Virus record (IMG/VR): IMGVR_UViG_3300042562_001598
Location: 186,001-250,000 of that record
Length of the DNA: 64,000 nt
Direction: 5' to 3' (one strand)
This document shows positions 1 through 64,000 of the stretch, in pieces. The first letter of the stretch is position 1; each line of letters opens with the position of its first letter. The position numbers and the translations under genes were made by a program. The notes beneath the pieces are model-generated. The model was not told the DNA's origin. It saw only the letters and a program-made list of their open reading frames with translations, and did not search any database.

Positions 1-188
1 ATTTTATATTCTTTGATAACCCATTTTTGACCTATTAATGTGGGTGCTGAAGTAGTCCCTCCACCACCTGGGGGTGGATTAACAATTGGGTTATTCCCAT
101 TACCATTAACATTATTATTATCGGTGGGAATTTCTTGAATATAACAAGAAGAAAGTAATAAAGTAGTTAAGATGATTAATTTTTTCAT
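1..188 (-). CDS. Lipoprotein, N-terminal part (runs off window)
   Basis: Manual translation MKKLIILTTLLLSSC-YIQEIPTDNNN...; lipobox LSSC; not in ORF track because truncated. Confidence 0.7.
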   Translation of the reverse strand, partial: MKKLIILTTLLLSSCYIQEIPTDNNNVNGNGNNPIVNPPPGGGGTTSAPTLIGQKWVIKEYK

Positions 189-242
189 ATCGTCTTTTTT
201 TACAAAGATAATCATATTTATATTATAAAAGAAACAATTTTT

Positions 243-1481
243 ATGAAATTAGTTGAAAATATTAAAATATCAAAAGAATTACAATATCATATTGATAATA
301 ACCTACCATTAAACGAGAATGTATTCAGACCAAACTCTGAAAAATATTTCCAATTGTTTAATGAAGTTAGAGAATTATTTAACGATGATAAAATTAGATT
401 GACCGAGGATGATATATTTTTGGTTGAAAGTGATTTGGGTAAAAAAGTAAAACTATCCAATGGTCAGACCGTATGGCTGGATGCCCCAATTGAGGAAGAA
501 TTAATTTCGGAAACAATAAAATTGGATATTAAAGTTGGCGATACTTTAATGGGTGGAAAATTTAAGAATAAAAAAGTTGTTGTAAAAACAATTGATAAAA
601 ATGAAAAGGGGGATATTACAATCAACGGAAAACCATTATTGAGGTTTAGAATGATTAATGAAGTTAGAGTTCCAAGGGACGAAAGAGTTGAATTATATAG
701 AGACGATAATATCCTTGTTATTGTTCCATTAACTCATAGAGCTTTAAGAAAATATGCAAACTCCTGTCAGTGGTGTATTAATTCAGATGTTTCAGAATGG
801 GAAGATTATCATAAAGGATTACACACAATTATCCTTCAAAGAAACCCTAAAGAAGTAAAAACCGGAATAACAGGAAATCCAACCGCTAGTGAAATATTAA
901 TGGGTCAAAGATGGGGTGAAGGTTATACTTTTGATGATATTCAAGATATTTTAGGATATGAATTTGAGAACGAACAACAAGCGGAAGAATATTTAATATC
1001 ACTAACTAAAGATATTGATAATTTCGCAACTAATGCTGTTTATTATTCACCTGGTTATGGAATTTATGATATGGAAGATAATCATATGGGTGATTATCAT
1101 TATGAAATTACCGATATACCAAATGTAACACCTGAAATTGTTAAACTAATTGATGAATACCTTGTTAATGAAGAAGTATTATCTGAAGCCGAATATAAAG
1201 GTAAAAATGTGGAACTAAACAAACCTACTAGAAGTTCTGGACCTAAAAAATATCAGGTATATGTTAAAAACCCATCAACCGGAAATATTAAAAAAGTAAG
1301 TTTTGGTGATGCAAAGGGGGGATTAACCGCTAAAGTATCAAACCCTAAAGCAAGAAAAGCATTTGCTGCTCGTCATAATTGTAAAGATAAAAAAGATAAA
1401 ACTAAAGCCGGATACTGGGCTTGTAGAGCAAATAGGTTCGCTAATCTGTGGGGTGGTAAAACTTATCCAGGGTTTTGGTAA
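243..1481 (+). CDS. Multi-module phage protein, probably virion-associated
   Basis: 412 aa; TATTTATA upstream; C-terminal basic module EAEYKGKNVELNKP...ARHNC...AGYWACR typical of T4-like phages; modules separated by [IL]xE sites. Confidence 0.6.
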   Translation: MKLVENIKISKELQYHIDNNLPLNENVFRPNSEKYFQLFNEVRELFNDDKIRLTEDDIFLVESDLGKKVKLSNGQTVWLDAPIEEELISETIKLDIKVGDTLMGGKFKNKKVVVKTIDKNEKGDITINGKPLLRFRMINEVRVPRDERVELYRDDNILVIVPLTHRALRKYANSCQWCINSDVSEWEDYHKGLHTIILQRNPKEVKTGITGNPTASEILMGQRWGEGYTFDDIQDILGYEFENEQQAEEYLISLTKDIDNFATNAVYYSPGYGIYDMEDNHMGDYHYEITDIPNVTPEIVKLIDEYLVNEEVLSEAEYKGKNVELNKPTRSSGPKKYQVYVKNPSTGNIKKVSFGDAKGGLTAKVSNPKARKAFAARHNCKDKKDKTKAGYWACRANRFANLWGGKTYPGFW

Positions 1482-1493
1482 AATAAATAAGAT

Positions 1494-1832
1494 ATGAAAA
1501 TTATAATTACAGAAAATAGGGTATTAAGTGTTGCGAAAAAAGAGCTAACTAAACACTTTGGTGATTTGACACCTGTTGAGGATAAAAGAAACCCTAATGT
1601 TGTTTTTTATACTGATAAAAACCGAAAAATTTATATTCAGTATATTGCACACTTCAAGAAAGCCGGTGTTAATGAAATTTATTCATTTTTAGAAGACATA
1701 TTTGGTTTTGATGAAGACCAAATAAATGAAATTATGACGGAATGGTTTCAAGAACAATATGGTTTAGATGTAAAAAGAACCATTCAGGCCAGTCGTGAAT
1801 TTTGGGGTTGGGATGGTATAACAAATAATTAA
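1494..1832 (+). CDS. Hypothetical protein with MKIIITE leader
   Basis: ORF track; N-terminus resembles the shared leader family. Confidence 0.6.
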   Translation: MKIIITENRVLSVAKKELTKHFGDLTPVEDKRNPNVVFYTDKNRKIYIQYIAHFKKAGVNEIYSFLEDIFGFDEDQINEIMTEWFQEQYGLDVKRTIQASREFWGWDGITNN

Positions 1833-1835
1833 GAT

Positions 1836-2108
1836 ATGGAAAATAATAAAAAAAACTTACCATTTACTGAAGTAAATGATGGAAATAAGAAAATAAGAAC
1901 CTTTTCAGCTAATGTTGAAGAAGGTGAGTTGCAATGGCATAGAGACCGGGAAGATAGATTAGTTGAAACTACTCATGAAACCAATTGGAAAATCCAATTT
2001 GATAATGAATTACCTAGAGACCTAAAAAGAGTAATAATCCCTGAAGGTGTTTATCATAGACTTATTAAAGGAACTGATGATTTAACAATATCAATTATCT
2101 ATATATAA
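1836..2108 (+). CDS. Small cupin-like protein
   Basis: WHRDREDR and IPEGVYHRLIKG cupin-type motifs. Confidence 0.55.
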   Translation: MENNKKNLPFTEVNDGNKKIRTFSANVEEGELQWHRDREDRLVETTHETNWKIQFDNELPRDLKRVIIPEGVYHRLIKGTDDLTISIIYI

Positions 2109-2111
2109 ACA

Positions 2112-2741
2112 TTACCCTTTGAACCTTCGGAGTAATTTAGATATTAATTCTCTAACCATTACACTTGATACCGTTAATAAACCAAACGAAGCCAATCTTA
2201 AAGCGACTTGTTTAATATCGTTATTATCGTAATTACCACTTTGAGCCATTTGATATAACATAGGAATTAATGGAATGATGAAGGTATAACTCATCATATT
2301 AGAGACTTTATGTAAAGTTAGATTTAAACTATCCATAAACTTTAAGAAAGTATCTTTTAATTCATCCCCCTTTTTAATTAAAGATTTGAAAGTATCATAA
2401 AGACCATTTTCTTTTATTTTACTAACAATTTTATTTAAAGCAGTCTTATTATCAAGATAATATGTTGCGATAATACCAGTTAATAACAAACTAATTTCAA
2501 CATCAGATAACGATGGGTCAATATGATTTAAGAAATCGTTAAGAGGACCAACCATACCACCAATACTCGCACCCCAAGTTATAGTAAATTTCAAGTCAAA
2601 CCCAATTTGGTCTGCCGATTTATTTAGAATGGTTTTAACAAATTCGTAGTTTTTTTTGATTGTATCACCAAAATCTCTATTAATAGATTCTAGTAAAATC
2701 ACCTTTTTTTGGTGTTCCGTGATTAATAAATTAACTTTCAT
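2112..2741 (-). CDS. Hypothetical membrane-associated protein
   Basis: Start moved to MKVNLLITE (2741); hydrophobic segments. Confidence 0.6.
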   Translation of the reverse strand: MKVNLLITEHQKKVILLESINRDFGDTIKKNYEFVKTILNKSADQIGFDLKFTITWGASIGGMVGPLNDFLNHIDPSLSDVEISLLLTGIIATYYLDNKTALNKIVSKIKENGLYDTFKSLIKKGDELKDTFLKFMDSLNLTLHKVSNMMSYTFIIPLIPMLYQMAQSGNYDNNDIKQVALRLASFGLLTVSSVMVRELISKLLRRFKG

Positions 2742-2791
2742 ATTTATAAATATTAACAATTTATGATATTTATAAATAAAAAGAAAAAAAA

Positions 2792-3031
2792 ATGATAAAT
2801 CCAAAACTAAAAATAGGCGACAGAGTTGTTTTGCTGGATATGGAAAACGAAGAGAATGTTACCCCTGGAACTTGGGGTACGGTAACAAGAATATCTCATG
2901 TATTCGGAACAACAGATTATGGTGTAAAATGGGATGATGGTGGTTCCTTAAACTTATTATCAGATGTTGATAAGTGGGATACCAATGAAAATAGAGTTAA
3001 TAACGGAAGAAAACCAATCAAGGGGGAATAA
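2792..3031 (+). CDS. Small SH3-like protein (DUF4314-like)
   Basis: KIGDRVVLLDM...PGTWGTV...VKWDDGGSLNLL pattern. Confidence 0.5.
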   Translation: MINPKLKIGDRVVLLDMENEENVTPGTWGTVTRISHVFGTTDYGVKWDDGGSLNLLSDVDKWDTNENRVNNGRKPIKGE

Positions 3032-3068
3032 TAACAATAACGCATATATTTATAACAAAACAAATATT

Positions 3069-3608
3069 ATGAACGCATATTTTTTTAACATGACAAATGA
3101 GGAAAGAGAAAACATCCTTGACCAACATAAAGAGATTTATGACGGATATGTAACAAATTACGCTCAACCTAAAGAGCAACCATTATATACTCAAGATTTC
3201 GCTAACGATAAAAATGGTATAACCATTAATAATAAAGGTGAAGTATCTGAATATAAACATATGAACATTAATGAAATGAGATATGATGGAAAAACTACCG
3301 GATTATTTGATGAGAATAATGCTCAAGTTGGTGCGGAACTTTTACCTGAACCTACATTTGAGGGTGAGTATAACGAATTAGATGAAGTTTTAGATTATAT
3401 TGGTGATGGTAAAGATGATTTAACTCACGGAACTATTGAAAATTCTGAAGATAATGACCTTGAAATTATAGAATTAGACCCTTCAGTTTTTGACGAAATG
3501 GATATTGAAGACTTCCAAGATGAGGTTGACGAGGATATCATTGACTCATTAAAAGAAAGTGTAAACGAATCATTAAGTATGTTCAAAAGATTTACAAAAT
3601 ATAATTAG
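3069..3608 (+). CDS. Acidic protein with EExxxILxxH leader
   Basis: Start moved to MNAYFFNMTNEERENILDQH after TATTTATA. Confidence 0.65.
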   Translation: MNAYFFNMTNEERENILDQHKEIYDGYVTNYAQPKEQPLYTQDFANDKNGITINNKGEVSEYKHMNINEMRYDGKTTGLFDENNAQVGAELLPEPTFEGEYNELDEVLDYIGDGKDDLTHGTIENSEDNDLEIIELDPSVFDEMDIEDFQDEVDEDIIDSLKESVNESLSMFKRFTKYN

Positions 3609-3614
3609 AATTTT

Positions 3615-3926
3615 ATGAGCACCGAAATTAATGAATTAGTCTCCTATTTTATCAACGAAGAAAATCAAACTTTAGAAGTTACTTTTAGATTTGATTCAGA
3701 TAACGAAGATGAAATAAGAACCGACCAAATTGATTTATCAGAATCAACAACATTTGGTTATAATTTAATACCAAATAATACAGATTTTTACAACGATAGA
3801 TATGATGATGAGGATGATGAATTTGAGGAATATTATGAAGTTGTTGATGAAGATGAAGTAATATCCTTCCTCAACGAATATTACCTAATATACCCAACCA
3901 AATTACCAAAATCAGAATTATTTTAA
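3615..3926 (+). CDS. Acidic hypothetical protein
   Basis: ORF track; followed by a terminator hairpin. Confidence 0.65.
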   Translation: MSTEINELVSYFINEENQTLEVTFRFDSDNEDEIRTDQIDLSESTTFGYNLIPNNTDFYNDRYDDEDDEFEEYYEVVDEDEVISFLNEYYLIYPTKLPKSELF

Positions 3927-3959
3927 TATAAAAAACCCCTCTTTAACAGAAGGGTTTTT

Positions 3960-4457
3960 TTATGGACCAACTCTAGTTAGATGGATTGTTATTAATTGAT
4001 TTGAACCAATATTACCATAAGGCCATAATCCAGTGTTTCTTAACACCAAACTCTCATGACCATCCTCAATCACTTTAAAGATTCTAACACCACCATTCAT
4101 CTCAATTTTAACATAACCCAAATCATAAACAGAATAATGATTAATGATGAAATACGGATATTGTTTTTCCCATACAACACGACCACCATTAATCATTGTA
4201 GGATTGAAATATACAAACATATAATCAAAACTCCATCTAGTGAAACCAACCTTTATTTGGTCTAATGGGAATGAATCATCCGTATTTGTATAAACATCAC
4301 CCGGGTAATAAACAAGACTGGTCTGTTGAGCGTTTTCCGTATTGGTCTTCGTTATCCTATCTATAATATATTCACCACTTAAACTAAGTGATGAGGGTTG
4401 TTGATATATTTCACAAGAAGATAGAAATAAACTCAAAATTATTATTATTCTTTTCAT
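3960..4457 (-). CDS. Lipoprotein (possibly lipocalin-like)
   Basis: Start MKRIIIILSLFLSSC with lipobox; TAnnTTTG-type promoter upstream on the minus strand. Confidence 0.65.
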   Translation of the reverse strand: MKRIIIILSLFLSSCEIYQQPSSLSLSGEYIIDRITKTNTENAQQTSLVYYPGDVYTNTDDSFPLDQIKVGFTRWSFDYMFVYFNPTMINGGRVVWEKQYPYFIINHYSVYDLGYVKIEMNGGVRIFKVIEDGHESLVLRNTGLWPYGNIGSNQLITIHLTRVGP

Positions 4458-4519
4458 TTTTACACTATTTATATTTACAAAGATATGAATTATTTTCATA
4501 TATCAAAATAATTATTATT

Positions 4520-4765
4520 ATGGGAACAGATATTGACTACATAATCTCTTTAATGAAAGAATTTACACCCAAAGCAACTACTGATGAATTGGGTGAACAA
4601 GAAGACACTACAACTACAAGTGATACTGGTGGCGAAAAACCAGATTACCCTACAATAACTAAATGGGAAACTGGTGTGGTTAGAGGACCCGCAAATCAAA
4701 TAGGAAATACTAAATGGTCTGATAGTGTTAAACCAGTCAGAGGTAAAGGTAATACTTTATTATAG
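4520..4765 (+). CDS. Hypothetical protein
   Basis: Start moved to MGTDID; internal repeat KW...RG. Confidence 0.55.
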   Translation: MGTDIDYIISLMKEFTPKATTDELGEQEDTTTTSDTGGEKPDYPTITKWETGVVRGPANQIGNTKWSDSVKPVRGKGNTLL

Positions 4766-4789
4766 GATAAAGATATTTATAATTATAAA

Positions 4790-5764
4790 ATGAAAAATAA
4801 TATGGAAAAATACGATTTAAACGAGGGAAATGAAGCTCTAAATAGAGTCCTTCTTATGATGAAATACGATAGTAAAAAAACATTAACTGAAAATAAAGTA
4901 ATTGTTAATGAACAAAGTCCATCAACAACCAAAACAGCCGAAAGTTACGCTAAATCTGAAGACGCTAAATTAGACGAAACTTTATCATCACCAAATCCAC
5001 CTAAAGGATGGTTGGAAATTAGTTATGATGAAATACAACGTTTAGTTTCAAATAATGAAGGTTTAGCGGATAATTTAGATGCTTCTTTATTAGGTAAAGG
5101 GTCAATTTTTGGTGGTTCTATGTCAATTGACGATATGTCTCAAGTGACTAAAACATTGAGAAGTGCTAAAAATACATTTTTTAGAACTCAAAAAATGGGA
5201 AGTGATGAATGGGTTTGTTATCCAATGATTGAAGGATTAAGAGCGCAATATGGTATAGAAGAAAGTGGTGAATCATTATATGGTGAGATAAGTGACCCTA
5301 GAGGTTCTAATTCAGCCGAAGTACAGAATTGGTCAACAAATACAATAAGGTTATTAGTGTCTTTATATAAACAATGGTTAACTGACATAAAACTAAAAAC
5401 ACCAACACCAACACCAACACCGACACCAAGTCCAACACCAAGTCCAACACCAAGTCCAACACCATTACCAAAAAAAAGTAAATATCGTGTTTGTGTAGGA
5501 ACTTACACGAAAGGTTGTAAATCACCAATTATTGCAAAGGTTCAAGGTTGTTTAGGTTTAGTCCCTGATGGTAAATTTGGACGTAATACAGATGCCGCTT
5601 TAAAAGCTAAAGGATTTGATATTGGTTTTACCGATAATGATGTTAAAAGAATTTGTAATACAAATGTTATTCCACCGAAGGAAGTACAACCACCAATAAA
5701 ACTATCTGATGAAGATACATTAGCGGATAATCAAGGTGACGCATCAGCAGAAAATGGTCTTTAA
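4790..5764 (+). CDS. Virion-type protein with Pro/Thr linker and peptidoglycan-binding-like domain
   Basis: TPTPTPSPTPSP linker; VQGCLGLVPDGKFGRNT resembles PG_binding_1. Confidence 0.6.
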   Translation: MKNNMEKYDLNEGNEALNRVLLMMKYDSKKTLTENKVIVNEQSPSTTKTAESYAKSEDAKLDETLSSPNPPKGWLEISYDEIQRLVSNNEGLADNLDASLLGKGSIFGGSMSIDDMSQVTKTLRSAKNTFFRTQKMGSDEWVCYPMIEGLRAQYGIEESGESLYGEISDPRGSNSAEVQNWSTNTIRLLVSLYKQWLTDIKLKTPTPTPTPTPSPTPSPTPSPTPLPKKSKYRVCVGTYTKGCKSPIIAKVQGCLGLVPDGKFGRNTDAALKAKGFDIGFTDNDVKRICNTNVIPPKEVQPPIKLSDEDTLADNQGDASAENGL

Positions 5765-5782
5765 CATTAAAAAAAATATAAT

Positions 5783-7414
5783 ATGAAAAATAAAATAATT
5801 TTAGAACAAGAACCTACAGGTAAACCACCTGTAACAACTACAACCATAGATTTAGGACAAGCATATAAATCAGGTTGTTTCACAATTTATAAATGGTTTA
5901 CTATTGACCCAGCGCCACAACCTAAAAAAACAAAAACAGGTCAATCTGTAATCTCTGGTAAAAACAATAAAGGTGAACAAATATTTTTTTACGAAAATGG
6001 TACCGTTAAAAATGTTATAACACAAAAACAATTAAATTGGTCTTGTAGTAATGTATCAACTGAATCTAATAGTATTTTATCAAATTTTGGTATTACTAAA
6101 AATGATAAAGAAAAAGTAAAACAATTTACACCAATATTACAAGGGTATATTAATAAAGGTGCGGTATCTGATGTATTTACACCATGGAATAATATGTTAT
6201 CTGTTAATTTTCCTGATGTTACAAAATTAACCCAATCAGGTGACATACCATTTAATTTACCACTTAATTTAGCGGATTTAGAAAGTAAATACAAACCAAT
6301 TCCTGGGTTAGATAAAACATATAACTGGAATAATGTTAAAATTTATTTACCTTACAAGGAAACGGAAAATTTAACAACACCAGGAAAAGTTAATTTAACT
6401 GTTGCTGATTGTCAGACAAAATTAAAAGAATATTTTATTTCCGCAATTCAAACTAATGCGGGTATTACTCAAGCTATGGATTCAACACAAAGTCTTAAAT
6501 ATCAAAATGATATTAGAAGATGTTGGGCGAATAACGCTTATAAGGATTTTAAAGGTATTACAAAAGATGATATCTCAAATTTAACTAGTCAATTAACACC
6601 TTTTGGATTCTTCGAAAGAAACCTTAGTTATAATAATATTAAAAAAATATTTAAAGGAGGAACAAAATATCTAACACCAAGAAACGCGTTTCCTTATATT
6701 TTTGATATTGAAGAAAGAATAAAAAAAGAATCAACAATAGATAATTTAGACTCATTAATTAAAGAAAATTTAATAATGTCTTTAAACGAAAAAAAGAAAA
6801 ATGTTTTAACTGAAAATACAATCCTTAAAAATAGAACCGAAATATTGTTAGAAGGTGGTATGCCAACAACAAAAGAAGGTCAAGAAAAATTAATTGACGA
6901 AATTATTAACGAAGCAATTTCATTAAACTCACAAGGTTATACTCAAGAATTAATTAATGAGAATTTTTGGGATGCAATTAAAGGTTTATTTGGAAGTCAT
7001 ATAGGTGGTGGTGTAGTTGAAATGTTTAAGGAGAAATTTATGAGATACCTTATCGGTAAATTGACCCCAATTGACCCTGATGGATGGGGTGCTGGAATAG
7101 TTGAGAAAGCTTTCGGTAATATCCCAGTATCAGATTATTTTAATGGTAAAATATTAGAATGTGATTATTTAACACATGTTATCGCAAAATCATTAGTTGA
7201 AGAAGTTGTCGCTAAAGCAGGTCAAAAAATGGGTGCTGAAAACGCAATATTTGATGTGTTAAGAAACTCTATAGTTAACCAACTTGATGATACAGATTTT
7301 GCTAAAAATATAGAACACGGTTTATCAAAAATAGTATGTCCAGCTATTCAAGGTATCTCAGGCAAAATGTCAACAGCCGTAGATAAAATGAAGGACAAAG
7401 CTTTGGCAGCTTAA
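5783..7414 (+). CDS. Large hypothetical protein, probably head-packaged
   Basis: 543 aa; MKNKIILEQ start; several [IL]xE sites. Confidence 0.6.
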   Translation: MKNKIILEQEPTGKPPVTTTTIDLGQAYKSGCFTIYKWFTIDPAPQPKKTKTGQSVISGKNNKGEQIFFYENGTVKNVITQKQLNWSCSNVSTESNSILSNFGITKNDKEKVKQFTPILQGYINKGAVSDVFTPWNNMLSVNFPDVTKLTQSGDIPFNLPLNLADLESKYKPIPGLDKTYNWNNVKIYLPYKETENLTTPGKVNLTVADCQTKLKEYFISAIQTNAGITQAMDSTQSLKYQNDIRRCWANNAYKDFKGITKDDISNLTSQLTPFGFFERNLSYNNIKKIFKGGTKYLTPRNAFPYIFDIEERIKKESTIDNLDSLIKENLIMSLNEKKKNVLTENTILKNRTEILLEGGMPTTKEGQEKLIDEIINEAISLNSQGYTQELINENFWDAIKGLFGSHIGGGVVEMFKEKFMRYLIGKLTPIDPDGWGAGIVEKAFGNIPVSDYFNGKILECDYLTHVIAKSLVEEVVAKAGQKMGAENAIFDVLRNSIVNQLDDTDFAKNIEHGLSKIVCPAIQGISGKMSTAVDKMKDKALAA

Positions 7415-7582
7415 AAGTACCTTTGGAGTAGTGTCCAAATGGAATAAACCTATCTAAAAGAAAGGAGGGGAAGTTCCAAATCTTGCAAAAAGATGTCATT
7501 TGACATCTTTTTGTGGTTAATACATTTTGATATATCAATTTTAATTTTATATATTTGTCCTATAATCTTAAAACAAATAATT

Positions 7583-7837
7583 ATGCCAGACTTTACAGCA
7601 GACATTGATATCTCACCAAGTGATTATATCTACGAATGTTCCGATTACGAAATAAAAGAACTAATAACAGAACTTAAAGAAAGCGGTTACTTAAAGGGGG
7701 GTATTACAGATACCGACGATGATAATATTATTGACGACGAATGGACAGAAATGATTAATAAAATCTATAAAAATAGATTATTACTATCCAACGAAGATGA
7801 GGAAATCATTAGAAATATTTCCAAAAAATTAATTTAA
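7583..7837 (+). CDS. Hypothetical protein
   Basis: Start moved to MPDFTAD after a TATATTTG promoter. Confidence 0.6.
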   Translation: MPDFTADIDISPSDYIYECSDYEIKELITELKESGYLKGGITDTDDDNIIDDEWTEMINKIYKNRLLLSNEDEEIIRNISKKLI

Positions 7838-7912
7838 TTGAAAAATATTTGACTTTAAGTGAATTTTACTTAATATCGTAATACTTATTATAAACAAAGT
7901 AAAAAACACAAA

Positions 7913-8035
7913 ATGAAAAATATTAATAAACATATGAATTTAGTATCCTGGAATCAACAATTTAATAATTGTTCGTATCCGAGTGTGCAAAATATTGATT
8001 CAGATGATTCATTGAGTGATTTAACAACAATCTAA
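7913..8035 (+). CDS. Putative leader peptide 1 (40 aa)
   Basis: MKNINKHMNLVSWNQQFNNCSYPSVQNIDSDDSLSDLTTI; A-rich start context; immediately upstream of a terminator and the tRNA array. Confidence 0.5.
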   Translation: MKNINKHMNLVSWNQQFNNCSYPSVQNIDSDDSLSDLTTI

Positions 8036-8054
8036 AAGTTAAACATAAAATATC

Positions 8055-8091
8055 AAAAATTCTGAATCTAAAAAGTTCAGAATTTTTTTTT
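8055..8091 (+). terminator. Intrinsic terminator / candidate attenuator
   Basis: AAAAATTCTGAA-loop-TTCAGAATTTTT followed by T-run. Confidence 0.75.
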
Positions 8092-8099
8092 ATAATAAA

Positions 8100-8131
8100 T
8101 TTGACACAGAACAAAAAATAGTATATCTTTG
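8100..8131 (+). promoter_or_regulatory. Bacteroidota sigma-A promoter (TTTG ... TAnnTTTG)
   Basis: TTTG at 8100, TATCTTTG at 8124-8131; same -7 motif at e.g. 12964, 13387, 14834, 21319. Confidence 0.75.
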
Positions 8132-8182
8132 TAGAGAATTAAAAAAGGGTGTTCATTGACATAACGGTAAACAAATTATAAA

Positions 8183-8270
8183 GGAGAATTGGCAGAGCGG
8201 TCGAATGCGGCAGTCTTGAAAACTGTTGTACTGAAAGGTACCGGGGGTTCGAATCCCTCATTCTCCGCCA
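8183..8270 (+). tRNA. tRNA-Ser(UGA)
   Basis: Canonical class II cloverleaf, CTTGAAA loop, encoded CCA. Confidence 0.95.
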
Positions 8271-8276
8271 TAGTAT

Positions 8277-8348
8277 TGGATTATAGTGTATCGGTTCGCA
8301 CATAACTCTTTGAAAGTTATAGGTCAAGTTCGACTCTTGATAATCCAA
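8277..8348 (+). tRNA. tRNA-Gln(UUG)
   Basis: TGGATTA/TAATCCA acceptor; loop CTTTGAA; TTCGACT T-loop. Confidence 0.85.
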
Positions 8349-8358
8349 CAAAATAATA

Positions 8359-8430
8359 CGGGGTGTATTCTCGGAGTGAGAAACCTGCCTTGGACGCAGG
8401 AAGCGGAAAGTGCGACTCTTTTCACCCCGA
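8359..8430 (+). tRNA. tRNA-Pro(UGG)
   Basis: CGGGGTG/CACCCCG; loop CTTGGAC; T-loop TGCGACT. Confidence 0.85.
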
Positions 8431-8504
8431 CGGAGTGGACTGTTACTAATTCATAGACTTGGCCTCAAGTGCATAGAATTAGAATTTCAGTCTGACTGAT
8501 AATT

Positions 8505-8575
8505 ACCCCCAAGGCTTTAAAGTGAAGCACGATACTTTTAATATCGGGAAGAAGGAGCATTACCTTCTGGGGGTA
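8505..8575 (+). tRNA. tRNA-Lys(UUU)
   Basis: ACCCCCA/TGGGGGT; loop CTTTTAA; atypical T-loop AGCATTA. Confidence 0.8.
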
Positions 8576-8636
8576 CAAGTGTTTTGGTTTAGAGATTATT
8601 CCGGGTATTGGCTTTAATAATACGAAAACTCTAATT

Positions 8637-8717
8637 GGGTCGCAAAAGTCGTTCGGATACGGCAGCTTGACTGTAAATCAAGTCCTCACGGGAGTGGTTC
8701 GAGTCCACTGTTATCCA
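8637..8717 (+). tRNA. tRNA-Tyr(GUA), imperfect acceptor stem
   Basis: GCTTGA-CTGTAAA-TCAAGT arm and good T-arm; acceptor pairing weak. Confidence 0.6.
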
Positions 8718-8773
8718 CTTTAGTTTATAGGTCGTACTGTCCTTGGGTTCTATAAAAATCCTAAAAAAGGTAA

Positions 8774-8846
8774 GGGTCTTTGGTATAGCTGGTGCGTACG
8801 TTAGTCTGAAGAACTAAAGGAACAGGTTCGATTCCTGTAGGACCCA
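8774..8846 (+). tRNA. tRNA-Phe(GAA)
   Basis: GGGTCTT/AGGACCC; loop CTGAAGA; TTCGATT. Confidence 0.9.
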
Positions 8847-8995
8847 CAAACAAGGTGACGCTACAGTCGTAAGATTCCGGAATCGAGAAGACAAAGAGCC
8901 TAAGTGTAAAGATGAGCTCCTACAGCCTTGGACTACTATTAAGGAATGATACGAGCCTCCAAAGTTCGAAAGGAGTCAGGTAGTAGTCAAAAATT

Positions 8996-9067
8996 GGACT
9001 TGTAGCTCAGTAGGAGAGCATTCGCCTGTTAAGCGAAGGGTCGGGATGGCAGAATTCCCCAAGTCCG
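8996..9067 (+). tRNA. tRNA-Asn(GUU)
   Basis: GGACTTG/CAAGTCC; loop CTGTTAA; atypical T-loop. Confidence 0.8.
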
Positions 9068-9143
9068 CGGAGTCCTGATATAACAGGAAACCCCCACTCC
9101 CATATGGCAGCCGGTCCGTTAAGCCGGTGAAGTGGGGTAATAT

Positions 9144-9215
9144 GGTGTTTCTAGCTTAATTGGTAAAGTGCTACACTGTGAATGTAGAGAACAGGGTTCG
9201 AAACCCGGAAACACA
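9144..9215 (+). tRNA. tRNA-His(GUG)
   Basis: G-1 plus GTGTTTC/GAAACAC; loop CTGTGAA. Confidence 0.88.
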
Positions 9216-9284
9216 CAAAAGGAACAGAATAATACCTGGACAGTCTTCAAGGAGACAGGGTAAAGTTTGGACAGCTCCTTAATT

Positions 9285-9355
9285 ACACAATACAGGCAAG
9301 GTGTCGGTCAAGTCTCCAAAACTTAGGCGGGTAAGTTCGATTCTTACATTGTGTG
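9285..9355 (+). tRNA. tRNA-Trp(CCA)
   Basis: ACACAAT/ATTGTGT; loop CTCCAAA; TTCGATT. Confidence 0.8.
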
Positions 9356-9392
9356 CAAAAAAGAAATGTTTAATTATTAATTATTAATTATT

Positions 9393-9899
9393 GTGAGTAA
9401 GTACCAGAAAACATTAGTTTTAGATTCCAGTTTTACCGCTAGAAGTATCATAACCACGGAGAGAGCTTTTGCTATTCATTATAAGGGAAACGCTGACGTA
9501 ATAAAAGAACACCCAGAAACATTTGGTTTAGTTAATCCAGACTTAAAGATTAAAAAACCATCAGTTATCAAAGTTTATAAATTTGTTAACCAAAACATCC
9601 AAAAAGTACCATTAAATAGAGACAATGTTTATCGTAGAGATAATCATCAGTGTGTTTATTGTGGATGTAATAATAGAAAGACCTTAACTTTAGACCATGT
9701 TTTACCCCAATCTAAGGGAGGAAAAGACACCTGGGACAACTTGGTTACCTGTTGTCTGAGATGTAACCGTGAGAAGTCTGATTTGACCCTGGAGGAGTAT
9801 GGTAAAGAAATACCCCAACCTAAACGACCCCACTTTTTAATGTTAATGAAACAATTGATGTATATTCCGGATGAGTGGAAACCTTATTTATTTTTTTAG
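9393..9899 (+). CDS. HNH endonuclease
   Basis: RDNHQCVYCG...TLDHVLPQSKGG...NLVTCCLRCNREK. Confidence 0.9.
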   Translation: MSKYQKTLVLDSSFTARSIITTERAFAIHYKGNADVIKEHPETFGLVNPDLKIKKPSVIKVYKFVNQNIQKVPLNRDNVYRRDNHQCVYCGCNNRKTLTLDHVLPQSKGGKDTWDNLVTCCLRCNREKSDLTLEEYGKEIPQPKRPHFLMLMKQLMYIPDEWKPYLFF

Positions 9900-9961
9900 T
9901 ATAAAATGTTTGGTGGATTGTAAAAAAGGTGTATCTTTGTAAAAATAAAAAGGTAGAAACT

Positions 9962-10198
9962 ATGGAACCAATAAAACAATTATTTTCAGATTTAAGTGAT
10001 GAAGAATTAATCTTAACAATTAAAGAGATTAAAGAATCGGATGTGACTGGATTATTTCCTGAAAACACAAATGTTAGAGCTTTATGTCAGGAATTGACTA
10101 AAATCACCAAGATGGATGTATCGTCACATTTATTGATGGTTAAAATCAATATTCTTAAAGAAGGGTCTTACAGATGGTTAAAAACAATTGAACAATAA
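9962..10198 (+). CDS. Hypothetical protein
   Basis: Start MEPIK after a TATCTTTG promoter. Confidence 0.6.
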   Translation: MEPIKQLFSDLSDEELILTIKEIKESDVTGLFPENTNVRALCQELTKITKMDVSSHLLMVKINILKEGSYRWLKTIEQ

Positions 10199-10211
10199 AA
10201 ACATAGAAATC

Positions 10212-10538
10212 ATGACATTAGAAAAAGAATTATTGGATTTTACTAACTGGTTGGTTGATAATAAATGGACCTTGGTTGGTAATGGTTTGTGTTTGAATAA
10301 CGACACTAAAAAACTTGTTTCAATTGGGGAATTGGTTCGTCAAAGTAATTCACTTAAAGATTATTACGAACAAGACTTCCAGGTGGGTGAAATTGTTAGA
10401 GAAAAGAACAGTGGTGACGAAGTTGAAATTAAAACCATTGAATATAATAAATTTGATAATGAATACCAATATTGGTATGAAGATGAAGATGGTGAGGAGT
10501 GGTATGGTTTCGCTGACGAGTTTGAGAAAATAAATTAA
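10212..10538 (+). CDS. Hypothetical protein
   Basis: ORF track; start moved to MTLEK. Confidence 0.6.
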   Translation: MTLEKELLDFTNWLVDNKWTLVGNGLCLNNDTKKLVSIGELVRQSNSLKDYYEQDFQVGEIVREKNSGDEVEIKTIEYNKFDNEYQYWYEDEDGEEWYGFADEFEKIN

Positions 10539-10597
10539 AATAAGTTTGGTATTAATAAAAAATTGATTTACATTTGCTAACACAAAACAGATAAACT

Positions 10598-10726
10598 ATG
10601 AAAACAAAGCCATCAATTACCAGTGTAGAGTTTAAGAATTTTTCAACAAGATTATGTAGAATGTATCCTGAGATAGGTTCAACATTTACAACTAAAGAAA
10701 TATACGACGAATATTTCGGTCGTTAA
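10598..10726 (+). CDS. Small hypothetical protein (42 aa)
   Basis: MKTKPSITSVEFKNFSTRLCRMYPEIGSTFTTKEIYDEYFGR after a TACATTTG promoter. Confidence 0.5.
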   Translation: MKTKPSITSVEFKNFSTRLCRMYPEIGSTFTTKEIYDEYFGR

Positions 10727-10735
10727 TTAGAATAA

Positions 10736-10807
10736 AGTCAGGTGGCTCATTGGTAAGAGCGACAGCCGAAATGGATGTGGGTACAGGTTCGATTCCTGTC
10801 CTGACAA
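10736..10807 (+). ncRNA. AGTCAGG-family tRNA-like RNA, copy 1
   Basis: AGTCAGG...ACAGG TTCGATT CCTGT CCTGACA; D-arm present; no 7-nt anticodon loop. Confidence 0.75.
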
Positions 10808-10823
10808 CAAATTTAGAAAATAT

Positions 10824-10930
10824 CCTTCTGTAGTTTAACAAGAGCAAAACACAGAGACGAATACATCTCCCTACGGTAACCATCCCAAGAATGTATTAAG
10901 AGTATGTGGGTTCAACTCCCACTGGAAGGG
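10824..10930 (+). ncRNA. tRNA-like RNA with enlarged core
   Basis: CCTTCTG/TGGAAGG acceptor, D-arm, GTGGG TTCAACT CCCAC T-arm; ~55-nt core. Confidence 0.65.
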
Positions 10931-10979
10931 CAAATCATAGGAGTAATTACCTTATGACTGAGAGATTCGAAGCTCTCGA

Positions 10980-11079
10980 TTGATTATGGTGTAAAGGCGC
11001 ACGGTAGAAGGTAGTAGGTCCGAATTATGCGAGACCGAGGGTGGAAACAGGATTAAGGTTCGAATCCTTATTAGTCAGC
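10980..11079 (+). ncRNA. tRNA-like RNA with enlarged core
   Basis: TTGATTA/TAGTCAG; TAAGG TTCGAAT CCTTA T-arm; no anticodon arm. Confidence 0.6.
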
Positions 11080-11086
11080 AAAATAA

Positions 11087-11204
11087 AGTCAGGTGGCGGA
11101 ATTGGTAGACGCAACATGGTATGGCAATACAGAGGGTGATAGTATAAGTCCTATCAGTGGTAAGTGACCTCTCTTATAACAGGTTCGAATCCTTGTCCTG
11201 ACTA
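11087..11204 (+). ncRNA. AGTCAGG-family tRNA-like RNA, copy 2
   Basis: Leu-type D-arm GGCGGAATTGGTAGACGC; ~65-nt two-hairpin core. Confidence 0.8.
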
Positions 11205-11229
11205 CAAATTTAAAATAAAAATAAAAATT

Positions 11230-11316
11230 ATGAAAAGAAAAGACGTTTACGTTTGTGTTTGTGATGGTAGTTGTACTAGTCCAGAGGATTGTTCACCAAT
11301 TAAGTCAAAACGATAA
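11230..11316 (+). CDS. Cys-rich micropeptide (28 aa)
   Basis: MKRKDVYVCVCDGSCTSPEDCSPIKSKR, A-rich start context. Confidence 0.45.
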   Translation: MKRKDVYVCVCDGSCTSPEDCSPIKSKR

Positions 11317-11323
11317 TAAAAAT

Positions 11324-11448
11324 AGTCAGGTGGCGGAAAACGAGGTATGCCAATAGGGTGTAGCCCGCAAGCAAGACGCTAATTGTAGTAAGTGTACTCA
11401 TACGACATATAATCGGTACACATACAGGTTGGAATCCTGTTCTGACTA
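11324..11448 (+). ncRNA. AGTCAGG-family tRNA-like RNA, copy 3
   Basis: Same ends; insertion in D-loop plus GTGTAC/GTACAC core hairpin. Confidence 0.75.
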
Positions 11449-11569
11449 ATAAATAGTAGAAACAACATCCCCCCAGTTTCTTGGTCTGTGCACGGATAGG
11501 ATTTGTAAGGGGGTTGAGATTGGATGACGTTTATCTTTTGTAATCCAACAATAAACAGAAAAAGATGTT

Positions 11570-11703
11570 AGTCAGGTGGCGAAAGGAGTGGGGTGTCCCT
11601 GCTCGTGGTAGACGCACACCTTTATGGTTAAAGCGGAGTGTGAAGTATAAACACACCATACAGTTAACAGTATGAATTACGGGTTCGAATCCTGTCCTGA
11701 CTA
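11570..11703 (+). ncRNA. AGTCAGG-family tRNA-like RNA, copy 4
   Basis: Same ends; hairpin inserted in D-loop; multi-hairpin core. Confidence 0.8.
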
Positions 11704-11782
11704 CGATTGCTGAGGAACGGTCCAGAGTAGTGGAATTATAGTTAAATTCAATACGTTGACAGCTTGGAAAGACAAGCAAAAC

Positions 11783-11884
11783 AGTCAGGTGGCAGAGTGG
11801 TTTAATGCTAACTAGGGAGAGTCTGAGGGTGGTAACCTAGTACCTATACCCATATGACCGCAGGTTCGAATCCTGTCCTGACTA
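11783..11884 (+). ncRNA. AGTCAGG-family tRNA-like RNA, copy 5
   Basis: Ser-type D-arm GGCAGAGTGGTTTAATGC; ACTAGG/CCTAGT stem with ~19-nt loop. Confidence 0.8.
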
Positions 11885-11893
11885 CAAATACAA

Positions 11894-12015
11894 GGTTCCT
11901 GAGATAAAGGATTAGCTTAGCACTAACTAACTAAATACTTAAACTCCAGCATAACGGTTTGCTACCCCAGTTAGTGATGGTGGTGGAAAGATAGGTTCAA
12001 CTCCTATAGGGACTA
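11894..12015 (+). ncRNA. tRNA-like RNA with long core
   Basis: GGTTCCT/AGGGACT; ATAGG TTCAACT CCTAT; CACTAACT/AGTTAGTG core stem. Confidence 0.6.
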
Positions 12016-12088
12016 CAAAGCTGACAACCTAGTGATTGATGTGTGAAGCTAACACATAAGTTGTTGACTGATGGAAAGACATCAAAAT

Positions 12089-12173
12089 AGTCAGGTGGTG
12101 AAATGGATAGACACTACCCTGTTTGGGGGAGAGGTGAAAGAAACTCGTACAGGTTCGAATCCTGTCCTGACTA
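12089..12173 (+). ncRNA. AGTCAGG-family tRNA-like RNA, copy 6
   Basis: Class-II-like shape but the anticodon arm has no canonical 7-nt loop. Confidence 0.8.
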
Positions 12174-12183
12174 CAAAATAATT

Positions 12184-12253
12184 GGTCTTGTTGGTCGAAG
12201 CGGCCGGTAAGTCTGCAAAACTTACGGAGGGGGTGCAATACCCTCCAAGACCT
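12184..12253 (+). tRNA. tRNA-Cys(GCA)
   Basis: GGTCTTG/CAAGACC, U73; loop CTGCAAA. Confidence 0.8.
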
Positions 12254-12321
12254 CAAAAGTTTAACAATTTGGTAGATACCGGTGATAATCACCGGTAAGT
12301 AAGGAAAATATAAATTAGAAA

Positions 12322-12517
12322 AGTTTAACACCTCGATGGTTGTCTGTAACCAACATATGAAACAGAATAGGCGTGTTGATAGTGGTAAGCCTCGCTAATT
12401 GTAACCGATTAAGTTCAAAGGAAGATAAGGACTAGTACGCCTGTGACGAACACGACGAATTCAGGATTTCCCATAGTAGCCCCGTTACAAACCAGAGTGC
12501 CGCAGAGGTGTTAAATT
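12322..12517 (+). ncRNA. Rod-shaped ~196-nt RNA, 6S-RNA-like architecture
   Basis: 13-bp terminal stem; TGGTT/AACCA and TGTAAC/GTTACA stems; central bubble; ATAGGCGT/ACGCCTGT closing stem. Confidence 0.5.
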
Positions 12518-12538
12518 TTTTTTAATATATTTATCAAT

Positions 12539-12922
12539 ATGAAAAAATTTGTAATTACAGAAGAAGAAAAAGACGATATATTAAACCAACATAACGAAAT
12601 GATGGATAAACCAAAACTTCCGGAAAATAGAAGAATGTTAGATTTGGATATAACTCCAATGAGTTTAAAAAAATTTAAGTCTCAAGGTCTTACACCATAT
12701 TACTATGATGGTGATACTGATATTATTGAAATGAAAGGTCCAATTAAAGGTAAAGTATATAATACAAAACCAAAAGAAGTTTTCTTATTAACATCTGATG
12801 AATATGATAAGATTAAACAATTATCAGATAAAATTAAGGAAATGATTGAACTTAAATTATACACTATTAAACTATATAAGGAATACCTCCCATCTAGTTT
12901 AATTAAAATTGTGGAAAAATAA
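12539..12922 (+). CDS. Leader-family cargo protein
   Basis: MKKFVITEEEKDDILNQH leader; TATTTAT upstream. Confidence 0.7.
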   Translation: MKKFVITEEEKDDILNQHNEMMDKPKLPENRRMLDLDITPMSLKKFKSQGLTPYYYDGDTDIIEMKGPIKGKVYNTKPKEVFLLTSDEYDKIKQLSDKIKEMIELKLYTIKLYKEYLPSSLIKIVEK

Positions 12923-12983
12923 AAAAAATATTCTAAAAAGTTTGTGGATATTAGAAAAAGAGTTATCTTTGTCAAAGAAAATA

Positions 12984-13115
12984 AGTCTTAGCCGAAAAGA
13001 CTGAGCACAAAACTAGAGTTTGTGTAGGAATACATCTAAAGATGGTGGCTAAGTGGGTCTCTTGGATACACCCGACCAAGCGTAAGGCGACAACACGTTA
13101 GGGAAAGCTGTCGTA
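12984..13115 (+). ncRNA. Unknown structured RNA with its own promoter and terminator
   Basis: TATCTTTG at 12964; several hairpins; terminator AACCCCCAA/TTGGGGGTTTT at ~13121-13146. Confidence 0.55.
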
Positions 13116-13220
13116 ATACTAACCCCCAACTATAATTGGGGGTTTTATAAAAAAAATTAAAAATACTTTACACTTTAGTGAATTAGTATATATTTATTAG
13201 AAATAACAATAAAACAACAA

Positions 13221-13295
13221 ATGAAAAATCTAAACATATCACTTACAATAGCGGCAACTGAGGGTAGAGATACAACTTGGATGTTGATGGTATGA
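13221..13295 (+). CDS. Putative leader peptide 2 (24 aa)
   Basis: MKNLNISLTIAATEGRDTTWMLMV followed by terminator 13318-13354, upstream of the second tRNA cluster. Confidence 0.5.
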   Translation: MKNLNISLTIAATEGRDTTWMLMV

Positions 13296-13415
13296 AATAT
13301 ATTTAACTAAAAATATTAAAAAATCCATCTTCAAAAAAAAGGTGGATTTTTTTTTATGTGTTGTTGTTATAATCAAATATTATCCTTATCTTTGTTAAAA
13401 GAAATTATAAAAAAT

Positions 13416-13592
13416 ATGAAAGATACAAAAACTAACCAGGAGGTTACATTAAACGAAGAATTGGTGATGGAGTATTCACCAATATTAGGAACAACATACA
13501 CATTAAAACCAGTTGAGTGGGATGAAGACCACGCGTTTAGTTTAGTTCTAAATGATATCCTTGATGATTTGGATATTGATGAGTTAAAATAG
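13416..13592 (+). CDS. Small hypothetical protein
   Basis: Start moved to MKDTK after TATCTTTG. Confidence 0.5.
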   Translation: MKDTKTNQEVTLNEELVMEYSPILGTTYTLKPVEWDEDHAFSLVLNDILDDLDIDELK

Positions 13593-13601
13593 TAATACAA
13601 T

Positions 13602-13673
13602 GGCCCGGTCGTCTAAAAGTTAGGACCTCACATTTTCATCGTGAAAACCGGGGAGCGTTACCCCGTCGGGCTA
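13602..13673 (+). tRNA. tRNA-Glu(UUC)
   Basis: GGCCCGG/TCGGGCT; loop TTTTCAT; T-loop AGCGTTA. Confidence 0.8.
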
Positions 13674-13696
13674 CGAAAGATATAAAATAAATTCAC

Positions 13697-13776
13697 GCGG
13701 TTGTGAAAGATATAGGTGAATGTCGGGTTCGATTCCCGGCAACCAGGACGGTTCGACTCCGCTGGTGCTGGCCGCA
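13697..13776 (+). ncRNA. Double-T-arm tRNA-like RNA
   Basis: Two tandem TTCGA(T/C)T hairpins closed by GCGGTT/GGCCGC. Confidence 0.55.
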
Positions 13777-13807
13777 ATATACTATTTCATTTTTTATATC
13801 TTTAATT

Positions 13808-13879
13808 GGGGCTATCGTATAAAAGCTATTACAATGGTTTTGCAAATCATAGAACACGGAGCGTTACCGTGTAGCTCCA
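13808..13879 (+). tRNA. tRNA-Ala(UGC)
   Basis: GGGGCTA/TAGCTCC with G3:U70; loop TTTGCAA; T-loop AGCGTTA. Confidence 0.88.
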
Positions 13880-13946
13880 CAAAAAAAACAAAAATAAGTT
13901 TGATTATTAAAATAATATAACTTAAATTTGTAGAGAATAAAAACAA

Positions 13947-14017
13947 AGTCTAGTAGTGAAAAAGAATCATCCAACACTGTCACTGTTGAGTAGCCGGAGC
14001 ATTACCGGTCTAGACTG
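13947..14017 (+). tRNA. tRNA-Asp(GUC)
   Basis: AGTCTAG/CTAGACT, G73; loop CTGTCAC; T-loop AGCATTA. Confidence 0.82.
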
Positions 14018-14034
14018 CAAAATAAATAATACAT

Positions 14035-14105
14035 CGCGGGAAGCTAAGTAGCAGTCGGGTCTCATAAGCCATGATGTGTAGTAGGAGCGTTACCTTCTCC
14101 CGCAA
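14035..14105 (+). tRNA. tRNA-fMet(CAU), divergent
   Basis: C1:A72 mismatch; loop CTCATAA; weak anticodon stem; T-loop AGCGTTA. Confidence 0.65.
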
Positions 14106-14127
14106 CTAATTTAATAAATAATTAACT

Positions 14128-14301
14128 ATGGCTACAGCACCGCAAAAATCAAGAAAACAAAGAGCTTTAAGTGTTCTTGAAACACAATTAAGTAATTCAG
14201 TTAAAACTGAAAAAGGAACAACAGATGTTAAAATTCCTCTAACTGAAGCAGATGTTAAGAGAATTAAAAAAGAAATTGAAATCTTAAAAACAAGAGTTTA
14301 A
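14128..14301 (+). CDS. Small basic protein (57 aa)
   Basis: MATAPQKSRKQRALSVLE...VKRIKKEIEILKTRV; phage-like codon usage. Confidence 0.6.
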   Translation: MATAPQKSRKQRALSVLETQLSNSVKTEKGTTDVKIPLTEADVKRIKKEIEILKTRV

Positions 14302-14310
14302 TTTAGTTCC

Positions 14311-14382
14311 GCGGGTGTCGTATAATGGTCATTACAATTGACTTCCAATCAATAGACGAGATTTCGATTATCTCCATCCGCT
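14311..14382 (+). tRNA. tRNA-Gly(UCC)
   Basis: GCGGGTG/CATCCGC, U73; loop CTTCCAA. Confidence 0.88.
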
Positions 14383-14570
14383 CTTTCTCAGAGAATTACG
14401 ACGAAAACTGGGTTTTAGCCCCTGTTATAACACCACCAAGATACTCTAGCAATTCCGGATTAGTTAGGTTGCGGTGATAAGGAAATAAGTCGGGTATAGC
14501 TAACCAAAAAGACGAAAACCTTGTAGTGGATTATGGTGACGCTCCATAGCAGTAAATCTCTTATTATAAT

Positions 14571-14640
14571 AATTGGGTAGCTCAGTGGATAGAGCAGTCA
14601 ATATATTGATGTGCCGGTGGTTTGATTCCACCCCCAATTA
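14571..14640 (+). ncRNA. tRNA-like RNA with collapsed anticodon loop
   Basis: AATTGGG/CCCAATT; canonical D-arm; GTCAA-TATA-TTGAT arm with a 4-nt loop. Confidence 0.65.
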
Positions 14641-14644
14641 TAAC

Positions 14645-14719
14645 ACCCCCATGGGCAAACTGGTAAAGTCGCTTCACTTAGGATGAAGAGTTCTGTGAGT
14701 TCAACTCTCACTGGGGGTA
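14645..14719 (+). tRNA. tRNA-Leu(UAG) with short variable arm
   Basis: ACCCCCA/TGGGGGT; loop CTTAGGA; TTCAACT. Confidence 0.8.
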
Positions 14720-14723
14720 CAAA

Positions 14724-14793
14724 TTAGAATTAGCTTATAGTAAAGCGGCAGGAGTTTAACTTACTGCATAACGGATTCCAACACCGGTTCTAA
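14724..14793 (+). ncRNA. Degenerate tRNA-like element
   Basis: TTAGAAT/GTTCTAA acceptor and D-arm; irregular anticodon and T arms. Confidence 0.4.
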
Positions 14794-15376
14794 TTTTTTA
14801 TAAAATAAAATAGGTTTATAAGTATAGATTTTATATATTTGTTAAAATAAACATAACCCAGTAGATAGGTCCGCCAAGAAAGTCTTTAAACAACGTGGGA
14901 ACTGCGGCTCTCCCAATGTGGCTGGAATGTTTTAATAAAAGGCTGAACATCGAACCTTTGTAATAGACTATAAAAGGTCTTTAAGACGTAGTATTGTAAT
15001 AAATATTATGCTTTACATAAAGATATCAACAGAGATGTTGAATGCGTTGTTCCCTTGAGAAAGGAAAATAGAGTGGCTACAAGGTTGTTGCAACAACTAG
15101 TAAAGACTAACGCAAATGAGCTCTCAGCAAGCAACCTGTTTGGGTTCATCCAGCAGCTGCGTGACCCTACTCTTATACAAGCTCCGTAACTGATAACTCG
15201 GCAAGCTATAAGAAAGGGTGCTAAATAAAAACTACTTGAGTAAGTGGGGGTGGTCAATCAACAACCCATTGAAGTTTCAGGTGAATATATAGACAGGATT
15301 GGTGAGTCTATATAAGTAAGTAACAAGTTAATGTGTTTTTAGAAAGATTGAATAGTTTTTAACATTGGCGAAAAAT

Positions 15377-15460
15377 AGTCAGGTGACGTAATGTAAACGT
15401 TATGGTGCAAGTCCATTTCAACTCAAGTGAGTAATATAGGTGCGAATCCTGTTCTGACTA
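15377..15460 (+). ncRNA. AGTCAGG-family tRNA-like RNA, copy 7
   Basis: Same acceptor; core contains a second T-loop-like hairpin ATGG-TGCAAGT-CCAT. Confidence 0.75.
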
Positions 15461-15676
15461 CAATGAGTAAGAGATACTCAGAAGTCTTTAATCCAAGACT
15501 TTTTAACAATGGATTGGGTAATGAATTGGACATCCTCAAAGCCAATTCCTTGGGTGAAAGACAGGTAGTAGCGTCTCCAAGTAAACTTGACTTTTTTGTT
15601 TGGGTAAGACCGTCTTCGTTTTTGAAAGGATAAAACGAGTAATATCTACACCGAAATATCTCATCGGTGGTTTTTT

Positions 15677-15748
15677 GGTCTCGTAGCTCAAAGGTGGAGC
15701 AGTTCGCTCATAACGAAAAGGATGGGATATCGTAATTCCCCGAGACCA
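15677..15748 (+). tRNA. tRNA(CAU): elongator Met or Ile2
   Basis: GGTCTCG/CGAGACC; loop CTCATAA; atypical T-loop ATCGTAA. Confidence 0.8.
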
Positions 15749-15872
15749 CAAATTATCCCCCCTTTGTGTTCTATCACATCGGCCAACCTCCAGGGAAACT
15801 TGGGGGTTTTTTTAAAAAATATTATGTGAAACTTAAATATAATTTATTTATATTTGTAAAAAGAAAATAAGT

Positions 15873-16124
15873 ATGGGAGTAAATAGAGAAAAATTGGCAG
15901 ATAACCTATATGAGTTACAATACCAATTAAAGATGTCAAAAGATAAGGAGTTGATATATAAAGATATTTTATCTAATATTGAGGGGTCATTGGTTGAGTT
16001 ATTTCAACGAGAGACGGAGAATGAAAGGTTTAACCTGGGTGATGAGATTAACTTCCGGGAGAGTATGGTTAACCTAAAAAGTTCGTTAGACGAGTATAAA
16101 AGATTATATAAATTAAGATTTTAA
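15873..16124 (+). CDS. Hypothetical protein
   Basis: ORF track; TATATTTG promoter. Confidence 0.65.
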   Translation: MGVNREKLADNLYELQYQLKMSKDKELIYKDILSNIEGSLVELFQRETENERFNLGDEINFRESMVNLKSSLDEYKRLYKLRF

Positions 16125-16125
16125 T

Positions 16126-16344
16126 ATGGACGACAAAGTATACAATCCTTCAACCTATCCATTGGTGGAGACTGCAATAACTAATAGAATAATTATTAAA
16201 GACCCGGGTAAGGAGATGAGGGATGATTTTGCTGGTCAGGCAATGATGGCGTTAATTAATAATTTGGGTAGTAGTGATTATGTGGAGACAGCTAAAATAG
16301 CGTATAAGTATGCTGACGCAATGATGAAAGTAAGAAATAAATAA
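16126..16344 (+). CDS. Small phage protein (RDxFAxxAM...AYxxADAM family)
   Basis: Motif widespread in phage small proteins. Confidence 0.65.
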   Translation: MDDKVYNPSTYPLVETAITNRIIIKDPGKEMRDDFAGQAMMALINNLGSSDYVETAKIAYKYADAMMKVRNK

Positions 16345-16356
16345 ATAATAAATAAA

Positions 16357-16809
16357 ATGAAAAGAAGAATTTACCTAGATGATATCCGTACACCAGTTGA
16401 GGACAATTGGATTGTTGTAAGAGATTATAATGAATTTGTTAAAAAAGTTATGGAGATTGGCGTTAAGAACATTGATTTCATTTCTTTGGACCACGATTTG
16501 GGGGATACTGCTATGGCGGAATATTACAACAATGTATCTAAAAATTATGTTTTAGACTACAATAACATTGATGAGAAAACTGGTTATGACGCCGCTAAAT
16601 GGTTGGTTAATGAGTTTTATTCAGTTAATGAAGATAGAATTAATATGACTAGTGAACAAAAAAGAAAATCTGATTTTATTTTCCCAACTGTTTATGTGCA
16701 TTCAGCAAATCCGGTCGGAGCTCACAATATCTGTGGTTATGTTAACAATTTCTATAAAAACGAAAAACAGAAAGAAACTTGTATTAGAGTGAATATTCCA
16801 ATTAAATAA
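16357..16809 (+). CDS. Cyclic-phosphate-processing receiver (cREC) domain protein
   Basis: IYLDDIR, ISLDHDLG, TGYD, VHSANPVG motifs. Confidence 0.75.
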   Translation: MKRRIYLDDIRTPVEDNWIVVRDYNEFVKKVMEIGVKNIDFISLDHDLGDTAMAEYYNNVSKNYVLDYNNIDEKTGYDAAKWLVNEFYSVNEDRINMTSEQKRKSDFIFPTVYVHSANPVGAHNICGYVNNFYKNEKQKETCIRVNIPIK

Positions 16810-16891
16810 AAAGTTTTTCACTTTCTGTTTGGTAGATTAAAAGTTTTATTGTAGTTTTGTCATATCAAAATAACAATAAAACTTTTTTATT

Positions 16892-17263
16892 ATGAAATCA
16901 CGTAGCAAAACATTAGGATTACACGAATGGTCAAAAGAAGATACAATCGTAACATTGTATTACACAAAATACGGAACATATGGTTTGTATTTGAAAGATG
17001 AGAGTTCGTTAGCAAAATGGATTGGAACTTCACTTGGTTCCTTGAAGATGCAATCTGGAAACTTTAGAGGGTTAATGGGTGAGACTGAAAGAGCCTTGAG
17101 TGATTACTCTAAATTACAAGCGGAAGTTTATAATGAGTATGGTGATATGACTAAAATACAATTGATGAAAGTTGTTAAGTCAATCATTGACCAGGACGCT
17201 TATGAGAGAAACGCGATTTTAATTAAAATGGGTAAAGACCCTAAAAAAATGGTGAAAGCATGA
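16892..17263 (+). CDS. Hypothetical protein
   Basis: ORF track. Confidence 0.65.
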   Translation: MKSRSKTLGLHEWSKEDTIVTLYYTKYGTYGLYLKDESSLAKWIGTSLGSLKMQSGNFRGLMGETERALSDYSKLQAEVYNEYGDMTKIQLMKVVKSIIDQDAYERNAILIKMGKDPKKMVKA

Positions 17264-17640
17264 AAATCAGAATCAACAATATTGAATGTAGAGAATATAG
17301 TGCAACCAAAGTTGACAAACTCTTTTATGAGATAGTTAAATGGGATACTAATGTCTACTACGGTAAAGAAGATGAATATCGGACAAATGGTTATGAAGAT
17401 GAATTTGATAGTGGTTTTTTAACAAAAAATGGTCATAGTATTCAAAAGACATTTTTTACAACTAAAGAGTGTTGTTATACCGTCGCCACTTTGGAATTGA
17501 ATTACGGTGAACCTGATGTTAATCTGAAGAGTGTTGGGTCTAGATTATTAGACCTTAAAGGGTCTGAAATAAAAGACTTTTTTAAGGTGTATGAATTAGC
17601 AAATAAAAAAATAAATAAAAAACATTTCAAAAGAAAATGA
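17260..17640 (+). CDS. Hypothetical protein
   Basis: ORF track; ATGA overlap with previous gene. Confidence 0.65.
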   Translation: MKIRINNIECREYSATKVDKLFYEIVKWDTNVYYGKEDEYRTNGYEDEFDSGFLTKNGHSIQKTFFTTKECCYTVATLELNYGEPDVNLKSVGSRLLDLKGSEIKDFFKVYELANKKINKKHFKRK

Positions 17641-17804
17641 AAGCTAAAGACCAAGCAAAAGAATTAGTTGAAAAATTTACAACCAAGGAAGATGCTTTGA
17701 ATGCTATTGACCTTCTTAAAGAATTTATTGTAAAATACGATAACCATTTAGAGGATTTTTTATTTTGGGAGAAAGTTGAGAAAAAAATTAAGAAATCATG
17801 TTAG
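17637..17804 (+). CDS. Small hypothetical protein (55 aa)
   Basis: MKAKDQAKELVEKF...; ATGA overlap, fills the gap to the ligase. Confidence 0.55.
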   Translation: MKAKDQAKELVEKFTTKEDALNAIDLLKEFIVKYDNHLEDFLFWEKVEKKIKKSC

Positions 17805-18832
17805 AGATATTAAATAAGTATTATTTGGATGGCCTGTTGTATAAACAGGTTCATCCTGTTTTACCATTAACCATATGGAATTATTCAGAAAAATGTCAGT
17901 ATGAGGAGAAATGGGATTCTGTGTCTTTGATGTGCCGTGGACTTGTAACCGATAACGAAGGTAATATTGTTGCAAGACCTTTCAGAAAATTTTTTAATAT
18001 TGAGGAAGAAAAACATACTCCAACACAAGATTTTGAGGTCTACGCTAAAATGGACGGTTCCTTAATAATTTCATTTTATTATAATGGTGAGTTGGTTGTT
18101 GCTAGTCGTGGTTCATTTACTTCTGACCAAGCTATTGCAGCTAAAAAACTATTATCTGAAAAATACAACCCAAACAATGGTATGTTACCAGGTTATACTT
18201 ATCTATTTGAATTCATCGCACCATGGAATAGAATTGTTGTTGATTATGGTGATGTTGAAAAACTAATTGTATTGGGTGTTATTGAAACTGAAACCGGAAA
18301 GGAAGTTGAGTTTTCAGAAATGGAAAATGAGGGGTTTGAGATTGTAAAAAAATACGATGGTATAAAAGACTACTCAATCTTAAAATCTATCATTAAAGAT
18401 AACGAGGAAGGTTTTGTTGTTAGATTTTCAAATGGAGATAGAATGAAGATAAAAGGAACCGAGTATTTACGTCTTCATAAAATCATGACCAATGTATCAA
18501 CCACCGGGATATGGGAAATGTTAAAAAACGGTGATGACGTTACAGAGATATTAAAAGATGTTCCGGATGAGTTTTACAGAAAAATAAAATTATATGTTAA
18601 AGAATTAAAATATTTTTATTATTCAATGAAGGACAATGTTGGTAAAAAATTTGACTATTTTATGTATGGGAAATACAACGATAAAGACCCTATAGAAAAT
18701 AAAAAAGTTTACGCTGAATGGGTCTTAACTCAACCTAAACACTTACAACCTATTTTATTTAAGATGTTTGATAAGAAAGATTACTCAGAAATAATCTGGA
18801 AATTAATTAAACCTAAATTCAGAAAATTATAG
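17798..18832 (+). CDS. T4 Rnl1-like RNA ligase
   Basis: CRGL, RPFRKFFN, motif I KMDGSL, motif IV EGFVV, motif V MKIK. Confidence 0.9.
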   Translation: MLEILNKYYLDGLLYKQVHPVLPLTIWNYSEKCQYEEKWDSVSLMCRGLVTDNEGNIVARPFRKFFNIEEEKHTPTQDFEVYAKMDGSLIISFYYNGELVVASRGSFTSDQAIAAKKLLSEKYNPNNGMLPGYTYLFEFIAPWNRIVVDYGDVEKLIVLGVIETETGKEVEFSEMENEGFEIVKKYDGIKDYSILKSIIKDNEEGFVVRFSNGDRMKIKGTEYLRLHKIMTNVSTTGIWEMLKNGDDVTEILKDVPDEFYRKIKLYVKELKYFYYSMKDNVGKKFDYFMYGKYNDKDPIENKKVYAEWVLTQPKHLQPILFKMFDKKDYSEIIWKLIKPKFRKL

Positions 18833-18930
18833 TATTTACTATTTACTTTTGTAAAAATCCGATGTAATTATCGGATTTTTTTTTATTTCAGATATTTATA
18901 GTAAAATAACCTTATTAATATTTATAACAT

Positions 18931-19542
18931 ATGGATTCATCTGTCATTGTCGCATTTATATCTGGGGTCGTAGGGCCAGTTCTTCTTTTATTCATTAAAA
19001 ATAAATTTGAAGAACGAAAACAAAATACGGACATCATTAAAGACGCCTTAGCTGTAAGTGAATGTGTTGAATCTAAATTAGACGCTATTAAAGAAGATTA
19101 TAAAGCCGACAGAGTATGGATAACCCAATTTCATAATGGGGGTCACTTCTACCCAACAGGTAAATCAATCGCGAAATTTACTATGTTATATGAGGTTGTT
19201 GAAGCTGGTACAACTTCAATCCAATCAAATTTTCAAAGTATTCCGGTTAATCTATTTAGTAAATCTATTAATAGATTATTATCTAATGATGTTATTGAAA
19301 TATATGACTATAAAGATAAAGAGACTCCAACTTACGGTCTTGAATATATTGCAAATGAAAATAGTTGTAAGTCAGGTTATTTATTTGCAATAAAAAATAT
19401 TGATGGTAAATTTGTGGGTATTTTAGGTGTTGATTATACAAAGAAAAAAAATAAACTGACACCAAATGATATTATTCATTTACAAGTGTCGGCGACATTA
19501 TTAGGTGGTGTTTTAATGACTCACTTATGTCAAAATAGTTAA
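18931..19542 (+). CDS. Single-TM + GAF-like protein, candidate T4 T-type holin
   Basis: N-terminal TM helix; GAF-like body; adjacent to a muramyl peptidase. Confidence 0.5.
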   Translation: MDSSVIVAFISGVVGPVLLLFIKNKFEERKQNTDIIKDALAVSECVESKLDAIKEDYKADRVWITQFHNGGHFYPTGKSIAKFTMLYEVVEAGTTSIQSNFQSIPVNLFSKSINRLLSNDVIEIYDYKDKETPTYGLEYIANENSCKSGYLFAIKNIDGKFVGILGVDYTKKKNKLTPNDIIHLQVSATLLGGVLMTHLCQNS

Positions 19543-19545
19543 ATT

Positions 19546-20091
19546 ATGATAAAATTAATAACACTCCTTGAAATGACCGCTGACGATTTTAAAAAACAAT
19601 TAGTTAGTGTTGGTCATACCGAAAAGAATGGTAGTCAATTAACCAATGGTGGTGATTTAGACCCAAAATTTTTAGACATTGTTTCCGCATTTTTAACTGA
19701 ATGGGATGGTTTAGTTGGTAAAACTAGTTGTAGGTTAAAGTTTACGGCAGGTCATGATATCTCTCATAAAACAAGCAATCCAAAAAGTGCTCATAATACA
19801 GGTAATGGTATTGATTTTACTTTAGATTCTAGTTGTCATCCTAAACTTATACAACTTCTTACAACCTATAAATCAAAATATCCGGGTTTTAGTTTTTTAG
19901 ATGAATATACAAATCCAACCAAACATTCGTCAGGACCTCACTTTCACATTCAATATGGAACAGGTTCCGCTACCGCGACGACACCAGCAACAGGTACAAC
20001 AACAACCACTACTACAGGTGGTGTGGATGCAAAAACTATGGCTAAAAATTTCTTAGGTAATGTTATTTCAAATTTTGGTATCGGTAAATAA
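19546..20091 (+). CDS. Peptidase M15-like endolysin / virion hydrolase
   Basis: SAHNTGNGIDF and HFHI zinc motifs; Thr-rich tail. Confidence 0.7.
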   Translation: MIKLITLLEMTADDFKKQLVSVGHTEKNGSQLTNGGDLDPKFLDIVSAFLTEWDGLVGKTSCRLKFTAGHDISHKTSNPKSAHNTGNGIDFTLDSSCHPKLIQLLTTYKSKYPGFSFLDEYTNPTKHSSGPHFHIQYGTGSATATTPATGTTTTTTTGGVDAKTMAKNFLGNVISNFGIGK

Positions 20092-20110
20092 AAAATAATA
20101 ATAAAAAAAT

Positions 20111-20647
20111 ATGGTAAATTTTATAAATCCCCAACCAAAATCGAGTAGTTCCATAATTGTTGCACCTTACCCTGGTGAGGTTATTGAAGTTGACCCATCA
20201 GTATGTGATGGTAATATAAAAATAAAACATAACATTAATGGTGTTAGTTATATTTCAGAATTTTGTAATGTAGAGAGAATTAGTGTTCGTGTTGGTGAAT
20301 CTGTTAGACAAAAGGAAAAAATAGGTAATTTGGGTTATAAATCGTTAAAATCTTGGGTGTATGATAACCATGGTAAAAAATACTCAATGACACACTTTAT
20401 TAATGATACTGAAAAAGATAAAGAGTCAAAAGTAACAACTACAAAAAAAGAAAAAAAACAACCTATAAATTATGATACAAAATATTCTGGGTTAGCTAAA
20501 TTACCGATTGATGTTCTTTTATCACCACTTTCATTAATGAAGGATGTTATGTCTTACAAGACCGATAAACAAAAACAAAAGGAAAAGGAAAAAGAAGAAC
20601 AAAATTTAAACGAAGAAATTAATAGAATAAAAGAATTATTAAAATAA
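20111..20647 (+). CDS. M23-fold protein lacking the HxH motif
   Basis: VAPYPGEV...IKIKH...VRVGESVRQKEKIG; C-terminal LNEEINRIKELLK. Confidence 0.55.
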   Translation: MVNFINPQPKSSSSIIVAPYPGEVIEVDPSVCDGNIKIKHNINGVSYISEFCNVERISVRVGESVRQKEKIGNLGYKSLKSWVYDNHGKKYSMTHFINDTEKDKESKVTTTKKEKKQPINYDTKYSGLAKLPIDVLLSPLSLMKDVMSYKTDKQKQKEKEKEEQNLNEEINRIKELLK

Positions 20648-20679
20648 AAAACCCCCAAGTTAATGGGGGTTTTTAGTTA

Positions 20680-20889
20680 TTATTGTTTTGCAACTTCTTT
20701 AACTGGTTCAACAACTTTAGTTGTGTCAGCTTTAGTAGAGTCAGCTTTAACTTCAACTTTTGTTGAATCAACAACAACTGCTGTAGAATCGGTAACAACT
20801 GCTTCAACATTTCCTTCAGTTTCATTGTGTTTGCAAGATGCGAACGTCAAGGCAGCTACTGCCAACATAGATAAAATTACTTTTTTCAT
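20680..20889 (-). CDS. Small Bacteroidota-type lipoprotein
   Basis: MKKVILSMLAVAALTFASC lipobox; DST/DTT repeats. Confidence 0.8.
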   Translation of the reverse strand: MKKVILSMLAVAALTFASCKHNETEGNVEAVVTDSTAVVVDSTKVEVKADSTKADTTKVVEPVKEVAKQ

Positions 20890-20982
20890 AAAAATTTGTT
20901 TTAGTTTATTATTTATAGATAATTAATAGGTATAAAAGATTTGAATGTCAAGTCGGGTAATAAAAATAAAAATATTGTAAGT

Positions 20983-21207
20983 ATGACAGTTGCTGAACTA
21001 ATAATAAAATTAAATACCATTGAGAATCAAAACGCTCCTGTTTTTGTGAAAGGTTATGAAGATGGGTTAGATGATATTACTTTTGATAATAAATTACATA
21101 ATGTATTATTAAATGTGAATAGTGAATGGTATTATGGTAAACACGAATTAACTTACACTAATAATAGTAAAACTCATAAAATTGTTGAAGGGGTGATAAT
21201 TTCTTAA
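20983..21207 (+). CDS. Small phage protein
   Basis: MTVAELIIKL...VKGYEDG pattern. Confidence 0.6.
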   Translation: MTVAELIIKLNTIENQNAPVFVKGYEDGLDDITFDNKLHNVLLNVNSEWYYGKHELTYTNNSKTHKIVEGVIIS

Positions 21208-21334
21208 AAACCATTTGACAAACCAAAAGTCATGACCTATACTTTTTAAGAGTTTAATAAAAATGTTATTAAATGAAAAAAAAATACAAAATATAGTTTA
21301 CAACTGAAAAAGAATAACTATCTTTGTAAAACAA

Positions 21335-22210
21335 ATCGGGAATAACCGATATCGTTCTTTGAGAAAACAGATTATCCATTATAATACTTCGGTATTGTAA
21401 AAAACGATAATGGGCGGCTTATAGTCCTTATATAAATTGATGAAAATCAATATAAAGTGAATCTGTTGTGTTAACAGATTTGCGGTTTCAGAAATGGAAC
21501 TCAAGTAAGCAAGCAGGATACTATATAATCTTGATTACCGAGGCCAACGGTGTAGGGAAAGTGATTATATAACTGGGTGATGTGGGTCATCTGGTTGAGG
21601 GGGGAACTCTAATAGGAATAACCTGTAGGATTTGTGCAAAAAATATGATTATCCAATTATATTATTGCGACTTCCAAAATTAAAGGAAACTTAAAACCGA
21701 AAGGTATGACAACAAACAGGTGGTGCTGAAATTGTCCTTGATACTTATCTACCAAGGTAAATATCTCGAAGTAGTCTTGAAATTTGAGAGTAGGGATACT
21801 CTAAGATGAAGTTAAGTATTCTGATGTCCAAAAGATATCGGAGCTTGGGGTAAACCACTTCGTCTATTCATCCACAACACAATACCTTATACTTTATTTA
21901 AGTAAAACTAAAAAAATGTAAGCAAAAGTGTTTACCACTATGAAACGGAAGTTGCCCACATATTCACTGGCTGTCAGTGGAACGTAATAACCGCAAGTTT
22001 GACCGTATTTTTATGAAAAATCTCTAAGCCGTCGGAAGCTGAATCAGGACGCAATCTTGATGAGACAGGAGTAGTAAGAGAGTAGTTTCATAGTTAAGGG
22101 GTGATTGGTCTAACCAATCGGCAATGAGAAATACTAATCAAAAGTTAGTGGAAAAGTAGGGAAACCATAATCCTATGAAAGGTTCTTAAAATTAAAGTTT
22201 ATTCTCAGCT
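21335..22210 (+). ncRNA. Giant structured ncRNA (~870 nt), candidate GOLLD-class
   Basis: ORF-free; own TATCTTTG promoter and terminator (~22238-22274); many hairpins with UUCG/GNRA loops; family identity not verified. Confidence 0.7.
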
Positions 22211-22285
22211 TTTTTTATTTTTTATCAAAACATACAGAAAATCCTTTAACAAAATAATGTTAAAGGATTTTTTTGTTAATTGATA

Positions 22286-22293
22286 TATTTATA
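22286..22293 (+). promoter_or_regulatory. Phage late-promoter motif TATTTAT(A), representative copy
   Basis: Found shortly upstream of >15 structural/leader genes (e.g. 243, 4790, 18931, 26412, 34004, 39933, 41822, 44264, 49297). Confidence 0.7.
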
Positions 22294-22306
22294 ATAAAAA
22301 ACTAAT

Positions 22307-22717
22307 ATGAAAAATTTATTTAATGACATTTCTCAAGAAGAGAAAAATAGAATCCTTGAGATGCACTCGGGTAAAAAAAATGTGATATCTGAACAAGAAA
22401 TTGGTGGTTACAAAGAAGGACCTGGTGACCCTCAAGGTGATGAACTTGACCACTATAATAAAATTGTAAAACCAAAATTGTTAGCTGTAGGTTTTAAAGA
22501 TGAATATGATAAAAATTTAAAACAATTTGGCACGGAGAATTCTTTAACTTATGGTGGACACAATAACGGTGTTAATGTCCTATGGGATAGAATAAAAGGG
22601 GTTTATCATGTGTGGGCCGGAAATGATAAGGGAAAACGACAATTCCAACTTGGTCCAAATGACCCAAAAGTTGTCGCTAATAAAGTTGTTCAGTACGCTT
22701 TATCATTAAAGAGATAA
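22307..22717 (+). CDS. Leader-family cargo protein
   Basis: MKNLFNDISQEEKNRILEMHSGKKNVISEQ leader identical to that of 26412. Confidence 0.75.
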   Translation: MKNLFNDISQEEKNRILEMHSGKKNVISEQEIGGYKEGPGDPQGDELDHYNKIVKPKLLAVGFKDEYDKNLKQFGTENSLTYGGHNNGVNVLWDRIKGVYHVWAGNDKGKRQFQLGPNDPKVVANKVVQYALSLKR

Positions 22718-22788
22718 TAAATGACAAATAAACCACCAATTATGGTGGTTTTTTTTGTTTTTATAATATTTTTATTTACATTTGTTCT

Positions 22789-23241
22789 ATGAAAAAAGAA
22801 ATCAACATAGTCAATAAGAAAGCGAAACACGAATACGAGTTTTTACAGACTTACGTATGCGGCGTTAAGCTAATCGGTTGTGAAGTAAAATCAATACGCC
22901 TAGGTAAGGTTTCCATATCCGAGGGGTATTGTTACTTCAACAATAACGAATTATTCATTAAAGGAATGAACATATCTGATTATGGTTACGGCACAGTCCA
23001 TGATAACACCTCAGATAGAAAGTTATTATTAAAACGGAAAGAGTTAAACAAATTAGAAAAAGAACTCGTAAAAGGCCTTACAATCGTTCCTTACAGGGTC
23101 TTTACAAATGAGAGAGGATTGATTAAAATAGAGATATCCCTATCTCGTGGTAAAAAGAACTACGATAAAAGAAATGACCTAAAGTCCAGGGATATTGATA
23201 GAGATAGTAAAAGAGAAATTAGTGGTCGGTTCACAAAATAA
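22789..23241 (+). CDS. smpB: SsrA-binding protein
   Basis: NKKAKHEY, GVKLIGCEVKSIR, RKLLL, RGKKNYDKR. Confidence 0.95.
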   Translation: MKKEINIVNKKAKHEYEFLQTYVCGVKLIGCEVKSIRLGKVSISEGYCYFNNNELFIKGMNISDYGYGTVHDNTSDRKLLLKRKELNKLEKELVKGLTIVPYRVFTNERGLIKIEISLSRGKKNYDKRNDLKSRDIDRDSKREISGRFTK

Positions 23242-23265
23242 ATAAATTAAAAAAAAATTAAAATT

Positions 23266-23571
23266 ATGGTAGATTTAATGTCATTAGCGTTAGGGGTAGT
23301 TGCAGTTCTTATTGTATTGGGGGTTGTGATTATGTTTTATGCTGTCAATCAAGTTTTTTTACTTAAAAAAAAGTTTGGTTATTTAGAAAAAGAAACACAA
23401 GATAATTATAACTTCTTACATAGAAGGATTAACGAATCAGAAATAAGTTCAGAACAAATGGTTATGCGGTCACACAATCATATTGATGAGGTTGAAAAAC
23501 AATTAATAAGTATGATTGACTCCAGGTTGGATAAACTGGAAAATAAAATAATCCAAAAACAAGTATTATAA
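23266..23571 (+). CDS. Membrane-anchored coiled-coil protein
   Basis: N-terminal TM; IDSRLDKLENK. Confidence 0.6.
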   Translation: MVDLMSLALGVVAVLIVLGVVIMFYAVNQVFLLKKKFGYLEKETQDNYNFLHRRINESEISSEQMVMRSHNHIDEVEKQLISMIDSRLDKLENKIIQKQVL

Positions 23572-23676
23572 ATAAACGAACCGACCATTAATTACACCCC
23601 TCTTCACCGGAGGGGTTTTTTATTACCCATACTTAAGTATTAACCAAAAAAAAATGAGACCCGAAGGTCTCATTGC

Positions 23677-24063
23677 TGGTGGAGATGCCGGGATTTGAAC
23701 CCGGGTCTTGCCCATCCTAAAGATTAAGGACTACACGCTTAGGTCAACATTTTTCTAATGTTCCGAAAATAGTTAGTTCGTTCTTCACCATTGTAAACTA
23801 ACAACCAATGGATGACTCGATTTCGGGTTCAGTCATTTTTCCACCTTTGTAAGACCTTATGTTCCTGGGTTATATGGTTACCGACCCGTTGTTGTTCAAC
23901 TAATTAAGCTGTAACAACTTCTTCAGAGCGGATTAATCCTACTGCTGAAAGTTTTGCGATTGTTTCGCCGTTTGAATTTTGTGACCATAGATTTAAGTGA
24001 TAGGAAACTTCTCACTGCGTGCCCCCAATAAATAGCAATGCCAATCAATACCATTTCATCCCC
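23677..24063 (-). ncRNA. ssrA: tmRNA
   Basis: GGGGATG/CATCTCC-ACCA with G3:U70; T-arm GGTTCAAATCC; tag ORF GETIAKLSAVGLIRSEEVVTA* at 23969-23904. Confidence 0.92.
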
Positions 24064-24144
24064 CATTGTTTTATTATACTACAAATATATATGATTATTT
24101 ATTAATAATCAAATATAGAGTATATTTATTAATAAATATTTTTT

Positions 24145-25500
24145 ATGGCTGATATAGATAATAGTAAAAACAACGCATACGAAGGAACTCGTATTATTGT
24201 AAATACTGAAGACTTAATGTTTTTGGAGGTTTTAGCTCCGGATTCTTTAGGTTATTTTGGACTTGATTGGGTTAAGAACCGATATGATAGATTTAGAGAT
24301 GGTAATTTATATTTAATTGTTGATAAGAGAGAACTCCCTGTAAATGTTAAAGTATTATATACTGACACTGATGGTGAATTTTTCGGATATTATCAATCTG
24401 GGGATACTATAAAGTATTCTGAACTACTTTTAGAGTATCCTGAGTTAGTGGACCAAATAACAGCTTTAGAACCGGTGAGTGAAATATATGACGCATTACT
24501 TTCAATCTCTGAAGGACAGGAATTATCAAAATACAACCTTAGAAATATTGATGACTTAGTTAGTGATTTCAAATTTAACAAACGAAGTCCAAGGGCTAGT
24601 TCTGTTATGTTATCATTTGATGATGTTGATGATATTCTTGGGATATTTGATGTTAGTGAGGACGATAAGTGGTTTGTGGGAGCTGTAACATCTTATGATA
24701 GTTATGAATTTGAGTATTGGGATAATGTTCATGATGATTGGTTACAAGGGTATGGTTTAGACCATTTTAGTGGTGTCGAAAACGAAACTAGAATTGATAA
24801 TATTTTAAAAGTTATATTACCTGGTCATAGTATAAATACGAATGATGATGAGGAACGACAATTAATTTGCAATACTTTAGAGACTTTTTTCCCAAGTGAA
24901 ATTGAGGATGTTTTAGATACCTATATTCGTGAACAAAATTATTGTAAAACAAGAGGAACCTTAAAGGAAATAGAATCAGATGTTTCTAATTTATTTGAAC
25001 CATATAACATATTCAAAGTAGGTGAAGGGTATAATTATGTTACAAGTGTTAAAACTTTATTAAGTCTATATGAAAATGTGGGTTCTAAAAAATATACATT
25101 AAAAGAACTTTTAGCTGAAATTAATAAAGATACTGAAGTTGGTGGTTGGGCTGAATACATGTATGAAACAGAATGTGATGAGTTTGACCAAGTAACTATG
25201 GATAGAACTGTAAGTCAGGCTTTAGATTCTATGGAAGAAGGTTTAGAGGATTCTGATAAGTTTGAGGATATTGAGGAATTTAAAAAAATGGCGGATTTTA
25301 TTTTATCAAAATATGATTTAAATAGAAATTATGAAACACCTAAAGATAGTAATATCAGATTTACCATACATCAACTAGACCCCTCCGATAATTCTGTATT
25401 GGTTACGGTTAAAAACCTTGAGAAAAGAACTTCAGAAAAAAGAAGATTAGATTTGGAAGGGTTTAATAATTTATTAACTCAACAAGAATTATTTCAATAA
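24145..25500 (+). CDS. Acidic hypothetical protein
   Basis: 451-aa ORF. Confidence 0.7.
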   Translation: MADIDNSKNNAYEGTRIIVNTEDLMFLEVLAPDSLGYFGLDWVKNRYDRFRDGNLYLIVDKRELPVNVKVLYTDTDGEFFGYYQSGDTIKYSELLLEYPELVDQITALEPVSEIYDALLSISEGQELSKYNLRNIDDLVSDFKFNKRSPRASSVMLSFDDVDDILGIFDVSEDDKWFVGAVTSYDSYEFEYWDNVHDDWLQGYGLDHFSGVENETRIDNILKVILPGHSINTNDDEERQLICNTLETFFPSEIEDVLDTYIREQNYCKTRGTLKEIESDVSNLFEPYNIFKVGEGYNYVTSVKTLLSLYENVGSKKYTLKELLAEINKDTEVGGWAEYMYETECDEFDQVTMDRTVSQALDSMEEGLEDSDKFEDIEEFKKMADFILSKYDLNRNYETPKDSNIRFTIHQLDPSDNSVLVTVKNLEKRTSEKRRLDLEGFNNLLTQQELFQ

Positions 25501-25540
25501 AGATAGTGACGATTAAATTTCTTTTTATTATCTTTGTTTT

Positions 25541-26359
25541 ATGGAAAGAAATTATCAACTATTGAAAGATGTTTTATCGGTTCCGACTAAAACATATAAT
25601 GAAGGATTAATGGTGGAATTCATAACCAATTGGTTATCGGAGAATAACATCCCCTTCTATATTGACGAGTATCAAAATATTTACGCTACAAAACAAACTT
25701 TTGAGGTGGAATATTTCCCTTGTGTTATTGCACATACGGATACCGTTCATAACATTGACACTATCAATGTAAGAGAAGAAAATCTTAAAAACGCACAAGG
25801 TGAAATAAAACCTGCGTTAAAGGCTTATAATGATTTGGGTAATCCAACTGGTATTGGTGGTGATGATAAATGTGGCGTTTATGCTTGTCTTGAATTACTA
25901 AAAGAATTACCAAATCTAAAAGCTGGATTTTTCGTATCTGAAGAAACTGGATGTCACGGTTCTAAAAACGCGGACCCTGAATTTTTTAAGAATGTGGGGT
26001 ATGCTATTCAATTTGACGCTCCGGAGAACTGGATGGTTTCAGAATATTGTATGGGTGTTAAGTTATTTGATAGAGAGAGTGATTTCTTCAAGTCTTGTGA
26101 TTTTGTTATAAACGAAAACTTTAATGGTCGTCAATTATACCAAGCACATCCTTATACAGATGTTTATAAATTAAAACAGATTTTTAATTTTTCTTGTATT
26201 AATTTCTCAATCGGGTATTACGATTATCATACAAAATATGAATATGTAATTATTGAAGATGTTTATAGTGGTATTAAAACCGGGAAAGAAATGATTGAAA
26301 AACTAGGATATCAAAAATATACCTTAGAATACGAACAATCAACATATAACTTTTATTAA
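25541..26359 (+). CDS. M20/M28-family zinc peptidase
   Basis: AHTDTV, GGDDKCG, SEETG, terminal YH. Confidence 0.85.
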   Translation: MERNYQLLKDVLSVPTKTYNEGLMVEFITNWLSENNIPFYIDEYQNIYATKQTFEVEYFPCVIAHTDTVHNIDTINVREENLKNAQGEIKPALKAYNDLGNPTGIGGDDKCGVYACLELLKELPNLKAGFFVSEETGCHGSKNADPEFFKNVGYAIQFDAPENWMVSEYCMGVKLFDRESDFFKSCDFVINENFNGRQLYQAHPYTDVYKLKQIFNFSCINFSIGYYDYHTKYEYVIIEDVYSGIKTGKEMIEKLGYQKYTLEYEQSTYNFY

Positions 26360-26411
26360 GAGACTTCGGTCTCTTTTTTTTTTTGTGATATATTTATAAT
26401 AAAAAACTAAT

Positions 26412-27113
26412 ATGAAAAATTTATTTAATGACATTTCTCAAGAAGAGAAAAATAGAATACTTGAGATGCACTCAGGTAAAAAGAATGTAATTTCTGAACA
26501 AAATAGTCAACAAGTTTATAAAGAAATTGCGGATTATTTATATAATTCTATGAAAGGGTTAAGTTCCTCTGAGGATTCAGAAAATGTTGAAACAATTATA
26601 CTTAATAGAATAAAAAATAAAAATGATTGGGAAGGAGTTAAAAAGGCTTTTGGGGTAAAAGACGGTGAAAATTTGGAACAGTGGTTAAAAGGTGAACTTA
26701 GACTTGATTATAATGAAATAATGGGAATGATAAATCGAAATGACGGTAATTTTAAGAAAGAAGATTCAATGTATAATCCGGGGTCTAAAATTAGTTTAAT
26801 TACTAATAGACAGTTTCTTATGTCAAGAGCATATCAATATGCAAGTATTATGGGTGACAAAAAAGAATTAGAATTGGATATTAATAACGCAATAATTATT
26901 CGTAGAGATAAAGATGGGATAGTTATTAAAACTGATTATGTTGATTATTACCCAATTCCTGAATATACAAGAGGAAAATCTACACCAAAACAAGAAAGAT
27001 TAACAAAACCTTGTATAAAAATCCCTTTTAAAGATGTAATTGAATGGAGAGATGGTACTTTACAAATTAGATGGTTTTCTGATTTTGTTAAAAGTAGGGT
27101 AGTACCTTGTTAA
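26412..27113 (+). CDS. Leader-family cargo protein
   Basis: First 30 aa identical to 22307; unrelated thereafter. Confidence 0.75.
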   Translation: MKNLFNDISQEEKNRILEMHSGKKNVISEQNSQQVYKEIADYLYNSMKGLSSSEDSENVETIILNRIKNKNDWEGVKKAFGVKDGENLEQWLKGELRLDYNEIMGMINRNDGNFKKEDSMYNPGSKISLITNRQFLMSRAYQYASIMGDKKELELDINNAIIIRRDKDGIVIKTDYVDYYPIPEYTRGKSTPKQERLTKPCIKIPFKDVIEWRDGTLQIRWFSDFVKSRVVPC

Positions 27114-27142
27114 ATTCTAAATTAATATAAAAAAAAAGAGGA

Positions 27143-27655
27143 CTATTTGTCCTCTTTCCTTTTTCTTGTTTTCTTAGATGTCTCTTGGAGACTTAACTTC
27201 TTTTTCTACTGAAACAAGGGTATATAACACACCTTCCACCATATTTCCTTTGATAATCTCTTCGGATACAAAATCCTCAATCTTATCTTGGATTGTTCTT
27301 TTGATTGGTATAGCTTCGTAAGTCTCGTCAAATCCAACATCGGAAATCAAATGTAAAATAGTTTCATCAAATGTGATGTTATAGTTCAAACCAACTAATC
27401 TTTTTGATAACTTATCTAATTCCAATGTTACAATTTTTTTAACATCTTCCTTCACCAACGAATTAAAGATAACAACCTCATCAATTCTATTTAAGAATTC
27501 CGGAGTAAAGAATTTTTTAAGTTCTTTTTTAAGAATTTCTCGTTTGTATTCTTCTTCAGCATAAGAGTTATTACCGGTTTTAAATCCCACACCTGAACCA
27601 AAGTCTTGTAATTTTTTAACCCCCACATTTGATGTCATAATGATGACACAATTTT
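27143..27655 (-). pseudogene. 3' fragment of a second, divergent clpC allele
   Basis: NCVIIMTSN...PEFLNRIDE; GAR motif changed to EAI; frameshift separates the basic tail LQETSKKTRKRKEDK*. Confidence 0.8.
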
Positions 27656-27850
27656 TAATTTTTCTTGTATTAATTTCTCAATTGGGTATTATGATTATCA
27701 CACAAAATATGAATATGTAATTATTGAGGATGTTTATAGTGGTATTAAAACCGGGAAAGAAATGATTGAAAAACTAGGATATCAAAAATATACCTTGGAA
27801 TATGAACAACCAATTTATAACCTTTATTAAGAGACTTCGGTCTCTTTTTT
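27651..27850 (+). repeat. Duplicate of the peptidase 3' end plus terminator (26180-26379)
   Basis: ~200-bp near-identical direct repeat, including AAGAGACTTCGGTCTCTT. Confidence 0.9.
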
Positions 27851-27881
27851 ATTTATTGGTATTTATTAATAAAATGTTATT

Positions 27882-28274
27882 ATGAAAAAATTAATAATTA
27901 CTGAAGAAGAAAAAAATAGAATACTTAATCTTCATTTAAACGAACAAAGTAAAGAAAATTCCGCAGTTAAATTTATAAAAAATTTATTGGTAACAAATCC
28001 AAATTTATTTAATGGTAAAAAACCTTTAAGTTTATTAGAAAAACCATTGAATGATTTTAACTCAAAAAACCCTTCCGATAGATTAGATATACCATCATTA
28101 GTAAAACAGTTGTCGGTTAATAATTCACCTTTTAAAATGACCACATTCAACATTCAAACCTATGAACCAAAACGCATTACTAGGTTAGATTATGACTTAA
28201 ACAACATTGGTTTTACCTTAACAAAAAATGAAATTGATAACTCAATACAGGGTGGTGTTAAATTAAAATTTTAA
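27882..28274 (+). CDS. Leader-family cargo protein
   Basis: MKKLIITEEEKNRILNLHLNEQ. Confidence 0.75.
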   Translation: MKKLIITEEEKNRILNLHLNEQSKENSAVKFIKNLLVTNPNLFNGKKPLSLLEKPLNDFNSKNPSDRLDIPSLVKQLSVNNSPFKMTTFNIQTYEPKRITRLDYDLNNIGFTLTKNEIDNSIQGGVKLKF

Positions 28275-28325
28275 GAGACTTCTGTCTTTTTTTTTATTTT
28301 AAGTATTTATTACTAAAACACTATT

Positions 28326-29144
28326 ATGAAAAACTTATTTATACTAACCGAAGAAGAAAAAAATAGAATTTTAAATCTTCATGAAAGTGCCACAAAACGA
28401 CATTATTTAGTTGAACAAGAAATAAAACAAGGACCTGAAGGTGACCCATATCAATATAAAAAAATTGGTGACGAATATTTTTACGCTAAGAAAAATGACG
28501 ACAATTGGACTAAAGTTAATAACCCTAAAGGTATTACAGATATCAAAAATACTATTTTTAATTCATCAATAAATAAATTAACAACTCAAAAACCTGAAGC
28601 TTATTTATTATTTGATGGTACTAATTTAAATTGGATTGAGAATGGTAAAGTTATTAAACGATGGTCAGCAATTTCAGGAAGAACTAAATTTAATACTTTT
28701 GGTGATAAAAATTTGGAGAAATTAGTTAAAAAATATGGGGCTAATAGGATGGAATTTATGAAAATTAAAGACCAAGGTCCTATACCTGTTGGTGAATATT
28801 CTATAGGTCAAGTACAAAAACGAACAAATGGTGACGCTCAAAGATTTATACAAGGTAAAACGGATAAAGAGTTACAACGTATTATGTTACAAAATGTTAA
28901 ACACGATTGGAATTTAGGAACAGAAACTGATATGGTTGCTTGGGGTAATTACAGATTACCAATAACTAAAGTTGGTGAAACTGAAACTTTTGGTAGAGGT
29001 AGTTTTTACATTCATGGTGGTGGTATTCCAGGTTCTATTGGTTGTATTGATTTATTAACTCAAATGGATGATTTCGCAAACTATTTCACAAATTGGAAGA
29101 ATAAAACAAAAAAAAATAAATTAAAATTAGTTGTTAAGTATTAA
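28326..29144 (+). CDS. Leader-family protein with Tlde1/DUF2778 L,D-transpeptidase-like domain
   Basis: Leader ...EEKNRILNLHESATKRHYLVEQ; GPIPVGEY; RGSFYIHGGG..GSIGCI. Confidence 0.75.
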   Translation: MKNLFILTEEEKNRILNLHESATKRHYLVEQEIKQGPEGDPYQYKKIGDEYFYAKKNDDNWTKVNNPKGITDIKNTIFNSSINKLTTQKPEAYLLFDGTNLNWIENGKVIKRWSAISGRTKFNTFGDKNLEKLVKKYGANRMEFMKIKDQGPIPVGEYSIGQVQKRTNGDAQRFIQGKTDKELQRIMLQNVKHDWNLGTETDMVAWGNYRLPITKVGETETFGRGSFYIHGGGIPGSIGCIDLLTQMDDFANYFTNWKNKTKKNKLKLVVKY

Positions 29145-29551
29145 TTTTACTAATAAATAAATAAATAAATAAATAAAAATGAAAAAAGTAGTTAAATTAA
29201 CTGAAAGAGAATTAAATAATCTTATTAGGAGAATGATTAACGAAGATATGGAATCTTCTTTAGAATCAAAAGGTGGTAAATGGTTAAGTGTTAAAAACAA
29301 AATACCCGCAAACCCACCTAAAATGTCTCTTGGTGCTTTAAAAGAAAGATTGGGTAATGACGGATATTCTAATGATAATAGTGATGAACCTTTAGCAAAC
29401 ATTCAAGTTTTTGTTCATGGAGCAAAAAACCCTGGTGAGAACATTCCGATGAGATTATTATTCCGTAACCCAACAGACCCAACAGACAGAAAATGGTATG
29501 AACTAGTTGCTTAATAAAAAAAAAATAAATTAAAATTAGTTGTTAAGTATT
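29108..29551 (+). repeat. 35-bp direct repeats (29108-29142, 29517-29551) flanking one gene
   Basis: A9-TAAATTAAAATTAGTTGTTAAGTATT occurs at both positions. Confidence 0.85.
29179..29514 (+). CDS. Cargo protein with MKKVVKLTE leader
   Basis: MKKVVKLTERELNNLIRRMINE. Confidence 0.7.
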   Translation: MKKVVKLTERELNNLIRRMINEDMESSLESKGGKWLSVKNKIPANPPKMSLGALKERLGNDGYSNDNSDEPLANIQVFVHGAKNPGENIPMRLLFRNPTDPTDRKWYELVA

Positions 29552-29583
29552 GATATTTTTTTATATTTTTGTAAAAAAAAGAT

Positions 29584-30090
29584 ATGAAACTAATAACATT
29601 ATTACTCGTAATTACAACATCACTTTATGGTCAGTCAAAAATAGAGATTGCTAAAGAATTACAAAAACAATATAACCCCCCTAATAAGAATTATGTTGTT
29701 TTTATTGATTACTCAAAACCAATTTCAGAAAAAAGATTATACGTGATTGATATGAAAACATCAGAAACAATTTTAACCACTAAAGTTGCTCACGGAATAA
29801 ATAGTGGTAAAGAATACGCTACTGAATTTAGTAACACTGATAAAAGTTTAAAAAGTAGTTTAGGTGTTTATGTTACTCAAGAAACATATTATGGTTACTT
29901 TGGTTACTCTTTAAGAATTAATGGTTTAGATAAAACCAATTCTAATGCGAGACAAAGAAATATTATATTTCATTCTAACACAAAAATGAGTAAAAAATGG
30001 TCTTGGGGTTGTTTCTCAACAGATGAAAAAACTAACAAAAAACTAATTAATATAATAAAAAATGGGTGTTTAGTTTATGTTTATAAATAA
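29584..30090 (+). CDS. Secreted murein L,D-transpeptidase (YkuD_2-like)
   Basis: Signal peptide; IDYSKP, VAHG, SSLG, IIFH...SWGCF. Confidence 0.85.
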   Translation: MKLITLLLVITTSLYGQSKIEIAKELQKQYNPPNKNYVVFIDYSKPISEKRLYVIDMKTSETILTTKVAHGINSGKEYATEFSNTDKSLKSSLGVYVTQETYYGYFGYSLRINGLDKTNSNARQRNIIFHSNTKMSKKWSWGCFSTDEKTNKKLINIIKNGCLVYVYK

Positions 30091-30101
30091 AAAAAAGGGG
30101 A

Positions 30102-32153
30102 TTATTCGTCCCCTTTTTTCTTTCTACCTCTTTTCAAAGGTTCTTTATTTTTAGTTATAATAACTTCTTTATCTACAACATCAACCACACTTGAGTCCCC
30201 CTCGTTAATTTCACCTTTCAAAATCTCTTCAGAGATGAAGTCTTCAATTTTATCTTGAATAGCTCTTTTAATAGGTCTTGCTCCATAGTTTTCATCATAA
30301 CCAACATCAGATATCAATTCAGTTACTTTATCGGTATAACTAAAGTTATATTTGATTTTAGCAAGACGACCCATTAGTTTATCTAATTCTAAAGTAACAA
30401 TCTTTTTAACATTCTCTTTATCTAAAGATTTAAACATAATAACATCATCAATTCTGTTTAAGAATTCAGGCGCGAAGAATTTTTTAAGTTCAGCTTTAAG
30501 GATATCGTTTTTAAGTTCTTGTTCAATATATTCGTTACCACCATTTTTAAATCCAACACCAGTTCCGAAGTCTTGTAATTTTTTAACACCTAAATTAGAT
30601 GTCATAATGATAAGACAGTTTTTAAAGTTAATTTTTTTACCTAAAGAGTCAGTTAAGTGACCTTCATCTAACATTTGTAAAAGTGTTGAGAAGATATTTT
30701 TATCCGCTTTTTCAATCTCATCAAATAAGATAACAGAGTAAGGTTTATTTTTAACTTCATTAGTTAAGAATCCACCTTCTTCGTGGGCAACATAACCTGG
30801 AGGAGAACCTATAAGTCTTGAGATTGTATGTTTTTCTTGATATTCTGACATATCAATTCTAATCATATTTTCTTCACTACCAAAAATTTCTTTTGCTAAT
30901 TGTTTTGCTAAATAAGTTTTTCCTACTCCGGTAGAACCTAAAAAGATGAATGAACCAATTGGACGATTTGGGTCTTTAATACCTAATCTATTTCTTCTGA
31001 TAGCTTTTGCGATTTTAACCACGGCTTCAGGTTGACCAACAACTTTATCAGCTAAAGCTTGTTCTAAATTAACTAATGCTTTAGTATCGTCAATTGATAA
31101 TTTTGATACAGGTATTTTAGTCATATTAGATACAACTTCATATACTAGTTCTTCAGGAATTTCTCTTTTATGAGCTTGTAATTCCGCTTCAAATTTTATT
31201 TTTTCATCCTCTAATTTTGATAGAATTCGTTTTTCTTTATCTCTAAGATTAGCCGCTTCTTCATAGTTTTGTTTTTTAACTACCTCAATTTTTTCCAATT
31301 TAATATCTGACGCTTGTTGTTTTAATTTTTCAATTATTTCAGGCATCTTAATATCAACTTGACTTCTCGCACCAACTTCGTCTAAAATATCAAAAGCTTT
31401 ATCCGGGAATTCTCTGTCGGTAATGTATCTATCCGCTAAATCAACACAAATTTCTAAAATAGAATCAGTGTAATTTACTTTATGATATGATTCATATTTT
31501 TCTTTAGCGTTTTTCAAGATGATTAATGTTTCTTCTTTTGTTGCAGAATCAACAATAACCTTTTGAAATCTTCTTTCTAATGCTCCGTCTTTTTCAAAGT
31601 TTTTTCTATATTCATCTAAAGTTGTTGCTCCAACACATTGGATTTCACCTCTTGCTAAAGCTGGCTTAAAGATGTTTGACGCATCCATTGACCCGGATGA
31701 ATTTCCCGCACCAACAATGGTGTGAATCTCATCAATGAATACAATTATGTTTGGAGAGTTTTGTAACTCCTCAATAATAACTTTCATTCTTTCTTCAAAT
31801 TGTCCACGGTATTTTGTTCCTGCAACAATGGATGTCATATCTAAAGATACGATTCTTTTATCCATTAAGTTTCTTGGACAATCCCCATTATATATTTTAA
31901 TTGCAAGACCTTCAACGATTGCAGTTTTACCACAACCAGGTTCACCTAATATAATAGGATTATTTTTCTTTCTACGAGAAAGAATTTGAGCAATCCTAGT
32001 GATTTCTCTTTCACGACCAACTACAGGGTCTAATTTACCTTCTTCAGCTAACTTTATTAAGTCTCTACTAAAGTTATCTAATACAGGTGTTGTTGATTCT
32101 GAGATGGAATTTGATTTTTTTCCTTTTTCGTCATTATCTGAAAATTCTATCAT
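30102..32153 (-). CDS. clpC: ClpC-like AAA+ unfoldase lacking the N-terminal Clp-repeat domain
   Basis: Walker A motifs GEPGCGKT and GSTGVGKT; FIDEIH; UVR M-domain QNYEEAANLRD; GARP. Confidence 0.92.
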   Translation of the reverse strand: MIEFSDNDEKGKKSNSISESTTPVLDNFSRDLIKLAEEGKLDPVVGREREITRIAQILSRRKKNNPIILGEPGCGKTAIVEGLAIKIYNGDCPRNLMDKRIVSLDMTSIVAGTKYRGQFEERMKVIIEELQNSPNIIVFIDEIHTIVGAGNSSGSMDASNIFKPALARGEIQCVGATTLDEYRKNFEKDGALERRFQKVIVDSATKEETLIILKNAKEKYESYHKVNYTDSILEICVDLADRYITDREFPDKAFDILDEVGARSQVDIKMPEIIEKLKQQASDIKLEKIEVVKKQNYEEAANLRDKEKRILSKLEDEKIKFEAELQAHKREIPEELVYEVVSNMTKIPVSKLSIDDTKALVNLEQALADKVVGQPEAVVKIAKAIRRNRLGIKDPNRPIGSFIFLGSTGVGKTYLAKQLAKEIFGSEENMIRIDMSEYQEKHTISRLIGSPPGYVAHEEGGFLTNEVKNKPYSVILFDEIEKADKNIFSTLLQMLDEGHLTDSLGKKINFKNCLIIMTSNLGVKKLQDFGTGVGFKNGGNEYIEQELKNDILKAELKKFFAPEFLNRIDDVIMFKSLDKENVKKIVTLELDKLMGRLAKIKYNFSYTDKVTELISDVGYDENYGARPIKRAIQDKIEDFISEEILKGEINEGDSSVVDVVDKEVIITKNKEPLKRGRKKKGDE

Positions 32154-32353
32154 ATTATTATTATTATTTTGTTTTGTTAATGATATCAATAATTATAACA
32201 AAAATTATTCTATGAATCAATATTGACAATTTGTCAGTATATTTTTTTATAAAATGTCAAATTGTCATATAAATAAGTCATTTTACTATAAATTTGACTT
32301 TGGTATAAAATTAGTTATAATTATTTCAAATAAAAAATTAAAACAAAAAAATT

Positions 32354-32821
32354 ATGTTTAGAAACACAAAAAACCCGTTCGTATTATTAAATGATTTTAC
32401 TACACCTTTTGGTTCTTTTGACCCATTCACGGTATTACTAGGAGATGTTAAGACTGAAAAAGGTCAAGACGAGAATGGTCAATGGACTTCTCAGACTTAC
32501 ACATCTGAAAATGGTGTTGTTACAGTAAAAAACTTCACTAGAACTTCTAAAAGTCCTAAAAGTAAAACAACTACTAATACAACAACAACTAACACAACAA
32601 CTAACACTACTGAGTTAACAACTTTACAAAATGAGTTAACAACAGCTATTGAGACTCAAAACTTTGAACGTGCAGTTGAATTAAGAGACCAAATTAAAAA
32701 ATTGGAATCTAATCAAGAAAAAATTGAAACTCTAACTTTAGAATTAGAAACTTCAATTAAAGAACAAAACTTTGAGAAATCAATTAAGTTGAGAGACCAA
32801 ATTAATAAGTTGACTAAGTAA
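32354..32821 (+). CDS. Double UVR-motif protein, candidate ClpC adaptor
   Basis: AIETQNFERAVELRDQI and SIKEQNFEKSIKLRDQI. Confidence 0.75.
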   Translation: MFRNTKNPFVLLNDFTTPFGSFDPFTVLLGDVKTEKGQDENGQWTSQTYTSENGVVTVKNFTRTSKSPKSKTTTNTTTTNTTTNTTELTTLQNELTTAIETQNFERAVELRDQIKKLESNQEKIETLTLELETSIKEQNFEKSIKLRDQINKLTK

Positions 32822-32901
32822 TTTACTAAACCCCACCTTTGAGTGGGGTTTTTTATTTATTAAAATTACTGAATAGTTATTATTATAAAAAAAATTATAT
32901 T

Positions 32902-33144
32902 ATGGGAATTAAAAAAGAAATTATTGAAGGTACTAAAATTATTAATGAAATTGAATCAAGTAATTTAGTTAAAACTATCTATGATGTTGAGAGTCAAAAA
33001 TTAATAGCGGAATTCAAAAATGGGTTTAAATATGAGTATGATGAAGTGCCTCACAAAACATATACTCAATTTAGGATGTCAGAATCTCAAGGAAAATTCT
33101 TCAACACTAACATCTCAAAGACTTTTAAGTATAAAAAATTATAA
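32902..33144 (+). CDS. KTSC domain protein
   Basis: SSNL...YD...L..EFKNG..YEY..VP...SQGKFFN. Confidence 0.85.
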   Translation: MGIKKEIIEGTKIINEIESSNLVKTIYDVESQKLIAEFKNGFKYEYDEVPHKTYTQFRMSESQGKFFNTNISKTFKYKKL

Positions 33145-33175
33145 ATTTTTCTAAAAAATTGGATATTTATCTTTA

Positions 33176-33946
33176 ATGGATAATAATATTAAAAATATTT
33201 TACAAAGTTTTCACTTACAAGACACCTTAAACCCTAAAATATGGGTTATGTCTGAAGATGATGAAATTGGTAATATGAATCCTAAAGTTAGGACTCGTTT
33301 ACTTGACATTGCCTACGACTTTATTGATTTCTTAGGTGTGGATGTTATTGTGTCGGATGTTGTTATGACAGGTTCATTATCAAATTATAATTGGTCAAAA
33401 TACTCTGATGTTGATTTACACATCATTGCTGATTTTAATCAATTCAAGGAATCTGAATTACCTTTATATAAAGACTTATTTATATTAAAAAAAACAATAT
33501 ATAATGATAACCATGATATTACTATTTATGGTTATGATGTTGAACTATATGTTCAAGATGAAAATGAAGCTCACTTTAGTAGTGGTGAATACTCTATTCT
33601 ATTTGATGAATGGAAATCAAAACCTAAAAAAGAGAATGTTGATATTGACACCGAATTAATTAAAACAAAAGCTAAAAAATGGATGGATTCTATTGATGCT
33701 ATAATAGAACAATCAAAAGATGAATCTTTAGAAGAGTCTAAATTATTAATAGGTAAGTATAAGGATAAGTTAAAGAAATATAGAACAAGTGGGTTAGAAA
33801 AAGACGGAGAATATTCTAATGAAAATTTAGTATTTAAGGTTTTAAGGAGAAATGGGTATGTTCAAAAGTTATTTGATTTCTTAAATAAAAACACAGATAA
33901 AATCCTCTCGCTTGACGAAAAAATAAAAAATACATCAGAAAAGTAA
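33176..33946 (+). CDS. Pol-beta-superfamily nucleotidyltransferase
   Basis: TGSLSNYNWSKYSDVDLH; third acid in VELYV. Confidence 0.75.
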   Translation: MDNNIKNILQSFHLQDTLNPKIWVMSEDDEIGNMNPKVRTRLLDIAYDFIDFLGVDVIVSDVVMTGSLSNYNWSKYSDVDLHIIADFNQFKESELPLYKDLFILKKTIYNDNHDITIYGYDVELYVQDENEAHFSSGEYSILFDEWKSKPKKENVDIDTELIKTKAKKWMDSIDAIIEQSKDESLEESKLLIGKYKDKLKKYRTSGLEKDGEYSNENLVFKVLRRNGYVQKLFDFLNKNTDKILSLDEKIKNTSEK

Positions 33947-34003
33947 TATTTTTAATTCTGACTATATTTATATATAAAATTAATTCAAAACAAAAATAAA
34001 AAA

Positions 34004-35374
34004 ATGGGAAATAATTTAAGACCAATTGGTAGTGAAAAATTGCAAGGTATGGAGAAAATCAACCGTATGCTTGAAATTGCTAGATATAAAGAATCAACAC
34101 CTAATCCTATCAATGAGGATAAGTCAGTAGAATACACTAAAACTTTATCTGATGGTAACAATTACCAAATCATTAAAGAAAAAAGTGGTTATGTTCTAAA
34201 AAGAACATTATTGGAATCAGATGGTAATTCTGATTATTTAGAACCAATGAGAAATAGAAAATATTACCCATCATATTCTCAAGCATTAAAAAGATTAAAT
34301 CTTATTGCTAAAGAAGTTAATGTTAATGAAGGTGTTGAAAGTAATACATCTTTATTTAATGAAAGTCAATCTGACGCTACAAAATATATTTTGAAAATGT
34401 CAGCTAACGAACAAGCCCCTGTTGCGGGACAAGTACCTGCTCCAGCACCAGCCCCCGCGGCTGCACCGGCTCCTGCCCCAGTTGCTGCACCAGCACCAGC
34501 TCCGGAAGAAGAATTAGATTTAGATTTTGATATGGAGGATACTGAAGGTGAAGAGGATGATAATGAACCAGTATCAATAAAAGTTATTCAGAAATTAACT
34601 GGAAAATTAGCTCAAAAATTAAGAGCTTTTGACGAGGCTAATGAAGAAGAACCAATGTCATCTAAAGATATTAAGTATGTTGTTAATTCTATTTTATCAG
34701 CAATTGATGTTGAAGCGTTAGATGAGGAAGATAAAGACGATATCTTAAGTAAATTAGAAGGTATTGAGGACGAATCTGAATTTGGTGGTGAAGAAGATTT
34801 TGATGGACTATCTGACGAAGATGGTTTAGAAGATGAAGAATTAGAAACTGAATTACCTGAAGGTGAAATGGGAGAAGCTTTTGATAGCGAAGAAATGACA
34901 ATGTTTGATGATTTTAGTGAAGATGATTATGAAGAAATTTCTGACCTTAAAAGTCATATGTCTGGAAACAGAATGAACCCAAGAGCTGACAGAGAGTATC
35001 TTGATTTAAGTGATAACGATGAAGATTCTGATAGAACTAAAAAACATTTTGGTCTTGAACCTCGTCACAGAAAAAATATGGGAGATATGTTTGAAGGTAT
35101 TTTTTCTGAATCTAAAGTTGATAAAATATTAGAAAGATATTTTGAGACTGAAAAAACTGAAAATACTAAAAAAACTCCTATCACTGAAAATAGAAAAGTT
35201 ATTGTTAACAGAATTAAAAATTTATCTGAAAGTATTTCACAAGAAGTAGCTTCAACTAAGTTTACGAGAAATAACCCAACCGCTAAATTAATTGGTAAAA
35301 CAACTAAAAACTTTTTAGTATTTGAAAATAATAATACAAAAGTAAGAATCTCTACTAAAGGTGAAATTCTATGA
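34004..35374 (+). CDS. Acidic prohead-core-like protein
   Basis: 456 aa; Pro/Ala linker; many [IL]xE sites; late promoter. Confidence 0.55.
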   Translation: MGNNLRPIGSEKLQGMEKINRMLEIARYKESTPNPINEDKSVEYTKTLSDGNNYQIIKEKSGYVLKRTLLESDGNSDYLEPMRNRKYYPSYSQALKRLNLIAKEVNVNEGVESNTSLFNESQSDATKYILKMSANEQAPVAGQVPAPAPAPAAAPAPAPVAAPAPAPEEELDLDFDMEDTEGEEDDNEPVSIKVIQKLTGKLAQKLRAFDEANEEEPMSSKDIKYVVNSILSAIDVEALDEEDKDDILSKLEGIEDESEFGGEEDFDGLSDEDGLEDEELETELPEGEMGEAFDSEEMTMFDDFSEDDYEEISDLKSHMSGNRMNPRADREYLDLSDNDEDSDRTKKHFGLEPRHRKNMGDMFEGIFSESKVDKILERYFETEKTENTKKTPITENRKVIVNRIKNLSESISQEVASTKFTRNNPTAKLIGKTTKNFLVFENNNTKVRISTKGEIL

Positions 35375-35781
35375 ATCATTTAATTTACGTAAATGAATTA
35401 GGACCAAATTATAAAGGCGATAACATTTACGAATTTATTTTTTCGGATACTATAGATAATATCTGGGGCGAAAATTGGGAATCAAAACCATCTAATGGTT
35501 ACCCTTTACCCCCAGATTTAGAATTTGTTAAAAAAGTGGGTGTATTGAAAAATGACCTAATAACAATGTCAGTAATTCAGAATTCTGATTATTTCTCAAT
35601 GATGGATTGTCTTGATGGTGTTGTAGCTTTAGCTTGGGAAAACGAATCGGATTATGTTGATTTTAGTCATAAAAAAAGATTAGTGTTCTTATTCGGTGAT
35701 ACTGAAGAATCTGTTAAAGATAAACTATACGAACGAGATATCGTTTTAGAAATTGAAAAAAAAACAATATATGAAAATTAA
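35371..35781 (+). CDS. Hypothetical protein
   Basis: ORF track; overlapping operon. Confidence 0.7.
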   Translation: MNHLIYVNELGPNYKGDNIYEFIFSDTIDNIWGENWESKPSNGYPLPPDLEFVKKVGVLKNDLITMSVIQNSDYFSMMDCLDGVVALAWENESDYVDFSHKKRLVFLFGDTEESVKDKLYERDIVLEIEKKTIYEN

Positions 35782-36736
35782 TCACAAATTATTAAAATTG
35801 GTTGAGTATGGTATGAAAACTACCACTCTAACTTCCTTGACTGAATCTCAAGTGAATAATCTATATAATAGATTAGTAGAAGGTAAAAAAGAAACTAAAG
35901 AAGCTACAACAACTAATCTTAACGCTAAAGAAACAACTTATAGTTCTGGTGAAGTTGGAGCTATGAAAACCAAAGGACTTGGTGTTAATGTTAAAAATGG
36001 TGAAGTTAGACCAACTGGTGACGGAGGTCTTAAAGTTATCACTAAAGAAGGTGAAATGACTGAAAAAGCCGAATCTAAACAACAACAAAAATTTATGGGT
36101 TTAGCTTTGTCAGTTAAACGAGGTGACACGCCTAAAGGTGAAGTGTCTAAAAAAGTTAAAGAGACAGCTAAAAAAATGTCTGAAAAAGATTTAGAAGATT
36201 TTGCATCTACAGAACATAAAGGTTTACCTAAAAAAGTTAAAAAAGAAGAAACTAAAGAAAGTTTTGGATTTGGTGATTATGGTAAAAAATTAGCATCTGC
36301 TGCTGCTGGTGCAACTAAAAAGAATTTAGGTCAAATAAGTCCTAGTGTATCTATTGGTGAATCTAAAGAAGCTATTATAGAAAGAAAAATTATTCAATTG
36401 GTTGAGAAACACCTTACACCAAAAATGACTAAACAAGACTTCTTAAATTTAGTTAAAGAACAAGGAACTAAAGAAGCCCCTGTTAAGACTCCTGTTAAGA
36501 CACCAACAAAACCAAAAAAAGATAATCCTTATCAACCAAAACATAAACCAGCTCCTAAAGCTGAAGTTAAAGAACAAGGAACTAAAGAAGCTCCGGTGAA
36601 AACTCCGGTAAAAACTCCTACAAGACCAAAACCGTTTAATCCTTATCAGCCAAAGCATAAACCAGCTCCTAAAGCTGAAAATAAAGATTTACCTGAATGG
36701 TTATCTTTCACATCATTAGGTCTTAAATTAAAATAA
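35771..36736 (+). CDS. Basic internal-head-type protein with tandem 38-aa repeat
   Basis: KAESKQQQKFMG...DFASTEHKGLP module; 2x VKEQGTKEAPVKTP...PKHKPAPKAE. Confidence 0.6.
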   Translation: MKINHKLLKLVEYGMKTTTLTSLTESQVNNLYNRLVEGKKETKEATTTNLNAKETTYSSGEVGAMKTKGLGVNVKNGEVRPTGDGGLKVITKEGEMTEKAESKQQQKFMGLALSVKRGDTPKGEVSKKVKETAKKMSEKDLEDFASTEHKGLPKKVKKEETKESFGFGDYGKKLASAAAGATKKNLGQISPSVSIGESKEAIIERKIIQLVEKHLTPKMTKQDFLNLVKEQGTKEAPVKTPVKTPTKPKKDNPYQPKHKPAPKAEVKEQGTKEAPVKTPVKTPTRPKPFNPYQPKHKPAPKAENKDLPEWLSFTSLGLKLK

Positions 36737-36741
36737 TAGTT

Positions 36742-38079
36742 ATGAGTTTAAATTCTAAAATAGAACAAATATTAAAAGCGAAAACTAAACTTGAAACTAA
36801 ATTAATTCAAGAAGGTTTAACTAAAAAAGAACATAGTGTTTTGAATGAAATCAATTCTACTATGAAAGAACAGATAGATTACGAAGGTCCTGAAAGAATG
36901 GAACCGGGTATTGAGAGAAAGATTACATCAAAAGAAACTCCTTTTGCTGGACATCCTGCAATTCCTGAAGGTGACAAAGATTTTATTGAAACTATTTCAT
37001 CTAAAAGATTTAAGGATTCTGTAGCTAAAGTTAGAAGATTTTTAGGTGACACAACACCTATCCAAGGTCGTAATCCAATGATGGGTTTAATGTCTATGGT
37101 TATGAGAGGCTTACAACAGACTATGTCTATAGAGTCTCAAAACAAGGAAACTCTTGAGAATTTGGCGGTTGAGTTAGTTAAAAAAGAATTAGGAATACCT
37201 GAAGGTTCATTACAATTTGACGCCCAATTAGTTCATAGACCTATGGGTGCCGCTGAAGGTATGAGAGGTGAAGCTGAAGAACCTAGTGAAGAAGAAGTTA
37301 AAGACGCTTTTGCTAAAGCTGAAGAACACCAAGAAGAATTGGCGGATTTCGCGGATGAATTTGAGAAATTTAATTTAGAAAAAGCTAAAAGAAGACTTAT
37401 CAACTCATTAATACAAGGTGCTGCTTTTAAAGGTGGTCATATGTATGTTTTACTTAATGATGAGTTAAATGCAATTAACCCTAACTTAATGAATTTATAT
37501 GGTGTTAATCAATCATTGATGGAACACTTATATTGGTTATACCCAGATATGGAACAAATGGCAGGTTCTGGTGGTGGTCAAATGGGACAATCAGAAGTTG
37601 ATAATGAAACAGACCCACCTACAGTTGTTGCTCGCGCCGCTACTTTCCCTTTATTGGTTCACGAATTAGTTAAAGGTGTTTATGAAGTATTTGGAACTCA
37701 CGGATTACCGGATGACCCAAGACAAGCTGAAATGGTTATGGGTGCTGAAGATACTTTACCCGCAGAAATTTGGGATTCTAGATTAGGTCCTATATTTTGG
37801 GAAAAATTTACAGATGCTTACCCTGACAAATTATTTGATGAGGATAAAAAACATTTACAACATTATCTTTTTGTTAGGTTCTCAAGATTAGATGCTGCGG
37901 AATTTATGAAAATTGCAAAATTAATCTTAAAAGGTGACCCACAAGGAAGTAAATTTATTGATAGAATGGTTAATGAAATCATTGAGGATTTGAAAAAACA
38001 AGAATACGAAGATAAGGATAATGATGATTACGATGATGATGATTTGAATGATATTGATTTGTCAGCACTTGGTTTTTAA
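36742..38079 (+). CDS. Conserved-looking hypothetical protein upstream of terminase
   Basis: 445 aa; HELVKG motif. Confidence 0.65.
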   Translation: MSLNSKIEQILKAKTKLETKLIQEGLTKKEHSVLNEINSTMKEQIDYEGPERMEPGIERKITSKETPFAGHPAIPEGDKDFIETISSKRFKDSVAKVRRFLGDTTPIQGRNPMMGLMSMVMRGLQQTMSIESQNKETLENLAVELVKKELGIPEGSLQFDAQLVHRPMGAAEGMRGEAEEPSEEEVKDAFAKAEEHQEELADFADEFEKFNLEKAKRRLINSLIQGAAFKGGHMYVLLNDELNAINPNLMNLYGVNQSLMEHLYWLYPDMEQMAGSGGGQMGQSEVDNETDPPTVVARAATFPLLVHELVKGVYEVFGTHGLPDDPRQAEMVMGAEDTLPAEIWDSRLGPIFWEKFTDAYPDKLFDEDKKHLQHYLFVRFSRLDAAEFMKIAKLILKGDPQGSKFIDRMVNEIIEDLKKQEYEDKDNDDYDDDDLNDIDLSALGF

Positions 38080-38096
38080 AAAATTAAATTAACATT

Positions 38097-39869
38097 ATGG
38101 CAAACCTAACAAAAGAACAAGTATTAATTGAATATGTAAGATGTCATAAAGATATTGAATACGCGTTAAGAACTTATTTACAGACATACGATAATACAGT
38201 ATCAAAATATGTTCCTTTAGAATTATACCCTGACCAATTATCATTACTTAATGATTATGAGGATTATAATGAAAATATTGCATTGAAATACAGACAAGCG
38301 GGGGTATCAACAGTTACCGCCGCTTGGGCTTCAATGAAACTATCCTTCGCAAAAAAAACAAAACCTGAAAAAGTACTTATTATTGCCAATAAATTAGATA
38401 CATCTTTAGAGATGGCTAATAAAATTAGAGCGTTTGTAGCTCAATGGCCTAGTTGGGTTGGTATTGACTTTTCAGTAGAAAAAAATTCACAAAAACATTA
38501 CAAATTAAATAATGGTAGTGAGGTTAAAGCTGTAGCGACATCCAAGGATGCACTGCGTGGTTTTACCCCCACTATACTTGTATTTGATGAGGCTGCGTTT
38601 ATTGACGCTGATAGTGATTTCTGGGCTGCGTGTATGGCATCCCTTTCCACTGGGGGTAAAGTAATAGTTGTTTCAACTCCCAATGGATTTGACCCTATTT
38701 ATTACGAAATATACGACCAAGCCTTACGAGGAATGAATGACTTTAAGATATCAGAGATGTTTTGGTATCGTGACCCTCGTTATACTAAAGATTTATATTT
38801 GGTTAAAACACATGATACCATTCATTATCTTTTAAATAAAGAGGATTACAATAAAAATGAACTTATTAGTTGGGCTCATATCCCAGCGGACCAAAGGGAT
38901 TATGTGGAATTAAAATCAATGATGGATAATGGTTATAAACCATGTTCAAGTTGGTTTGAGAGTATGGTTAAGAAATTAAAATATGATAAGAGAAAAGTAT
39001 CACAAGAGTTAGAATGTAACTTTTTAGGTTCTGGTGATAATGTATTTGATTCTAATTTAATGCAGAACATTCACGAGAATATGATTACTGAACCTAGTAA
39101 TAAAATGATGGCTAACGCATTATGGTTATGGAAAGAACCGGTGATAGGTCATAAATACATTATGGGTGTGGATGTCAGTCGTGGAGATAGTGAGGATTTT
39201 AGTTCTTTTCAGATAATTGATTTTGATGAAAGAGAACAAGTTGCTGAATATGTTGGGAAAGTTCCCCCCGATGTTATGGCGGAGATTGCATATAAGTGGG
39301 CTAATATGTATTCAGCTTATGTGGTTATAGATATTACTGGGGGTATGGGGGTTTCAACTGCGAGAAAGATGCAGGAGATGGGTTATAAGGATTTATATAT
39401 TGATGGTGTTGACACCACTAATAAATGGGCTTACAATCCTAAATCGGCAGAAAAAATACCTGGAATAAATTTTAACAATAAAAGGGTTCAAATTATTGCG
39501 TCATACGAAGAAGTATTGCGTCATAAGTTCAGAATATATAGTTCAAGACTATACAATGAAATGAATTCCTTTATATATATTAATGGTCGTCCTGACCACC
39601 AAAGAGGTCACCATGACGATTTAATTATGTCAATTGCGATGGCAACTTATGTTGCTGAATCATCATTTAGTAATTTAACTAAAGTTACTGAACATACAAA
39701 AGCGATGATTGATTCATGGTCTGTAAATAATAATACTGACATAAATAAATCTTTAGAGTTTAACCCTGTAATACCAAATTATACAGATAGACAAGGTCAA
39801 TTTAATGGTGGTAATATAGCTAAAGAAGACTATAACAAATACGGGTGGTTATTTGGAGGTATGAGATAA
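38097..39869 (+). CDS. Terminase large subunit (T4 gp17-like)
   Basis: KYRQAGVST, FDEAAF, VSTPNG, QELEC, GVDVSRG, HDDLIM. Confidence 0.95.
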   Translation: MANLTKEQVLIEYVRCHKDIEYALRTYLQTYDNTVSKYVPLELYPDQLSLLNDYEDYNENIALKYRQAGVSTVTAAWASMKLSFAKKTKPEKVLIIANKLDTSLEMANKIRAFVAQWPSWVGIDFSVEKNSQKHYKLNNGSEVKAVATSKDALRGFTPTILVFDEAAFIDADSDFWAACMASLSTGGKVIVVSTPNGFDPIYYEIYDQALRGMNDFKISEMFWYRDPRYTKDLYLVKTHDTIHYLLNKEDYNKNELISWAHIPADQRDYVELKSMMDNGYKPCSSWFESMVKKLKYDKRKVSQELECNFLGSGDNVFDSNLMQNIHENMITEPSNKMMANALWLWKEPVIGHKYIMGVDVSRGDSEDFSSFQIIDFDEREQVAEYVGKVPPDVMAEIAYKWANMYSAYVVIDITGGMGVSTARKMQEMGYKDLYIDGVDTTNKWAYNPKSAEKIPGINFNNKRVQIIASYEEVLRHKFRIYSSRLYNEMNSFIYINGRPDHQRGHHDDLIMSIAMATYVAESSFSNLTKVTEHTKAMIDSWSVNNNTDINKSLEFNPVIPNYTDRQGQFNGGNIAKEDYNKYGWLFGGMR

Positions 39870-39932
39870 AAATATTTCTCAATTACCATATAGGACTATT
39901 TATATGGGAAGAAAATAAGTTATATTAAGAAT

Positions 39933-41798
39933 ATGGAAAATAATCAAAACAATCAAAATAATTTAACTGTTTGGCAAAGATTATCAAAAGCGTTTGGTCC
40001 TAATTCATTATTGAATCAAGACTATCCGACTTATAAAGTTGATAAAAAAGAGTTGTTAAAAACAACTTCTAAAGCTGAATACGAAAAAGAAAAGTTACAG
40101 GCTCAACAAACTTATTACTTAGGTAATCAGTGGACTAAAATTGAAAGTAACTTATATACTCAAGCGGTTTATTATGAACCAACTCGTTTAGCATCATTTT
40201 ATGATTATGAAAGTATGGAGTACACACCTGAAATTTCTGCAGCATTAGACATTTATGGTGAGGAATCAACAACGGTTGACCAAAATGGTCATATGTTACA
40301 AGTATTTTCTGAATCAAAACGAATCAAATCAATCTTAACGGATTTATTCAACAACGCTTTAGATATTAATACAAATTTACCTATGTGGACAAGAAATACT
40401 TGTAAATATGGGGATAATTTCGTTTACCTAAAATTAGATGGTGAAAAAGGTATTGTTGGTGCTATGCAACTTCCTAATATTGAAATAGAACGATTAGAGA
40501 GAGGTATGGCAGCTAAATCCGCTAATGTTGAGGAATTACCTGAAAATAGAGGGTTAAGGTTCAAGTGGAAATCTAAAGATATGGAATTTAACACTTGGGA
40601 GATTGCTCACTTTAGATTATTAGGTGATGATAGAAAATTACCTTATGGTACTTCTATGTTGGAGAAAGCGAGAAGAATTTGGAAACAATTATTACTATCT
40701 GAAGACGCGATGTTAATTTATAGAACATCAAGAGCACCTGAGAGAAGAGTATTTAAAGTTTTCGTTGGTAATATGGATGATAAAGATGTTGAACCATATG
40801 TACAACGTGTTGCGAATAAATTCAAAAGAAGTCAGGTTGTTGATTCAAGTTCAGGAAATGTTGATATGAGATTTAATCAAATGGCTGTTGACCAAGATTA
40901 TTTCATCCCTGTTCGTGACCAAGCGGCTGCTTCACCTATTGAGACTTTACCCGGTGCTCAAAACTTAGCTGAAATCGCGGATATTGAGTATATTCAAAAG
41001 AAATTATTAACGGCTCTTAGAGTCCCTAAAGCCTTTTTAGGGTTTGAAGAACCTGTTGGTGGTGGTAAAGATTTATCGTTAATGGATATTCGTTTCGCAA
41101 GAACAATTAATAGAATACAAAATTGTATGATTGCCGAATTAAATAAAATTGCAATTATTCATTTATTTTTATTAGGTTTTGAAGATGAGTTATCTAATTT
41201 TACATTAGGTTTAACTAACCCATCAAGTCAAGCGGATTTATTAAAAATTGACATATTCAAAGAAAAATTGTTGGCTTATAAAGATGCTGTAGCACCTATT
41301 GAGGGTATTGCTCCGGTTTCTGTATCTTGGGCTAAAAAACATATCCTAGGATTTTCTGATGAAGAAATTAAACTTGATTTACAACAACAACGTATTGAGA
41401 AAGCGGCCGGTGCTGAATTAACTAATACCGCAACAGTTATTACTCATACAGGTATCTTTGATAATATTGATAAGTTATATGGTAATAAACCTGGAGCTCC
41501 ACAAGCTGCCGGTGCAACACCACCAGCAGAACCTGGAAGTGAAGGTGGCGGAGAAGATTTTGGTGCGTTAGGCGGAGCCCCTGAGATGGGTGGTGAAGAA
41601 TTAGGTGGAACTCCACCTCCAGGACCTGAAGCAGGTGGTGAAGCTGGGGTAACACCAGAATCATTTAAGAAAACCAACCATAACATTTTATTAGAAAATG
41701 AAGGGCTATTTAATGACGATTCTTACATCAATTTATCTAAAGGTGAAAATTATTTAGGAGAAATTGAAGACCAATTGGATAAACTTCTGAATGGTTAG
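39933..41798 (+). CDS. Portal protein (T4 gp20-like)
   Basis: EDAMLIYRTSRAPERRVF, DYFIP, IETLPG, ALRVP. Confidence 0.95.
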   Translation: MENNQNNQNNLTVWQRLSKAFGPNSLLNQDYPTYKVDKKELLKTTSKAEYEKEKLQAQQTYYLGNQWTKIESNLYTQAVYYEPTRLASFYDYESMEYTPEISAALDIYGEESTTVDQNGHMLQVFSESKRIKSILTDLFNNALDINTNLPMWTRNTCKYGDNFVYLKLDGEKGIVGAMQLPNIEIERLERGMAAKSANVEELPENRGLRFKWKSKDMEFNTWEIAHFRLLGDDRKLPYGTSMLEKARRIWKQLLLSEDAMLIYRTSRAPERRVFKVFVGNMDDKDVEPYVQRVANKFKRSQVVDSSSGNVDMRFNQMAVDQDYFIPVRDQAAASPIETLPGAQNLAEIADIEYIQKKLLTALRVPKAFLGFEEPVGGGKDLSLMDIRFARTINRIQNCMIAELNKIAIIHLFLLGFEDELSNFTLGLTNPSSQADLLKIDIFKEKLLAYKDAVAPIEGIAPVSVSWAKKHILGFSDEEIKLDLQQQRIEKAAGAELTNTATVITHTGIFDNIDKLYGNKPGAPQAAGATPPAEPGSEGGGEDFGALGGAPEMGGEELGGTPPPGPEAGGEAGVTPESFKKTNHNILLENEGLFNDDSYINLSKGENYLGEIEDQLDKLLNG

Positions 41799-41821
41799 AT
41801 ATTTATATATAAAAAAGTAAA

Positions 41822-42541
41822 ATGATAAAGTTCGGTATATTAAAATCACAGGTTGAGAATGTATTATTAGAATCATATAAAAATGATACATTTAAAAAAG
41901 AAGTACAAAATTTTAAGAAACTTGTATTAGAAAATAAAAATATTAATAAAATATTTTATCTATATGATGATTTAACCTCTAACAAGGGGTTAAATGAATC
42001 TATAGTTAATGAATACATCACTGAATGTATTTCAATTTATGAAAATACAATTAATAAAATTACACCATCCGATATTGATAAATTAAAGAAATGGGTTGGT
42101 AATAATAAAACAGAAAATATATATGAATCTGTTGACAATTTATTTTCAAAAGATGTTCTTATGATTGAGTCAAGAATTCAATCTAAAAAAGTTATTTCAG
42201 AAACTTTAAAAGTATCCCCTAAACAAATTCAGGAAAATGTTAACATACCTTTAGGTTCAATGGTTAATATTGCAAATAAAACTATTAACACATTTATTGA
42301 AAATTTAGAGGAGTCAGATAAAAAAGAATTAAAAACTTTATTATCAACAGATGATGAAGAATTAAAATTAAAGTATGATTCAATTAAAGAAACTATCATC
42401 ACAAAATTAACTAAAATGAAAGGCGATGAACTAGATGTTTCAACTAACAATACAATCAACGAAACAATTGATAGAGTTGTTTCAGAAAAATATGATAAAT
42501 TAAATTATGTTAAACTTAAAACTTTAAACGAAAATTTATAA
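41822..42541 (+). CDS. Head-module hypothetical protein
   Basis: Between portal and protease; late promoter. Confidence 0.65.
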   Translation: MIKFGILKSQVENVLLESYKNDTFKKEVQNFKKLVLENKNINKIFYLYDDLTSNKGLNESIVNEYITECISIYENTINKITPSDIDKLKKWVGNNKTENIYESVDNLFSKDVLMIESRIQSKKVISETLKVSPKQIQENVNIPLGSMVNIANKTINTFIENLEESDKKELKTLLSTDDEELKLKYDSIKETIITKLTKMKGDELDVSTNNTINETIDRVVSEKYDKLNYVKLKTLNENL

Positions 42542-42667
42542 ATCAATCTATAAGTTTAAAATCAACCCCTCCGATAACGAGGGGTTTTTTATTACCTATA
42601 TATTTTTTTGACAATAAGGTATTATTTACTTACTTTTTTAAAAAATAAACTAAAAATATGTACATTA

Positions 42668-43138
42668 ATGAAAAAAGGAAAAACATCACAGATTGATGGA
42701 TTTGATAATGCAAAAATAACTTACGGAACAGTAGATTCTGTAAATCTAAAATCAATTTATCTTAACATACAAACTTGGGTTGAACCAATAACCGAAGTTG
42801 AAGATTGGAATAGAATAGTTTTAAACTTAAGTAGAAACATTAAACACTCCATTTACGAGGTTATGAATGAAGATGTATTCACAAAAACTTTTATAGTTGA
42901 TTTAGATTTGAGGTCAAGTGGATTATCAATATTAAAGAAATCATTTATGAATTTAGAAATTAATTTTTATCTTAACGATAGTGAAATTGATTTTAAAGAT
43001 GAAAAAATAAGAAAAACATTGTCAAAAATAACATACGAAATATTCAAAGAGAATTTTAAAGATAATAAATATTTTAATTTTTATTTAACTAAAACATCTA
43101 AATTATGTGATAATATGTTAGAAATAGAAAATTCTTAA
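42668..43138 (+). CDS. Hypothetical protein
   Basis: Start moved to MKKGK. Confidence 0.65.
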   Translation: MKKGKTSQIDGFDNAKITYGTVDSVNLKSIYLNIQTWVEPITEVEDWNRIVLNLSRNIKHSIYEVMNEDVFTKTFIVDLDLRSSGLSILKKSFMNLEINFYLNDSEIDFKDEKIRKTLSKITYEIFKENFKDNKYFNFYLTKTSKLCDNMLEIENS

Positions 43139-43162
43139 TATTTATTAATAAAAACATTTATT

Positions 43163-43897
43163 ATGAGTAATATAGAAATTAATAAAACTAATGTCCTTAA
43201 TAAAAAATTAATTCTAATTGAATACGATGCGGGTTATATTTCACCAAAAGATGAGTATAATTCTAAAATAATTAAAGAGTCTGATGGTATGTTAGACCAT
43301 TCAAAACCTTTTGAATTTTACGCTGTATTACAAAAATACGATACCCCTAATAGAAATGGTAGAGTATACCCTAAAAGACTATTAGAAAGAGAAGCTCAGA
43401 ATTATAGAAAAATGATTGAGAAAGGAACTGCGTTATCAGAATTAAACCATCCTGAATCATCATTAATTGACTTAGATAGAGTATCACATTTAATTACTGA
43501 TGTATGGTGGGAAGGACCTGCGTTAATCGGTAAAATAAAACTATTAACAACACCAGGTTACCACGAAAGAGGTATTGTATCATCTAAAGGTGATTTGGCT
43601 GCCAATTATTTAAGACAAGGGGTTACTTTAGGTATCTCATCAAGAGGTGTAGGTTCGCTTAAAAAAGTGGGTGAACAAAATGAAGTTCAAGACGACTTTG
43701 AACTAATTTGTTTTGACTTAGTTTCATCACCATCAACACCGGGGGCGTATCTATACCATAACGAAGGTGATAGACAGAAATATGATGAAAACCTTGACGA
43801 AGAAAAAAAGACAACTATAGAGCGACAAGTCGGAAGTAATGGTAATAAATCACTTGACTTAATGAAAAAATTAAACGATTATTTAGGAAACAAATAA
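43163..43897 (+). CDS. Prohead core protease (T4 gp21-like)
   Basis: NRNGRVYP, ELNHP, GISSRGVGS, DLVSSPS. Confidence 0.95.
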   Translation: MSNIEINKTNVLNKKLILIEYDAGYISPKDEYNSKIIKESDGMLDHSKPFEFYAVLQKYDTPNRNGRVYPKRLLEREAQNYRKMIEKGTALSELNHPESSLIDLDRVSHLITDVWWEGPALIGKIKLLTTPGYHERGIVSSKGDLAANYLRQGVTLGISSRGVGSLKKVGEQNEVQDDFELICFDLVSSPSTPGAYLYHNEGDRQKYDENLDEEKKTTIERQVGSNGNKSLDLMKKLNDYLGNK

Positions 43898-43909
43898 ATA
43901 AAATATAAT

Positions 43910-44119
43910 ATGGACGAAAAGTACTTTGTTGCAAAAATCGCAATTGATTCAATTGATAATGAATCAGGTAAATTAAAAAAACTTAGAGAAGAAAAATTAG
44001 TTAGGGGTTATAATCCAACTGATGTTGAATCTAAAGTAACCAAAATCTATGAAAACTATAACCTTGCTTGGAGAATTACAGGAATTGTTGAAAGTAAAAT
44101 TGACGAGGTAATAGAATAA
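43910..44119 (+). CDS. Small hypothetical protein
   Basis: ORF track. Confidence 0.6.
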   Translation: MDEKYFVAKIAIDSIDNESGKLKKLREEKLVRGYNPTDVESKVTKIYENYNLAWRITGIVESKIDEVIE

Positions 44120-44263
44120 TTATCAATTAAAATTAAATTAAAAGAGGACTTATTAAGTCCTCTTTTTTTGTTTATATAAAAAAATATTCATTTTTAATAC
44201 AAAAAAAGTGATTTTTTTTAACTTTTTCTTTTTTCTCAATATTTATAATAAATAAAAACAATA

Positions 44264-45631
44264 ATGGCAAAAGAAAAATCTTTAGTTGAGGACGCAATCA
44301 TCCAAATGAGAAATTTGGAAGAAGCTGTTGCGGAAAATGCAAAAGGAATACTTGCTTCTACAATGAAGGAAGAAATCAAAGAACTAGTAAAAGAATCTCT
44401 GACCGAACAAGAAGACGAGATTGACACAGATGTTGAAATGGATTTACCTACGGATGACGAAGGTGATGAAATGGATATTGATAATATTGACGATATGGAA
44501 GACGAAGAAGACTTTGATGAGTTTGGTGATGACGAAGACGTTATTGACCTAACTGATATTGAAGACGATTCTGAAATCTTACGTGTATTTAGTTTATTAG
44601 GACCTGAAGATAATGTTATAGTTAAGAAAGACGAGACTGGTAACATTAGCTTAAAAGATGGTGATAAAGAATACATGATTGTTGGTGAAAACGAAGACGA
44701 AGATGCTGACATGGAAATGTTTGAAGGTTTCGGAGAATTTGAAGACGACGAAGAACAAGAAGAAGACGAACTTTACGAAGAAGATGAATTTTCAAATGAA
44801 GATGAATCTATTGACGATATCGTTTCTAAAGTATTTGGAGAAGGTCAAGACTTTGAGGATAATGAACTTGAAGAAAATGATGAAGAAGTTGTTTACGAAA
44901 TTGAAATGGACGACGAAGATTTAATGGATGAAGAAGATGAATATCTTGAGGAATCTAAATCAACAATTAAACCTAAAGGTGTTGGTATGGGTAAACCAAA
45001 ATTCTCTTATAATTCTAAACCAAATCAAGGAAAAGGTTTCAACACTAAAATGAAAGAAGCCCCTAAATCTGTTGGAACTGGAAAAGCGAAATTTGAATTT
45101 AAAGAAGACGAAGATTTTGAAAAAATAGAAACTAAAGAAGCTGCTCGCACTATCGGAAATGGTTCTAAATCAGGTCGTGGTCTTAGAAAAGGTATTACTC
45201 CTAATAGAAACTTGGAATTCCCTATTAAAGAAAATACTGACGCTAAAGAACTACAAATCCTTAGAGAAAAAAACGAAGAGTATAGAAAAGCTTTAAATAT
45301 TTTCAGAAATAAATTAAATGAGGTTGCTGTTTTTAACTCAAACTTAGCTTACGCTACTCGTTTATTTACTGAATGTACTACTTCAAAACAAGAAAAAATA
45401 AACATATTGAAAAGATTTGATGGTGTTGAAACGATTAAAGAATCTAAAAACTTATATCAAAGTCTTAAAAATGAATTGTCAGTTAAATCTGGTAAACCAA
45501 TCAATGAATCTATTGAGTCTAAATTAGACAAAACACATTCAACTGGTTCTGCCGTTAATTTAATTGAATCAAAAACTTACGAAAATCCACAATTCCTTAG
45601 AATGAAAGATTTGATGAGTAAATTAAAATAA
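44264..45631 (+). CDS. Prohead scaffold/core protein (gp22-like)
   Basis: Very acidic, coiled-coil; directly upstream of the major capsid gene. Confidence 0.75.
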   Translation: MAKEKSLVEDAIIQMRNLEEAVAENAKGILASTMKEEIKELVKESLTEQEDEIDTDVEMDLPTDDEGDEMDIDNIDDMEDEEDFDEFGDDEDVIDLTDIEDDSEILRVFSLLGPEDNVIVKKDETGNISLKDGDKEYMIVGENEDEDADMEMFEGFGEFEDDEEQEEDELYEEDEFSNEDESIDDIVSKVFGEGQDFEDNELEENDEEVVYEIEMDDEDLMDEEDEYLEESKSTIKPKGVGMGKPKFSYNSKPNQGKGFNTKMKEAPKSVGTGKAKFEFKEDEDFEKIETKEAARTIGNGSKSGRGLRKGITPNRNLEFPIKENTDAKELQILREKNEEYRKALNIFRNKLNEVAVFNSNLAYATRLFTECTTSKQEKINILKRFDGVETIKESKNLYQSLKNELSVKSGKPINESIESKLDKTHSTGSAVNLIESKTYENPQFLRMKDLMSKLK

Positions 45632-45662
45632 AAAATAAACATAAAATTAAACAAAAACAAAA

Positions 45663-47507
45663 ATGGGAGCATTATTAGAATCAGGTCTTGTTGGTAACAT
45701 CGGACTAAAACACCTTAAAGTTATCAAAGAAGATACTATTAACAAATGGGATAAATTAGGATTCCTAGAAGGTCTTAAAGGACACTTAAGAGAAAACGTA
45801 GCTCAATTATATGAGAACCAAGCGTCTTTCTTGATTAACGAAGCTACTTCAGAAGGTTCATCAGGTTCATTTGAAACTGTTGTATTCCCTATCGTAAGAA
45901 GAGTTTTCTCAAAATTATTGGCGAATGAAATCGTATCTGTACAAGCAATGAACTTACCAATTGGTAAATTGTTCTTCTTCGTACCTAAAATTCAAGGTTA
46001 CAATGGTGGTGTTGAAGGTCAACAATCAGGTGACCACTACGCACCAATAGGTTCTCCAGGAAACTACTCAGGTAGTACAGAAGCTGGATATACAGGTGCT
46101 GGAGCTTACGCTAAAAATCTTTATGATTTGTTTTATGAAGGTACTGAACCAGGATTGAACCCAGGTGGTTTATTTGATTACTCTAAAGGTAGATGGTCAG
46201 CTATTACTTCTACAGTAGCTATTCAACAATGGTCTAATGGTAATTTAGTTGACGCTGTAATTTCTGGTACTTCAACAAGTGCTGGTGTTATTGCTGGAGG
46301 TAATACAAGAAAAGTAATTGTAAAACTTTGTGGTTTCCAAGATACTGGAGCTGGTAAATTAATTGGACCTGATGGAAATGAAATGGACACAGAAACTTTC
46401 TTGTCTGATTTAATTATCTACACTGGTTCTGGTTTAACAGTTGCCGCTGGTAGTCCATGTACAGTTTCAACAGGAGCTTTATTGTATAGAGTTGTTACTC
46501 AACAATATGGTCAAGGTATCGTAAATGGTGCTTCAGGAACTAGAACTCAAACTTCTTGGCCAACAAACAACGGTGGTTCATTCCAAAGTCCATGTAACGC
46601 TAACGGATGTATCTTCTTAGAAGTTGATTTGTCTTGTCCAGCTTGTGCTGATTGTGGTTCTGATTCATTAGATGGATACACTGGAACAACTATTTCTACA
46701 GGTTTAACTTCATCATCTTTCAACGCTGCTTGGAGACGTTACGAAGAATTAGAATTTGAAGATAAAATCGGTGAGGTTTCATTTGATTTAGAGTCTGTTA
46801 CTGTATCTGTTACAGAAAGAAAATTAAGAGCACAATGGTCTCCTGAGTTAGCTCAAGACGTTGCAGCTTTCCATAACATTGATGCTGAAGCAGAATTAAC
46901 TGCTTTGTTATCTGAACAAGTTGCGGCAGAGATTGACCGTGAAATCTTAAGAGATTTACGTAAAGGTGCTGCTTGGACTTTGAGATGGGATTACAATGGA
47001 TGGAGAAGAGTAGGAGCTACAACTTCTTATACACAAAAAGACTGGAACCAAACTTTGATTACAGCTATTAACCAATTGTCAGCACAAATTCACAAATCTA
47101 CTTTAAGAGGTGGTGCTAACTGGATTGTAGTTTCTTCTGAGGTTTCTGCTATCTTTGATGACTTAGAGTACTTCCACGTATCTAACGCTTCAGCTGAACA
47201 AGACCAATATAACATGGGTATTGAAAGAGTTGGAACATTAGCTGGTCGTTACCAAGTTTACCGTGACCCTTACTTCCCAGCTAACCAAGTGTTAATTGGA
47301 CATAAAGGTACTTCATTGTTAGACACAGGTTATATCTACGCACCATACGTGCCGTTGCAATTAACTCCAACAATGTATAACCCTTTTAACTTTACTCCAA
47401 TAAAAGGAATAATGACAAGGTATGCTAAAAAAATGGTAAACAACCGCTTTTACGCCCGAATTACTGTTGATGGTGTTAGAACATTTGATATTAAAGAATT
47501 AAGATAA
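45663..47507 (+). CDS. Major capsid protein (T4 gp23-like)
   Basis: RKLRAQWSPELAQD...IDAEAEL, EIDREI, YAPYVPL, GIMTRY. Confidence 0.96.
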   Translation: MGALLESGLVGNIGLKHLKVIKEDTINKWDKLGFLEGLKGHLRENVAQLYENQASFLINEATSEGSSGSFETVVFPIVRRVFSKLLANEIVSVQAMNLPIGKLFFFVPKIQGYNGGVEGQQSGDHYAPIGSPGNYSGSTEAGYTGAGAYAKNLYDLFYEGTEPGLNPGGLFDYSKGRWSAITSTVAIQQWSNGNLVDAVISGTSTSAGVIAGGNTRKVIVKLCGFQDTGAGKLIGPDGNEMDTETFLSDLIIYTGSGLTVAAGSPCTVSTGALLYRVVTQQYGQGIVNGASGTRTQTSWPTNNGGSFQSPCNANGCIFLEVDLSCPACADCGSDSLDGYTGTTISTGLTSSSFNAAWRRYEELEFEDKIGEVSFDLESVTVSVTERKLRAQWSPELAQDVAAFHNIDAEAELTALLSEQVAAEIDREILRDLRKGAAWTLRWDYNGWRRVGATTSYTQKDWNQTLITAINQLSAQIHKSTLRGGANWIVVSSEVSAIFDDLEYFHVSNASAEQDQYNMGIERVGTLAGRYQVYRDPYFPANQVLIGHKGTSLLDTGYIYAPYVPLQLTPTMYNPFNFTPIKGIMTRYAKKMVNNRFYARITVDGVRTFDIKELR

Positions 47508-47558
47508 TCAAATATACTTAATTAAAACTAAAGGGACAAGAAATTGTCCCTTTTTTTT

Positions 47559-49178
47559 TTATAATAAAATTTCATATTTTAAATTACCGGTATCCCATAT
47601 TTTATCGTAACCTAATTCAGACATTATTTGAGATTCTGTTTTATTTTTATCATAACCTAACTTAACTAATCTATCTTTTCTATAGTTAAACCTATGTTCT
47701 CTAACATCATATTTTTTAGTATAACTATAATTAGGTTTTGTTTCCCCAATATAATTAAACCCTGTTTTAGAATAAAAACAAAATTCATCTGAAGGTGACC
47801 AATTTCTGTTAGAATATGTTATAATTTTTTTAGGTGAATATTCCTTTATAAAATGTTTTAATAATTTTGTAAATCCACCAACTACATTTACGGAACAATA
47901 ACGATATAATTCATATTCATCTATAGTTTTATTTTTATTACCTAAAATTTTTCTTAATGAACCAAATGACATAACGGCAACAATAATATCATTATGTTTT
48001 AGACCAAAGTATATTGTTGATTTATCATTACCTTGTAAATGGTTAGTCTTAAGAAAATTACTTTTTTCATCACTACTTATAGTTGTTATTTCACAATTTC
48101 TCGCATAAATTTTAGTATTATTTTTCTTCAATAAATTAGTAATTCTATTTTTTACTATATTTTTCTTTGTTAACCATTCGTCAGAAAAAATATGAATTAA
48201 TTGAATGTTTTTTTCAAGACATTTTAATGTTTTATCTATATGATAATTTTTATGTTTCCCCCTATTTTCTGAGTGCCAATATAATCCATTATATTCTATA
48301 GCTATATTATAATCAGGAAAATACAAATCTAATTCAACACCATTTAATTGTTTCTTATCACAAACTTTAACATCAACACCTAATGATTTAACATATTCCT
48401 CAATTTCTTTTTCAGATTTACTTCTGTAGTAAAAATTAGTTTCACATTTTAATAAATTAGATACAAATGTGTCTTTTGTTTTTTTAGAAATTAAAGAGTT
48501 TTCGCCAAATTTATTTTTATATTCCTCGGTTGTTATATTATGTGATGACAAATGAGTGTTAGATAACATTTTAAATTGTTCGTCACATAATTCACAAGTG
48601 ACATAATTATCTGTTTCATTAAATAACACATCTCTGTCAATAGAATTTGATAACGTTGTGAATAGTTTAAGTTCTGAAGGGAATTTTAACACATAATCAC
48701 TAATTGAGTTGTGTGCGTTTTCAATATGTTTAGATAACGCCCCGGATTTATTAACAATATCTTTGGTGACCCATCCACATTCTAAACATTTTATTGTTGT
48801 TGATTCCGGTTTAGTGATTAAATTAAAGTAAGTAAAATGCCAATAATTCCCAGTATCCGTTAAATACATTCTTCTTTTGAATGAAGATGGGATAACTTCA
48901 TTAGGGTAACATTTTTTAATATGATTAGTTACTCCACCACTTTTATTTTCAATGTCATCATATTCTTTACCACAACACTTACAAGATAGTATAATATTTT
49001 TATTATCTAACTCAATCTTTTTGACCTGTTTATGTTTGATTTGACCACCTTTAGTTTTTAATGGTATGTTATTACTTAATAAAATTTTTTTAATTTTAAG
49101 TTTACCAACCTTAAATTCTTTAGCCAAGGTCTCAATAGAGACATTATCTTTATACTTTTCAATTATTATATCTTCCAT
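47559..49178 (-). CDS. Free-standing homing endonuclease (zinc fingers + PD-(D/E)xK/Vsr-like domain)
   Basis: Three CxxC...H fingers; ELDLYFPDYNIAIEYNGLYWH; convergent with the capsid gene. Confidence 0.8.
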   Translation of the reverse strand: MEDIIIEKYKDNVSIETLAKEFKVGKLKIKKILLSNNIPLKTKGGQIKHKQVKKIELDNKNIILSCKCCGKEYDDIENKSGGVTNHIKKCYPNEVIPSSFKRRMYLTDTGNYWHFTYFNLITKPESTTIKCLECGWVTKDIVNKSGALSKHIENAHNSISDYVLKFPSELKLFTTLSNSIDRDVLFNETDNYVTCELCDEQFKMLSNTHLSSHNITTEEYKNKFGENSLISKKTKDTFVSNLLKCETNFYYRSKSEKEIEEYVKSLGVDVKVCDKKQLNGVELDLYFPDYNIAIEYNGLYWHSENRGKHKNYHIDKTLKCLEKNIQLIHIFSDEWLTKKNIVKNRITNLLKKNNTKIYARNCEITTISSDEKSNFLKTNHLQGNDKSTIYFGLKHNDIIVAVMSFGSLRKILGNKNKTIDEYELYRYCSVNVVGGFTKLLKHFIKEYSPKKIITYSNRNWSPSDEFCFYSKTGFNYIGETKPNYSYTKKYDVREHRFNYRKDRLVKLGYDKNKTESQIMSELGYDKIWDTGNLKYEILL

Positions 49179-49296
49179 AAATATAATTATACCTAAAAAA
49201 GGAATGGAGTCAATTTTTTTAACAAAAATATATTTTTTTATTATTTGTATAATAAATTATTATAAACTTTGTGATATTTATTAATAAAAAGATTAT

Positions 49297-49890
49297 ATGA
49301 AAAATTTATATTCCTTAAATGATGAGGAAAAACAGAGAATATTAAATCTTCACGAGAATGCAACAAAACGTCAATATTTGGGAGAACAATTAACTGATGA
49401 AACTGGTAAATATACTCCAGTATATAAACCTGAAGTTGGTCCTGATACTCAAGTAGATGCTAGTAAGAAATTTACCCCAGCGGCAATGGCTTGTATTAAA
49501 CAATTTGGTGAATATAAACCGGCTAAAACACCTGGTTTTGTTCAGGTTGAAACAGATAAAGCCACTGTATTCTTTAGTAAAGATTATGAAGTTAGATATC
49601 GACCAACCGGTGGTGAAATTATAAAGGGTCAATGGTCTTGTATGAGTAATGTTTTTAATATTAATCTAAACGATGATTCAACTTGGTCAAGGGCTCAAGG
49701 TGGTTGGAAGAATCCGACAATTAATACTAAACCTCAAGTTAAAATAAATCCGGTTTTACAACAAACAATGACGATTAATAAACAAATTCAACAAAAACTT
49801 GGATTAAAACAAACAGGTAAATTAACTCATAATGAATTGGAAGTTCTAATTAAAACATTAACACCTAACGCTACACCAACTCAACAATAA
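49297..49890 (+). CDS. Leader-family cargo protein
   Basis: MKNLYSLNDEEKQRILNLHENATKRQYLGEQ; C-terminal PG-binding-like IQQKLGLKQTG. Confidence 0.75.
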   Translation: MKNLYSLNDEEKQRILNLHENATKRQYLGEQLTDETGKYTPVYKPEVGPDTQVDASKKFTPAAMACIKQFGEYKPAKTPGFVQVETDKATVFFSKDYEVRYRPTGGEIIKGQWSCMSNVFNINLNDDSTWSRAQGGWKNPTINTKPQVKINPVLQQTMTINKQIQQKLGLKQTGKLTHNELEVLIKTLTPNATPTQQ

Positions 49891-49904
49891 AAATAAGAAA
49901 CAAA

Positions 49905-50273
49905 ATGAACAGAAGTTATAGTAAAATTAGACATATTCAAGAAATAAATGTGTTACTTGAAAAAAAATTATTATCTGAACAAACAGGAATTGGATATGGT
50001 AATGAACCAGCGCCAATTGCTGGTGTTACAGACACAGCAACAACACCTGCTGTGACAACAACACCTACTGCAACAACACCTGCCACCACAACAACACAAT
50101 CTACTGAAACACAAACTAAAGAGGTTCAAGGAAAAGAAAAAACGGCAGAATTAGTTGGTACTTTACAAGAATTATTAAAAAACACATATAAACAAAATAT
50201 TGTGGCGGATAAAAAATACGGGTCAAAAACAGCTCAAGCTATTCTTAACACTTTAAAGACATTAAAAAAATAA
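49905..50273 (+). CDS. Thr-rich protein with PG-binding-like tail
   Basis: LLSEQ site; TTP repeats; LQELL...ADKKYGSKT. Confidence 0.65.
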   Translation: MNRSYSKIRHIQEINVLLEKKLLSEQTGIGYGNEPAPIAGVTDTATTPAVTTTPTATTPATTTTQSTETQTKEVQGKEKTAELVGTLQELLKNTYKQNIVADKKYGSKTAQAILNTLKTLKK

Positions 50274-50278
50274 AGAGA

Positions 50279-50500
50279 CTATTCGGTCTCTTTTTTTGTT
50301 ATAGTTCTAATTGCTCTAGATATTACCTCACATTCCCCCAATGAATACATCCCACTACTATATCCGTATTTAACGGCTTGAATTAGGAAGTAGGTTGCGT
50401 TATCTTTATCCATTGTGTTTAGAATGGTATCTAAATGTTCTTCATTATACAGAGGTATAGTTTCAAATAATTTACCAAAAAGTTCTTGTTCTTGTTCCAT
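50279..50500 (-). CDS. Small hypothetical protein
   Basis: Start moved to MEQEQE. Confidence 0.55.
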   Translation of the reverse strand: MEQEQELFGKLFETIPLYNEEHLDTILNTMDKDNATYFLIQAVKYGYSSGMYSLGECEVISRAIRTITKKETE

Positions 50501-50533
50501 AATATAATTTAATAGTATATTTATAATTATACT

Positions 50534-50950
50534 ATGAAAAATAATAAAATACATATTTCAGAAGCGACAAGTACTTCATCTGGAAGTAGGGGTTCTTATA
50601 ACGCTCCATTATCAATTGGTATTAGATTGTTTAATAAACAGGCTATGCAACCATATTATGTACCAACATCAGAGTATGATGACGCTATGTTGACATATGA
50701 TAGTTATGATGGTGAGATGAGTACACCGAAGAAGGTTATTAATAAAATTGAGAAATTGGCTCGTAAGATTGCGAAGAAGGTTAAAGATAATCCGGTATTA
50801 AATGATGATGATGGTGATATTTTAAATAATAAACTTGGTAAAGTTAATGAGTGGATTGAAATAAGAAGTTTTAACGAAGGAAAACACGAAACCCGTAATC
50901 TACAACAAATAATAAAAGATACTCTATTACAAGAAAGAAAAAACCCCTAA
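50534..50950 (+). CDS. Hypothetical protein
   Basis: ISEA site near N-terminus; late promoter. Confidence 0.6.
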   Translation: MKNNKIHISEATSTSSGSRGSYNAPLSIGIRLFNKQAMQPYYVPTSEYDDAMLTYDSYDGEMSTPKKVINKIEKLARKIAKKVKDNPVLNDDDGDILNNKLGKVNEWIEIRSFNEGKHETRNLQQIIKDTLLQERKNP

Positions 50951-51399
50951 TCTTCAACGACAGGGGTTTTTTGTTTTGGTTTCGGATTCATCTTACTTAA
51001 AATGTTATCTAAAGAATGTTTTATTTGAGATTTCATTTGGTTTTTTAGTTCTTGTCTGAGACTTTCAGTTTTGTTATCATACATAGTTGTCATTTTTCTC
51101 CAATCTCTATCGGTTAATAAAATGTTACTATAATAAAAAACATGATTGATAACACTAATTTTTTTATTATCAAGAATTACGAATATTCCTAGTTTACTAT
51201 TTTTAATATATCTTTCTTCCGATAATGGAGCGATAAAGAACTCAGACTTTGGATGTTTGATTGCGTTACGACAAATAGCAACACAGGTTTTAGTGTCCGC
51301 TAAAATACCTGGGTCAACAACATCATACATATGTTTTAACTTTAATAGTCTTTTTTTAACTATATCTCGTTTGATTAATTTTTTAATATATTGTATCAT
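50947..51399 (-). CDS. Hypothetical protein
   Basis: ORF track; TATCTTTG promoter on the minus strand. Confidence 0.65.
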   Translation of the reverse strand: MIQYIKKLIKRDIVKKRLLKLKHMYDVVDPGILADTKTCVAICRNAIKHPKSEFFIAPLSEERYIKNSKLGIFVILDNKKISVINHVFYYSNILLTDRDWRKMTTMYDNKTESLRQELKNQMKSQIKHSLDNILSKMNPKPKQKTPVVED

Positions 51400-51498
51400 G
51401 GCGGGTGGGGTTTAATTACCATACAAAGATAGAGAATATAACCCATAAAAAAAAGGGAAATTATCCCTTTCTTCTATATTGTAATAAAATAATTTTAA

Positions 51499-51663
51499 TT
51501 AAGAATTTAATCCATTTCCACCAATAGTAACCGCATTCATTTGAACAACAGTTCCCCCAGTTGTGTTAGAGTATCCCGGATGTGGTGGTACGATAATTTG
51601 TAAATTCTTATCACAGTCTATTTGACATATAACTGTTTCTGTGTTTGCACTAATTTCACCCAT
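51499..51663 (-). CDS. Small protein (54 aa)
   Basis: MGEISANTETVICQIDC...PPHPGYSN...QMNAVTIGGNGLNS. Confidence 0.6.
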   Translation of the reverse strand: MGEISANTETVICQIDCDKNLQIIVPPHPGYSNTTGGTVVQMNAVTIGGNGLNS

Positions 51664-51684
51664 TTTGTTTTTATTTATAAATAT

Positions 51685-53160
51685 TTAGTAATCTGAATTT
51701 TTGATGTTTACAATCTGAAATTTAATCTGTCTTTTGTATGTGTTAATTTCACCACTACTTTCAACTTTGATATCCACATAATATTCATTAGGTATTTTAT
51801 CTCTAGTATCAAATATAAAATTATATTCATCAGCGGTACGGTTTAGTTTTGTCCAATCTTGAACCTGAACTTCAACTTGACCTTCTCTAACATATACTCT
51901 ATAATATGCACGGATATTTGGTAATAATTTTTGAGTGGTATAAGCTTGTTTAATAACAACCCCCACTTTTCTAACATCCGTATTATAAATTTTTTCATCT
52001 TGTTTAATACCATAAAAATCAAATCCATATAATTTTGGGTCAACAGATGATGTACCAATTTGGATTGAATGTTTTAGTGGGTATATTGTAAAGTTATTTA
52101 TCACATTAGGTAATGAAAACCCATTTAAAGTTAATCCAGACCAAATGTCTGAAAAAGTACAAGGAGTTTTATAACCAATAAGTGGTGGTATGGTGATTTC
52201 ATACACACCTTTTGTTCTTCGGCAAGAAGTTAAACCGGTTAAACCAGGTATTAAAGTTCCGCTAGAATCTGATATGCTAACAGTCGGGTTAGTATCCAAA
52301 TTAATAGGATTCCCATTATCGTATAGGTATAAATATAGTTTATTTATTTTACCTAATGTAAATGAATTTCTATCATCCTCAATTAGGTCATTGTAATTAG
52401 TTTCTAAAAATGGTTCGTAAAAAGTTTGAGTATGTCTAGTAAAAAACTGAACTTCATAATTTTCCGTTAAACCTGTTAAATTTTCAACTTGTGGTTTAAA
52501 TGCGATACCCCATCCTGAAATATTAGGTAAAGTTCCATTTAACACATTATTAATTTCTTGGGTCATATCAAAACTAATGTTTTCATTACCAAACTCAAAA
52601 TGTTGTGTACCAACAATTGTTAAACCCGAATAAGGAACCACCCCAATATTTTTATTATTATAAATCCCGGGTGTAGTCCAAGAGTTTATTGTTGTTGTTG
52701 CGGACCAATTTGAAGGTCTTGTTGAATAATTTTTATCAATAGTTATTTCGTATTTTAAATCCGCGTAATCATAACCAACACCTTCATCCCACAATTGGGG
52801 GGTTGTAACAACATTATTTATATAAGGAATTCTAAATAATATTAAATCAAATGATGTTGCTCTCATTCGTTGTTGAGAAGTGGTTGTGTTTAAACTTTCA
52901 ATATCAAATGTTGAGGTATTAAACATTCTCAAGGTATGTTTTATATTGTTAGTACATCCCGTGGTTATTGTTCCATCTGAAATTTTTTGTTTTAATAAAT
53001 CTAAATCTAAATTAAAAATAAAGCGACTATACCCATTTGGATATTGGGTTGTCGCTGTTGAACCATAAAATAATTCTGTAACCGGATTTCTCCCTGTATT
53101 ACATAAACTATTTGATATAAGAGTATTGTTCCTATTAAAGTATGAATTGTTAATTGACAT
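51685..53160 (-). CDS. Probable baseplate/tail structural protein
   Basis: Beta-rich; WDEGVG and FFTRHT..YEP motifs; position. Confidence 0.55.
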   Translation of the reverse strand: MSINNSYFNRNNTLISNSLCNTGRNPVTELFYGSTATTQYPNGYSRFIFNLDLDLLKQKISDGTITTGCTNNIKHTLRMFNTSTFDIESLNTTTSQQRMRATSFDLILFRIPYINNVVTTPQLWDEGVGYDYADLKYEITIDKNYSTRPSNWSATTTINSWTTPGIYNNKNIGVVPYSGLTIVGTQHFEFGNENISFDMTQEINNVLNGTLPNISGWGIAFKPQVENLTGLTENYEVQFFTRHTQTFYEPFLETNYNDLIEDDRNSFTLGKINKLYLYLYDNGNPINLDTNPTVSISDSSGTLIPGLTGLTSCRRTKGVYEITIPPLIGYKTPCTFSDIWSGLTLNGFSLPNVINNFTIYPLKHSIQIGTSSVDPKLYGFDFYGIKQDEKIYNTDVRKVGVVIKQAYTTQKLLPNIRAYYRVYVREGQVEVQVQDWTKLNRTADEYNFIFDTRDKIPNEYYVDIKVESSGEINTYKRQIKFQIVNIKNSDY

Positions 53161-53183
53161 AAATATCTTTTAACAATAAATAG

Positions 53184-54734
53184 TTAGTTTATACGAATAT
53201 TGTTATTTAATATTGAATTTTCCGCGTTAGCTAATATTTGTTGTATTTCAGCACTTGTTTGACCATTACCTGAAGCTACAGGAACTGGTGGCATTGTCGC
53301 TATAGGATGGACATGACCAGTTACAAACGAAAACATTTTTCTAAGTAATTTCATTAATTCATCACCTCTAACCGTTGGATAGGTTTTATTATAAACACTA
53401 TTCTCATCTCCAATAAATTTATCTTGGGGAATACCATACAAAGTATTGTTAATATCTATAGGACCTTTTGGACCAGTAGAATCATGTGAAAATAGATAAA
53501 TTTTTTGGCCACCTAAAACACTATATGTTATATCTTCATCTATAAATTCTGATGGTATTACAGTGTCGGTTTTTAATTCTGATTGAGACCCTATTACAGG
53601 TTTTGAATTTTTATTTTCCCAAACTAAAAAAAAACCGGAATTTTTATCCGCTTGAGATAATTTTATTTTTTCAATAAATCCACTAAAATTACTAGACTCA
53701 TTGATATCATAATTAGAGTTTTGAAAATTAACGCCTTTTTCATAAGTTAATTTTGATGGTGTGACAATAAAAGGAAATACATCTTTTGTGTAATTATTAG
53801 CGTTATTAAATGTAAAACCGGTTATATCCATAAACCCATTAAAAACACCAGATGTAAATTTATTAACTAAAGATACTACATCATCAAAGGAATAACCATT
53901 AAATTTAAGTTCCTCTAAAGGACCTGTGTAATCACTACCAAAATCTAATTTAGTTATAGTGTCTGCGTTAAAATTACTAGTGTTAACTCTTTCACTTGGA
54001 ATAACATTATAAAGCCCCACAGAACCATTAAACATCTGTTGAGTGTTTTCTAAATTATCAATATTCCAAATAACAATTTTCTTAACCACTTTAACTACCT
54101 CAACTAAATAGTTTTGACTTTCAGAAGATTGGTTAATTTTTTGTTGTGTGTAATTTGTTAATTGTAAAAAAGACCTTTTATTATTCCCAATAGGGAATTC
54201 ATCTTTGTTTAATGTTTTTGTTTTACCAGCTCTAATTAAAACTTCATTATTTTTGACAATAACATCAGCAGTTCCTCTACCCAATAATGAATTATCTCCA
54301 GGTTCTGGAAAAACACCATAACTAGAAATATTTCTATATTGACCAAATTTGTCCTTAAGAGACATACCTTGTTTAATTCTATCCCCAGACGCTAAAAATT
54401 TCTTAGCACCTTGATAATATTCAAAAGGTGTTGTCATAGGTGATGAAAATGGTCCTTGGATATAAAATTGACTACCGAATGGGAAATCTTTATTCTGATA
54501 TATTATATGAACATATTCATCTTTTAATGGGGTTTGATTAATATAAAAAGGTAATAATGGTAAAAACACTAAAGGGTCTCTAGATGTCCAAGAATCAATA
54601 TCTTCATTCCAATTAGGGACGGACGCTAAAATATCCTTATAATTTTTAGTTTCAGGTATAACTCTCAAACGACCCAACATCATTGGGTCTTGATTATCAA
54701 TAACATGTCCAGGAAAAATTATTTGATTATCCAT
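53184..54734 (-). CDS. Baseplate hub/central spike (gp5/VgrG-like)
   Basis: N-terminal [15 protein letters not shown]-fold; C-terminal HVH apex motif. Confidence 0.7.
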
Positions 54735-54945
54735 TTTGTTTCGTTCTATTTTCGTATTCTTTTAAAATTAAATTATAAGTTATTTCTAACTTATCTAAAT
54801 GATGCGTTAAATTAACTAAACTATCTTTAGTTAATTTAAAGTCCTGTTGAATAAAGTCCATTACAAAAATTAAATCTTTATTAGATGAAGATTTATAGTC
54901 TTTAATAATATTAATAACTTTTTCAGTTTGTTCTTGTTTTACCAT
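54727..54945 (-). CDS. Small hypothetical protein
   Basis: ORF track. Confidence 0.6.
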
Positions 54946-54947
54946 AA

Positions 54948-56840
54948 TTATAATTTTTTACCGTAAGCACTTGTAGGCATAGTTCCCGCTGGTGTCACAG
55001 ATAATACACCTAAAGCTATTTGTACTTTTCCATTTTCGGCTTCTTCTTTAGCCATTGCTTTCATTTGAGCGAATTTACTCAATACGTCCAAATTAGGACT
55101 ACCATCAGGCATTGAACCTGTGGGTACTCCCATTTTTTGTAATTCCTCTATCGTTCCCATAAAAGCTCTTGATTCAGAATAACCATCAAGTAACTGTGTT
55201 GCGAATAATAAAGGTAACGGTATGTCAAAACCGGGGGTTGTTAATAAATTTAACAGACCTAATAATTCATCAATTACACTTTTACATTTTCGCCAATCAC
55301 TAATGAACTTTGCAACAAGAAGTAATAACGATATTAACTTTAATATTATTATTAATCGTTTGTCCATTTTTTCTCTAATAATATCAGTAATAATTACTTG
55401 TAATAATCTTTGAATATCTTTTTTTATTAGATTAAATAATTCCTCAACAAATAAAGCTCCAATTTTGGATATTAAGTTTATTGCAAATTTTTTAAACTGT
55501 TTAATAAATTCAACAAATGAATTTATGATATCAGAAATATTTTGACCTAAAGCTTTTAACATTGTAAAAATAGGTAAAAGTATTTTTGGTGATAATAAAG
55601 CGGATATTAAACCTTGAGCAATTAATTTAACAAAATTTAAATCTACAGCGGCTTGAGCATTAATTGTAAGACCCCATTCTGGGTTATTAGCTAAAACATT
55701 AGTTAAATTATCCGCGGCGTCAACAAAATCTTCGTCTTTAACGAATTTTAAATTACTTAATTCACTTAAGATTGTATCATAATCAACAGGGACTTTAATG
55801 TCATCACAACCCTCAAATTCAATAACACCATTTTTAATATTTGTTACTCTTTGGTCTATTTTTCTTAAATCAACATCCGTAAATTCAAAAAAAGATTCAT
55901 CAATACCATCAAGTTCAGCTAATTTAGCAATACCACTTACATCAATTTCATTTCTCCCGTCAAAACAAAGTCCTAAAATTCTTTGAATTAAAATATCTAA
56001 TTTTGTTTGATTTTCAACATCTCCAAATCCAGCACTCGCTTTCATAGAAACAGCTCCAGACAACGCTTCCATAATATTAGTCATAATATTATTAGCGTCA
56101 ACAACTTTAATAGTTTTGTAATAGTCAGACATAAATTGACCAACTTTATTAACACCATTAACCCTATTAACTAAATCAACTTTATACCAAGGTCCTGTTT
56201 CACCAGCAGGAGTAGTTTCAACATATTGGATGTTAAATAAATCCTGTCCTGATAAACCTTTATAGTTTTTACCAGTATAATCAACATTATAAGGTTGACC
56301 AGATTGTATTCTTTGATATAACTCCCTGTTCATTGCGAAAGGGTATGTTTGTACATTTATCTGATTTTTTTCATATAAAACATCTCCAGGACTTTCAGTC
56401 GGTTTTTTTTTAAGAAGATTTCCTAAATCAATAGAACTTACTTTAATATAGTGTGTTCCTCCAGCGTATAATTGTTGTTGGTCACAACCAACAGCGTTTA
56501 ACGATTCTTTTATTACAATACTAGATATTTTAGGTTCAATATTTTGTAGTGCTTTAATTAATAGTCTTTTAACATATTTTGTGGTATTACTACCCTGACT
56601 AGAACTAGCTTGATTAATATCTAAAAGTTTTTCAAATTGGGTTTTAATTCCTTTTTGATAACTTTTAGTTTTATCTTTAATTTTATTTAATTGGTCAGTA
56701 ACTTCTTTTTTATTTTTTTCAATAGAATCACCAATACCTTTTTTAGTGTCACTATATTGAGACTTTAACTCACCATAAGCTTTACTCGCTTCAATTTTAC
56801 TTTGAGCTTTATTAAAGTCGTAGTTTATATCAAATCCCAT
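54948..56840 (-). CDS. Large hypothetical protein (baseplate region)
   Basis: 630-aa ORF. Confidence 0.65.
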   Translation of the reverse strand: MGFDINYDFNKAQSKIEASKAYGELKSQYSDTKKGIGDSIEKNKKEVTDQLNKIKDKTKSYQKGIKTQFEKLLDINQASSSQGSNTTKYVKRLLIKALQNIEPKISSIVIKESLNAVGCDQQQLYAGGTHYIKVSSIDLGNLLKKKPTESPGDVLYEKNQINVQTYPFAMNRELYQRIQSGQPYNVDYTGKNYKGLSGQDLFNIQYVETTPAGETGPWYKVDLVNRVNGVNKVGQFMSDYYKTIKVVDANNIMTNIMEALSGAVSMKASAGFGDVENQTKLDILIQRILGLCFDGRNEIDVSGIAKLAELDGIDESFFEFTDVDLRKIDQRVTNIKNGVIEFEGCDDIKVPVDYDTILSELSNLKFVKDEDFVDAADNLTNVLANNPEWGLTINAQAAVDLNFVKLIAQGLISALLSPKILLPIFTMLKALGQNISDIINSFVEFIKQFKKFAINLISKIGALFVEELFNLIKKDIQRLLQVIITDIIREKMDKRLIIILKLISLLLLVAKFISDWRKCKSVIDELLGLLNLLTTPGFDIPLPLLFATQLLDGYSESRAFMGTIEELQKMGVPTGSMPDGSPNLDVLSKFAQMKAMAKEEAENGKVQIALGVLSVTPAGTMPTSAYGKKL

Positions 56841-56843
56841 ATA

Positions 56844-57221
56844 TTATTGTTTTTTAATTTTATATATGTCATCAGAATTTGAAACATCCTTATCTATTAA
56901 ATTTTTAAGAGTTTCGTCATCAACACCCAAATCCAAGATAGAAAAACTTTCTTGATTATTATTAGATTTTTCCCACATACTAGACTGTAGTTTAGATAAT
57001 GTTAATTTTTTTTCAACACAATCATTGATGATTTTTTGTTGTTTCTCAATGACAGGACCAATAAGAGTCATATCTTCAGGGTCCTTCATCATTGTCAACA
57101 TTTTATTTTGAATTCTAATCGCGGTATTTCTTTGTTCAACAAGTTCATTGTAAATCTCTTGCATAAGAGATAACATAGAATCTTTAGTTAAATTAATTTC
57201 TTTTTTTTTCGGTCTTCCCAT
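56844..57221 (-). CDS. Hypothetical coiled-coil protein
   Basis: ORF track. Confidence 0.65.
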   Translation of the reverse strand: MGRPKKKEINLTKDSMLSLMQEIYNELVEQRNTAIRIQNKMLTMMKDPEDMTLIGPVIEKQQKIINDCVEKKLTLSKLQSSMWEKSNNNQESFSILDLGVDDETLKNLIDKDVSNSDDIYKIKKQ

Positions 57222-57276
57222 AATATATAATTACTTACTACTTAATTTATTTTTTAATAATTAAAATTAATTCGTT

Positions 57277-58026
57277 TTATTTAACCATATTTTGAATTAA
57301 ATCATAATACATATATTTGTATCGTTTCATCGAACCTCTTACCTCTTTGGTTGTTAAATTTGTCATTTCTCTTAATGACAATAAAATAATATTTTTATTA
57401 AATTTATTATTATCATTACCAATAAATATTTGTTCATAGTTACCAAAAATATCATATAAAGCTTGACCTAACTTAACTTCATTTTCTGTTAAGTTATTGT
57501 TTTTAAGTGTTGTATCTAACTCTAATAAGAATTTTGCAATAACATTTCCGGAATCTAAAGAATCGTTCTCAATACTATATGAAAACATTTCATCATTTTC
57601 TATACTTGATGAAATGTCCTCATAAGAAATTTTTCTATTAGTCTCCTTTTGGTCTTTAATAATTTGTCCCATTAAGTAATTCTTACAAATGGTTCCAAAA
57701 TAAGAATACGCCTTTTTTTCCTTGTCCGGTTTAAACTTATCTATTTTAGTCATTAAAAACGAGTGAGTATCTACATGAATATCATTGAAATCCATATCTT
57801 TTCTGTATAATTTGTATCGTCTAATAATTGACGATATCATCTTATCTAAAGGTTTTTTTAAAAAATCGTTATAAATTTTATTTTTTTCTTCATATGTTTT
57901 AGCATTTAGAAAATCTATAACTGCCAACTCTTCCCTAATATCAAAATAGTTAGTTTGAGTTGGCTTTCTACCTTTCTTTTTTAACTCAACAATTGTTATA
58001 CCTGTCAAATTAATTTCAAGATTCAT
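57277..58026 (-). CDS. Phage sigma factor (gp55-like late sigma)
   Basis: Region-2-like KIDKFKPDKEKKAYSYFGTICKNYL. Confidence 0.65.
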   Translation of the reverse strand: MNLEINLTGITIVELKKKGRKPTQTNYFDIREELAVIDFLNAKTYEEKNKIYNDFLKKPLDKMISSIIRRYKLYRKDMDFNDIHVDTHSFLMTKIDKFKPDKEKKAYSYFGTICKNYLMGQIIKDQKETNRKISYEDISSSIENDEMFSYSIENDSLDSGNVIAKFLLELDTTLKNNNLTENEVKLGQALYDIFGNYEQIFIGNDNNKFNKNIILLSLREMTNLTTKEVRGSMKRYKYMYYDLIQNMVK

Positions 58027-58838
58027 TAAACTTCTTGTGGTTCGTAACTTAACGACCTGTCATTTGTGAAGAAGTATTCTTTTTTGGCTGAATCAATCCA
58101 AAATTTAACTTCGTCATTGGTTAATGTGGTTTCACCATTTTTATAATTCCAAAAAATAGAACCTTGTCTTAAATTAACATGCTTGTATCCAATTCTTGGG
58201 ATAGACATAATCTTAACAGCATTATGTGTTAATCTCAATAAAAATTCATATCCAAAAGTTAATTTAAAAGATGATTTTAATTTTCCAAATTCAAGGAAAG
58301 TTTCTTTCTTAATTACCATTCCAGATGTTTGGAAATTTTGATAATCGTGTAAAGTTTCATTAGTTAAAATACCCATTTCAGATGTAAAGTTAGCTGCGAA
58401 TGTTGCTTCATTTGTAAATCCAGCAAAAACACCTTTCTCGTCCGTATCAATTACAACTGGTAAAAATACAGATACTTCAGGGTAAGCTTCGGAATATTTA
58501 ACAACATTTTTAACCCAAATATTTGAATATTCATCATCAAATTCAAACAATGTAACCCATTTAGAGGTTGCTAAACTAACTCCGTGGTTAATTTGGTCAG
58601 CATAATTAGGTTCATTAGTCCATTCATGTTTAACAACATTTAAATCACCAAAATTAAAATTATTAAGGTAATCGACTAAATAAGTTTCATTAGTATGAAC
58701 AATAACAAGTTCGTTTATCGCAACTTTTTGAGTTTTTAATGACTCAATACATTTTTCAAAGTAATCTACAAATCCAATAGTTTTACCTGATTTTATTGGT
58801 AATATAACCGAAATACTAAAAGTGTTTTTATTTTCCAT
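58026..58838 (-). CDS. Glycosyltransferase family 2
   Basis: ISVILP, NHGVSLATSKWVTLFEFDD. Confidence 0.8.
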   Translation of the reverse strand: MENKNTFSISVILPIKSGKTIGFVDYFEKCIESLKTQKVAINELVIVHTNETYLVDYLNNFNFGDLNVVKHEWTNEPNYADQINHGVSLATSKWVTLFEFDDEYSNIWVKNVVKYSEAYPEVSVFLPVVIDTDEKGVFAGFTNEATFAANFTSEMGILTNETLHDYQNFQTSGMVIKKETFLEFGKLKSSFKLTFGYEFLLRLTHNAVKIMSIPRIGYKHVNLRQGSIFWNYKNGETTLTNDEVKFWIDSAKKEYFFTNDRSLSYEPQEV

Positions 58839-58839
58839 A

Positions 58840-59901
58840 TTATTCTTCAATTGTGTTTAGTTTAGGTAATTGTTCTTCAAATGAGTTTAATCTTGTTGAA
58901 ATATAACCCTCAAATAAAGTAACCACTTGTTTATTAAAATTTTCAGTTGTTGGTAAATTCTCAACAGTTTTTAACATTTCAGTTTCCAACTCTTCATTTA
59001 CATTATCTTCTAACCAATTTTGTAAAAAGTCAGCAATATAATCAACCATTTGATTTTTATTATTAATCCAAACTCCGTTAGTTTCTGTCATCCATTCCGG
59101 TACTAAATTAGGTGCTAAACCTAAAACAGGAACATTTGATTTCATTGATTCTAATGGGTAAGTACCATAACCACTTGTTTCATCAATCCATACAGATAAG
59201 AAACATTCGTTAAGAGCTCCAGCAAATTCTTTTTCAGATAAACCTCTCATATCTCTAAAAGTTATCCATCTATATTGTGGAAATTTAATATAAAAAGCTT
59301 TAATTACATTAATAGAATCTCTTTGTTCTCTTGAATGAATAGCAATCATTGGTTTTGCAGGTAGAGTATGTGGTTTGAAACTGTCAGAAATAACAGGTTC
59401 TAAAATATCAAAAGAAACATTTCTCATAACATTCTCAATAAATTCTTTTTGTTTTGCGGATGTTGTAATACATTTAAAGAAACCTAATTGAGACCATGTT
59501 TGTCCTGGTTGTAATGTTTCTAAAATATGGTCGTAAGCTTGACATAATACAATTTTACCACAAGGTAATTTTGAAATTTGTTCCATTATAAAACCATAAA
59601 GTTCAGGTAAAACAATAAAATCTTCCGGAGAAACTTCCAAGTTTTGTCCTTCAATTGCTGTATGAGGTAGTTCCATATACTCAGTTCCTAACCATTCACC
59701 AACACCTACATAATCCGGTTTTTCGTGCAACATAATAGGGTTGTAACCATTATTTTTTAACGCCATAGCTAATTTGTAGATATAGGTTAAAGACGCTTTT
59801 GCGTTTCCTTTAGTGTCTTGAACTAGAAGATAAATCCTTGATTTCTTATTCTTCATGTTTTCAATTGACAATTCTAATTTTGAAATTTGTTCTTGTGTCA
59901 T
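58840..59901 (-). CDS. GT-B glycosyltransferase-like protein
   Basis: VLPELY; SGYGTYPLESMKSNVPV. Confidence 0.65.
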   Translation of the reverse strand: MTQEQISKLELSIENMKNKKSRIYLLVQDTKGNAKASLTYIYKLAMALKNNGYNPIMLHEKPDYVGVGEWLGTEYMELPHTAIEGQNLEVSPEDFIVLPELYGFIMEQISKLPCGKIVLCQAYDHILETLQPGQTWSQLGFFKCITTSAKQKEFIENVMRNVSFDILEPVISDSFKPHTLPAKPMIAIHSREQRDSINVIKAFYIKFPQYRWITFRDMRGLSEKEFAGALNECFLSVWIDETSGYGTYPLESMKSNVPVLGLAPNLVPEWMTETNGVWINNKNQMVDYIADFLQNWLEDNVNEELETEMLKTVENLPTTENFNKQVVTLFEGYISTRLNSFEEQLPKLNTIEE

Positions 59902-59907
59902 TTTTAG

Positions 59908-60180
59908 TTAATATTTATTTATTAATTTTTTATTTAATAGTGTGTTAAACGCTAACTTGAAGGGAATAGATAATTCATTACTTTTAACACCTAAATTTTC
60001 GTCAATCTCATCACTTTCAGTCATGATTACCTCTAACATTAATTTTACCGTTTCATATTTGATAATACTAATATGATTAACATCCGTATCTCCAGTAAAT
60101 TTTACGTCTTGTTTAACCTGTAAATATTCATCAACTTTATCTAAATCAATAAAATAATGTTCGTTTAAAATTTTTAACAT
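59908..60180 (-). CDS. Hypothetical protein
   Basis: ORF track. Confidence 0.65.
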   Translation of the reverse strand: MLKILNEHYFIDLDKVDEYLQVKQDVKFTGDTDVNHISIIKYETVKLMLEVIMTESDEIDENLGVKSNELSIPFKLAFNTLLNKKLINKY

Positions 60181-60776
60181 TTTGTTATTTCTTTAATTTT
60201 TTCACTCAATTCAATTATTGAAGTTATTGTATGAGTGGAGTTTATTTCCTTATTATATTCTGTCTCAAATTTTATGACTTTTTTATTTTCAGGATATTCT
60301 AATAATAAGTCAGGATTTGATGTAAGTAAAACATCAATTTCATCCCACATAGAATTAATTGTTAAATTACTGTAAAATTTTACTTTTTCTAATTGACACC
60401 CAAATTTAGATAAGAAAAACAACGATGCAGGTTTAGATTTTCCTATCTCATCCGAAACAACACAAAAGTCGTGTTCGTCTCTTAATTGGACATAAATATC
60501 ATTTAAGGTGTTAAATGTTGCGTATTCTGTTGATTGTGAATGGCCAAATATTTCCATAGGGAATTCTTCATATAAGAATGAATATAACTCATCATCATCA
60601 ACAAAAGTAAAATGATTTTGTAAATTTAACGAATTCACTGGGGTTGTTATTTCATACTTAAAAGTGTCTGAATCTTCAAGGCCTTCAGTCTTATCAATCA
60701 TAAATTTTTGATAAGTTTGCTCAATCTTATCTAAAGTATTTCGTAATACTCCATTAATTTCAATACCTATTCTCAT
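60174..60776 (-). CDS. HAD/5'-nucleotidase-fold protein with degenerate active site
   Basis: RIGIEINGVLR in place of xxxxDxDGVL. Confidence 0.6.
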   Translation of the reverse strand: MRIGIEINGVLRNTLDKIEQTYQKFMIDKTEGLEDSDTFKYEITTPVNSLNLQNHFTFVDDDELYSFLYEEFPMEIFGHSQSTEYATFNTLNDIYVQLRDEHDFCVVSDEIGKSKPASLFFLSKFGCQLEKVKFYSNLTINSMWDEIDVLLTSNPDLLLEYPENKKVIKFETEYNKEINSTHTITSIIELSEKIKEITKC

Positions 60777-60903
60777 TGTTAATTTTTTATATTTAATGAA
60801 TAAATGAATAGTTTTTTTAATAAAATTTTCAGATATTAATGTTAATATAATAAAAAAACCCCATAAATCAAGTAGCTATGGGGTTTTAAATAATAAAAAT
60901 ATT

Positions 60904-61644
60904 TTATTGTTCTTCGTATTTTGTTAATATTTTACTGATTAATGGGTTTCTAACGATATCTTTTTTATCTTTGAACTCAAAAACTGCGATTGAATCGTTA
61001 TCTCTAAATTTATCAATTGCGTCCCATAAACCACTTTGTTTTTTATCTCTATACTTATCGGATTGTTCAATATCTCCGGAGATAAAAAATTTACTATTGT
61101 AACCAATTCTAGTTAATAATAATTTCATTTGACTTGGTGACGCATTTTGACCTTCTTCAAATAATAGTATTGAATTATCAATATTCATTCCTCTCATAAA
61201 TGCTAAAGCAAAAACTTCAATAACTTCAATCTCTTTAAGTTTTTCTCTATTTTCCTTTCCAATGATTTTATTTAATAAATAATATGATGGGAAAATATAA
61301 GGGTCCAATTTTTCTTCAACATTACCAGGAAGACTTCCTAATTTTTCTTCTGCTTCTACAGCTGGTCTAACAATGATAATTTTTTCATAAGGACTCGTTG
61401 GGTCGGCAATCAAATCAACGGCTGCCTTCATAGTTATATAACTTTTTCCAACACCGGCTGGACCTGAACATATTGTTATTTCATTCTCTATTAATGTTTC
61501 ATAATATCGTTTTTGATTTTCAGTTAAAAACTTGTCTTTAGTTCTTCGTTTTATTATTTGAGCAATCAATTCTTTTTTGTTAACAATTTTTTTAGGTTCA
61601 TCATTTGATGGTCCTTGTTGAGTCGGCTTTTTAGCTCTTGTCAT
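60904..61644 (-). CDS. phoH: PhoH-family ATPase
   Basis: GPAGVGKS, RPAVE, LPG, MRG, EEGQN, LTRIG, SGD, VRNP. Confidence 0.93.
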   Translation of the reverse strand: MTRAKKPTQQGPSNDEPKKIVNKKELIAQIIKRRTKDKFLTENQKRYYETLIENEITICSGPAGVGKSYITMKAAVDLIADPTSPYEKIIIVRPAVEAEEKLGSLPGNVEEKLDPYIFPSYYLLNKIIGKENREKLKEIEVIEVFALAFMRGMNIDNSILLFEEGQNASPSQMKLLLTRIGYNSKFFISGDIEQSDKYRDKKQSGLWDAIDKFRDNDSIAVFEFKDKKDIVRNPLISKILTKYEEQ

Positions 61645-61654
61645 AATTTTTAGT

Positions 61655-62641
61655 TTAAGTTTTATAAACATTCAACCAATACTCTACCATTTCATCTAAC
61701 ATACTCTCAAAAGTATAATCGTGAGACCATCCGGTCGTATTGATTAATTTGGTTGAATCGCCTTTAAGATTATGAAGTTCTTCAGGTCTTAAAAACTTTT
61801 CATCTTGTTTAACATAAATAGTCCAATCTAAATTTAATTTATTAAAAACATACTCACATAAATCTTTTACTGAATGAGAAATACCTGTTGAACATACATA
61901 ATCGTCAGGTTTATCCAATTGTAGAATTTCCCACATCGCTTTAACATAGTCCTTCGCATGACCCCAATCTCTGGTTGCATCTAAATTACCTAATTTTAAT
62001 TCATTAGATAATCCGAGTTTAATTTTTACCGCTTCCTTACATACTTTATTTGTAACAAAATTCGTACCTCTTCTTGGTGATTCGTGATTAAATAATATCC
62101 CGTTTGAGATAAACATTCCGTAGGAATTTCTATAGTTTCTACAAATGTTATAACTAAAAACCTTTGCACAACCATAAGGCGATACTGGATTAAGGGGTGT
62201 TGTTTCTCTTTGGAAACCGTCAGAATCTATTGAATTACCGAACATCTCTGAAGATGAGGCTTGGTATATCTTCGTATTTGGTTTAATTAATTTAACGGCT
62301 TCTAATATATTTAGGGTTCCAATTCCTGTGACATTAGCGGTATATAATGGCTGGTCAAATGAAATTCTAACATGTGATTGAGCAGCTAGATTATATATTT
62401 CATCGGGTTGTGATTCTTGTATTACACGTATTAATGATGCTAAATCTGTTAAATCAGCATAGTGTAACTTAAGTTTATCATAAACATTATTTAATCTTGA
62501 AGTCTGATTTTCAGAAACAGAATTTCGTTTTAATGTTCCGTGAACTTCATATCCTTTCTCAAGTAATAATTCAGATAGGTAGGACCCATCTTGACCATTA
62601 ATCCCAAATATTAGGGCGATTTTATTTTCGTATATTTTCAT
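61655..62641 (-). CDS. gmd: GDP-mannose 4,6-dehydratase
   Basis: GINGQDGSYL, LAAQSHV, QASSSEMFG, YGCAK, NHESPRRG. Confidence 0.96.
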   Translation of the reverse strand: MKIYENKIALIFGINGQDGSYLSELLLEKGYEVHGTLKRNSVSENQTSRLNNVYDKLKLHYADLTDLASLIRVIQESQPDEIYNLAAQSHVRISFDQPLYTANVTGIGTLNILEAVKLIKPNTKIYQASSSEMFGNSIDSDGFQRETTPLNPVSPYGCAKVFSYNICRNYRNSYGMFISNGILFNHESPRRGTNFVTNKVCKEAVKIKLGLSNELKLGNLDATRDWGHAKDYVKAMWEILQLDKPDDYVCSTGISHSVKDLCEYVFNKLNLDWTIYVKQDEKFLRPEELHNLKGDSTKLINTTGWSHDYTFESMLDEMVEYWLNVYKT

Positions 62642-63524
62642 AATTTTGATTAAACCAATTAATTGTTTCTTTTACCCCTTCTTCTATTGGTGTGAATTTG
62701 AAATCCGGTAAATAAGATTTTAATTTACTATTATCTGAAGGTTTTCTAAATTGACCATCAGGTTTTGTATCATCAAAAATAACTTTACCCTTAAAATTAA
62801 ATTCTTTTACCAATAAATCAACTAAATTAATAATACTTATTTCTTGAGAAGGACTAAAGATTATTGGTTCAGATTCATTATAATTTTCTACAGCCCATTC
62901 CGATAAACGAGCAACATCTTTAGAAAAAATAAACTCCCTTAACGGTTTTCCTGAACCCCAAACTGTAAAATCTGAATTATTTTTTTTAGCTAAATATATT
63001 TTATGGATTAACATCGGTATAACGTGACCATGTTCTAATGAAAAGTTATCATTAGGGCCATAAATATTAGTAGGTATAACAGAAGTATAGTTAAGACCAT
63101 ATTGTTCTCTATATGCTCTTATTTGAACGTCAGCCATTCTTTTAGCATAAGCATAAGGGTAATTAGAAAAGTGTGGTTCACCTAAATGAATTTTATCTTC
63201 AGTTAATGGATAACTAACATTATCAGGGAATACGCATGTAGATAAAAAACAAACCAAATTTTTAACATTTGATTTTCTTGCCGATTCAATAACATTAGTG
63301 TTAATCATTATGTTATCGTAAAAATATTCACCTTTATAATTCATATTACCACCAACACCACCAACTTTACCAGCACAATGAATAACATGTGTAGGTTTTT
63401 CCGTGTTGAACATTCCAAGAGTATCGGAGGGGTTTATTAGATTAATTTCACGACCGATTTTAATATCTGATATTATTGATGACCCAACTAACCCATTTGA
63501 ACCTGTAACCAAAAGTTTTTTCAT
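62622..63524 (-). CDS. fcl: GDP-L-fucose synthase
   Basis: GSNGLVG, AGKVGG, STCVFP, YAYAK, WGSGKPLREF. Confidence 0.95.
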   Translation of the reverse strand: MKKLLVTGSNGLVGSSIISDIKIGREINLINPSDTLGMFNTEKPTHVIHCAGKVGGVGGNMNYKGEYFYDNIMINTNVIESARKSNVKNLVCFLSTCVFPDNVSYPLTEDKIHLGEPHFSNYPYAYAKRMADVQIRAYREQYGLNYTSVIPTNIYGPNDNFSLEHGHVIPMLIHKIYLAKKNNSDFTVWGSGKPLREFIFSKDVARLSEWAVENYNESEPIIFSPSQEISIINLVDLLVKEFNFKGKVIFDDTKPDGQFRKPSDNSKLKSYLPDFKFTPIEEGVKETINWFNQNYENIRK

Positions 63525-63530
63525 ATTATT

Positions 63531-64000
63531 TTATTTATAAATTTCATAAAATTTATTAACAGAATTCAGAACATTTTCACATTTAATAACTTCATAAGTT
63601 ATTATTTTACCATATTTTAATTTTTTAATATGGTTAGAAAAGTTAATATGAAAATTAAAATTTTTAATTATTTCTAATTTATTTTCCGATATATGAATAT
63701 GGTTAATGTATGTATAATATTTTTCAAAATCAATTATTGGGTCAGAATTCTCTAAAATAATATTATGAGTATCAATCATAGTTTTTATATTATTTAGTTT
63801 ATTTTTAGTAATAAACTCAACAATTTCAGATACTGTGAAAAAATAGTCTCCACCATATATTTTTGAATTAGGTTCTATTGAGATTTGTATCCCAGTTCCT
63901 TCCAAAATAAGGTCTAATTCTTTAAAAACTTTAGTTAAATGTTCTTCCCATCCTTCATATTTTTTTCTAAGTCCAGGTGACCCAAAAACTAAAATTTTTG
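63531..64000 (-). CDS. Sugar-phosphate isomerase/epimerase (xylose-isomerase-like TIM barrel), 5'-truncated by window
   Basis: LVFGSP, IEPN, MIDTHN, HIHISE, YE motifs; frame stays open to the window edge. Confidence 0.75.
   Translation of the reverse strand, partial: KILVFGSPGLRKKYEGWEEHLTKVFKELDLILEGTGIQISIEPNSKIYGGDYFFTVSEIVEFITKNKLNNIKTMIDTHNIILENSDPIIDFEKYYTYINHIHISENKLEIIKNFNFHINFSNHIKKLKYGKIITYEVIKCENVLNSVNKFYEIYK

What the first reader, a model, noticed from the sequence alone, without database searches (positions are those of the whole stretch)
23904..23969. Phage tmRNA with a non-host-like 21-aa tag
Seen: tag (A)GETIAKLSAVGLIRSEEVVTA*. Established: Bacteroidota tags are typically short, start GE and end ALAA, the ClpXP degron. 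This one keeps GE, is about twice as long and ends VTA. Inference: rescued proteins are redirected away from host ClpXP, or towards the phage's own ClpC.
Basis: partly seen in the sequence, partly recalled or inferred. Interest (0 to 1): 0.65.

Follow-up and report, generated by a model that had tools for sequence, protein, structure and literature searches.

The report
Jumbo-phage tmRNA with its own tag
A 282-kb lake phage carries its own ribosome-rescue RNA (tmRNA) and partner protein SmpB, and the RNA encodes a conserved 21-residue tag unlike any tag in the likely host phylum, so the phage may mark and dispose of unfinished proteins through its own Clp protease.

Summary
Window 24063..23677 (minus strand) is a full-length tmRNA (Rfam 83 bits), and the frame GGC…GCT TAA at 23969..23904 encodes GETIAKLSAVGLIRSEEVVTA.

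- **Frame:** it is fixed by the Rfam alignment, by ARAGORN calls on three relatives, and by about 40 related phage loci. These hold 23 distinct coding versions and 17 peptides. Only this frame is open, there is an in-frame 3-nt indel, and invariant residues switch between synonymous codons.
- **Expression:** contigs from four lake metatranscriptomes cover the tmRNA but not its neighbouring genes.
- **Genome context:** the phage also encodes SmpB next to the tmRNA, a ClpC-type unfoldase lacking the N-terminal domain 6 kb away, and a genuine ClpP outside the window. This ClpC-like gene accompanies this tmRNA family in 12 of 12 records checked.
- **Comparison tags:** 71 cellular tmRNAs from the phylum of the nearest cellular SmpB all have tags of 8–10 residues ending LAA or MAA.

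"GE" occurs only in one subclade; most relatives start GN or GD. The penultimate residue also varies: the window ends VTA, a close relative VAA, and others VVA, NVA or TVA.

Routing of tagged proteins to the phage ClpC/ClpP is plausible but inferred, not shown. I class this as a new variant of a known kind.

The parts
23677..24063 (-). tmRNA (ssrA) gene, one-piece, 387 nt, with the 3' CCA encoded
   Evidence: Rfam RF00023 gives 83.4 bits over the full model. The acceptor stem keeps an invariant G3:U pair and has compensatory changes at pairs 4, 5 and 7. The T arm, helix 2 and PK1 covary across 26 distinct relatives. Contigs from four metatranscriptome runs lie inside 23738-24063 only.
23904..23969 (-). 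Tag reading frame: 21 codons plus TAA, encoding GETIAKLSAVGLIRSEEVVTA. Resume codon GGC at 23969-23967.
   Evidence: This is the only open frame in all relatives. There is an in-frame AAC insertion in one subclade. Invariant G1, G11 and L12 and near-invariant R14 and last Ala (22 of 23 each) switch between synonymous codons. An A at -4 of the resume codon is kept in the 32 sequences.
23653..23674 (-). Intrinsic terminator hairpin followed by a T run, starting 3 nt after the CCA end
   Evidence: 9-bp stem followed by TTTTTTT.
24082..24117 (-). Two TATATTTG (TAnnTTTG-type) motifs 19 and 47 nt upstream of the mature 5' end; possible promoter
   Evidence: The motif is not enriched across the window (122 found, 110 expected), so this is a weak hint only.
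22789..23241 (+). Phage SmpB (150 aa), the protein partner of tmRNA
   Evidence: Pfam SmpB 161.7 bits; NCBIfam equivalog 157 bits against a cut-off of 130. It is adjacent to the tmRNA in 31 related loci.
30102..32189 (-). ClpC-type double-AAA+ unfoldase lacking the N-terminal Clp_N domain. It has the UVR/M linker, both Walker B motifs, the pore loops, and a GVGF ClpP-docking loop.
   Evidence: aligns to S. aureus and B. subtilis ClpC residues about 140-800, 729 bits. It is present in 12 of 12 records that carry this tmRNA family.
27174..27638 (-). 154-aa stand-alone paralogue of the ClpC C-terminus: sensor-1 TSN, GVGF loop and D2-small domain
   Evidence: 66% identical to residues 529-676 of the full ClpC-like protein. 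Conserved at about 77% identity in 8 related loci. Its role is unknown.
21804..22211 (+). GOLLD RNA, directly upstream of the smpB-tmRNA pair
   Evidence: Rfam RF02032, 273 bits. The same position is kept in 11 of 16 related loci scanned.
24145..25500 (+). 451-aa protein of unknown function, transcribed divergently from the tmRNA
   Evidence: Conserved as the tmRNA's neighbour in 24 loci, including one where the pair is inverted. No family hit. The AF2 model has pLDDT 87 but no fold match.
25541..26359 (+). Peptidase-like protein (phrog_4191; weak M42 aminopeptidase match)
   Evidence: Conserved at 74% identity in 22 related loci.

Best explanation
The locus is a working, phage-encoded trans-translation system.

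**Proposed sequence of events**
1. The tmRNA is transcribed as its own unit, ending at its own terminator. It is presumably charged with alanine through its G3:U pair.
2. The phage SmpB delivers it to stalled ribosomes.
3. Translation resumes at GGC and adds AGETIAKLSAVGLIRSEEVVTA to the unfinished protein.

**The tag.** It belongs to a lineage-specific family with the consensus G-[NED]-[VIT]-[LIF]-x-K-[ML]-x-x-[VIL]-G-L-[ILV]-R-x-x-E-[VLA]-x-[VTA]-A. The family is under selection at the peptide level and shares nothing with host-type tags beyond the terminal Ala.

**Most likely function.** The tag is a private degradation signal read by the phage's own protease, which is the ClpC-type unfoldase lacking the N-terminal domain together with the phage ClpP. 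This would make rescue and disposal of truncated proteins during infection independent of the host ClpXP pathway.

**Shown:** the tmRNA, the frame, conservation of the tag, the presence of SmpB, ClpC-like and ClpP genes, and RNA-library coverage of the tmRNA.

**Inferred:** that the tag is a degron, that phage ClpC/ClpP is its reader, and that it escapes host ClpXP.
For: **tmRNA and frame**
- Rfam match and resume codon.
- Covariation in the acceptor stem, T arm, helix 2 and PK1.
- Frame evidence.

**Expression**
- Contigs from four metatranscriptome studies lie only inside the tmRNA gene. One departs from the genome sequence exactly at the predicted 5' end, 24063.

**Protein partners**
- SmpB is complete and adjacent.
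- The only ATP-dependent protease parts found in the genome are the ClpC-like gene and ClpP. No Lon, FtsH, ClpX, SspB or ClpS was found.
- The ClpC-like protein has the motifs an active unfoldase needs, including a GVGF ClpP-docking loop. ClpP has its Ser-His-Asp triad.
- The tmRNA family and this ClpC-like gene co-occur in 12 of 12 records. They lie within about 6 kb in the window and 2.5 kb in G155.

**Comparison tags**
- Host-phylum tags are all 8-10 aa ending [LM]AA.
- A Prevotella megaphage (Lak-B5) has a short tag ending MAA, so a long divergent tag is not simply what megaphages of Bacteroidota do.

**Precedents**
- ClpC1, including a version lacking its N-terminal domain, unfolds SsrA-tagged protein (PMC6274998).
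- The long Mycoplasma tag co-evolved with Lon (PMC8403727).
Against: - There is no direct evidence that the tag is a degron or that ClpC reads it.
- The co-occurrence comes from one phage lineage, so it reflects shared ancestry rather than repeated independent association.
- The hydrophobic C-terminus with a terminal Ala, and VAA in L140, could still be accepted by host ClpXP, ClpAP, Lon, FtsH or Tsp.
- ClpC enzymes commonly need adaptors, and none was found.
- The host is inferred rather than known. The evidence is a nearest cellular SmpB of 44-46% identity in two Bacteroidota MAGs, and nearest phage homologues in megaphages predicted to infect Bacteroidetes.
Confidence: 0.5

Rival explanations
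1. The tmRNA and SmpB simply add ribosome-rescue capacity. Tagged proteins are degraded by host proteases (ClpXP, ClpAP, Lon, FtsH or Tsp) through the hydrophobic C-terminus ending in Ala. The phage ClpC/ClpP has other substrates, and the conserved middle of the tag binds a host adaptor or serves as a Lon-type signal.
For: The terminal Ala is kept in 22 of 23 coding versions, and the preceding residues are mostly Val or Ala. One relative ends VAA. Host Lon and FtsH are known to take ssrA-tagged proteins, and Lon prefers long hydrophobic tags (PMC8403727).
Against: No member of the family has the [LM]AA ending seen in 71 of 71 tags from the host phylum. It is unclear why a 21-22-residue tag with the internal K[ML]xx[VIL]GL[ILV]R core would be conserved across the lineage if a 9-residue host-type tag works, as it apparently does in Lak-B5.
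Confidence: 0.3
2. The tag is not a degradation signal. Rescue is the selected function, and the conserved peptide does something else, such as binding a phage factor, sequestering the products, or marking them for another fate.
For: The internal residues G11, L12 and R14 are at least as conserved as the C-terminal end. The penultimate residue is free to vary among T, A and V.
Against: Every characterised tmRNA tag known to me acts as a degron (my own knowledge of the field, not a tool result). The near-invariant terminal Ala with a non-polar C-terminus fits that pattern. I found no amphipathic-helix signal and no similar peptide elsewhere in the phage proteome.
Confidence: 0.15
3. The element is a decaying or non-functional copy, for example a captured host ssrA or an attachment-site remnant, and the ORF is meaningless.
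For: The Rfam score is lower than that of every intact cellular tmRNA in the sample (83 bits against 93-198). ARAGORN misses it.
Against: The gene is full length, with compensatory base-pair changes across 26 distinct relatives. The frame is conserved. A dedicated SmpB sits beside it. It has its own terminator. RNA-library contigs cover it selectively.
Confidence: 0.03

Closest known systems
Cellular tmRNA/SmpB trans-translation with ClpXP-type ssrA tags (here, the Bacteroidota-type tags such as GENNYALAA)
   Same: One-piece tmRNA with a tRNA-like domain, G3:U pair, PK1, internal ORF and stop. SmpB is the partner. The first tag residue is Gly and the last is Ala.
   Different: The tag is 21-22 aa rather than 8-10. 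No [LM]AA ending appears anywhere in the family. The tag has a conserved internal K[ML]xx[VIL]GL[ILV]R core that cellular tags lack. The system is encoded by a virus.
tmRNA and SmpB genes reported in huge phages (Al-Shayeb et al. 2020, PMC7162821) and the 2.3% of phage genomes with tmRNA (Buchholz et al. 2022, PMC9004378)
   Same: Phage-borne tmRNA, sometimes with SmpB. The nearest phage SmpB and ClpC-like homologues (44-58% identity) are in those megaphages.
   Different: Both surveys detected tmRNAs with ARAGORN, which misses 29 of 32 members of this family. The passages I read in those papers do not analyse tag peptides or link them to phage Clp genes.
Megaphage G: tmRNA with tag AKLNITNNELQVA plus its own ClpP and ClpX (PMC12484599)
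   Same: A very large phage carrying both a tmRNA with a non-canonical tag ending in VA and its own Clp protease.
   Different: Different host type, a shorter and unrelated tag, and ClpX rather than a ClpC lacking the N-terminal domain. No SmpB is mentioned. That paper also leaves the tag-protease link untested.
Mycoplasma ssrA tag (27 aa) recognised by Lon (Gur and Sauer 2008, as cited in PMC8403727)
   Same: A long, divergent tag that co-evolved with a protease other than ClpXP. This is the clearest model for how the present system might work.
   Different: The Mycoplasma case is cellular and experimentally shown. Here the proposed protease is ClpC/ClpP and nothing has been tested. The phage has no Lon.
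Prevotella megaphage Lak-B5 tmRNA
   Same: A tmRNA of a large phage assigned to a Bacteroidota host, in a genome that also encodes SmpB.
   Different: My reading of its tag is DDEIEFRMAA: short, with a host-like MAA ending (ARAGORN did not call it).
ClpC / ClpC1 unfoldases of Firmicutes and Actinobacteria
   Same: Both AAA+ rings, a short M domain with UVR motif, a ClpP loop, and about 58% identity to S. aureus ClpC. ClpC1 lacking its N-terminal domain still unfolds SsrA-tagged substrate (PMC6274998).
   Different: The whole N-terminal Clp_N domain, which binds adaptors and phospho-arginine, is missing in every member of this phage lineage examined (ORFs of 680-712 aa).

Membership tests
tmRNA (Rfam RF00023) | Score above the curated gathering threshold over the full model | tested here: met
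   83.4 bits against 47, model positions 1-374. Relatives score 50-105 bits. Two relatives (L012, L017) fall below the threshold.
tmRNA (Rfam RF00023) | tRNA-like domain: 7-bp acceptor stem with a G3:U70 alanine identity pair, T arm, and 3' CCA | tested here: met
   G3:U is present in 26 of 26 sequences. Pairs 4, 5 and 7 and the T arm show changes on both sides. CCA is encoded in the window.
tmRNA (Rfam RF00023) | Pseudoknot PK1 just upstream of the resume codon, and a conserved upstream A | tested here: met
   PK1 stem 1 (alignment columns 49-53 with 65-69) and stem 2 (60-62 with 79-81) pair in 23-26 of 26 sequences, with covariation. An A at -4 is kept in the 32 sequences.
tmRNA (Rfam RF00023) | Internal open reading frame ending in a stop codon and translated as a tag | tested here: met
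   The frame is conserved, with synonymous codon changes and an in-frame indel. Translation itself is not testable here.
tmRNA (Rfam RF00023) | The RNA is made | tested here: inconclusive
   Contigs from four RNA libraries cover only the tmRNA part of a 1.5-kb stretch. Contigs cannot prove transcription or strand, but the uncovered flanks argue against DNA carry-over.
Canonical ClpXP-type ssrA degron | C-terminal [LMV]AA-COOH | tested here: not met
   The window ends VTA. The family ends VVA, AVA, NVA or TVA, with one member ending VAA and one TVS. All 71 cellular comparison tags end LAA or MAA.
SmpB (PF01668 / TIGR00086) | Full-length match above the curated cut-offs, with the basic C-terminal tail | tested here: met
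   161.7 bits (Pfam) and 154-157 bits (NCBIfam equivalogs). The DKRxxIKxRDIDRDxKR tail is present.
ClpC (class I Clp/Hsp100 unfoldase that docks on ClpP) | Two AAA+ modules, a short M domain with UVR motif, and a [LIV]-G-[FL] ClpP loop | tested here: met
   AAA, AAA_lid_9, UVR, AAA_2 and ClpB_D2-small domains are present. Motifs seen: GVGF loop, Walker B DEIH and DEIE, pore loops KYRG and GYVA.
ClpC (class I Clp/Hsp100 unfoldase that docks on ClpP) | N-terminal Clp_N repeat domain, the adaptor-binding site | tested here: not met
   The alignment to ClpC starts at residue about 140 of ClpC. Only about 30 residues precede D1. The same holds in the 10 relatives searched.
ClpP (PF00574), as opposed to a ClpP-like prohead protease | Full-length ClpP match with the Ser-His-Asp triad and no fused scaffold | tested here: met
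   217 bits to the ClpP equivalog against 64-72 bits to head-maturation models. About 45% identity to solved ClpPs. S, H and D align. All NCBIfam scores are below the equivalog cut-offs, so it is a divergent ClpP.

The most novel reading that the evidence does not exclude
This lake jumbo-phage lineage runs a private, orthogonal protein quality-control circuit. Its own tmRNA and SmpB write a tag that only its own adaptor-free ClpC-type unfoldase and ClpP read, so the phage controls the fate of truncated proteins independently of the host. The GOLLD RNA that is conserved immediately beside smpB and the tmRNA, and the stand-alone ClpC C-terminal paralogue carrying the ClpP-docking loop, would be further parts of the same translation and proteolysis module.
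Probability: 0.25. Interest if true: 0.8.

Novelty: new variant of a known kind. Interest (0 to 1): 0.55.

Why it matters
Phage tmRNAs are known, but their tags have hardly been studied.

- **A matched tag-protease pair in a virus.** This would show that phages can take over the last step of translation quality control as well as tRNA supply. It would also provide a natural degron-protease pair orthogonal to ClpXP, which is useful for synthetic biology in the way the Mesoplasma Lon tag has been.
- **Under-counted phage tmRNAs.** The standard detector ARAGORN misses about 90% of this abundant family, so published counts of phage tmRNAs are underestimates.
- **A lead on GOLLD RNA.** Its conserved placement beside smpB and the tmRNA is a new contextual clue to a large RNA whose function is still unknown.

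Tried and rejected
- **DNA similarity to known phages.** blastn of the tmRNA and of 5 kb of flank against 50,697 phage records found no match.
- **Similarity to cellular tmRNAs.** nhmmer against 71 cellular tmRNAs gave only weak matches to the tRNA-like part, so it says nothing useful about origin.
- **Bacteroidota promoter motif as a host marker.** TAnnTTTG is not enriched (122 found against 110±10 expected).
- **Protein atlas search with SmpB.** The taxonomic signal was uninformative.
- **Word search with SmpB.** The best 120 hits all belong to the phage clade, so there is no host signal.
- **Conserved hairpin inside the tag ORF.** RNAalifold predicts none.
- **Amphipathic helix in the tag.** The hydrophobic moment is no better than for shuffled sequences.
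- **Tag-like peptide elsewhere in the phage proteome.** None found.
- **Known adaptors and alternative rescue factors or proteases.** SspB, ClpS, RF-1/ArfB, Lon and FtsH are all absent from the genome.
- **Small ORFs as candidate adaptors.** ORF 23266-23571 is a poorly conserved membrane/coiled-coil protein. ORF 22307-22717 shares only a 30-aa N-terminal module with its relatives.
- **The 451-aa divergent neighbour of the tmRNA.** It folded confidently (pLDDT 87) but matched nothing in PDB or BFVD.
- **LR756501 tmRNA candidate.** It scores only 21 bits and I did not rely on it.
- **Complex prediction.** Not used. The tag is shorter than the 30-residue minimum, and a ClpC hexamer exceeds the size limit.
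- **The count of structure pairs.** A formal run for PK1 was left out because it would need a long typed structure string. Pair counts come instead.

Full report
**What the window is.**
The window is bases 186,001-250,000 of a 282,192-bp IMG/VR virus record. CheckV estimates it 96% complete, and it is 30% G+C. The same DNA is found in lake-water metagenomes from at least 14 studies.

The window holds a cluster of 13-15 tRNA genes, a GOLLD RNA and a tmRNA. It has no nucleotide-level relative among 50,697 deposited phage genomes.

**The observation.**
- Rfam's tmRNA model matches 24063..23677 on the minus strand end to end (83.4 bits, gathering score 47).
- ARAGORN does not call it.
- The minus-strand frame starting at GGC (23969-23967) reads GETIAKLSAVGLIRSEEVVTA, followed by TAA at 23906-23904.
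- The Rfam alignment puts the consensus resume codon on this GGC.
- The gene ends in an encoded CCA. Three bases further on there is a 9-bp hairpin and a T run. The tmRNA is therefore its own transcription unit, running opposite to its neighbours.

**Is the frame real?**
The phage SmpB gene (below) led to 38 related IMG/VR loci with 68-100% protein identity, on contigs up to 322 kb. A tmRNA homologue lies beside smpB in 31 of them. A pattern scan and a contig look-up added more divergent members.

Across 23 distinct coding versions (17 peptides), the evidence for the frame is:
- Frame 0 is open in every version. Both other frames carry stops in all 19 of the 21-codon versions tested.
- One subclade has an in-frame AAC insertion.
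- pN/pS is 0.56, with a bootstrap range of 0.41-0.76.
- G1, G11 and L12 are invariant, and K6, R14 and the last Ala are kept in 22 of 23. Their codons nevertheless switch: GGA/GGC, GGT/GGA, TTA/CTT/CTC, CGT/CGC/AGA, GCT/GCC/GCG.
- The bases just upstream vary as RNA rather than as codons, but an A at -4 is kept in the sequences.
- ARAGORN recognises three of the relatives and reports the same frame.

The RNA itself is under structural selection:
- The G3:U pair is present in 26 of 26 distinct sequences.
- There are compensatory changes at acceptor pairs 4, 5 and 7, in the T arm, in helix 2 and in both stems of PK1.
- 21 of 49 predicted pairs show double changes.

**Expression.**
Contigs from four freshwater or lake metatranscriptome runs, each from a different study, were laid on a 1.5-kb stretch covering smpB, the tmRNA and the start of the next gene.
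- They fall almost only inside the tmRNA gene (23738-24063).
- The tag region is covered in all four runs.
- One contig is identical over 23890-24063 and leaves the genome sequence exactly at 24063, the predicted mature 5' end.

Contigs cannot prove transcription. The uncovered flanks, however, argue against DNA carry-over.

**The tag family.**
The consensus is G-[NED]-[VIT]-[LIF]-x-K-[ML]-x-x-[VIL]-G-L-[ILV]-R-x-x-E-[VLA]-x-(N)-[VTA]-A, 21 or 22 residues long.

Examples:
- GNILDKMSAIGLIRAEEVVVA
- GNVLNKMALVGLVRQDELVNVA
- GNVLDKMETLGLVRESEVTVA
- GETFAKLQAVGLLRTEEVAVA
- GETIAKLSAVGLIRSEEVVAA, from L140, whose SmpB is 86% identical to the window's

"GE" is confined to one subclade. The T in VTA sits at a position that is A or V in other members.

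The conserved features are the length, the internal K[ML]xx[VIL]GL[ILV]R core, an acidic patch, a Val-rich end and the terminal Ala.

**Comparison with the likely host phylum.**
A pattern-based scan found the nearest cellular SmpB proteins (44-46% identity) in two Bacteroidota MAGs.

The nearest phage homologues of SmpB and of the Clp ATPase (44-58% identity) are in the megaphages over 634 kb and the Lak phages. Al-Shayeb et al. predict these to replicate in Bacteroidetes (PMC7162821). The host assignment is therefore reasonable but indirect.

I extracted 71 tmRNAs from genomes of that phylum.
- ARAGORN tags are all 8-10 residues long.
- 38 end LAA and 33 end MAA.
- 13 start GE and 2 start GN.

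By my reading, the Prevotella megaphage Lak-B5 has a short tag with a host-like ending, DDEIEFRMAA. The long tag is therefore specific to this lineage, not a general habit of Bacteroidota megaphages.

**What else the phage brings.**
- **SmpB** (window 22789-23241) is complete, with its basic C-terminal tail.
- **A ClpC-type unfoldase** (window 32189-30102, 695 aa) lies 6 kb from the tmRNA. It aligns to S. aureus and B. subtilis ClpC from residue about 140 to the end (729 bits). It has both Walker B motifs, both pore loops, the UVR/M linker and a GVGF ClpP-docking loop, but no N-terminal Clp_N domain.
- **ClpP** lies outside the window, at about 167.3-168.0 kb of the record. It is about 45% identical to solved ClpPs, has an aligned Ser-His-Asp triad, and scores far better against ClpP models than against prohead-protease models.
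- **Absent:** Lon, FtsH, ClpX, SspB, ClpS and RF-1/ArfB domains.

The ClpC-like gene, always without the N-terminal domain, is present in all 12 records of this tmRNA family that I searched. Five of these are fragments only 15-46% complete. ClpP is present in the window's record and in all three complete relatives. In one complete genome the tmRNA sits 2.5 kb from clpC rather than beside smpB.

**Interpretation.**
I regard it as established that this is a functional phage trans-translation system with a lineage-specific tag.

The tag is probably a degron. To my knowledge every characterised tmRNA tag acts as one, and this tag has a non-polar C-terminus with a near-invariant terminal Ala.

Whether the phage ClpC/ClpP pair reads it is an inference from three things:
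- gene content;
- proximity of the genes;
- precedent. ClpC1 without its N-terminal domain still unfolds SsrA-tagged protein (PMC6274998). The 27-residue Mycoplasma tag co-evolved with Lon (PMC8403727). Megaphage G carries a tmRNA whose tag ends in VA together with its own ClpXP (PMC12484599).

Because all the co-occurrence comes from one lineage, it is not independent evidence. Degradation by host proteases remains a serious alternative.

**Novelty.**
Phage tmRNAs (2.3% of phage genomes; PMC9004378) and tmRNA plus SmpB in huge phages (PMC7162821) are already known.

What is new here:
- a well-supported, conserved and abundant family of long tags unlike host tags. SmpB of this clade forms more than 120 clusters at 90% identity, on contigs up to 326 kb;
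- its constant company with a ClpC lacking the N-terminal domain, and with ClpP;
- evidence of expression in nature;
- the finding that the usual detection tools largely miss the family.

I class it as a new variant of a known kind.

Noticed in passing
window 21804-22211 (+); also L017, L031, L024, L012, L014, L030, L041, L042, L044, L206: A GOLLD RNA (273-328 bits) sits immediately upstream of the smpB-tmRNA pair in the window and in 11 of 16 related loci. In some it ends about 75 nt before smpB. In L206 it lies 137 nt from the tmRNA. GOLLD is known to lie near tRNA genes (PMC6582537). A conserved GOLLD-smpB-tmRNA cluster did not turn up in my literature searches.
   Followed up: partly
window 27174-27638 (-): A 154-aa ORF is a paralogue (66% identity) of just the last 148 aligned residues of the phage ClpC-like protein. 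It starts at the sensor-1 TSN motif and includes the GVGF ClpP-docking loop and the D2-small domain. It is conserved at about 77% identity in 8 related loci, so it is not a decaying fragment. It could cap or compete for ClpP, but this is untested.
   Followed up: partly
tmRNA genes of L009-L046; L012 and L017: ARAGORN detects only 3 of 32 tmRNAs of this family. Rfam's gathering threshold misses at least two that nhmmer finds. Published censuses of phage tmRNAs that relied on ARAGORN therefore under-count this abundant lake-phage family.
   Followed up: yes
L178 12497-13082 (IMGVR_UViG_3300025617_000007): A group I intron (RF00028, 101 bits) abuts the point where the tmRNA homology breaks off near the 3' tRNA-like part. 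This relative probably has an intron-split tmRNA gene. Its tag reads GETFAKLQAVGLLRTEEVAVA.
   Followed up: no
window 8183-15749 (+): A cluster of tRNA genes. ARAGORN, including one with an unreadable two-base anticodon at 14570-14641, one tRNA-Phe(AAA) and one tRNA-Pro(GGG). Rfam adds three more that ARAGORN does not call (8996-9067, 13602-13673, 13808-13879).
   Followed up: no
window 24145-25500 (+): A 451-aa protein is always the divergently transcribed neighbour of the tmRNA (24 loci, including one with the pair inverted). It has no family match. Its confident AF2 model (pLDDT 87) has no fold match in PDB or BFVD.
   Followed up: yes
window 22307-22717 (+) and 26412-27113 (+); several ORFs in L018, L020, L024, L025, L046: Otherwise unrelated ORFs share a roughly 30-residue N-terminal module (MKNLFNDISQEEKNRILEMH...) at 76-100% identity. 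This suggests a common leader or targeting segment in this phage group.
   Followed up: no
window 25541-26359 (+) and 28326-29144 (+): Between the tmRNA and clpC lie two further genes of note. One is a conserved peptidase-like gene (phrog_4191, weak M42 aminopeptidase match). The other is an L,D-transpeptidase/Tlde1-like gene (YkuD 30 bits, Tlde1 34 bits).
   Followed up: no
L262 1501-1910 (Prevotella phage Lak-B5, MK250024.1 409798-410207); L267 (LR756501.1 718388-718731): Lak-B5 has a tmRNA just above the Rfam threshold (48 bits). ARAGORN misses it, and I read its tag as DDEIEFRMAA. The 735-kb phage LR756501 has only a 21-bit candidate, whose possible frame ends ...EDLVLA; this is unconfirmed.
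   Followed up: partly

What the first reader, a model, noticed from the sequence alone, without database searches (positions are those of the whole stretch)
25541..30110. Cargo hotspot between peptidase and clpC is present as two haplotypes in tandem
Seen: peptidase > cargo A < clpC 3' fragment | peptidase 3' 200 bp + terminator > four cargo genes < full clpC. The clpC fragment is a clearly different allele (GAR to EAI, frameshifted basic tail), and the junction at ~27651 lies in a TTTTTAA microhomology shared by both parents. Inference: an illegitimate crossover between two related phages stacked both versions of a hypervariable locus, a direct record of how the injected-cargo repertoire grows.
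Basis: partly seen in the sequence, partly recalled or inferred. Interest (0 to 1): 0.65.

Follow-up and report, generated by a model that had tools for sequence, protein, structure and literature searches.

The report
Two cassette-slot versions joined in tandem
In an uncultured T4-like freshwater jumbo phage, a rare recombination accident between two related phages joined two versions of a fast-changing gene slot end to end and left dead stubs of both flanking genes as proof. It is a clean natural example of a known way that phages gain genes, not a new kind of system.

Summary
The order is peptidase (25541-26359), cargoA (26412-27113), a dead clpC 3' stub (27133-27650, minus strand), a dead peptidase 3' stub with its terminator (27651-27850), four genes (27882-30090) and the full clpC (30102-32189, minus strand). 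The join lies in 6-8 shared bases (27651-27658).

It is not an assembly error. Two other contigs carry the same join at 100% identity. None of about 250 related loci has such stubs.

The clpC stub is a foreign allele. It diverged from the resident gene under purifying selection (dS 1.6, dN/dS 0.17) and groups with another clade. Since then it lost its GAR motif and gained a 2-base frameshift. Close relatives (L009, L010) carry the right-hand version alone. A distant backbone (L112) carries peptidase > cargoA < clpC, with the cargoA cassette 96-99% identical.

The slot is empty in 56 of 79 relatives and holds 1-6 genes in 23.

The phage is T4-like (portal, gp21-type protease and gp23-type capsid protein genes). 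Most slot genes share an N-terminal leader of about 29 residues that ends in (L/I)-x-E. This matches a T4-type capsid-targeting propeptide, but packaging and injection are inferred only.

Read mapping was not possible.

The parts
25541..26359 (+). Full peptidase gene (272 aa). It is the conserved left flank of the slot.
   Evidence: phrog_4191 'peptidase' E 1e-33. Weak Peptidase_M42 match, E 9e-4, below the cut-off. 300 relatives in IMG/VR.
26358..26378 (+). Terminator hairpin and T-run after the peptidase gene. It marks the left edge of the cargoA cassette.
   Evidence: Terminator scan. Homology to L112/L113 starts at the T-run.
26391..26403 (+). Upstream motif TATTTATAATAAA, 8 nt before the cargoA ATG.
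   Evidence: The motif class occurs 26 times in the genome against 2.5 in shuffles. It also precedes the gp21 protease and the scaffold gene.
26412..27113 (+). cargoA (233 aa): a leader of residues 1-30 ending VISE|Q, then a folded body.
   Evidence: The cassette is 96-99% identical in the divergent backbone L112/L113. AF2 model: leader pLDDT below 50, body 75-97. No Pfam or PHROG match.
27129..27163 (.). Two-way terminator hairpin. It overlaps the old clpC stop (27133-27135).
27133..27650 (-). Dead 3' stub of a foreign clpC allele. The open frame left is 27174-27638. A 2-nt deletion lies near 27195, and GAR has changed to EAI.
   Evidence: It is 92-93% aa and about 85% nt identical to the clpC of L067, L068, L050 and L053, against 66% aa and 77% nt to the resident clpC.
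27651..27658 (.). Recombination joint: 6-8 nt of microhomology, (A)TTTTT(AA).
   Evidence: Chance of 6 or more shared bases is about 0.002-0.003.
27651..27830 (+). Dead 3' stub of the peptidase gene (codons 214-272 and the stop). It has no start codon.
   Evidence: It is collinear with the peptidase-c1 junction of L009 and L010.
27829..27850 (+). Second copy of the peptidase terminator hairpin.
27882..28274 (+). c1 (130 aa), with leader MKKLIITEEEKNRILNLHLNE|Q.
   Evidence: 90% aa identical in L009 and L010, right after the peptidase gene.
28326..29144 (+). c2 (272 aa): leader plus an L,D-transpeptidase-like domain.
   Evidence: Pfam Tlde1_dom E 4.7e-8 and YkuD E 8.9e-7, both above their cut-offs.
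29179..29514 (+). c3 (111 aa), with a leader of another type ending MINE|D. It is flanked by 41-nt direct repeats at 29108-29148 and 29517-29557.
29584..30090 (+). c4 (168 aa): signal-peptide-like N-terminus and a YkuD_2 L,D-transpeptidase domain. It does not carry the leader.
   Evidence: Pfam YkuD_2 E 4e-45.
30102..32189 (-). Full resident clpC-like double AAA+ ATPase (695 aa). It is the conserved right flank of the slot.
   Evidence: Pfam AAA_2, AAA_lid_9, AAA and ClpB_D2-small. 98% aa identical in L009 and L010.

Best explanation
The interval between the peptidase gene and clpC is a hyperplastic cassette slot of an uncultured T4-like jumbo phage (282 kb, 30% GC).

Each cassette is a self-contained unit. 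A terminator hairpin marks its edge. Then come a short conserved upstream motif, an N-terminal leader of about 29 residues, and a variable body. Cassettes move between backbones with break points at the hairpins.

In this strain a different event took place. Two related genomes were in the same cell. Parent X carried peptidase > cargoA < clpC. Parent Y carried peptidase > c1 c2 c3 c4 < clpC. They were joined by microhomology-mediated illegitimate recombination. X was broken inside clpC, about 175 codons before its stop. Y was broken inside the peptidase gene at codon 214.

The product keeps X's intact peptidase gene and Y's intact clpC. It gains 1,471 bp. It carries both cassette sets, with the useless clpC and peptidase stubs between them. 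The clpC stub has since begun to decay.

Shown here: the architecture, the reality of the junction, the foreign origin of the stub, the microhomology, the variability of the slot and the movement of cassettes.

Inferred only: co-infection, and a single-step event. Also inferred is that the leader is a capsid-targeting propeptide cut by the gp21-type prohead protease after (L/I)-x-E, which would make leader-bearing products head-internal proteins delivered with the DNA.
For: Architecture and repeats.

The junction occurs in two further contigs at 100% identity. No other locus among about 250 relatives has duplicated flanks.

Stub against resident clpC: dS 1.57, dN 0.27. Stub against the donor clade: dS 0.7-0.95, dN/dS 0.04-0.06. 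The stub has 8 nonsynonymous and 15 synonymous unique changes; controls have 0-2 nonsynonymous. These include the conserved GAR motif, and there is also a 2-nt deletion. Tree of 131 unique clpC 3' ends: the stub sits in a donor clade (support 0.90) and the resident gene in another (0.999).

Peptidase copies: 3 of 10 coding differences match polymorphisms of L009 or L010.

Microhomology of 6-8 nt, P about 0.001-0.003.

Unstacked forms of each version in relatives: peptidase > c1 in L009/L010; a c2-like gene, c3 and c4 next to clpC in L197; peptidase > cargoA < clpC in L112/L113.

Slot contents: empty in 56 of 79 loci and 1-6 genes in 23; 47 unique proteins in 20 or more body families.

T4-like head module: Portal_T4, Peptidase_S77 and Gp23.

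Leader: 56 of 59 unique leader proteins that have an E-Q pair carry L or I at P3, and information content falls from 2-4 bits to below 1 bit right after it. The same cargoA body is joined to 6 or more leader types, with E-Q invariant at the joint. AF2 leaves the leader unstructured and folds the body. The upstream motif is shared with the gp21 and scaffold genes.

T4 precedent: internal proteins are diverse and share only a capsid-targeting sequence (PMC3012670). gp21 cuts after Glu, for example at ITE-6 and LTE-619 of Alt (PMC5694885).
Against: All three contigs are 100% identical, so they sample one clonal lineage. They are not independent occurrences of the event.

Parent X was not found. 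The nearest clpC ends are about 85% nt identical, and cargoA occurs elsewhere only on a distant backbone.

X must have been a three-way mosaic, so two or more successive events are as possible as one.

For the leader there is no virion proteomics. It has no sequence likeness to T4's 10-residue targeting sequence, and (L/I)-x-E is a short motif. The protease-leader complex prediction gave no verdict.
Confidence: 0.8

Rival explanations
1. Two-step or three-parent origin. A Y-type genome first received a foreign piece, the cargoA cassette plus the 3' end of the donor's clpC. The left crossover was homologous, at the conserved hairpin and promoter element after the peptidase gene. The right crossover was illegitimate, into the peptidase gene of a second, slightly different Y-type genome. 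There was never one X parent with peptidase > cargoA < clpC.
For: Both peptidase ends belong to the window's own subclade (94-97% to L009 and L010), while the clpC stub belongs to another clade. The cargoA cassette has sharp edges at the hairpins and occurs at 96-99% in an otherwise 55-75% identical backbone. So hairpin-bounded exchange does happen.
Against: This needs more events than one crossover between two co-infecting genomes. The haplotype peptidase > cargoA < clpC does exist in nature (L112/L113). The final structure is the same under both models, so the present data cannot separate them.
Confidence: 0.15
2. Tandem duplication within one genome (unequal crossover between sister copies), followed by divergence of the copies in place and replacement of the cassettes.
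For: The layout is formally a 1,471-bp tandem duplication with direct repeats.
Against: Stub and resident clpC differ at saturated synonymous sites with dN/dS 0.17. They therefore diverged as working genes, not as a decaying copy. The stub is closer to another clade than to the resident gene. Flank divergences are very unequal, 7% against 23%. The peptidase copies differ at sites that are polymorphic in relatives.
Confidence: 0.03
3. Chimeric assembly of two co-occurring strains. The junction does not exist in any real molecule.
For: Related phages co-occur in the same samples. For example, 3300033984 also holds contig _000293, and B570J29032 holds three other related contigs. Reads could not be checked.
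Against: The same junction is present at 100% identity in the 282-kb record, in an 80-kb contig and in a 1.5-kb contig of another project. The two sides share only 6-8 nt, far less than an assembler's k-mer. The stubs show their own decay, a 2-nt deletion and loss of GAR, which strain mixing would not produce.
Confidence: 0.02
4. The leader is not a capsid-targeting propeptide. The slot genes would then be ordinary accessory genes expressed in the cell, for example envelope-directed or regulatory proteins. The shared N-terminus would serve another purpose such as translation, membrane association or binding a host factor.
For: No proteomic evidence exists. c4 and several slot genes in relatives have plain signal peptides instead of the leader. 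The L,D-transpeptidase domains act on peptidoglycan, outside the cytoplasm. The complex test gave no verdict.
Against: The leader always ends in (L/I)-x-E, and conservation collapses there. The phage has a gp21-type protease, whose family cuts after Glu (PMC5694885). The upstream motif is shared with the protease and scaffold genes. T4 internal proteins show the same pattern of a constant leader and diverse bodies (PMC3012670).
Confidence: 0.4

Closest known systems
Polymorphic internal-protein (IP) loci of T-even phages and the capsid-targeting sequence
   Same: The phage has a T4-type head module. A set of otherwise unrelated small proteins shares only a short N-terminal leader. The leader ends at a site that fits the prohead protease (cleavage after Glu with I or L at P3). 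The genes cluster in fast-changing loci (PMC3012670, which cites Repoila et al. 1994; PMC5694885).
   Different: The leader here is about 29 residues, not 10, and comes in several types. It shows no sequence likeness to T4's. Bodies include L,D-transpeptidase/Tlde1-like domains. Packaging, cleavage and injection have not been tested.
PeSL-mediated modular shuffling in the hyperplastic regions of T4-like phages
   Same: Variable genes sit between conserved core genes. Cassette edges are composite elements, a terminator hairpin plus a promoter-like motif, that recur between cassettes. The cargoA cassette was exchanged between backbones with break points exactly at these elements (PMC2839356, PMC4122927).
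   Different: The tandem join studied here does not lie in such an element. It lies inside two coding sequences with only 6-8 shared bases. The upstream motif is shared with the protease and scaffold genes, so it is probably not an early promoter.
Mosaicism of tailed phages by illegitimate recombination followed by selection (Hendrix-type model; from my own knowledge, not checked here)
   Same: Two unrelated sequences are joined at a chance microhomology. The survivor keeps all needed genes intact.
   Different: Such joins are usually inferred from clean gene boundaries after the debris is gone. Here both truncated relics are still present, so the break points can be read to the base.
Processed ejection-protein paralogue families of phiKZ-like and SPN3US giant phages
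   Same: Many head-internal proteins carry propeptides removed by a gp21-related protease after Glu (PMC5694885).
   Different: Those phages use A/S/G-x-E sites and a different protease family (S80). Here the protease is Peptidase_S77 and P3 is L or I.

Membership tests
Microhomology-mediated illegitimate recombination product (tandem stacking) | The junction joins sequences that are not homologous to each other. | tested here: met
   The antisense 3' part of clpC abuts peptidase codon 214. There is no similarity beyond the joint.
Microhomology-mediated illegitimate recombination product (tandem stacking) | A few shared bases at the joint, more than chance gives. | tested here: met
   6-8 nt shared. 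P(6 or more) = 0.002-0.003 in 200,000 simulated joins.
Microhomology-mediated illegitimate recombination product (tandem stacking) | The two halves come from different parental genomes. | tested here: met
   dS 1.57 with dN/dS 0.17 between the stub and the resident clpC. They fall in different clades. The peptidase copies differ at shared polymorphic sites.
Microhomology-mediated illegitimate recombination product (tandem stacking) | The junction is present in real molecules. | tested here: inconclusive
   Three contigs from separate assemblies carry it. No reads could be mapped.
PeSL-type cassette exchange (T4-like hyperplastic regions) | A composite terminator stem-loop plus promoter at the cassette edges. 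| tested here: met
   Hairpin copies at 26358-26375 and 27829-27846, and a degenerate copy at 28271-28299. Each is followed by the TATTTAT(W)A(H)TAAA motif.
PeSL-type cassette exchange (T4-like hyperplastic regions) | Exchange break points coincide with these elements. | tested here: met
   This holds for the cargoA cassette: 96-99% identical between the hairpins and 55-75% outside them.
PeSL-type cassette exchange (T4-like hyperplastic regions) | The tandem join itself lies in such an element. | tested here: not met
   The join at 27651-27658 lies inside coding sequence on both sides. The stacking event is therefore not a PeSL exchange.
PeSL-type cassette exchange (T4-like hyperplastic regions) | The promoter is an early, sigma-70-type promoter. 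| tested here: inconclusive
   The sigma-70 scan is no better than shuffles. The conserved motif also precedes the gp21 and scaffold genes. That points to late expression, but no transcript data exist.
T4-type capsid-targeted internal (ejected) proteins | The phage encodes a T4-type prohead protease and head module. | tested here: met
   Peptidase_S77 85.6 bits, Gp23 217 bits, Portal_T4 256 bits.
T4-type capsid-targeted internal (ejected) proteins | A short conserved N-terminal leader shared by otherwise unrelated proteins. | tested here: met
   79 unique leader proteins in the loci, about 13 in this genome and 20 or more body families. One body is joined to 6 or more leader types.
T4-type capsid-targeted internal (ejected) proteins | The leader ends at a protease site (Glu at P1, I or L at P3). 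| tested here: met
   56 of 59 proteins have L or I at P3. Conservation collapses after the site. The capsid protein has LYE-51 and INE-60 near the position aligned with the T4 mature N-terminus.
T4-type capsid-targeted internal (ejected) proteins | The leader is cleaved, and the protein is in the head and enters the host cell. | not testable with these tools
   No isolate and no proteomics. The complex prediction gave no verdict.
T4-type capsid-targeted internal (ejected) proteins | Sequence homology to the T4 capsid-targeting sequence. | not tested
   The leader is three times longer. I made no comparison, and no tool supplied the T4 sequence.

The most novel reading that the evidence does not exclude
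The leader of about 29 residues ending in (L/I)-x-E-Q may be a new, long, multi-type capsid-targeting propeptide system of a widespread group of freshwater T4-like jumbo phages. It would load a changing set of a dozen or more proteins per genome into the head for delivery with the DNA, including peptidoglycan L,D-transpeptidase/Tlde1-like enzymes. The stacked locus and the 41-nt scar around c3 would then show that this injected repertoire grows by repeated illegitimate tandem stacking, with later loss of the relics, in addition to hairpin-bounded cassette exchange.
Probability: 0.35. Interest if true: 0.65.

Novelty: new member of a known kind. Interest (0 to 1): 0.45.

Why it matters
Phage mosaicism is usually explained by rare illegitimate joins that selection then tidies up, so the untidy intermediate is seldom seen. 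Here both truncated flank relics survive. The break points, the microhomology used, the two parental alleles and the first steps of pseudogene decay can all be read directly.

The structure also shows a route of gene gain that costs no existing gene: 1.5 kb and one cassette were added.

The two peptidase copies share a 68-nt perfect stretch only 1.5 kb apart. This should allow easy loss of the insert by homologous recombination. Its presence at 100% identity in three assemblies therefore suggests either a recent origin or selection for cargoA.

The leader family gives a concrete, testable handle on which proteins an abundant uncultured phage group may package and inject.

Tried and rejected
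I did not try another route to the reads.

Search for the donor. Scanning IMG/VR with cargoA found the body only in the same strain. Scanning IMG/VR and the metagenome contigs with the clpC stub found nothing closer than 93% aa and about 85% nt, apart from the strain itself. An exact-pattern scan for the junction in IMG/VR found only the 80-kb contig.

Function of cargoA. There is no Pfam or PHROG match. The AF2 model is good for the body, but Foldseek against the PDB gave no whole-fold match. Only the helical N-part resembles one annexin repeat (probability about 1, E 0.07 over 73 columns). That is a lead, not a finding.

Complex prediction of the gp21-type protease with residues 1-48 of cargoA gave no verdict (score 0.00, controls not run). 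It is not evidence either way.

The sigma-70 promoter scan of the locus was no better than shuffles.

Comparing the left and right arms with L009 and L010 gave no clear sign of different parentage: about 95% on both sides and 91-92% over the peptidase stub plus c1.

Rejected explanations: tandem duplication within one genome, assembly chimera, and a functional truncated ClpC. The last is rejected because the sensor-2 Arg is lost, the tail is frameshifted, and the stub has no start signal of its own.

Full report
WHAT IS THERE. The window is bases 186001-250000 of a 282,192-bp IMG/VR virus record with 30% GC, estimated 96% complete. On the plus strand, ORF listing, repeat finding and alignment give the following order.
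- A 272-aa peptidase gene (25541-26359) with a terminator hairpin (26358-26375).
- cargoA (26412-27113).
- A two-way terminator (27129-27163).
- On the minus strand, the last ~175 codons of a clpC-like gene (27133-27650; the open frame left is 27174-27638).
- Directly abutting it, the last 59 codons and stop of the peptidase gene (27651-27830) with a second copy of the hairpin (27829-27846).
- Four genes: c1 27882-28274, c2 28326-29144, c3 29179-29514, c4 29584-30090.
- On the minus strand, the full 695-aa clpC-like double AAA+ ATPase (30102-32189).

The peptidase repeat is 212 nt at 93% identity, 1,471 nt apart. The clpC stub is 77% nt and 66% aa identical to the resident gene. Pfam sees ClpB_D2-small and the end of AAA_2 in the stub, YkuD/Tlde1 in c2 and YkuD_2 in c4.

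IS THE JUNCTION REAL? I used other assemblies instead. An 80-kb IMG/VR contig (3300033984_000410) is 100% identical to the window over all 20,816 bases compared, junction included. A 1,530-nt contig of another project (B570J29032_109831944) equals window 27090-28619 without a mismatch. That contig runs from the end of cargoA through the clpC stub, the joint, the peptidase stub and c1 into c2. One assembly does not normally yield the same 20 kb twice, so at least three assemblies produced this join. The two sides share only 6-8 bases, far below any assembler's word length. The stubs also carry decay of their own (see below), which strain mixing would not produce. I take the junction as real. 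All three contigs sample one clonal lineage.

TWO PARENTS, NOT ONE. I tested tandem duplication within one genome against a join of two different genomes.

(a) Over 145 codons the stub and the resident clpC differ with dS 1.57 (saturated), dN 0.27 and dN/dS 0.17. They therefore diverged as working genes.

(b) The stub is 92-93% aa and about 85% nt identical to the clpC ends of another clade (L067, L068, L050, L053, L195-198), with dN/dS 0.04-0.06. In a tree of 131 unique 435-nt clpC ends, the stub sits inside that clade (support 0.90). The resident gene sits with L009's contig in a different clade (support 0.999). The patristic distance between them is 1.48.

(c) The two peptidase ends differ at 10 coding sites. 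Six are unique to the stub, one is unique to the full gene, and three are states shared with L009 or L010, that is, standing polymorphisms.

(d) After the event the clpC stub decayed. At sites invariant in nine donor-clade sequences it has 8 nonsynonymous and 15 synonymous unique changes, against 0-2 nonsynonymous in each control. The changes include G108E and R110I in the conserved YGARPIKR motif. A 2-nt deletion near 27195 shifts the frame, although the old basic tail and stop remain readable.

THE JOINT. Compared with the resident clpC, the shared run is TTTTTAA (27652-27658). Compared with the donor clade, which reads ATTTTTGAA there, it is ATTTTT (27651-27656). In 200,000 simulated random joins of these genes, 6 or more shared bases occur in 0.2-0.3% and 7 or more in about 0.1%. 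This is the signature of microhomology-mediated illegitimate recombination.

BOTH VERSIONS ALSO OCCUR UNSTACKED. L009 and L010 belong to the window's subclade (peptidase 96% aa, clpC 98% aa, flanks about 95% nt). They carry peptidase > c1 (90% aa) and then clpC, without any stub. L010 has c1 alone. L009 has c1 plus two other leader genes. The window's peptidase stub, hairpin and c1 promoter are collinear with them. The right-hand half is therefore the resident arrangement. L197 carries a c2-like gene (its 3' half aligns) followed by c3 and c4 (about 80% nt overall) next to a donor-clade clpC.

For the left-hand half, a protein search with the cargoA body found a 96% identical protein. Its contig (L112, 21.8 kb; also L113) reads peptidase > cargoA < full clpC. 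There the cargoA cassette is 96-99% nt identical to the window, from the T-run after the peptidase hairpin to the A-run before the clpC hairpin. The flanks are only 55-75% identical. So cargoA is a cassette that recently moved between distant backbones, with edges at the hairpins.

The exact left-hand parent was not found. It must have combined a subclade-type peptidase gene, this cassette and a clpC end of a third clade. A two-step history therefore cannot be excluded.

HOW VARIABLE IS THE SLOT? Of 79 related loci with both flanks, 56 have an essentially empty gap (55-303 nt; 729 nt in two). The other 23 hold 1-6 genes in up to 4.9 kb. Together they hold 47 unique proteins in at least 20 unrelated body families. 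Three members of one about 95%-identical subclade have three different contents. Only the window's strain has duplicated flanks among about 250 loci examined. Stacking is therefore rare.

WHAT ARE THE CASSETTES? The phage is T4-like. It has Portal_T4 (39933-41798), a gp21-type prohead protease of family Peptidase_S77 (43163-43897), an acidic scaffold-like protein (44264-45631) and a Gp23-type capsid protein (45663-47507). The nearest cultured capsid proteins are only about 40% identical (Flavobacterium phage immuto, Microcystis phage Mel-JY01), so the host is unknown.

Most slot genes begin with one of a few conserved leaders, such as MKNLF..EEEKNRIL.LH.... About 13 genes of this genome carry such a leader. 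Among 79 unique leader proteins from the loci, 59 have an E-Q pair at about residue 29-30. Of these, 56 have L or I two residues before the E. Information content falls from 2-4 bits per position to below 1 bit immediately after the pair.

In an alignment of 30 cargoA homologues, the same body is joined to at least six leader types, and E-Q is invariant at the joint. AlphaFold leaves residues 1-31 of cargoA at pLDDT below 50 and folds the body at 75-97.

A motif TATTTAT(W)A(H)TAAA occurs 26 times in the genome against 2.5 in shuffles. It lies 6-14 nt before an ATG in 24 cases. It precedes the protease gene, the scaffold gene and eight leader genes.

In T4, the internal proteins are a diverse set that share only a capsid-targeting sequence (PMC3012670). 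gp21 cuts after Glu at sites such as ITE and LTE (PMC5694885). The leader therefore looks like a capsid-targeting propeptide, and its bearers like head-internal proteins delivered with the DNA. This is inference only. No proteomics exist, and a protease-leader complex prediction gave no verdict. c4, like some slot genes in relatives, has a signal-peptide-like N-terminus instead, so not everything in the slot is 'cargo' in this sense.

MECHANISM PROPOSED. Two related genomes replicated in one cell. An illegitimate crossover at (A)TTTTT(AA) joined genome X, broken inside clpC, to genome Y, broken inside the peptidase gene. The recombinant has one intact copy of each flank gene, both cassette sets and 1,471 extra bases. 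A phage that packages by the headful, as T4 does (from my own knowledge; not tested for this phage), could absorb that much. The two peptidase copies still share a 68-nt perfect stretch (26258-26325). Homologous recombination could therefore delete the insert. Its persistence suggests a recent origin or selection for cargoA.

COMPARISON WITH WHAT IS KNOWN. The slot behaves like a hyperplastic region of T4-like phages. Its hairpin-plus-motif elements behave like PeSLs (PMC2839356, PMC4122927). The cargoA exchange fits that model. The stacking join does not, because it lies in coding sequence. It is instead an unusually well-preserved case of the illegitimate-recombination step assumed by the classical mosaic model of phage evolution (my own knowledge).

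VERDICT. The finding is a new, clear instance of a known process, with a plausible but untested link to an injected-protein repertoire. Interest 0.45.

Noticed in passing
window 29108-29148 and 29517-29557: c3 is flanked by a 41-nt direct repeat (95% identical). The first copy is the last codons and stop of c2; the second is non-coding, after c3. A shorter copy also follows c3 in L197. It looks like an older, smaller scar of the same stacking kind.
   Followed up: partly
L196:6842-8086 (minus strand): A 414-aa leader-bearing gene contains, in frame, a 23-residue piece of clpC (GVKKLQDFGSGVGFKTGNSSY). The 70 nt are 86% identical to window 27561-27630, close to the break point used in the window. 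This may be another illegitimate event involving this part of clpC.
   Followed up: partly
L077:4359-8086 (minus strand); also L079: The clpC of L077 is split in its first Walker A loop into two ORFs. The ends look like intein halves (GEPG|C... and ...SHN|CGKT), and a 401-aa ORF without a Pfam match lies between them. This resembles a 'fractured gene' with a split intein. L079 has an interruption of about 0.56 kb near residue 430.
   Followed up: partly
whole genome; in the window e.g. 24123, 26391, 27860, 28304, 43139, 44240, 49275: The motif TATTTAT(W)A(H)TAAA occurs 26 times against 2.5 in shuffles, and 24 copies lie 6-14 nt before an ATG. It precedes the prohead protease gene, the scaffold gene and eight leader genes. 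It is likely a promoter or start-region signal of one expression class.
   Followed up: partly
window 22269-22747: A second cassette slot lies upstream of smpB. Gene 22307-22717 shares 128 nt (93%) of promoter plus leader with cargoA but has a different body. The slot is empty in L009 and has different contents in L010.
   Followed up: partly
window 26412-27113 and homologues P0001-P0040: The cargoA body occurs with at least six different leader types, and some homologues have an extra domain before the leader. E-Q is invariant at the joint. The helical N-part of the model resembles a single annexin repeat (weak, E 0.07).
   Followed up: partly
window 49297-49890 and 49905-50273: Two more leader-bearing genes lie downstream of the capsid gene cluster, after a minus-strand ORF (47559-49178). 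The second has the MNRSYSKIRHIQE...LLSEQ leader type, which is also found on some cargoA homologues.
   Followed up: no
window 22789-23241: The phage encodes an SmpB homologue (Pfam SmpB, E 1.4e-47).
   Followed up: no
window 47559-49178 (minus strand): A 539-aa ORF lies directly after the capsid gene on the opposite strand. It has a ROS/MucR-type zinc-finger match and a weak restriction-endonuclease-like match (MTES_1575, below the cut-off). It may be a homing-endonuclease-like insert.
   Followed up: no

What the first reader, a model, noticed from the sequence alone, without database searches (positions are those of the whole stretch)
30102..32821. N-domain-less ClpC paired head-to-head with a double-UVR protein
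Seen: ClpC starts almost directly at the first AAA module (TPVLDNFSRDL), with no Clp-repeat N-domain but an intact UVR M-domain. The divergent neighbour has two UVR motifs. Established: ClpC N-domains bind substrates and adaptors, and UVR coiled coils dimerise and control ClpC activation. Inference: a phage unfoldase blind to host adaptors and gated by its own partner. With SmpB, tmRNA and the peptidase it forms a private ribosome-rescue and proteolysis circuit; no clpP is in this window.
Basis: partly seen in the sequence, partly recalled or inferred. Interest (0 to 1): 0.6.

Follow-up and report, generated by a model that had tools for sequence, protein, structure and literature searches.

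The report
Phage ClpC without its N-domain
A lake jumbo phage encodes a ClpC protein-unfolding motor that lacks the adaptor-binding N-domain; it sits in a conserved block with a phage tmRNA (degradation tag) and a peptidase, and in about half of its relatives beside a small two-UVR-motif protein that may regulate it.

Summary
Window 30102-32153(-) encodes a ClpC with both AAA+ rings, a short UVR-type M-domain and the VGF ClpP-docking loop, but no Clp_N domain. None exists anywhere in the 282-kb phage genome. The divergent neighbour 32354-32821(+) carries two strong UVR motifs.

- All 80 closest IMG/VR relatives also lack the N-domain. All 77 sampled cellular homologues have room for one.
- The two-UVR protein occupies the divergent slot in 37 of 79 relatives. 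Elsewhere the slot holds a small heat-shock protein, DnaK, a 113-aa protein or nothing.
- Two complete related genomes have no UVR partner at all. Five UVR proteins sit directly upstream of a phage dnaK instead. The partner is therefore accessory, not an obligate gate.
- The stronger linkage is with a phage tmRNA. It lies 1.9-5.1 kb downstream on the same strand in 51 of 52 loci with enough flank, and encodes a conserved 21-23-residue non-canonical tag. An MH-clan peptidase is also linked (93 loci).
- The phage does encode ClpP, about 48 kb away. Two complete relatives lack it.

Published work on engineered S. aureus ΔN-ClpC fits a tmRNA-tag protease regulated through its M-domain. Binding of the partner to ClpC remains untested.

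The parts
30102..32153 (-). ΔN-ClpC, 683 aa from the ATG (the open frame runs up to a TTG at 32189): D1 and D2 AAA+ modules, short M-domain, D2-small domain, no Clp_N domain
31224..31319 (-). UVR motif of the ClpC M-domain (...QNYEEAANLRD...), with Tyr at the position of S. aureus F436
   Evidence: Tyr or Phe in 81 of 81 phage ClpCs
30549..30557 (-). VGF tripeptide of the ClpP-docking loop in D2 (residues 545-547 of the 695-aa frame)
   Evidence: F541, G542, G544, G546 and F547 are invariant in 38 phage ClpCs
32154..32353 (.). Divergent intergenic region. Promoter-like sites face both ways: 32294-32321(+) matches 11 of 12, and 32220-32192(-) matches 10 of 12 with a TG. TGACA/TTGTCA repeats lie at 32223-32267.
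32354..32821 (+). Tandem-UVR protein, 155 aa. Disordered Phe/Asp-rich N-terminus, a three-strand beta element (about residues 32-64), a Thr/Asn-rich linker, then three helices that carry UVR1 (32612-32710) and UVR2 (32717-32812).
32828..32861 (+). Terminator-like hairpin with a T-run directly after the UVR gene, which would make it a single-gene transcription unit
32902..33144 (+). KTSC-domain protein (80 aa), a conserved member of the divergent gene row
   Evidence: 96 loci
33176..33946 (+). Nucleotidyltransferase-like protein (phrog_36119), a conserved member of the row
   Evidence: 94 loci
25541..26359 (+). MH-clan (M20/M42/M18-like) peptidase. In relatives it lies convergent and directly next to clpC.
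   Evidence: 93 loci; phrog_4191, E 1e-33
24145..25500 (+). Conserved 451-aa protein of unknown function between the tmRNA and the peptidase
   Evidence: (73 loci)
23677..24063 (-). Phage tmRNA. The tag frame at 23904-23969 encodes GETIAKLSAVGLIRSEEVVTA followed by a stop.
   Evidence: (83.4 bits against a 47-bit threshold)
22789..23241 (+). SmpB
27174..27638 (-). Free-standing 3' fragment of a ClpC gene (ClpP loop plus D2-small domain). It is 92% identical to the ClpC of another phage lineage (L015) and 64% identical to the resident ClpC. The sensor-2 motif GAR reads EAI.

Best explanation
This is a phage-lineage ClpC that has permanently lost the N-terminal Clp-repeat domain. It is the constant core of a proteostasis block carried by a large group of freshwater jumbo phages: tmRNA, a 451-aa protein, an MH-clan peptidase and ΔN-ClpC. 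On the divergent side there is a variable slot holding a tandem-UVR protein, a small heat-shock protein, DnaK or nothing, followed by KTSC and a nucleotidyltransferase-like gene.

Shown: both AAA+ rings, the pore-loop motifs, the M-domain and the ClpP-docking VGF loop are intact and under strong conservation.

Inferred: the motor docks on ClpP, either the phage's own as in this genome or the host's where the phage has none. Lacking the N-domain, it cannot be recruited by N-domain adaptors or by phospho-arginine marks. It therefore takes substrates through degrons read at the pore, first of all the conserved 21-23-residue tag written by the neighbouring phage tmRNA. The peptidase would then trim the released peptides.

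Inferred from experiments on S. aureus ΔN-ClpC: the retained M-domain tip (Tyr) lets hexamers pair head-to-head into an inactive form, so something must release them.

Hypothesis: the tandem-UVR protein has two motifs that match the M-domain motif, including the aromatic residue. It docks on M-domains and tunes this switch, or acts as an adaptor. It is an accessory factor, not an obligate partner.
For: Domains and the missing N-domain. ΔN is a clade trait: 80 of 80 closest viral loci carry 664-741-aa ClpCs with no N-domain, and 120 of 120 best protein clusters are 675-720 aa without PF02861. A 634-kb huge phage has one as well. All 77 sampled cellular homologues have at least 161 residues of open frame upstream of D1. 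The phage ClpCs form one clade with SH-aLRT 100. The VGF loop is invariant. The phage ClpP keeps its Ser/His/Asp triad. tmRNA synteny: 51 of 52 loci, 68 of 68 on the same strand, median 2.6 kb away, and 5 of 5 genomes by Rfam. The tag is conserved in 68 of 69 tmRNAs. The peptidase is found in 93 loci. The UVR partner lies divergent in 37 of 79 relatives, spread over all subclades including the deepest branch. UVR2 aligns to the ClpC M-domain with E 1.3e-4. The partner's best PDB match is the S. aureus ClpC M-domain, E 8e-4. Literature: S. aureus ΔN-ClpC binds ClpP without an adaptor, but forms M-domain-mediated head-to-head ring dimers and rods and is proteolytically inactive. ΔN-ClpC-F436A degrades GFP-SsrA as well as MecA-activated wild type, because the SsrA degron is read at the pore (PMC12583610). 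UVR-domain proteins are enriched on trapped chloroplast CLPC1, and the adaptor CLPF has a UVR domain (PMC8889267).
Against: There is no direct evidence that the UVR protein touches ClpC, and no experiment on any of these proteins. The partner is missing in 42 of 79 relatives and from two complete genomes. Five partners are operonic with dnaK rather than next to clpC. The M-domain tip does not covary with partner presence. ClpP is absent from 2 of 4 complete relatives and SmpB from 2 of 4, so the circuit is not self-contained in every phage. Recognition of the unusual tag by ClpC is assumed, not shown, and the tag ends in V-x-A rather than the canonical LAA. Expression could not be examined.
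Confidence: 0.5

Rival explanations
1. ΔN-ClpC works mainly as a ClpP-independent unfoldase or disaggregase. It would act with the small heat-shock protein or DnaK encoded in the same slot, for folding or assembly of the many large virion proteins of a jumbo phage. The tandem-UVR protein would be a co-chaperone linking Hsp70 to the ClpC M-domain, as ClpB's longer M-domain does by itself.
For: The slot next to clpC holds Hsp20 in 12-13 loci and Hsp70 in 2. Five UVR proteins sit 1-2 bp upstream of a phage dnaK on the same strand. Two of four complete relatives lack a phage ClpP. ClpL, a related ATPase whose rings pair through M-domains, is a stand-alone disaggregase (PMC11006417, listed; cited).
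Against: The VGF ClpP-docking loop is invariant in all 38 aligned phage ClpCs, including those from genomes without a phage ClpP. That makes sense only if ClpP is bound. The near-universal neighbours are a degradation-tag RNA and a peptidase. This phage itself has no Hsp20 or Hsp70 of those types.
Confidence: 0.25
2. The tandem-UVR protein is aimed at a host protein rather than at the phage ClpC. Candidates are the host ClpC M-domain, or the UvrB-UvrC contact that runs through UVR domains. It would disable host proteolysis control or excision repair, and its position next to clpC would be incidental.
For: The UVR motif is the UvrB/UvrC interaction module, and Pfam sees nothing else in the protein. 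Phages are known to target host ClpC, as SPO1 Gp53 does (PMC6873191). The gene is its own transcription unit.
Against: It keeps the same divergent position beside clpC in 20 of the 26 UVR-protein loci, and otherwise sits beside dnaK, never in a repair context. The family's nearest ESM Atlas clusters are 100% viral. Its motif matches the phage ClpC M-domain.
Confidence: 0.12
3. The N-domain-less ClpC is a truncated or decaying gene, or an assembly artefact, with no function.
For: A true ClpC fragment does exist nearby at 27174-27638.
Against: It has an intact 683-aa frame and 76% mean column identity over 38 homologues with all catalytic motifs invariant. The same architecture appears in at least 80 independent contigs and in 21 lake or freshwater metagenome studies.
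Confidence: 0.01

Closest known systems
Bacterial ClpC (S. aureus, B. subtilis ClpC; M. tuberculosis ClpC1)
   Same: Colinear from the N-domain/D1 linker to the C-terminus (E 6e-218). Same short UVR-type M-domain with an aromatic tip, and the same VGF ClpP loop.
   Different: It lacks the whole Clp_N N-domain, which binds MecA, phospho-arginine and cyclic peptides and stabilises the resting state. It is encoded by a virus. It forms a separate clade, 43-51% identical to the sampled cellular proteins.
Engineered S. aureus ΔN-ClpC and ΔN-ClpC-F436A (Jenne et al. 2025, PMC12583610)
   Same: Same domain composition as the phage protein. The laboratory construct shows what such a protein does: it binds ClpP without an adaptor, forms M-domain-dependent head-to-head ring dimers, and degrades the SsrA degron efficiently once M-domain contacts are broken.
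   Different: The phage version is natural and conserved. It has Tyr rather than Phe at the tip. It is linked to its own tmRNA and, in half of the lineages, to a UVR protein. Its behaviour is untested.
McsA (protein-arginine kinase activator), the name JGI gives some family members
   Same: A small protein with a C-terminal UVR-like motif, encoded beside clpC in Firmicutes operons. There is a weak match to McsA 8wtb_B (E 0.9). The JGI names appear.
   Different: It has no zinc-finger CXXC motifs (no cysteine at all) and two UVR motifs instead of one. The genome has no McsB. There is no N-domain on ClpC to receive phospho-arginine.
Chloroplast CLPF and the UVR-domain CLPC1 interactors (UVR2-4, EXE1/2)
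   Same: UVR-domain proteins that associate physically with a ClpC-type chaperone (PMC8889267).
   Different: They have different accessory domains (YccV, DUF151). CLPF works with ClpS1. No sequence relationship exists beyond the UVR motif.
SPO1 Gp53, a phage adaptor-like modulator of host ClpC
   Same: A phage protein that acts on ClpC regulation (PMC6873191).
   Different: Gp53 binds mainly the host N-domain and hijacks host ClpC. Here the phage brings its own N-domain-less ClpC.
Phage-encoded Clp components and tmRNA/SmpB reported in jumbo or huge phages
   Same: ClpP, ClpS, ClpA and ClpX genes, and tmRNA/SmpB, have been noted in large phages (PMC7824862; PMC7162821; PMC4131195).
   Different: In the papers found, none describes an N-domain-less ClpC, its fixed synteny with tmRNA, the long conserved tag or the tandem-UVR neighbour.

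Membership tests
ClpC (class I Clp/Hsp100 ATPase partnering ClpP) | Two AAA+ modules with Walker A/B motifs and pore loops | tested here: met
   Pfam AAA, AAA_lid_9, AAA_2 and ClpB_D2-small. GEPGCGKT/FIDE and GSTGVGKT/LFDE are invariant. Full-length alignment to 6em8.
ClpC (class I Clp/Hsp100 ATPase partnering ClpP) | Short M-domain (single coiled coil with a UVR motif) inserted in the D1 small subdomain | tested here: met
   Gapless alignment to the S. aureus M-domain. UVR scores 24.5 bits. It has the length of ClpC, not of ClpB.
ClpC (class I Clp/Hsp100 ATPase partnering ClpP) | ClpP-docking (I/L/V)-G-(F/L) loop in D2 | tested here: met
   GTGVGF at residues 542-547, invariant in 38 sequences.
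ClpC (class I Clp/Hsp100 ATPase partnering ClpP) | N-terminal Clp_N repeat domain | tested here: not met
   No PF02861 in the protein or in the whole genome. The alignment starts at S. aureus residue 142.
ClpC (class I Clp/Hsp100 ATPase partnering ClpP) | Physical and functional coupling to ClpP | not testable with these tools
   Only the loop motif and the presence of a phage ClpP with an intact triad can be shown.
ClpB/Hsp104 disaggregase | Long two-motif M-domain and no ClpP loop | tested here: not met
   The M-domain lacks the ~55-65-residue extension seen in the sampled ClpB rows. The VGF loop is present.
McsA | N-terminal zinc-finger CXXC motifs, plus a McsB kinase partner | tested here: not met
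   The 155-aa protein has no cysteine. No PF00217 in the genome. Only the UVR motif is shared.
MecA adaptor | MecA domain (PF05389) | tested here: not met
   No hit in the neighbour or in the genome.
UvrB/UvrC excision-repair proteins | Helicase or nuclease domains in addition to the UVR motif | tested here: not met
   Pfam finds only UVR, twice, in 155 residues.
tmRNA (RF00023) | tRNA-like domain plus an mRNA-like tag frame ending in a stop | tested here: met
   83.4 bits against a gathering score of 47, full length 1-374. A tag frame is found by ARAGORN only at a lowered threshold. The same frame is conserved in 68 of 69 relatives.

The most novel reading that the evidence does not exclude
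These jumbo phages run a self-contained tag-and-destroy pathway that is orthogonal to host control. The phage tmRNA writes a long, virus-specific degron. Only the phage's N-domain-less ClpC reads it, at the pore. The tandem-UVR protein is a trans-acting M-domain mimic that opens the otherwise auto-inhibited head-to-head ClpC ring dimers, and its N-terminal beta element may read the conserved inner motif of the tag, as SspB does for SsrA. Where the protein sits beside dnaK, it may couple Hsp70 to ClpC.
Probability: 0.15. Interest if true: 0.8.

Novelty: new variant of a known kind. Interest (0 to 1): 0.62.

Why it matters
ClpC is a drug target whose N-domain is thought to be central both to keeping it silent and to switching it on. 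A large natural family that has discarded that domain, yet kept the M-domain switch and the ClpP loop, is a ready-made test of the 2025 model built on engineered ΔN-ClpC.

The fixed linkage to a phage tmRNA with a conserved long tag suggests what phage tmRNAs are for. They may mark products of stalled ribosomes for the phage's own protease, so that ribosomes and amino acids are recycled during infection.

The tandem-UVR protein would be a new, very small class of ClpC regulator acting only through the M-domain. The three components (tag, motor, regulator) are small enough to reconstitute in vitro.

Tried and rejected
- Complex prediction of ClpC residues 30-360 with the UVR protein gave 'no answer' (score 0.10 against a mark of 0.32). 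It is not evidence either way.
- Idea: the N-terminal half of the UVR protein derives from the small heat-shock proteins that share its slot. Profile-profile comparison gave probability 1.4%, so this was rejected.
- Foldseek of the AlphaFold model (mean pLDDT 66.6) against the PDB gave nothing at E<=0.001.
- Idea: ClpCs without the partner have lost the M-domain tip aromatic. Tyr or Phe is present in 81 of 81, so this was rejected.
- Megablast against GenBank phages found no match. tblastn found only relatives under 60% identity.
It served as a control for N-domain presence, but not to name the nearest cellular relative or the host.
- Reading the ClpC fragment as a duplicate of the resident gene was rejected. 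It is 92% identical to another lineage's ClpC, while the flanking backbone genes are only 72-80% identical to that group. It is therefore an imported piece.
- Expression: three lake metatranscriptomes hold 7-9% of the sampled words. Those places were not sent to any search afterwards; the UVR protein was then given as window:32360-32818 or as alignment A1.
- A small UVR protein next to cellular clpC or clpB was found in 0 of 80 sampled loci. That sample did not include mcsA-bearing Firmicutes.
Full report
WHAT IS THERE

The window is bases 186001-250000 of a 282,192-bp IMG/VR virus record judged 96% complete. It has about 30% G+C and carries a tRNA array, a GOLLD RNA and a tmRNA.

The ORF at 30102-32189(-) is a ClpC. 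Pfam finds AAA, AAA_lid_9, a UVR motif, AAA_2 and ClpB_D2-small, but no Clp_N. Against solved structures, residues 17-675 align colinearly with S. aureus ClpC residues 142-800 (E 6e-218). The phage protein therefore begins in what is the N-domain/D1 linker of cellular ClpC. All relatives start at the ATG at residue 13. A promoter-like site (32220-32192, minus strand) lies upstream of that ATG and overlaps the TTG. The gene is therefore 30102-32153, 683 aa.

A six-frame Clp_N search of the whole genome finds nothing, so the domain is not encoded separately. The M-domain has ClpC length, not ClpB length. It has Tyr where S. aureus has F436 and keeps the ...EEAANLRD... motif. The D2 loop reads GTGVGF, the ClpP-docking tripeptide.

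The divergent neighbour 32354-32821(+) has two UVR motifs (E 1.9e-18; 43.9 and 30.2 bits). It has its own promoter-like site and a strong terminator-like hairpin.

One addition: the phage does encode a ClpP, about 48 kb away and outside the window. Its Ser/His/Asp triad is aligned to S. pneumoniae ClpP. No other AAA_2-type Clp ATPase is present except a ClpC fragment. The genome has no McsB and no MecA.

THE N-DOMAIN LOSS IS A TRAIT OF A LARGE PHAGE CLADE

- At least 598 stretches in IMG/VR encode relatives.
- In the best 80 loci (69-80% identity) every ClpC is 664-741 aa and aligns from its first residues to the query's residue 8-30. The longest is the split gene of L088. None has an N-domain.
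- The 120 best protein clusters in the 5.8-billion-protein collection are all 675-720 aa, with no PF02861 among their precomputed domains.
- A 634-kb huge phage in GenBank (LR745206.1, 58% identical) also has a 701-aa N-domain-less ClpC.
- As a control, all 77 cellular homologues sampled whose frame is not cut by the contig end have at least 161 residues of open frame upstream of the D1 start.
- On a tree, the 81 phage proteins form one clade (SH-aLRT 100), apart from six cellular ClpC/ClpB rows.
- Mean column identity over 38 phage ClpCs is 76%. The Walker motifs, the M-domain motif and the VGF loop are invariant.

This is a functional, conserved variant, not a truncation.

THE PARTNER

The tandem-UVR family (alignment A1, 35 sequences) has four parts:
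- a Phe/Asp-rich N-terminus, modelled as disordered;
- a conserved W...S-x-D-G element, modelled as three beta strands at pLDDT about 60-68;
- a variable linker, Thr/Asn-rich in this phage;
- two highly conserved UVR motifs on three helices at pLDDT 80-88.

Both motifs carry the aromatic residue and the LRD/IRD signature of the ClpC M-domain motif. UVR2 aligns to ClpC 303-322 at E 1.3e-4. The best PDB match of the whole protein is the S. aureus ClpC M-domain (E 8e-4). The family has no PHROG. Its nearest ESM Atlas clusters are 100% viral. JGI's automatic names ('McsA', 'UvrB') rest on the motif alone.

Distribution of the slot immediately divergent from clpC, among the 79 ClpC relatives where it can be read:

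| Slot content | Loci |
|---|---|
| Tandem-UVR protein | 37 |
| Hsp20 small heat-shock protein | 12-13 |
| 113-aa protein ('p113') | 8 |
| Hsp70 (DnaK) | 2 |
| Nothing before the conserved KTSC gene | 15 |
| Other | the rest |

The UVR state is spread over all subclades, including the deepest branch, and needs at least 9-15 changes on the tree. That pattern suggests an old association with repeated loss or replacement.

Seen from the other side, 20 of the 26 UVR-protein loci have clpC in the same divergent arrangement. One further locus is cut at the contig end. The remaining five have the UVR gene 1-2 bp upstream of a phage dnaK on the same strand. One of those five lies on a long, about 65%-complete record that still has ΔN-ClpC 49 kb away, with p113 in the slot.

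Two complete relatives with terminal repeats (G001, G002) have no UVR protein at all. The M-domain tip aromatic is present in 81 of 81 ClpCs whatever the slot holds. The partner therefore co-occurs far more than chance would allow and always with chaperone genes, but ΔN-ClpC clearly works without it.

THE STRONGER LINKAGE: tmRNA AND A PEPTIDASE

Rfam finds a full-length tmRNA within 2-4 kb of clpC in 5 of 5 further long related genomes (4 at least 99% complete, one about 65%). A profile built from the tmRNAs of these loci finds one 1.9-5.1 kb (median 2.6 kb) downstream of clpC in 51 of the 52 loci with at least 4.5 kb of flank. It is on the clpC strand in 68 of 68 cases.

The two genes in between are conserved: a 451-aa unknown protein (73 loci) and a 272-aa MH-clan peptidase (93 loci; phrog_4191, E 1e-33). 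In this window the distance is 6 kb. A block of about 3.7 kb (26412-30090), without counterparts in relatives, is inserted between the peptidase and clpC.

The tmRNA is missed by ARAGORN at default settings. At a lowered threshold it yields a tag frame, and 68 of 69 relatives share it. The tag is 21-23 residues with the pattern G-[ND]-x-x-x-K-[LM]-x-x-x-G-L-[ILVT]-[RK]-..-E-..-V-x-A. Here it reads GETIAKLSAVGLIRSEEVVTA. A tag this long and this conserved, including an inner motif, is not a canonical SsrA tag and is evidently under selection.

SmpB is present here and in 2 of 4 complete relatives. ClpP is present here and in 2 of 4. The constant set is therefore tmRNA, peptidase and ΔN-ClpC. 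ClpP, SmpB, the UVR protein, sHSP and DnaK are mixed and matched.

HOW IT MOST LIKELY WORKS

Established by experiment on S. aureus ClpC (Jenne et al. 2025, PMC12583610):
- Deleting the N-domain destabilises the resting state and lets ClpC bind ClpP without an adaptor.
- The hexamers then pair head-to-head through their M-domains, which requires F436. They form rods with ClpP and are proteolytically inactive.
- If the M-domain contact is also broken, ΔN-ClpC degrades GFP-SsrA as well as MecA-activated wild type, because the SsrA degron is read at the pore and not by the N-domain.

The phage protein has exactly this composition: no N-domain, an aromatic M-domain tip and the VGF loop.

My reading, with its basis marked:
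1. Inference from the missing domain: it is invisible to N-domain adaptors and to phospho-arginine marking.
2. Inference from the invariant loop, including in genomes without a phage ClpP: it docks on the phage's or the host's ClpP.
3. Inference from near-universal synteny plus the published pore recognition of SsrA: its preferred substrates carry the phage tmRNA tag.
4. Inference from synteny only: the neighbouring peptidase finishes the job.
5. Hypothesis: the tandem-UVR protein binds M-domains by UVR-UVR pairing and modulates the ring-dimer switch, or serves as an adaptor. Two precedents exist. UVR-domain proteins are among the most enriched interactors of trapped chloroplast CLPC1, and the adaptor CLPF carries a UVR domain (PMC8889267).

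Step 5 has no direct support here. I put it at roughly one in three and the whole picture at about one in two.

RIVALS

(a) A ClpP-independent chaperone or disaggregase role with sHSP and DnaK, with the UVR protein bridging Hsp70 to ClpC. The slot contents and the dnaK-linked copies speak for it. The invariant ClpP loop and the tmRNA/peptidase neighbours speak against it as the main role.

(b) The UVR protein targets host UvrB/UvrC or host ClpC. This is possible, but its context is always chaperone genes.

(c) A pseudogene or artefact. The conservation data exclude this.

COMPARISON WITH WHAT IS KNOWN

The protein belongs to the ClpC lineage by every feature except the N-domain, which was tested and not met. 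It should therefore be called an N-domain-less ClpC variant rather than a canonical ClpC.

The neighbour is not McsA: it has no cysteine or zinc fingers, and the genome has no McsB. It is not MecA, not a Uvr repair protein and not CLPF.

Large phages are known to carry ClpP, ClpS, ClpA or ClpX (PMC7824862) and tmRNA/SmpB (PMC7162821; PMC4131195). SPO1 Gp53 manipulates host ClpC through its N-domain (PMC6873191). In six full-text searches I found no description of a natural N-domain-less ClpC, of its synteny with tmRNA, of the long tag or of the tandem-UVR protein. Absence from that library is not proof of novelty.

LIMITS

- No expression data. Those places were left out of every later search.
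- The complex prediction gave no verdict.
- Only the best 80 of at least 598 viral loci were examined.
- The host is unknown. The stretch occurs in 21 lake or freshwater metagenome studies, three of which may be the source of this DNA.

Noticed in passing
window 27174-27638 (-): A free-standing 154-aa ClpC C-terminal fragment (ClpP loop plus D2-small domain). It is 92% identical to the ClpC of another phage lineage (L015) but only 64% identical to the resident ClpC, and the sensor-2 motif GAR is changed to EAI. Flanking ORFs share 97%-identical N-terminal ~30-residue stretches with L015 ORFs. It looks like a piece imported by recombination. Whether it is a relic or a decoy for ClpP is unknown.
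   Followed up: partly
window 26412-30090: A block of about 3.7 kb inserted between the peptidase and clpC, with almost no counterpart in about 100 related loci. It holds two L,D-transpeptidase-like genes (Tlde1/YkuD at 28326-29144, YkuD_2 at 29584-30090) and several small ORFs.
   Followed up: partly
window 22307, 26412, 27882, 28326, 29179 (ORF starts); L001 26, 408, 854: Many unrelated ORFs begin with a shared ~20-30-residue leader (MKNLF..EEEKNRIL.., MKKVVKLTE.., MKIIITENQ..). The ORFs at 22307 and 26412 share their first 30 residues exactly. This may be a common targeting, packaging or recombination module.
   Followed up: no
window 21804-22211 (+): A full-length GOLLD RNA (273 bits against a 150-bit threshold) about 0.6 kb upstream of smpB and 1.5 kb from the tmRNA.
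   Followed up: no
window 23677-24063 (-): ARAGORN at default settings misses this tmRNA and most of its relatives. Rfam and a lowered ARAGORN threshold find them. Phage surveys that rely on default ARAGORN would undercount such tmRNAs.
   Followed up: yes
window 8183-15749: A tRNA array: 13 genes by ARAGORN and a few more by Rfam. It includes two tRNA-Phe and two tRNA-Pro, and one gene with an undetermined anticodon at 14570-14641.
   Followed up: no
window 32223-32267: The clpC/UVR intergenic region holds a near-palindrome TTGACAATTTGTCA and further TGTCA/TTGTCA repeats. This could be a shared operator for the two divergent promoters.
   Followed up: no
L088:4100-7827: In one relative, clpC is split at the D1 Walker A region. 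A 97-aa N-terminal piece is followed by a 401-aa ORF with no Pfam family, then a 741-aa piece with 126 extra N-terminal residues. This could be an intron or intein-like insertion, or a mobile element.
   Followed up: no
L010:5594-5938 and 51 other loci; L197:5644-5985: A conserved ~113-aa protein ('p113', motif ..FQREGWT..PPYYP..) with no Pfam or PHROG family. It is a frequent member of the row divergent from clpC, often right after the UVR or sHSP gene. It is absent from this phage.
   Followed up: partly
L196:5884-7989 (LR745206.1, 634-kb huge phage): A distant huge phage also has an N-domain-less ClpC (701 aa, 58% identical), with the M-domain motif and the VGF loop but no UVR neighbour. 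The variant therefore extends beyond this phage group.
   Followed up: partly
L197:3677-5416: In the G006 relative, the nucleotidyltransferase-like gene of the row is fused to a C-terminal region resembling M23 peptidases. This was judged by eye from the translation and not scanned.
   Followed up: no
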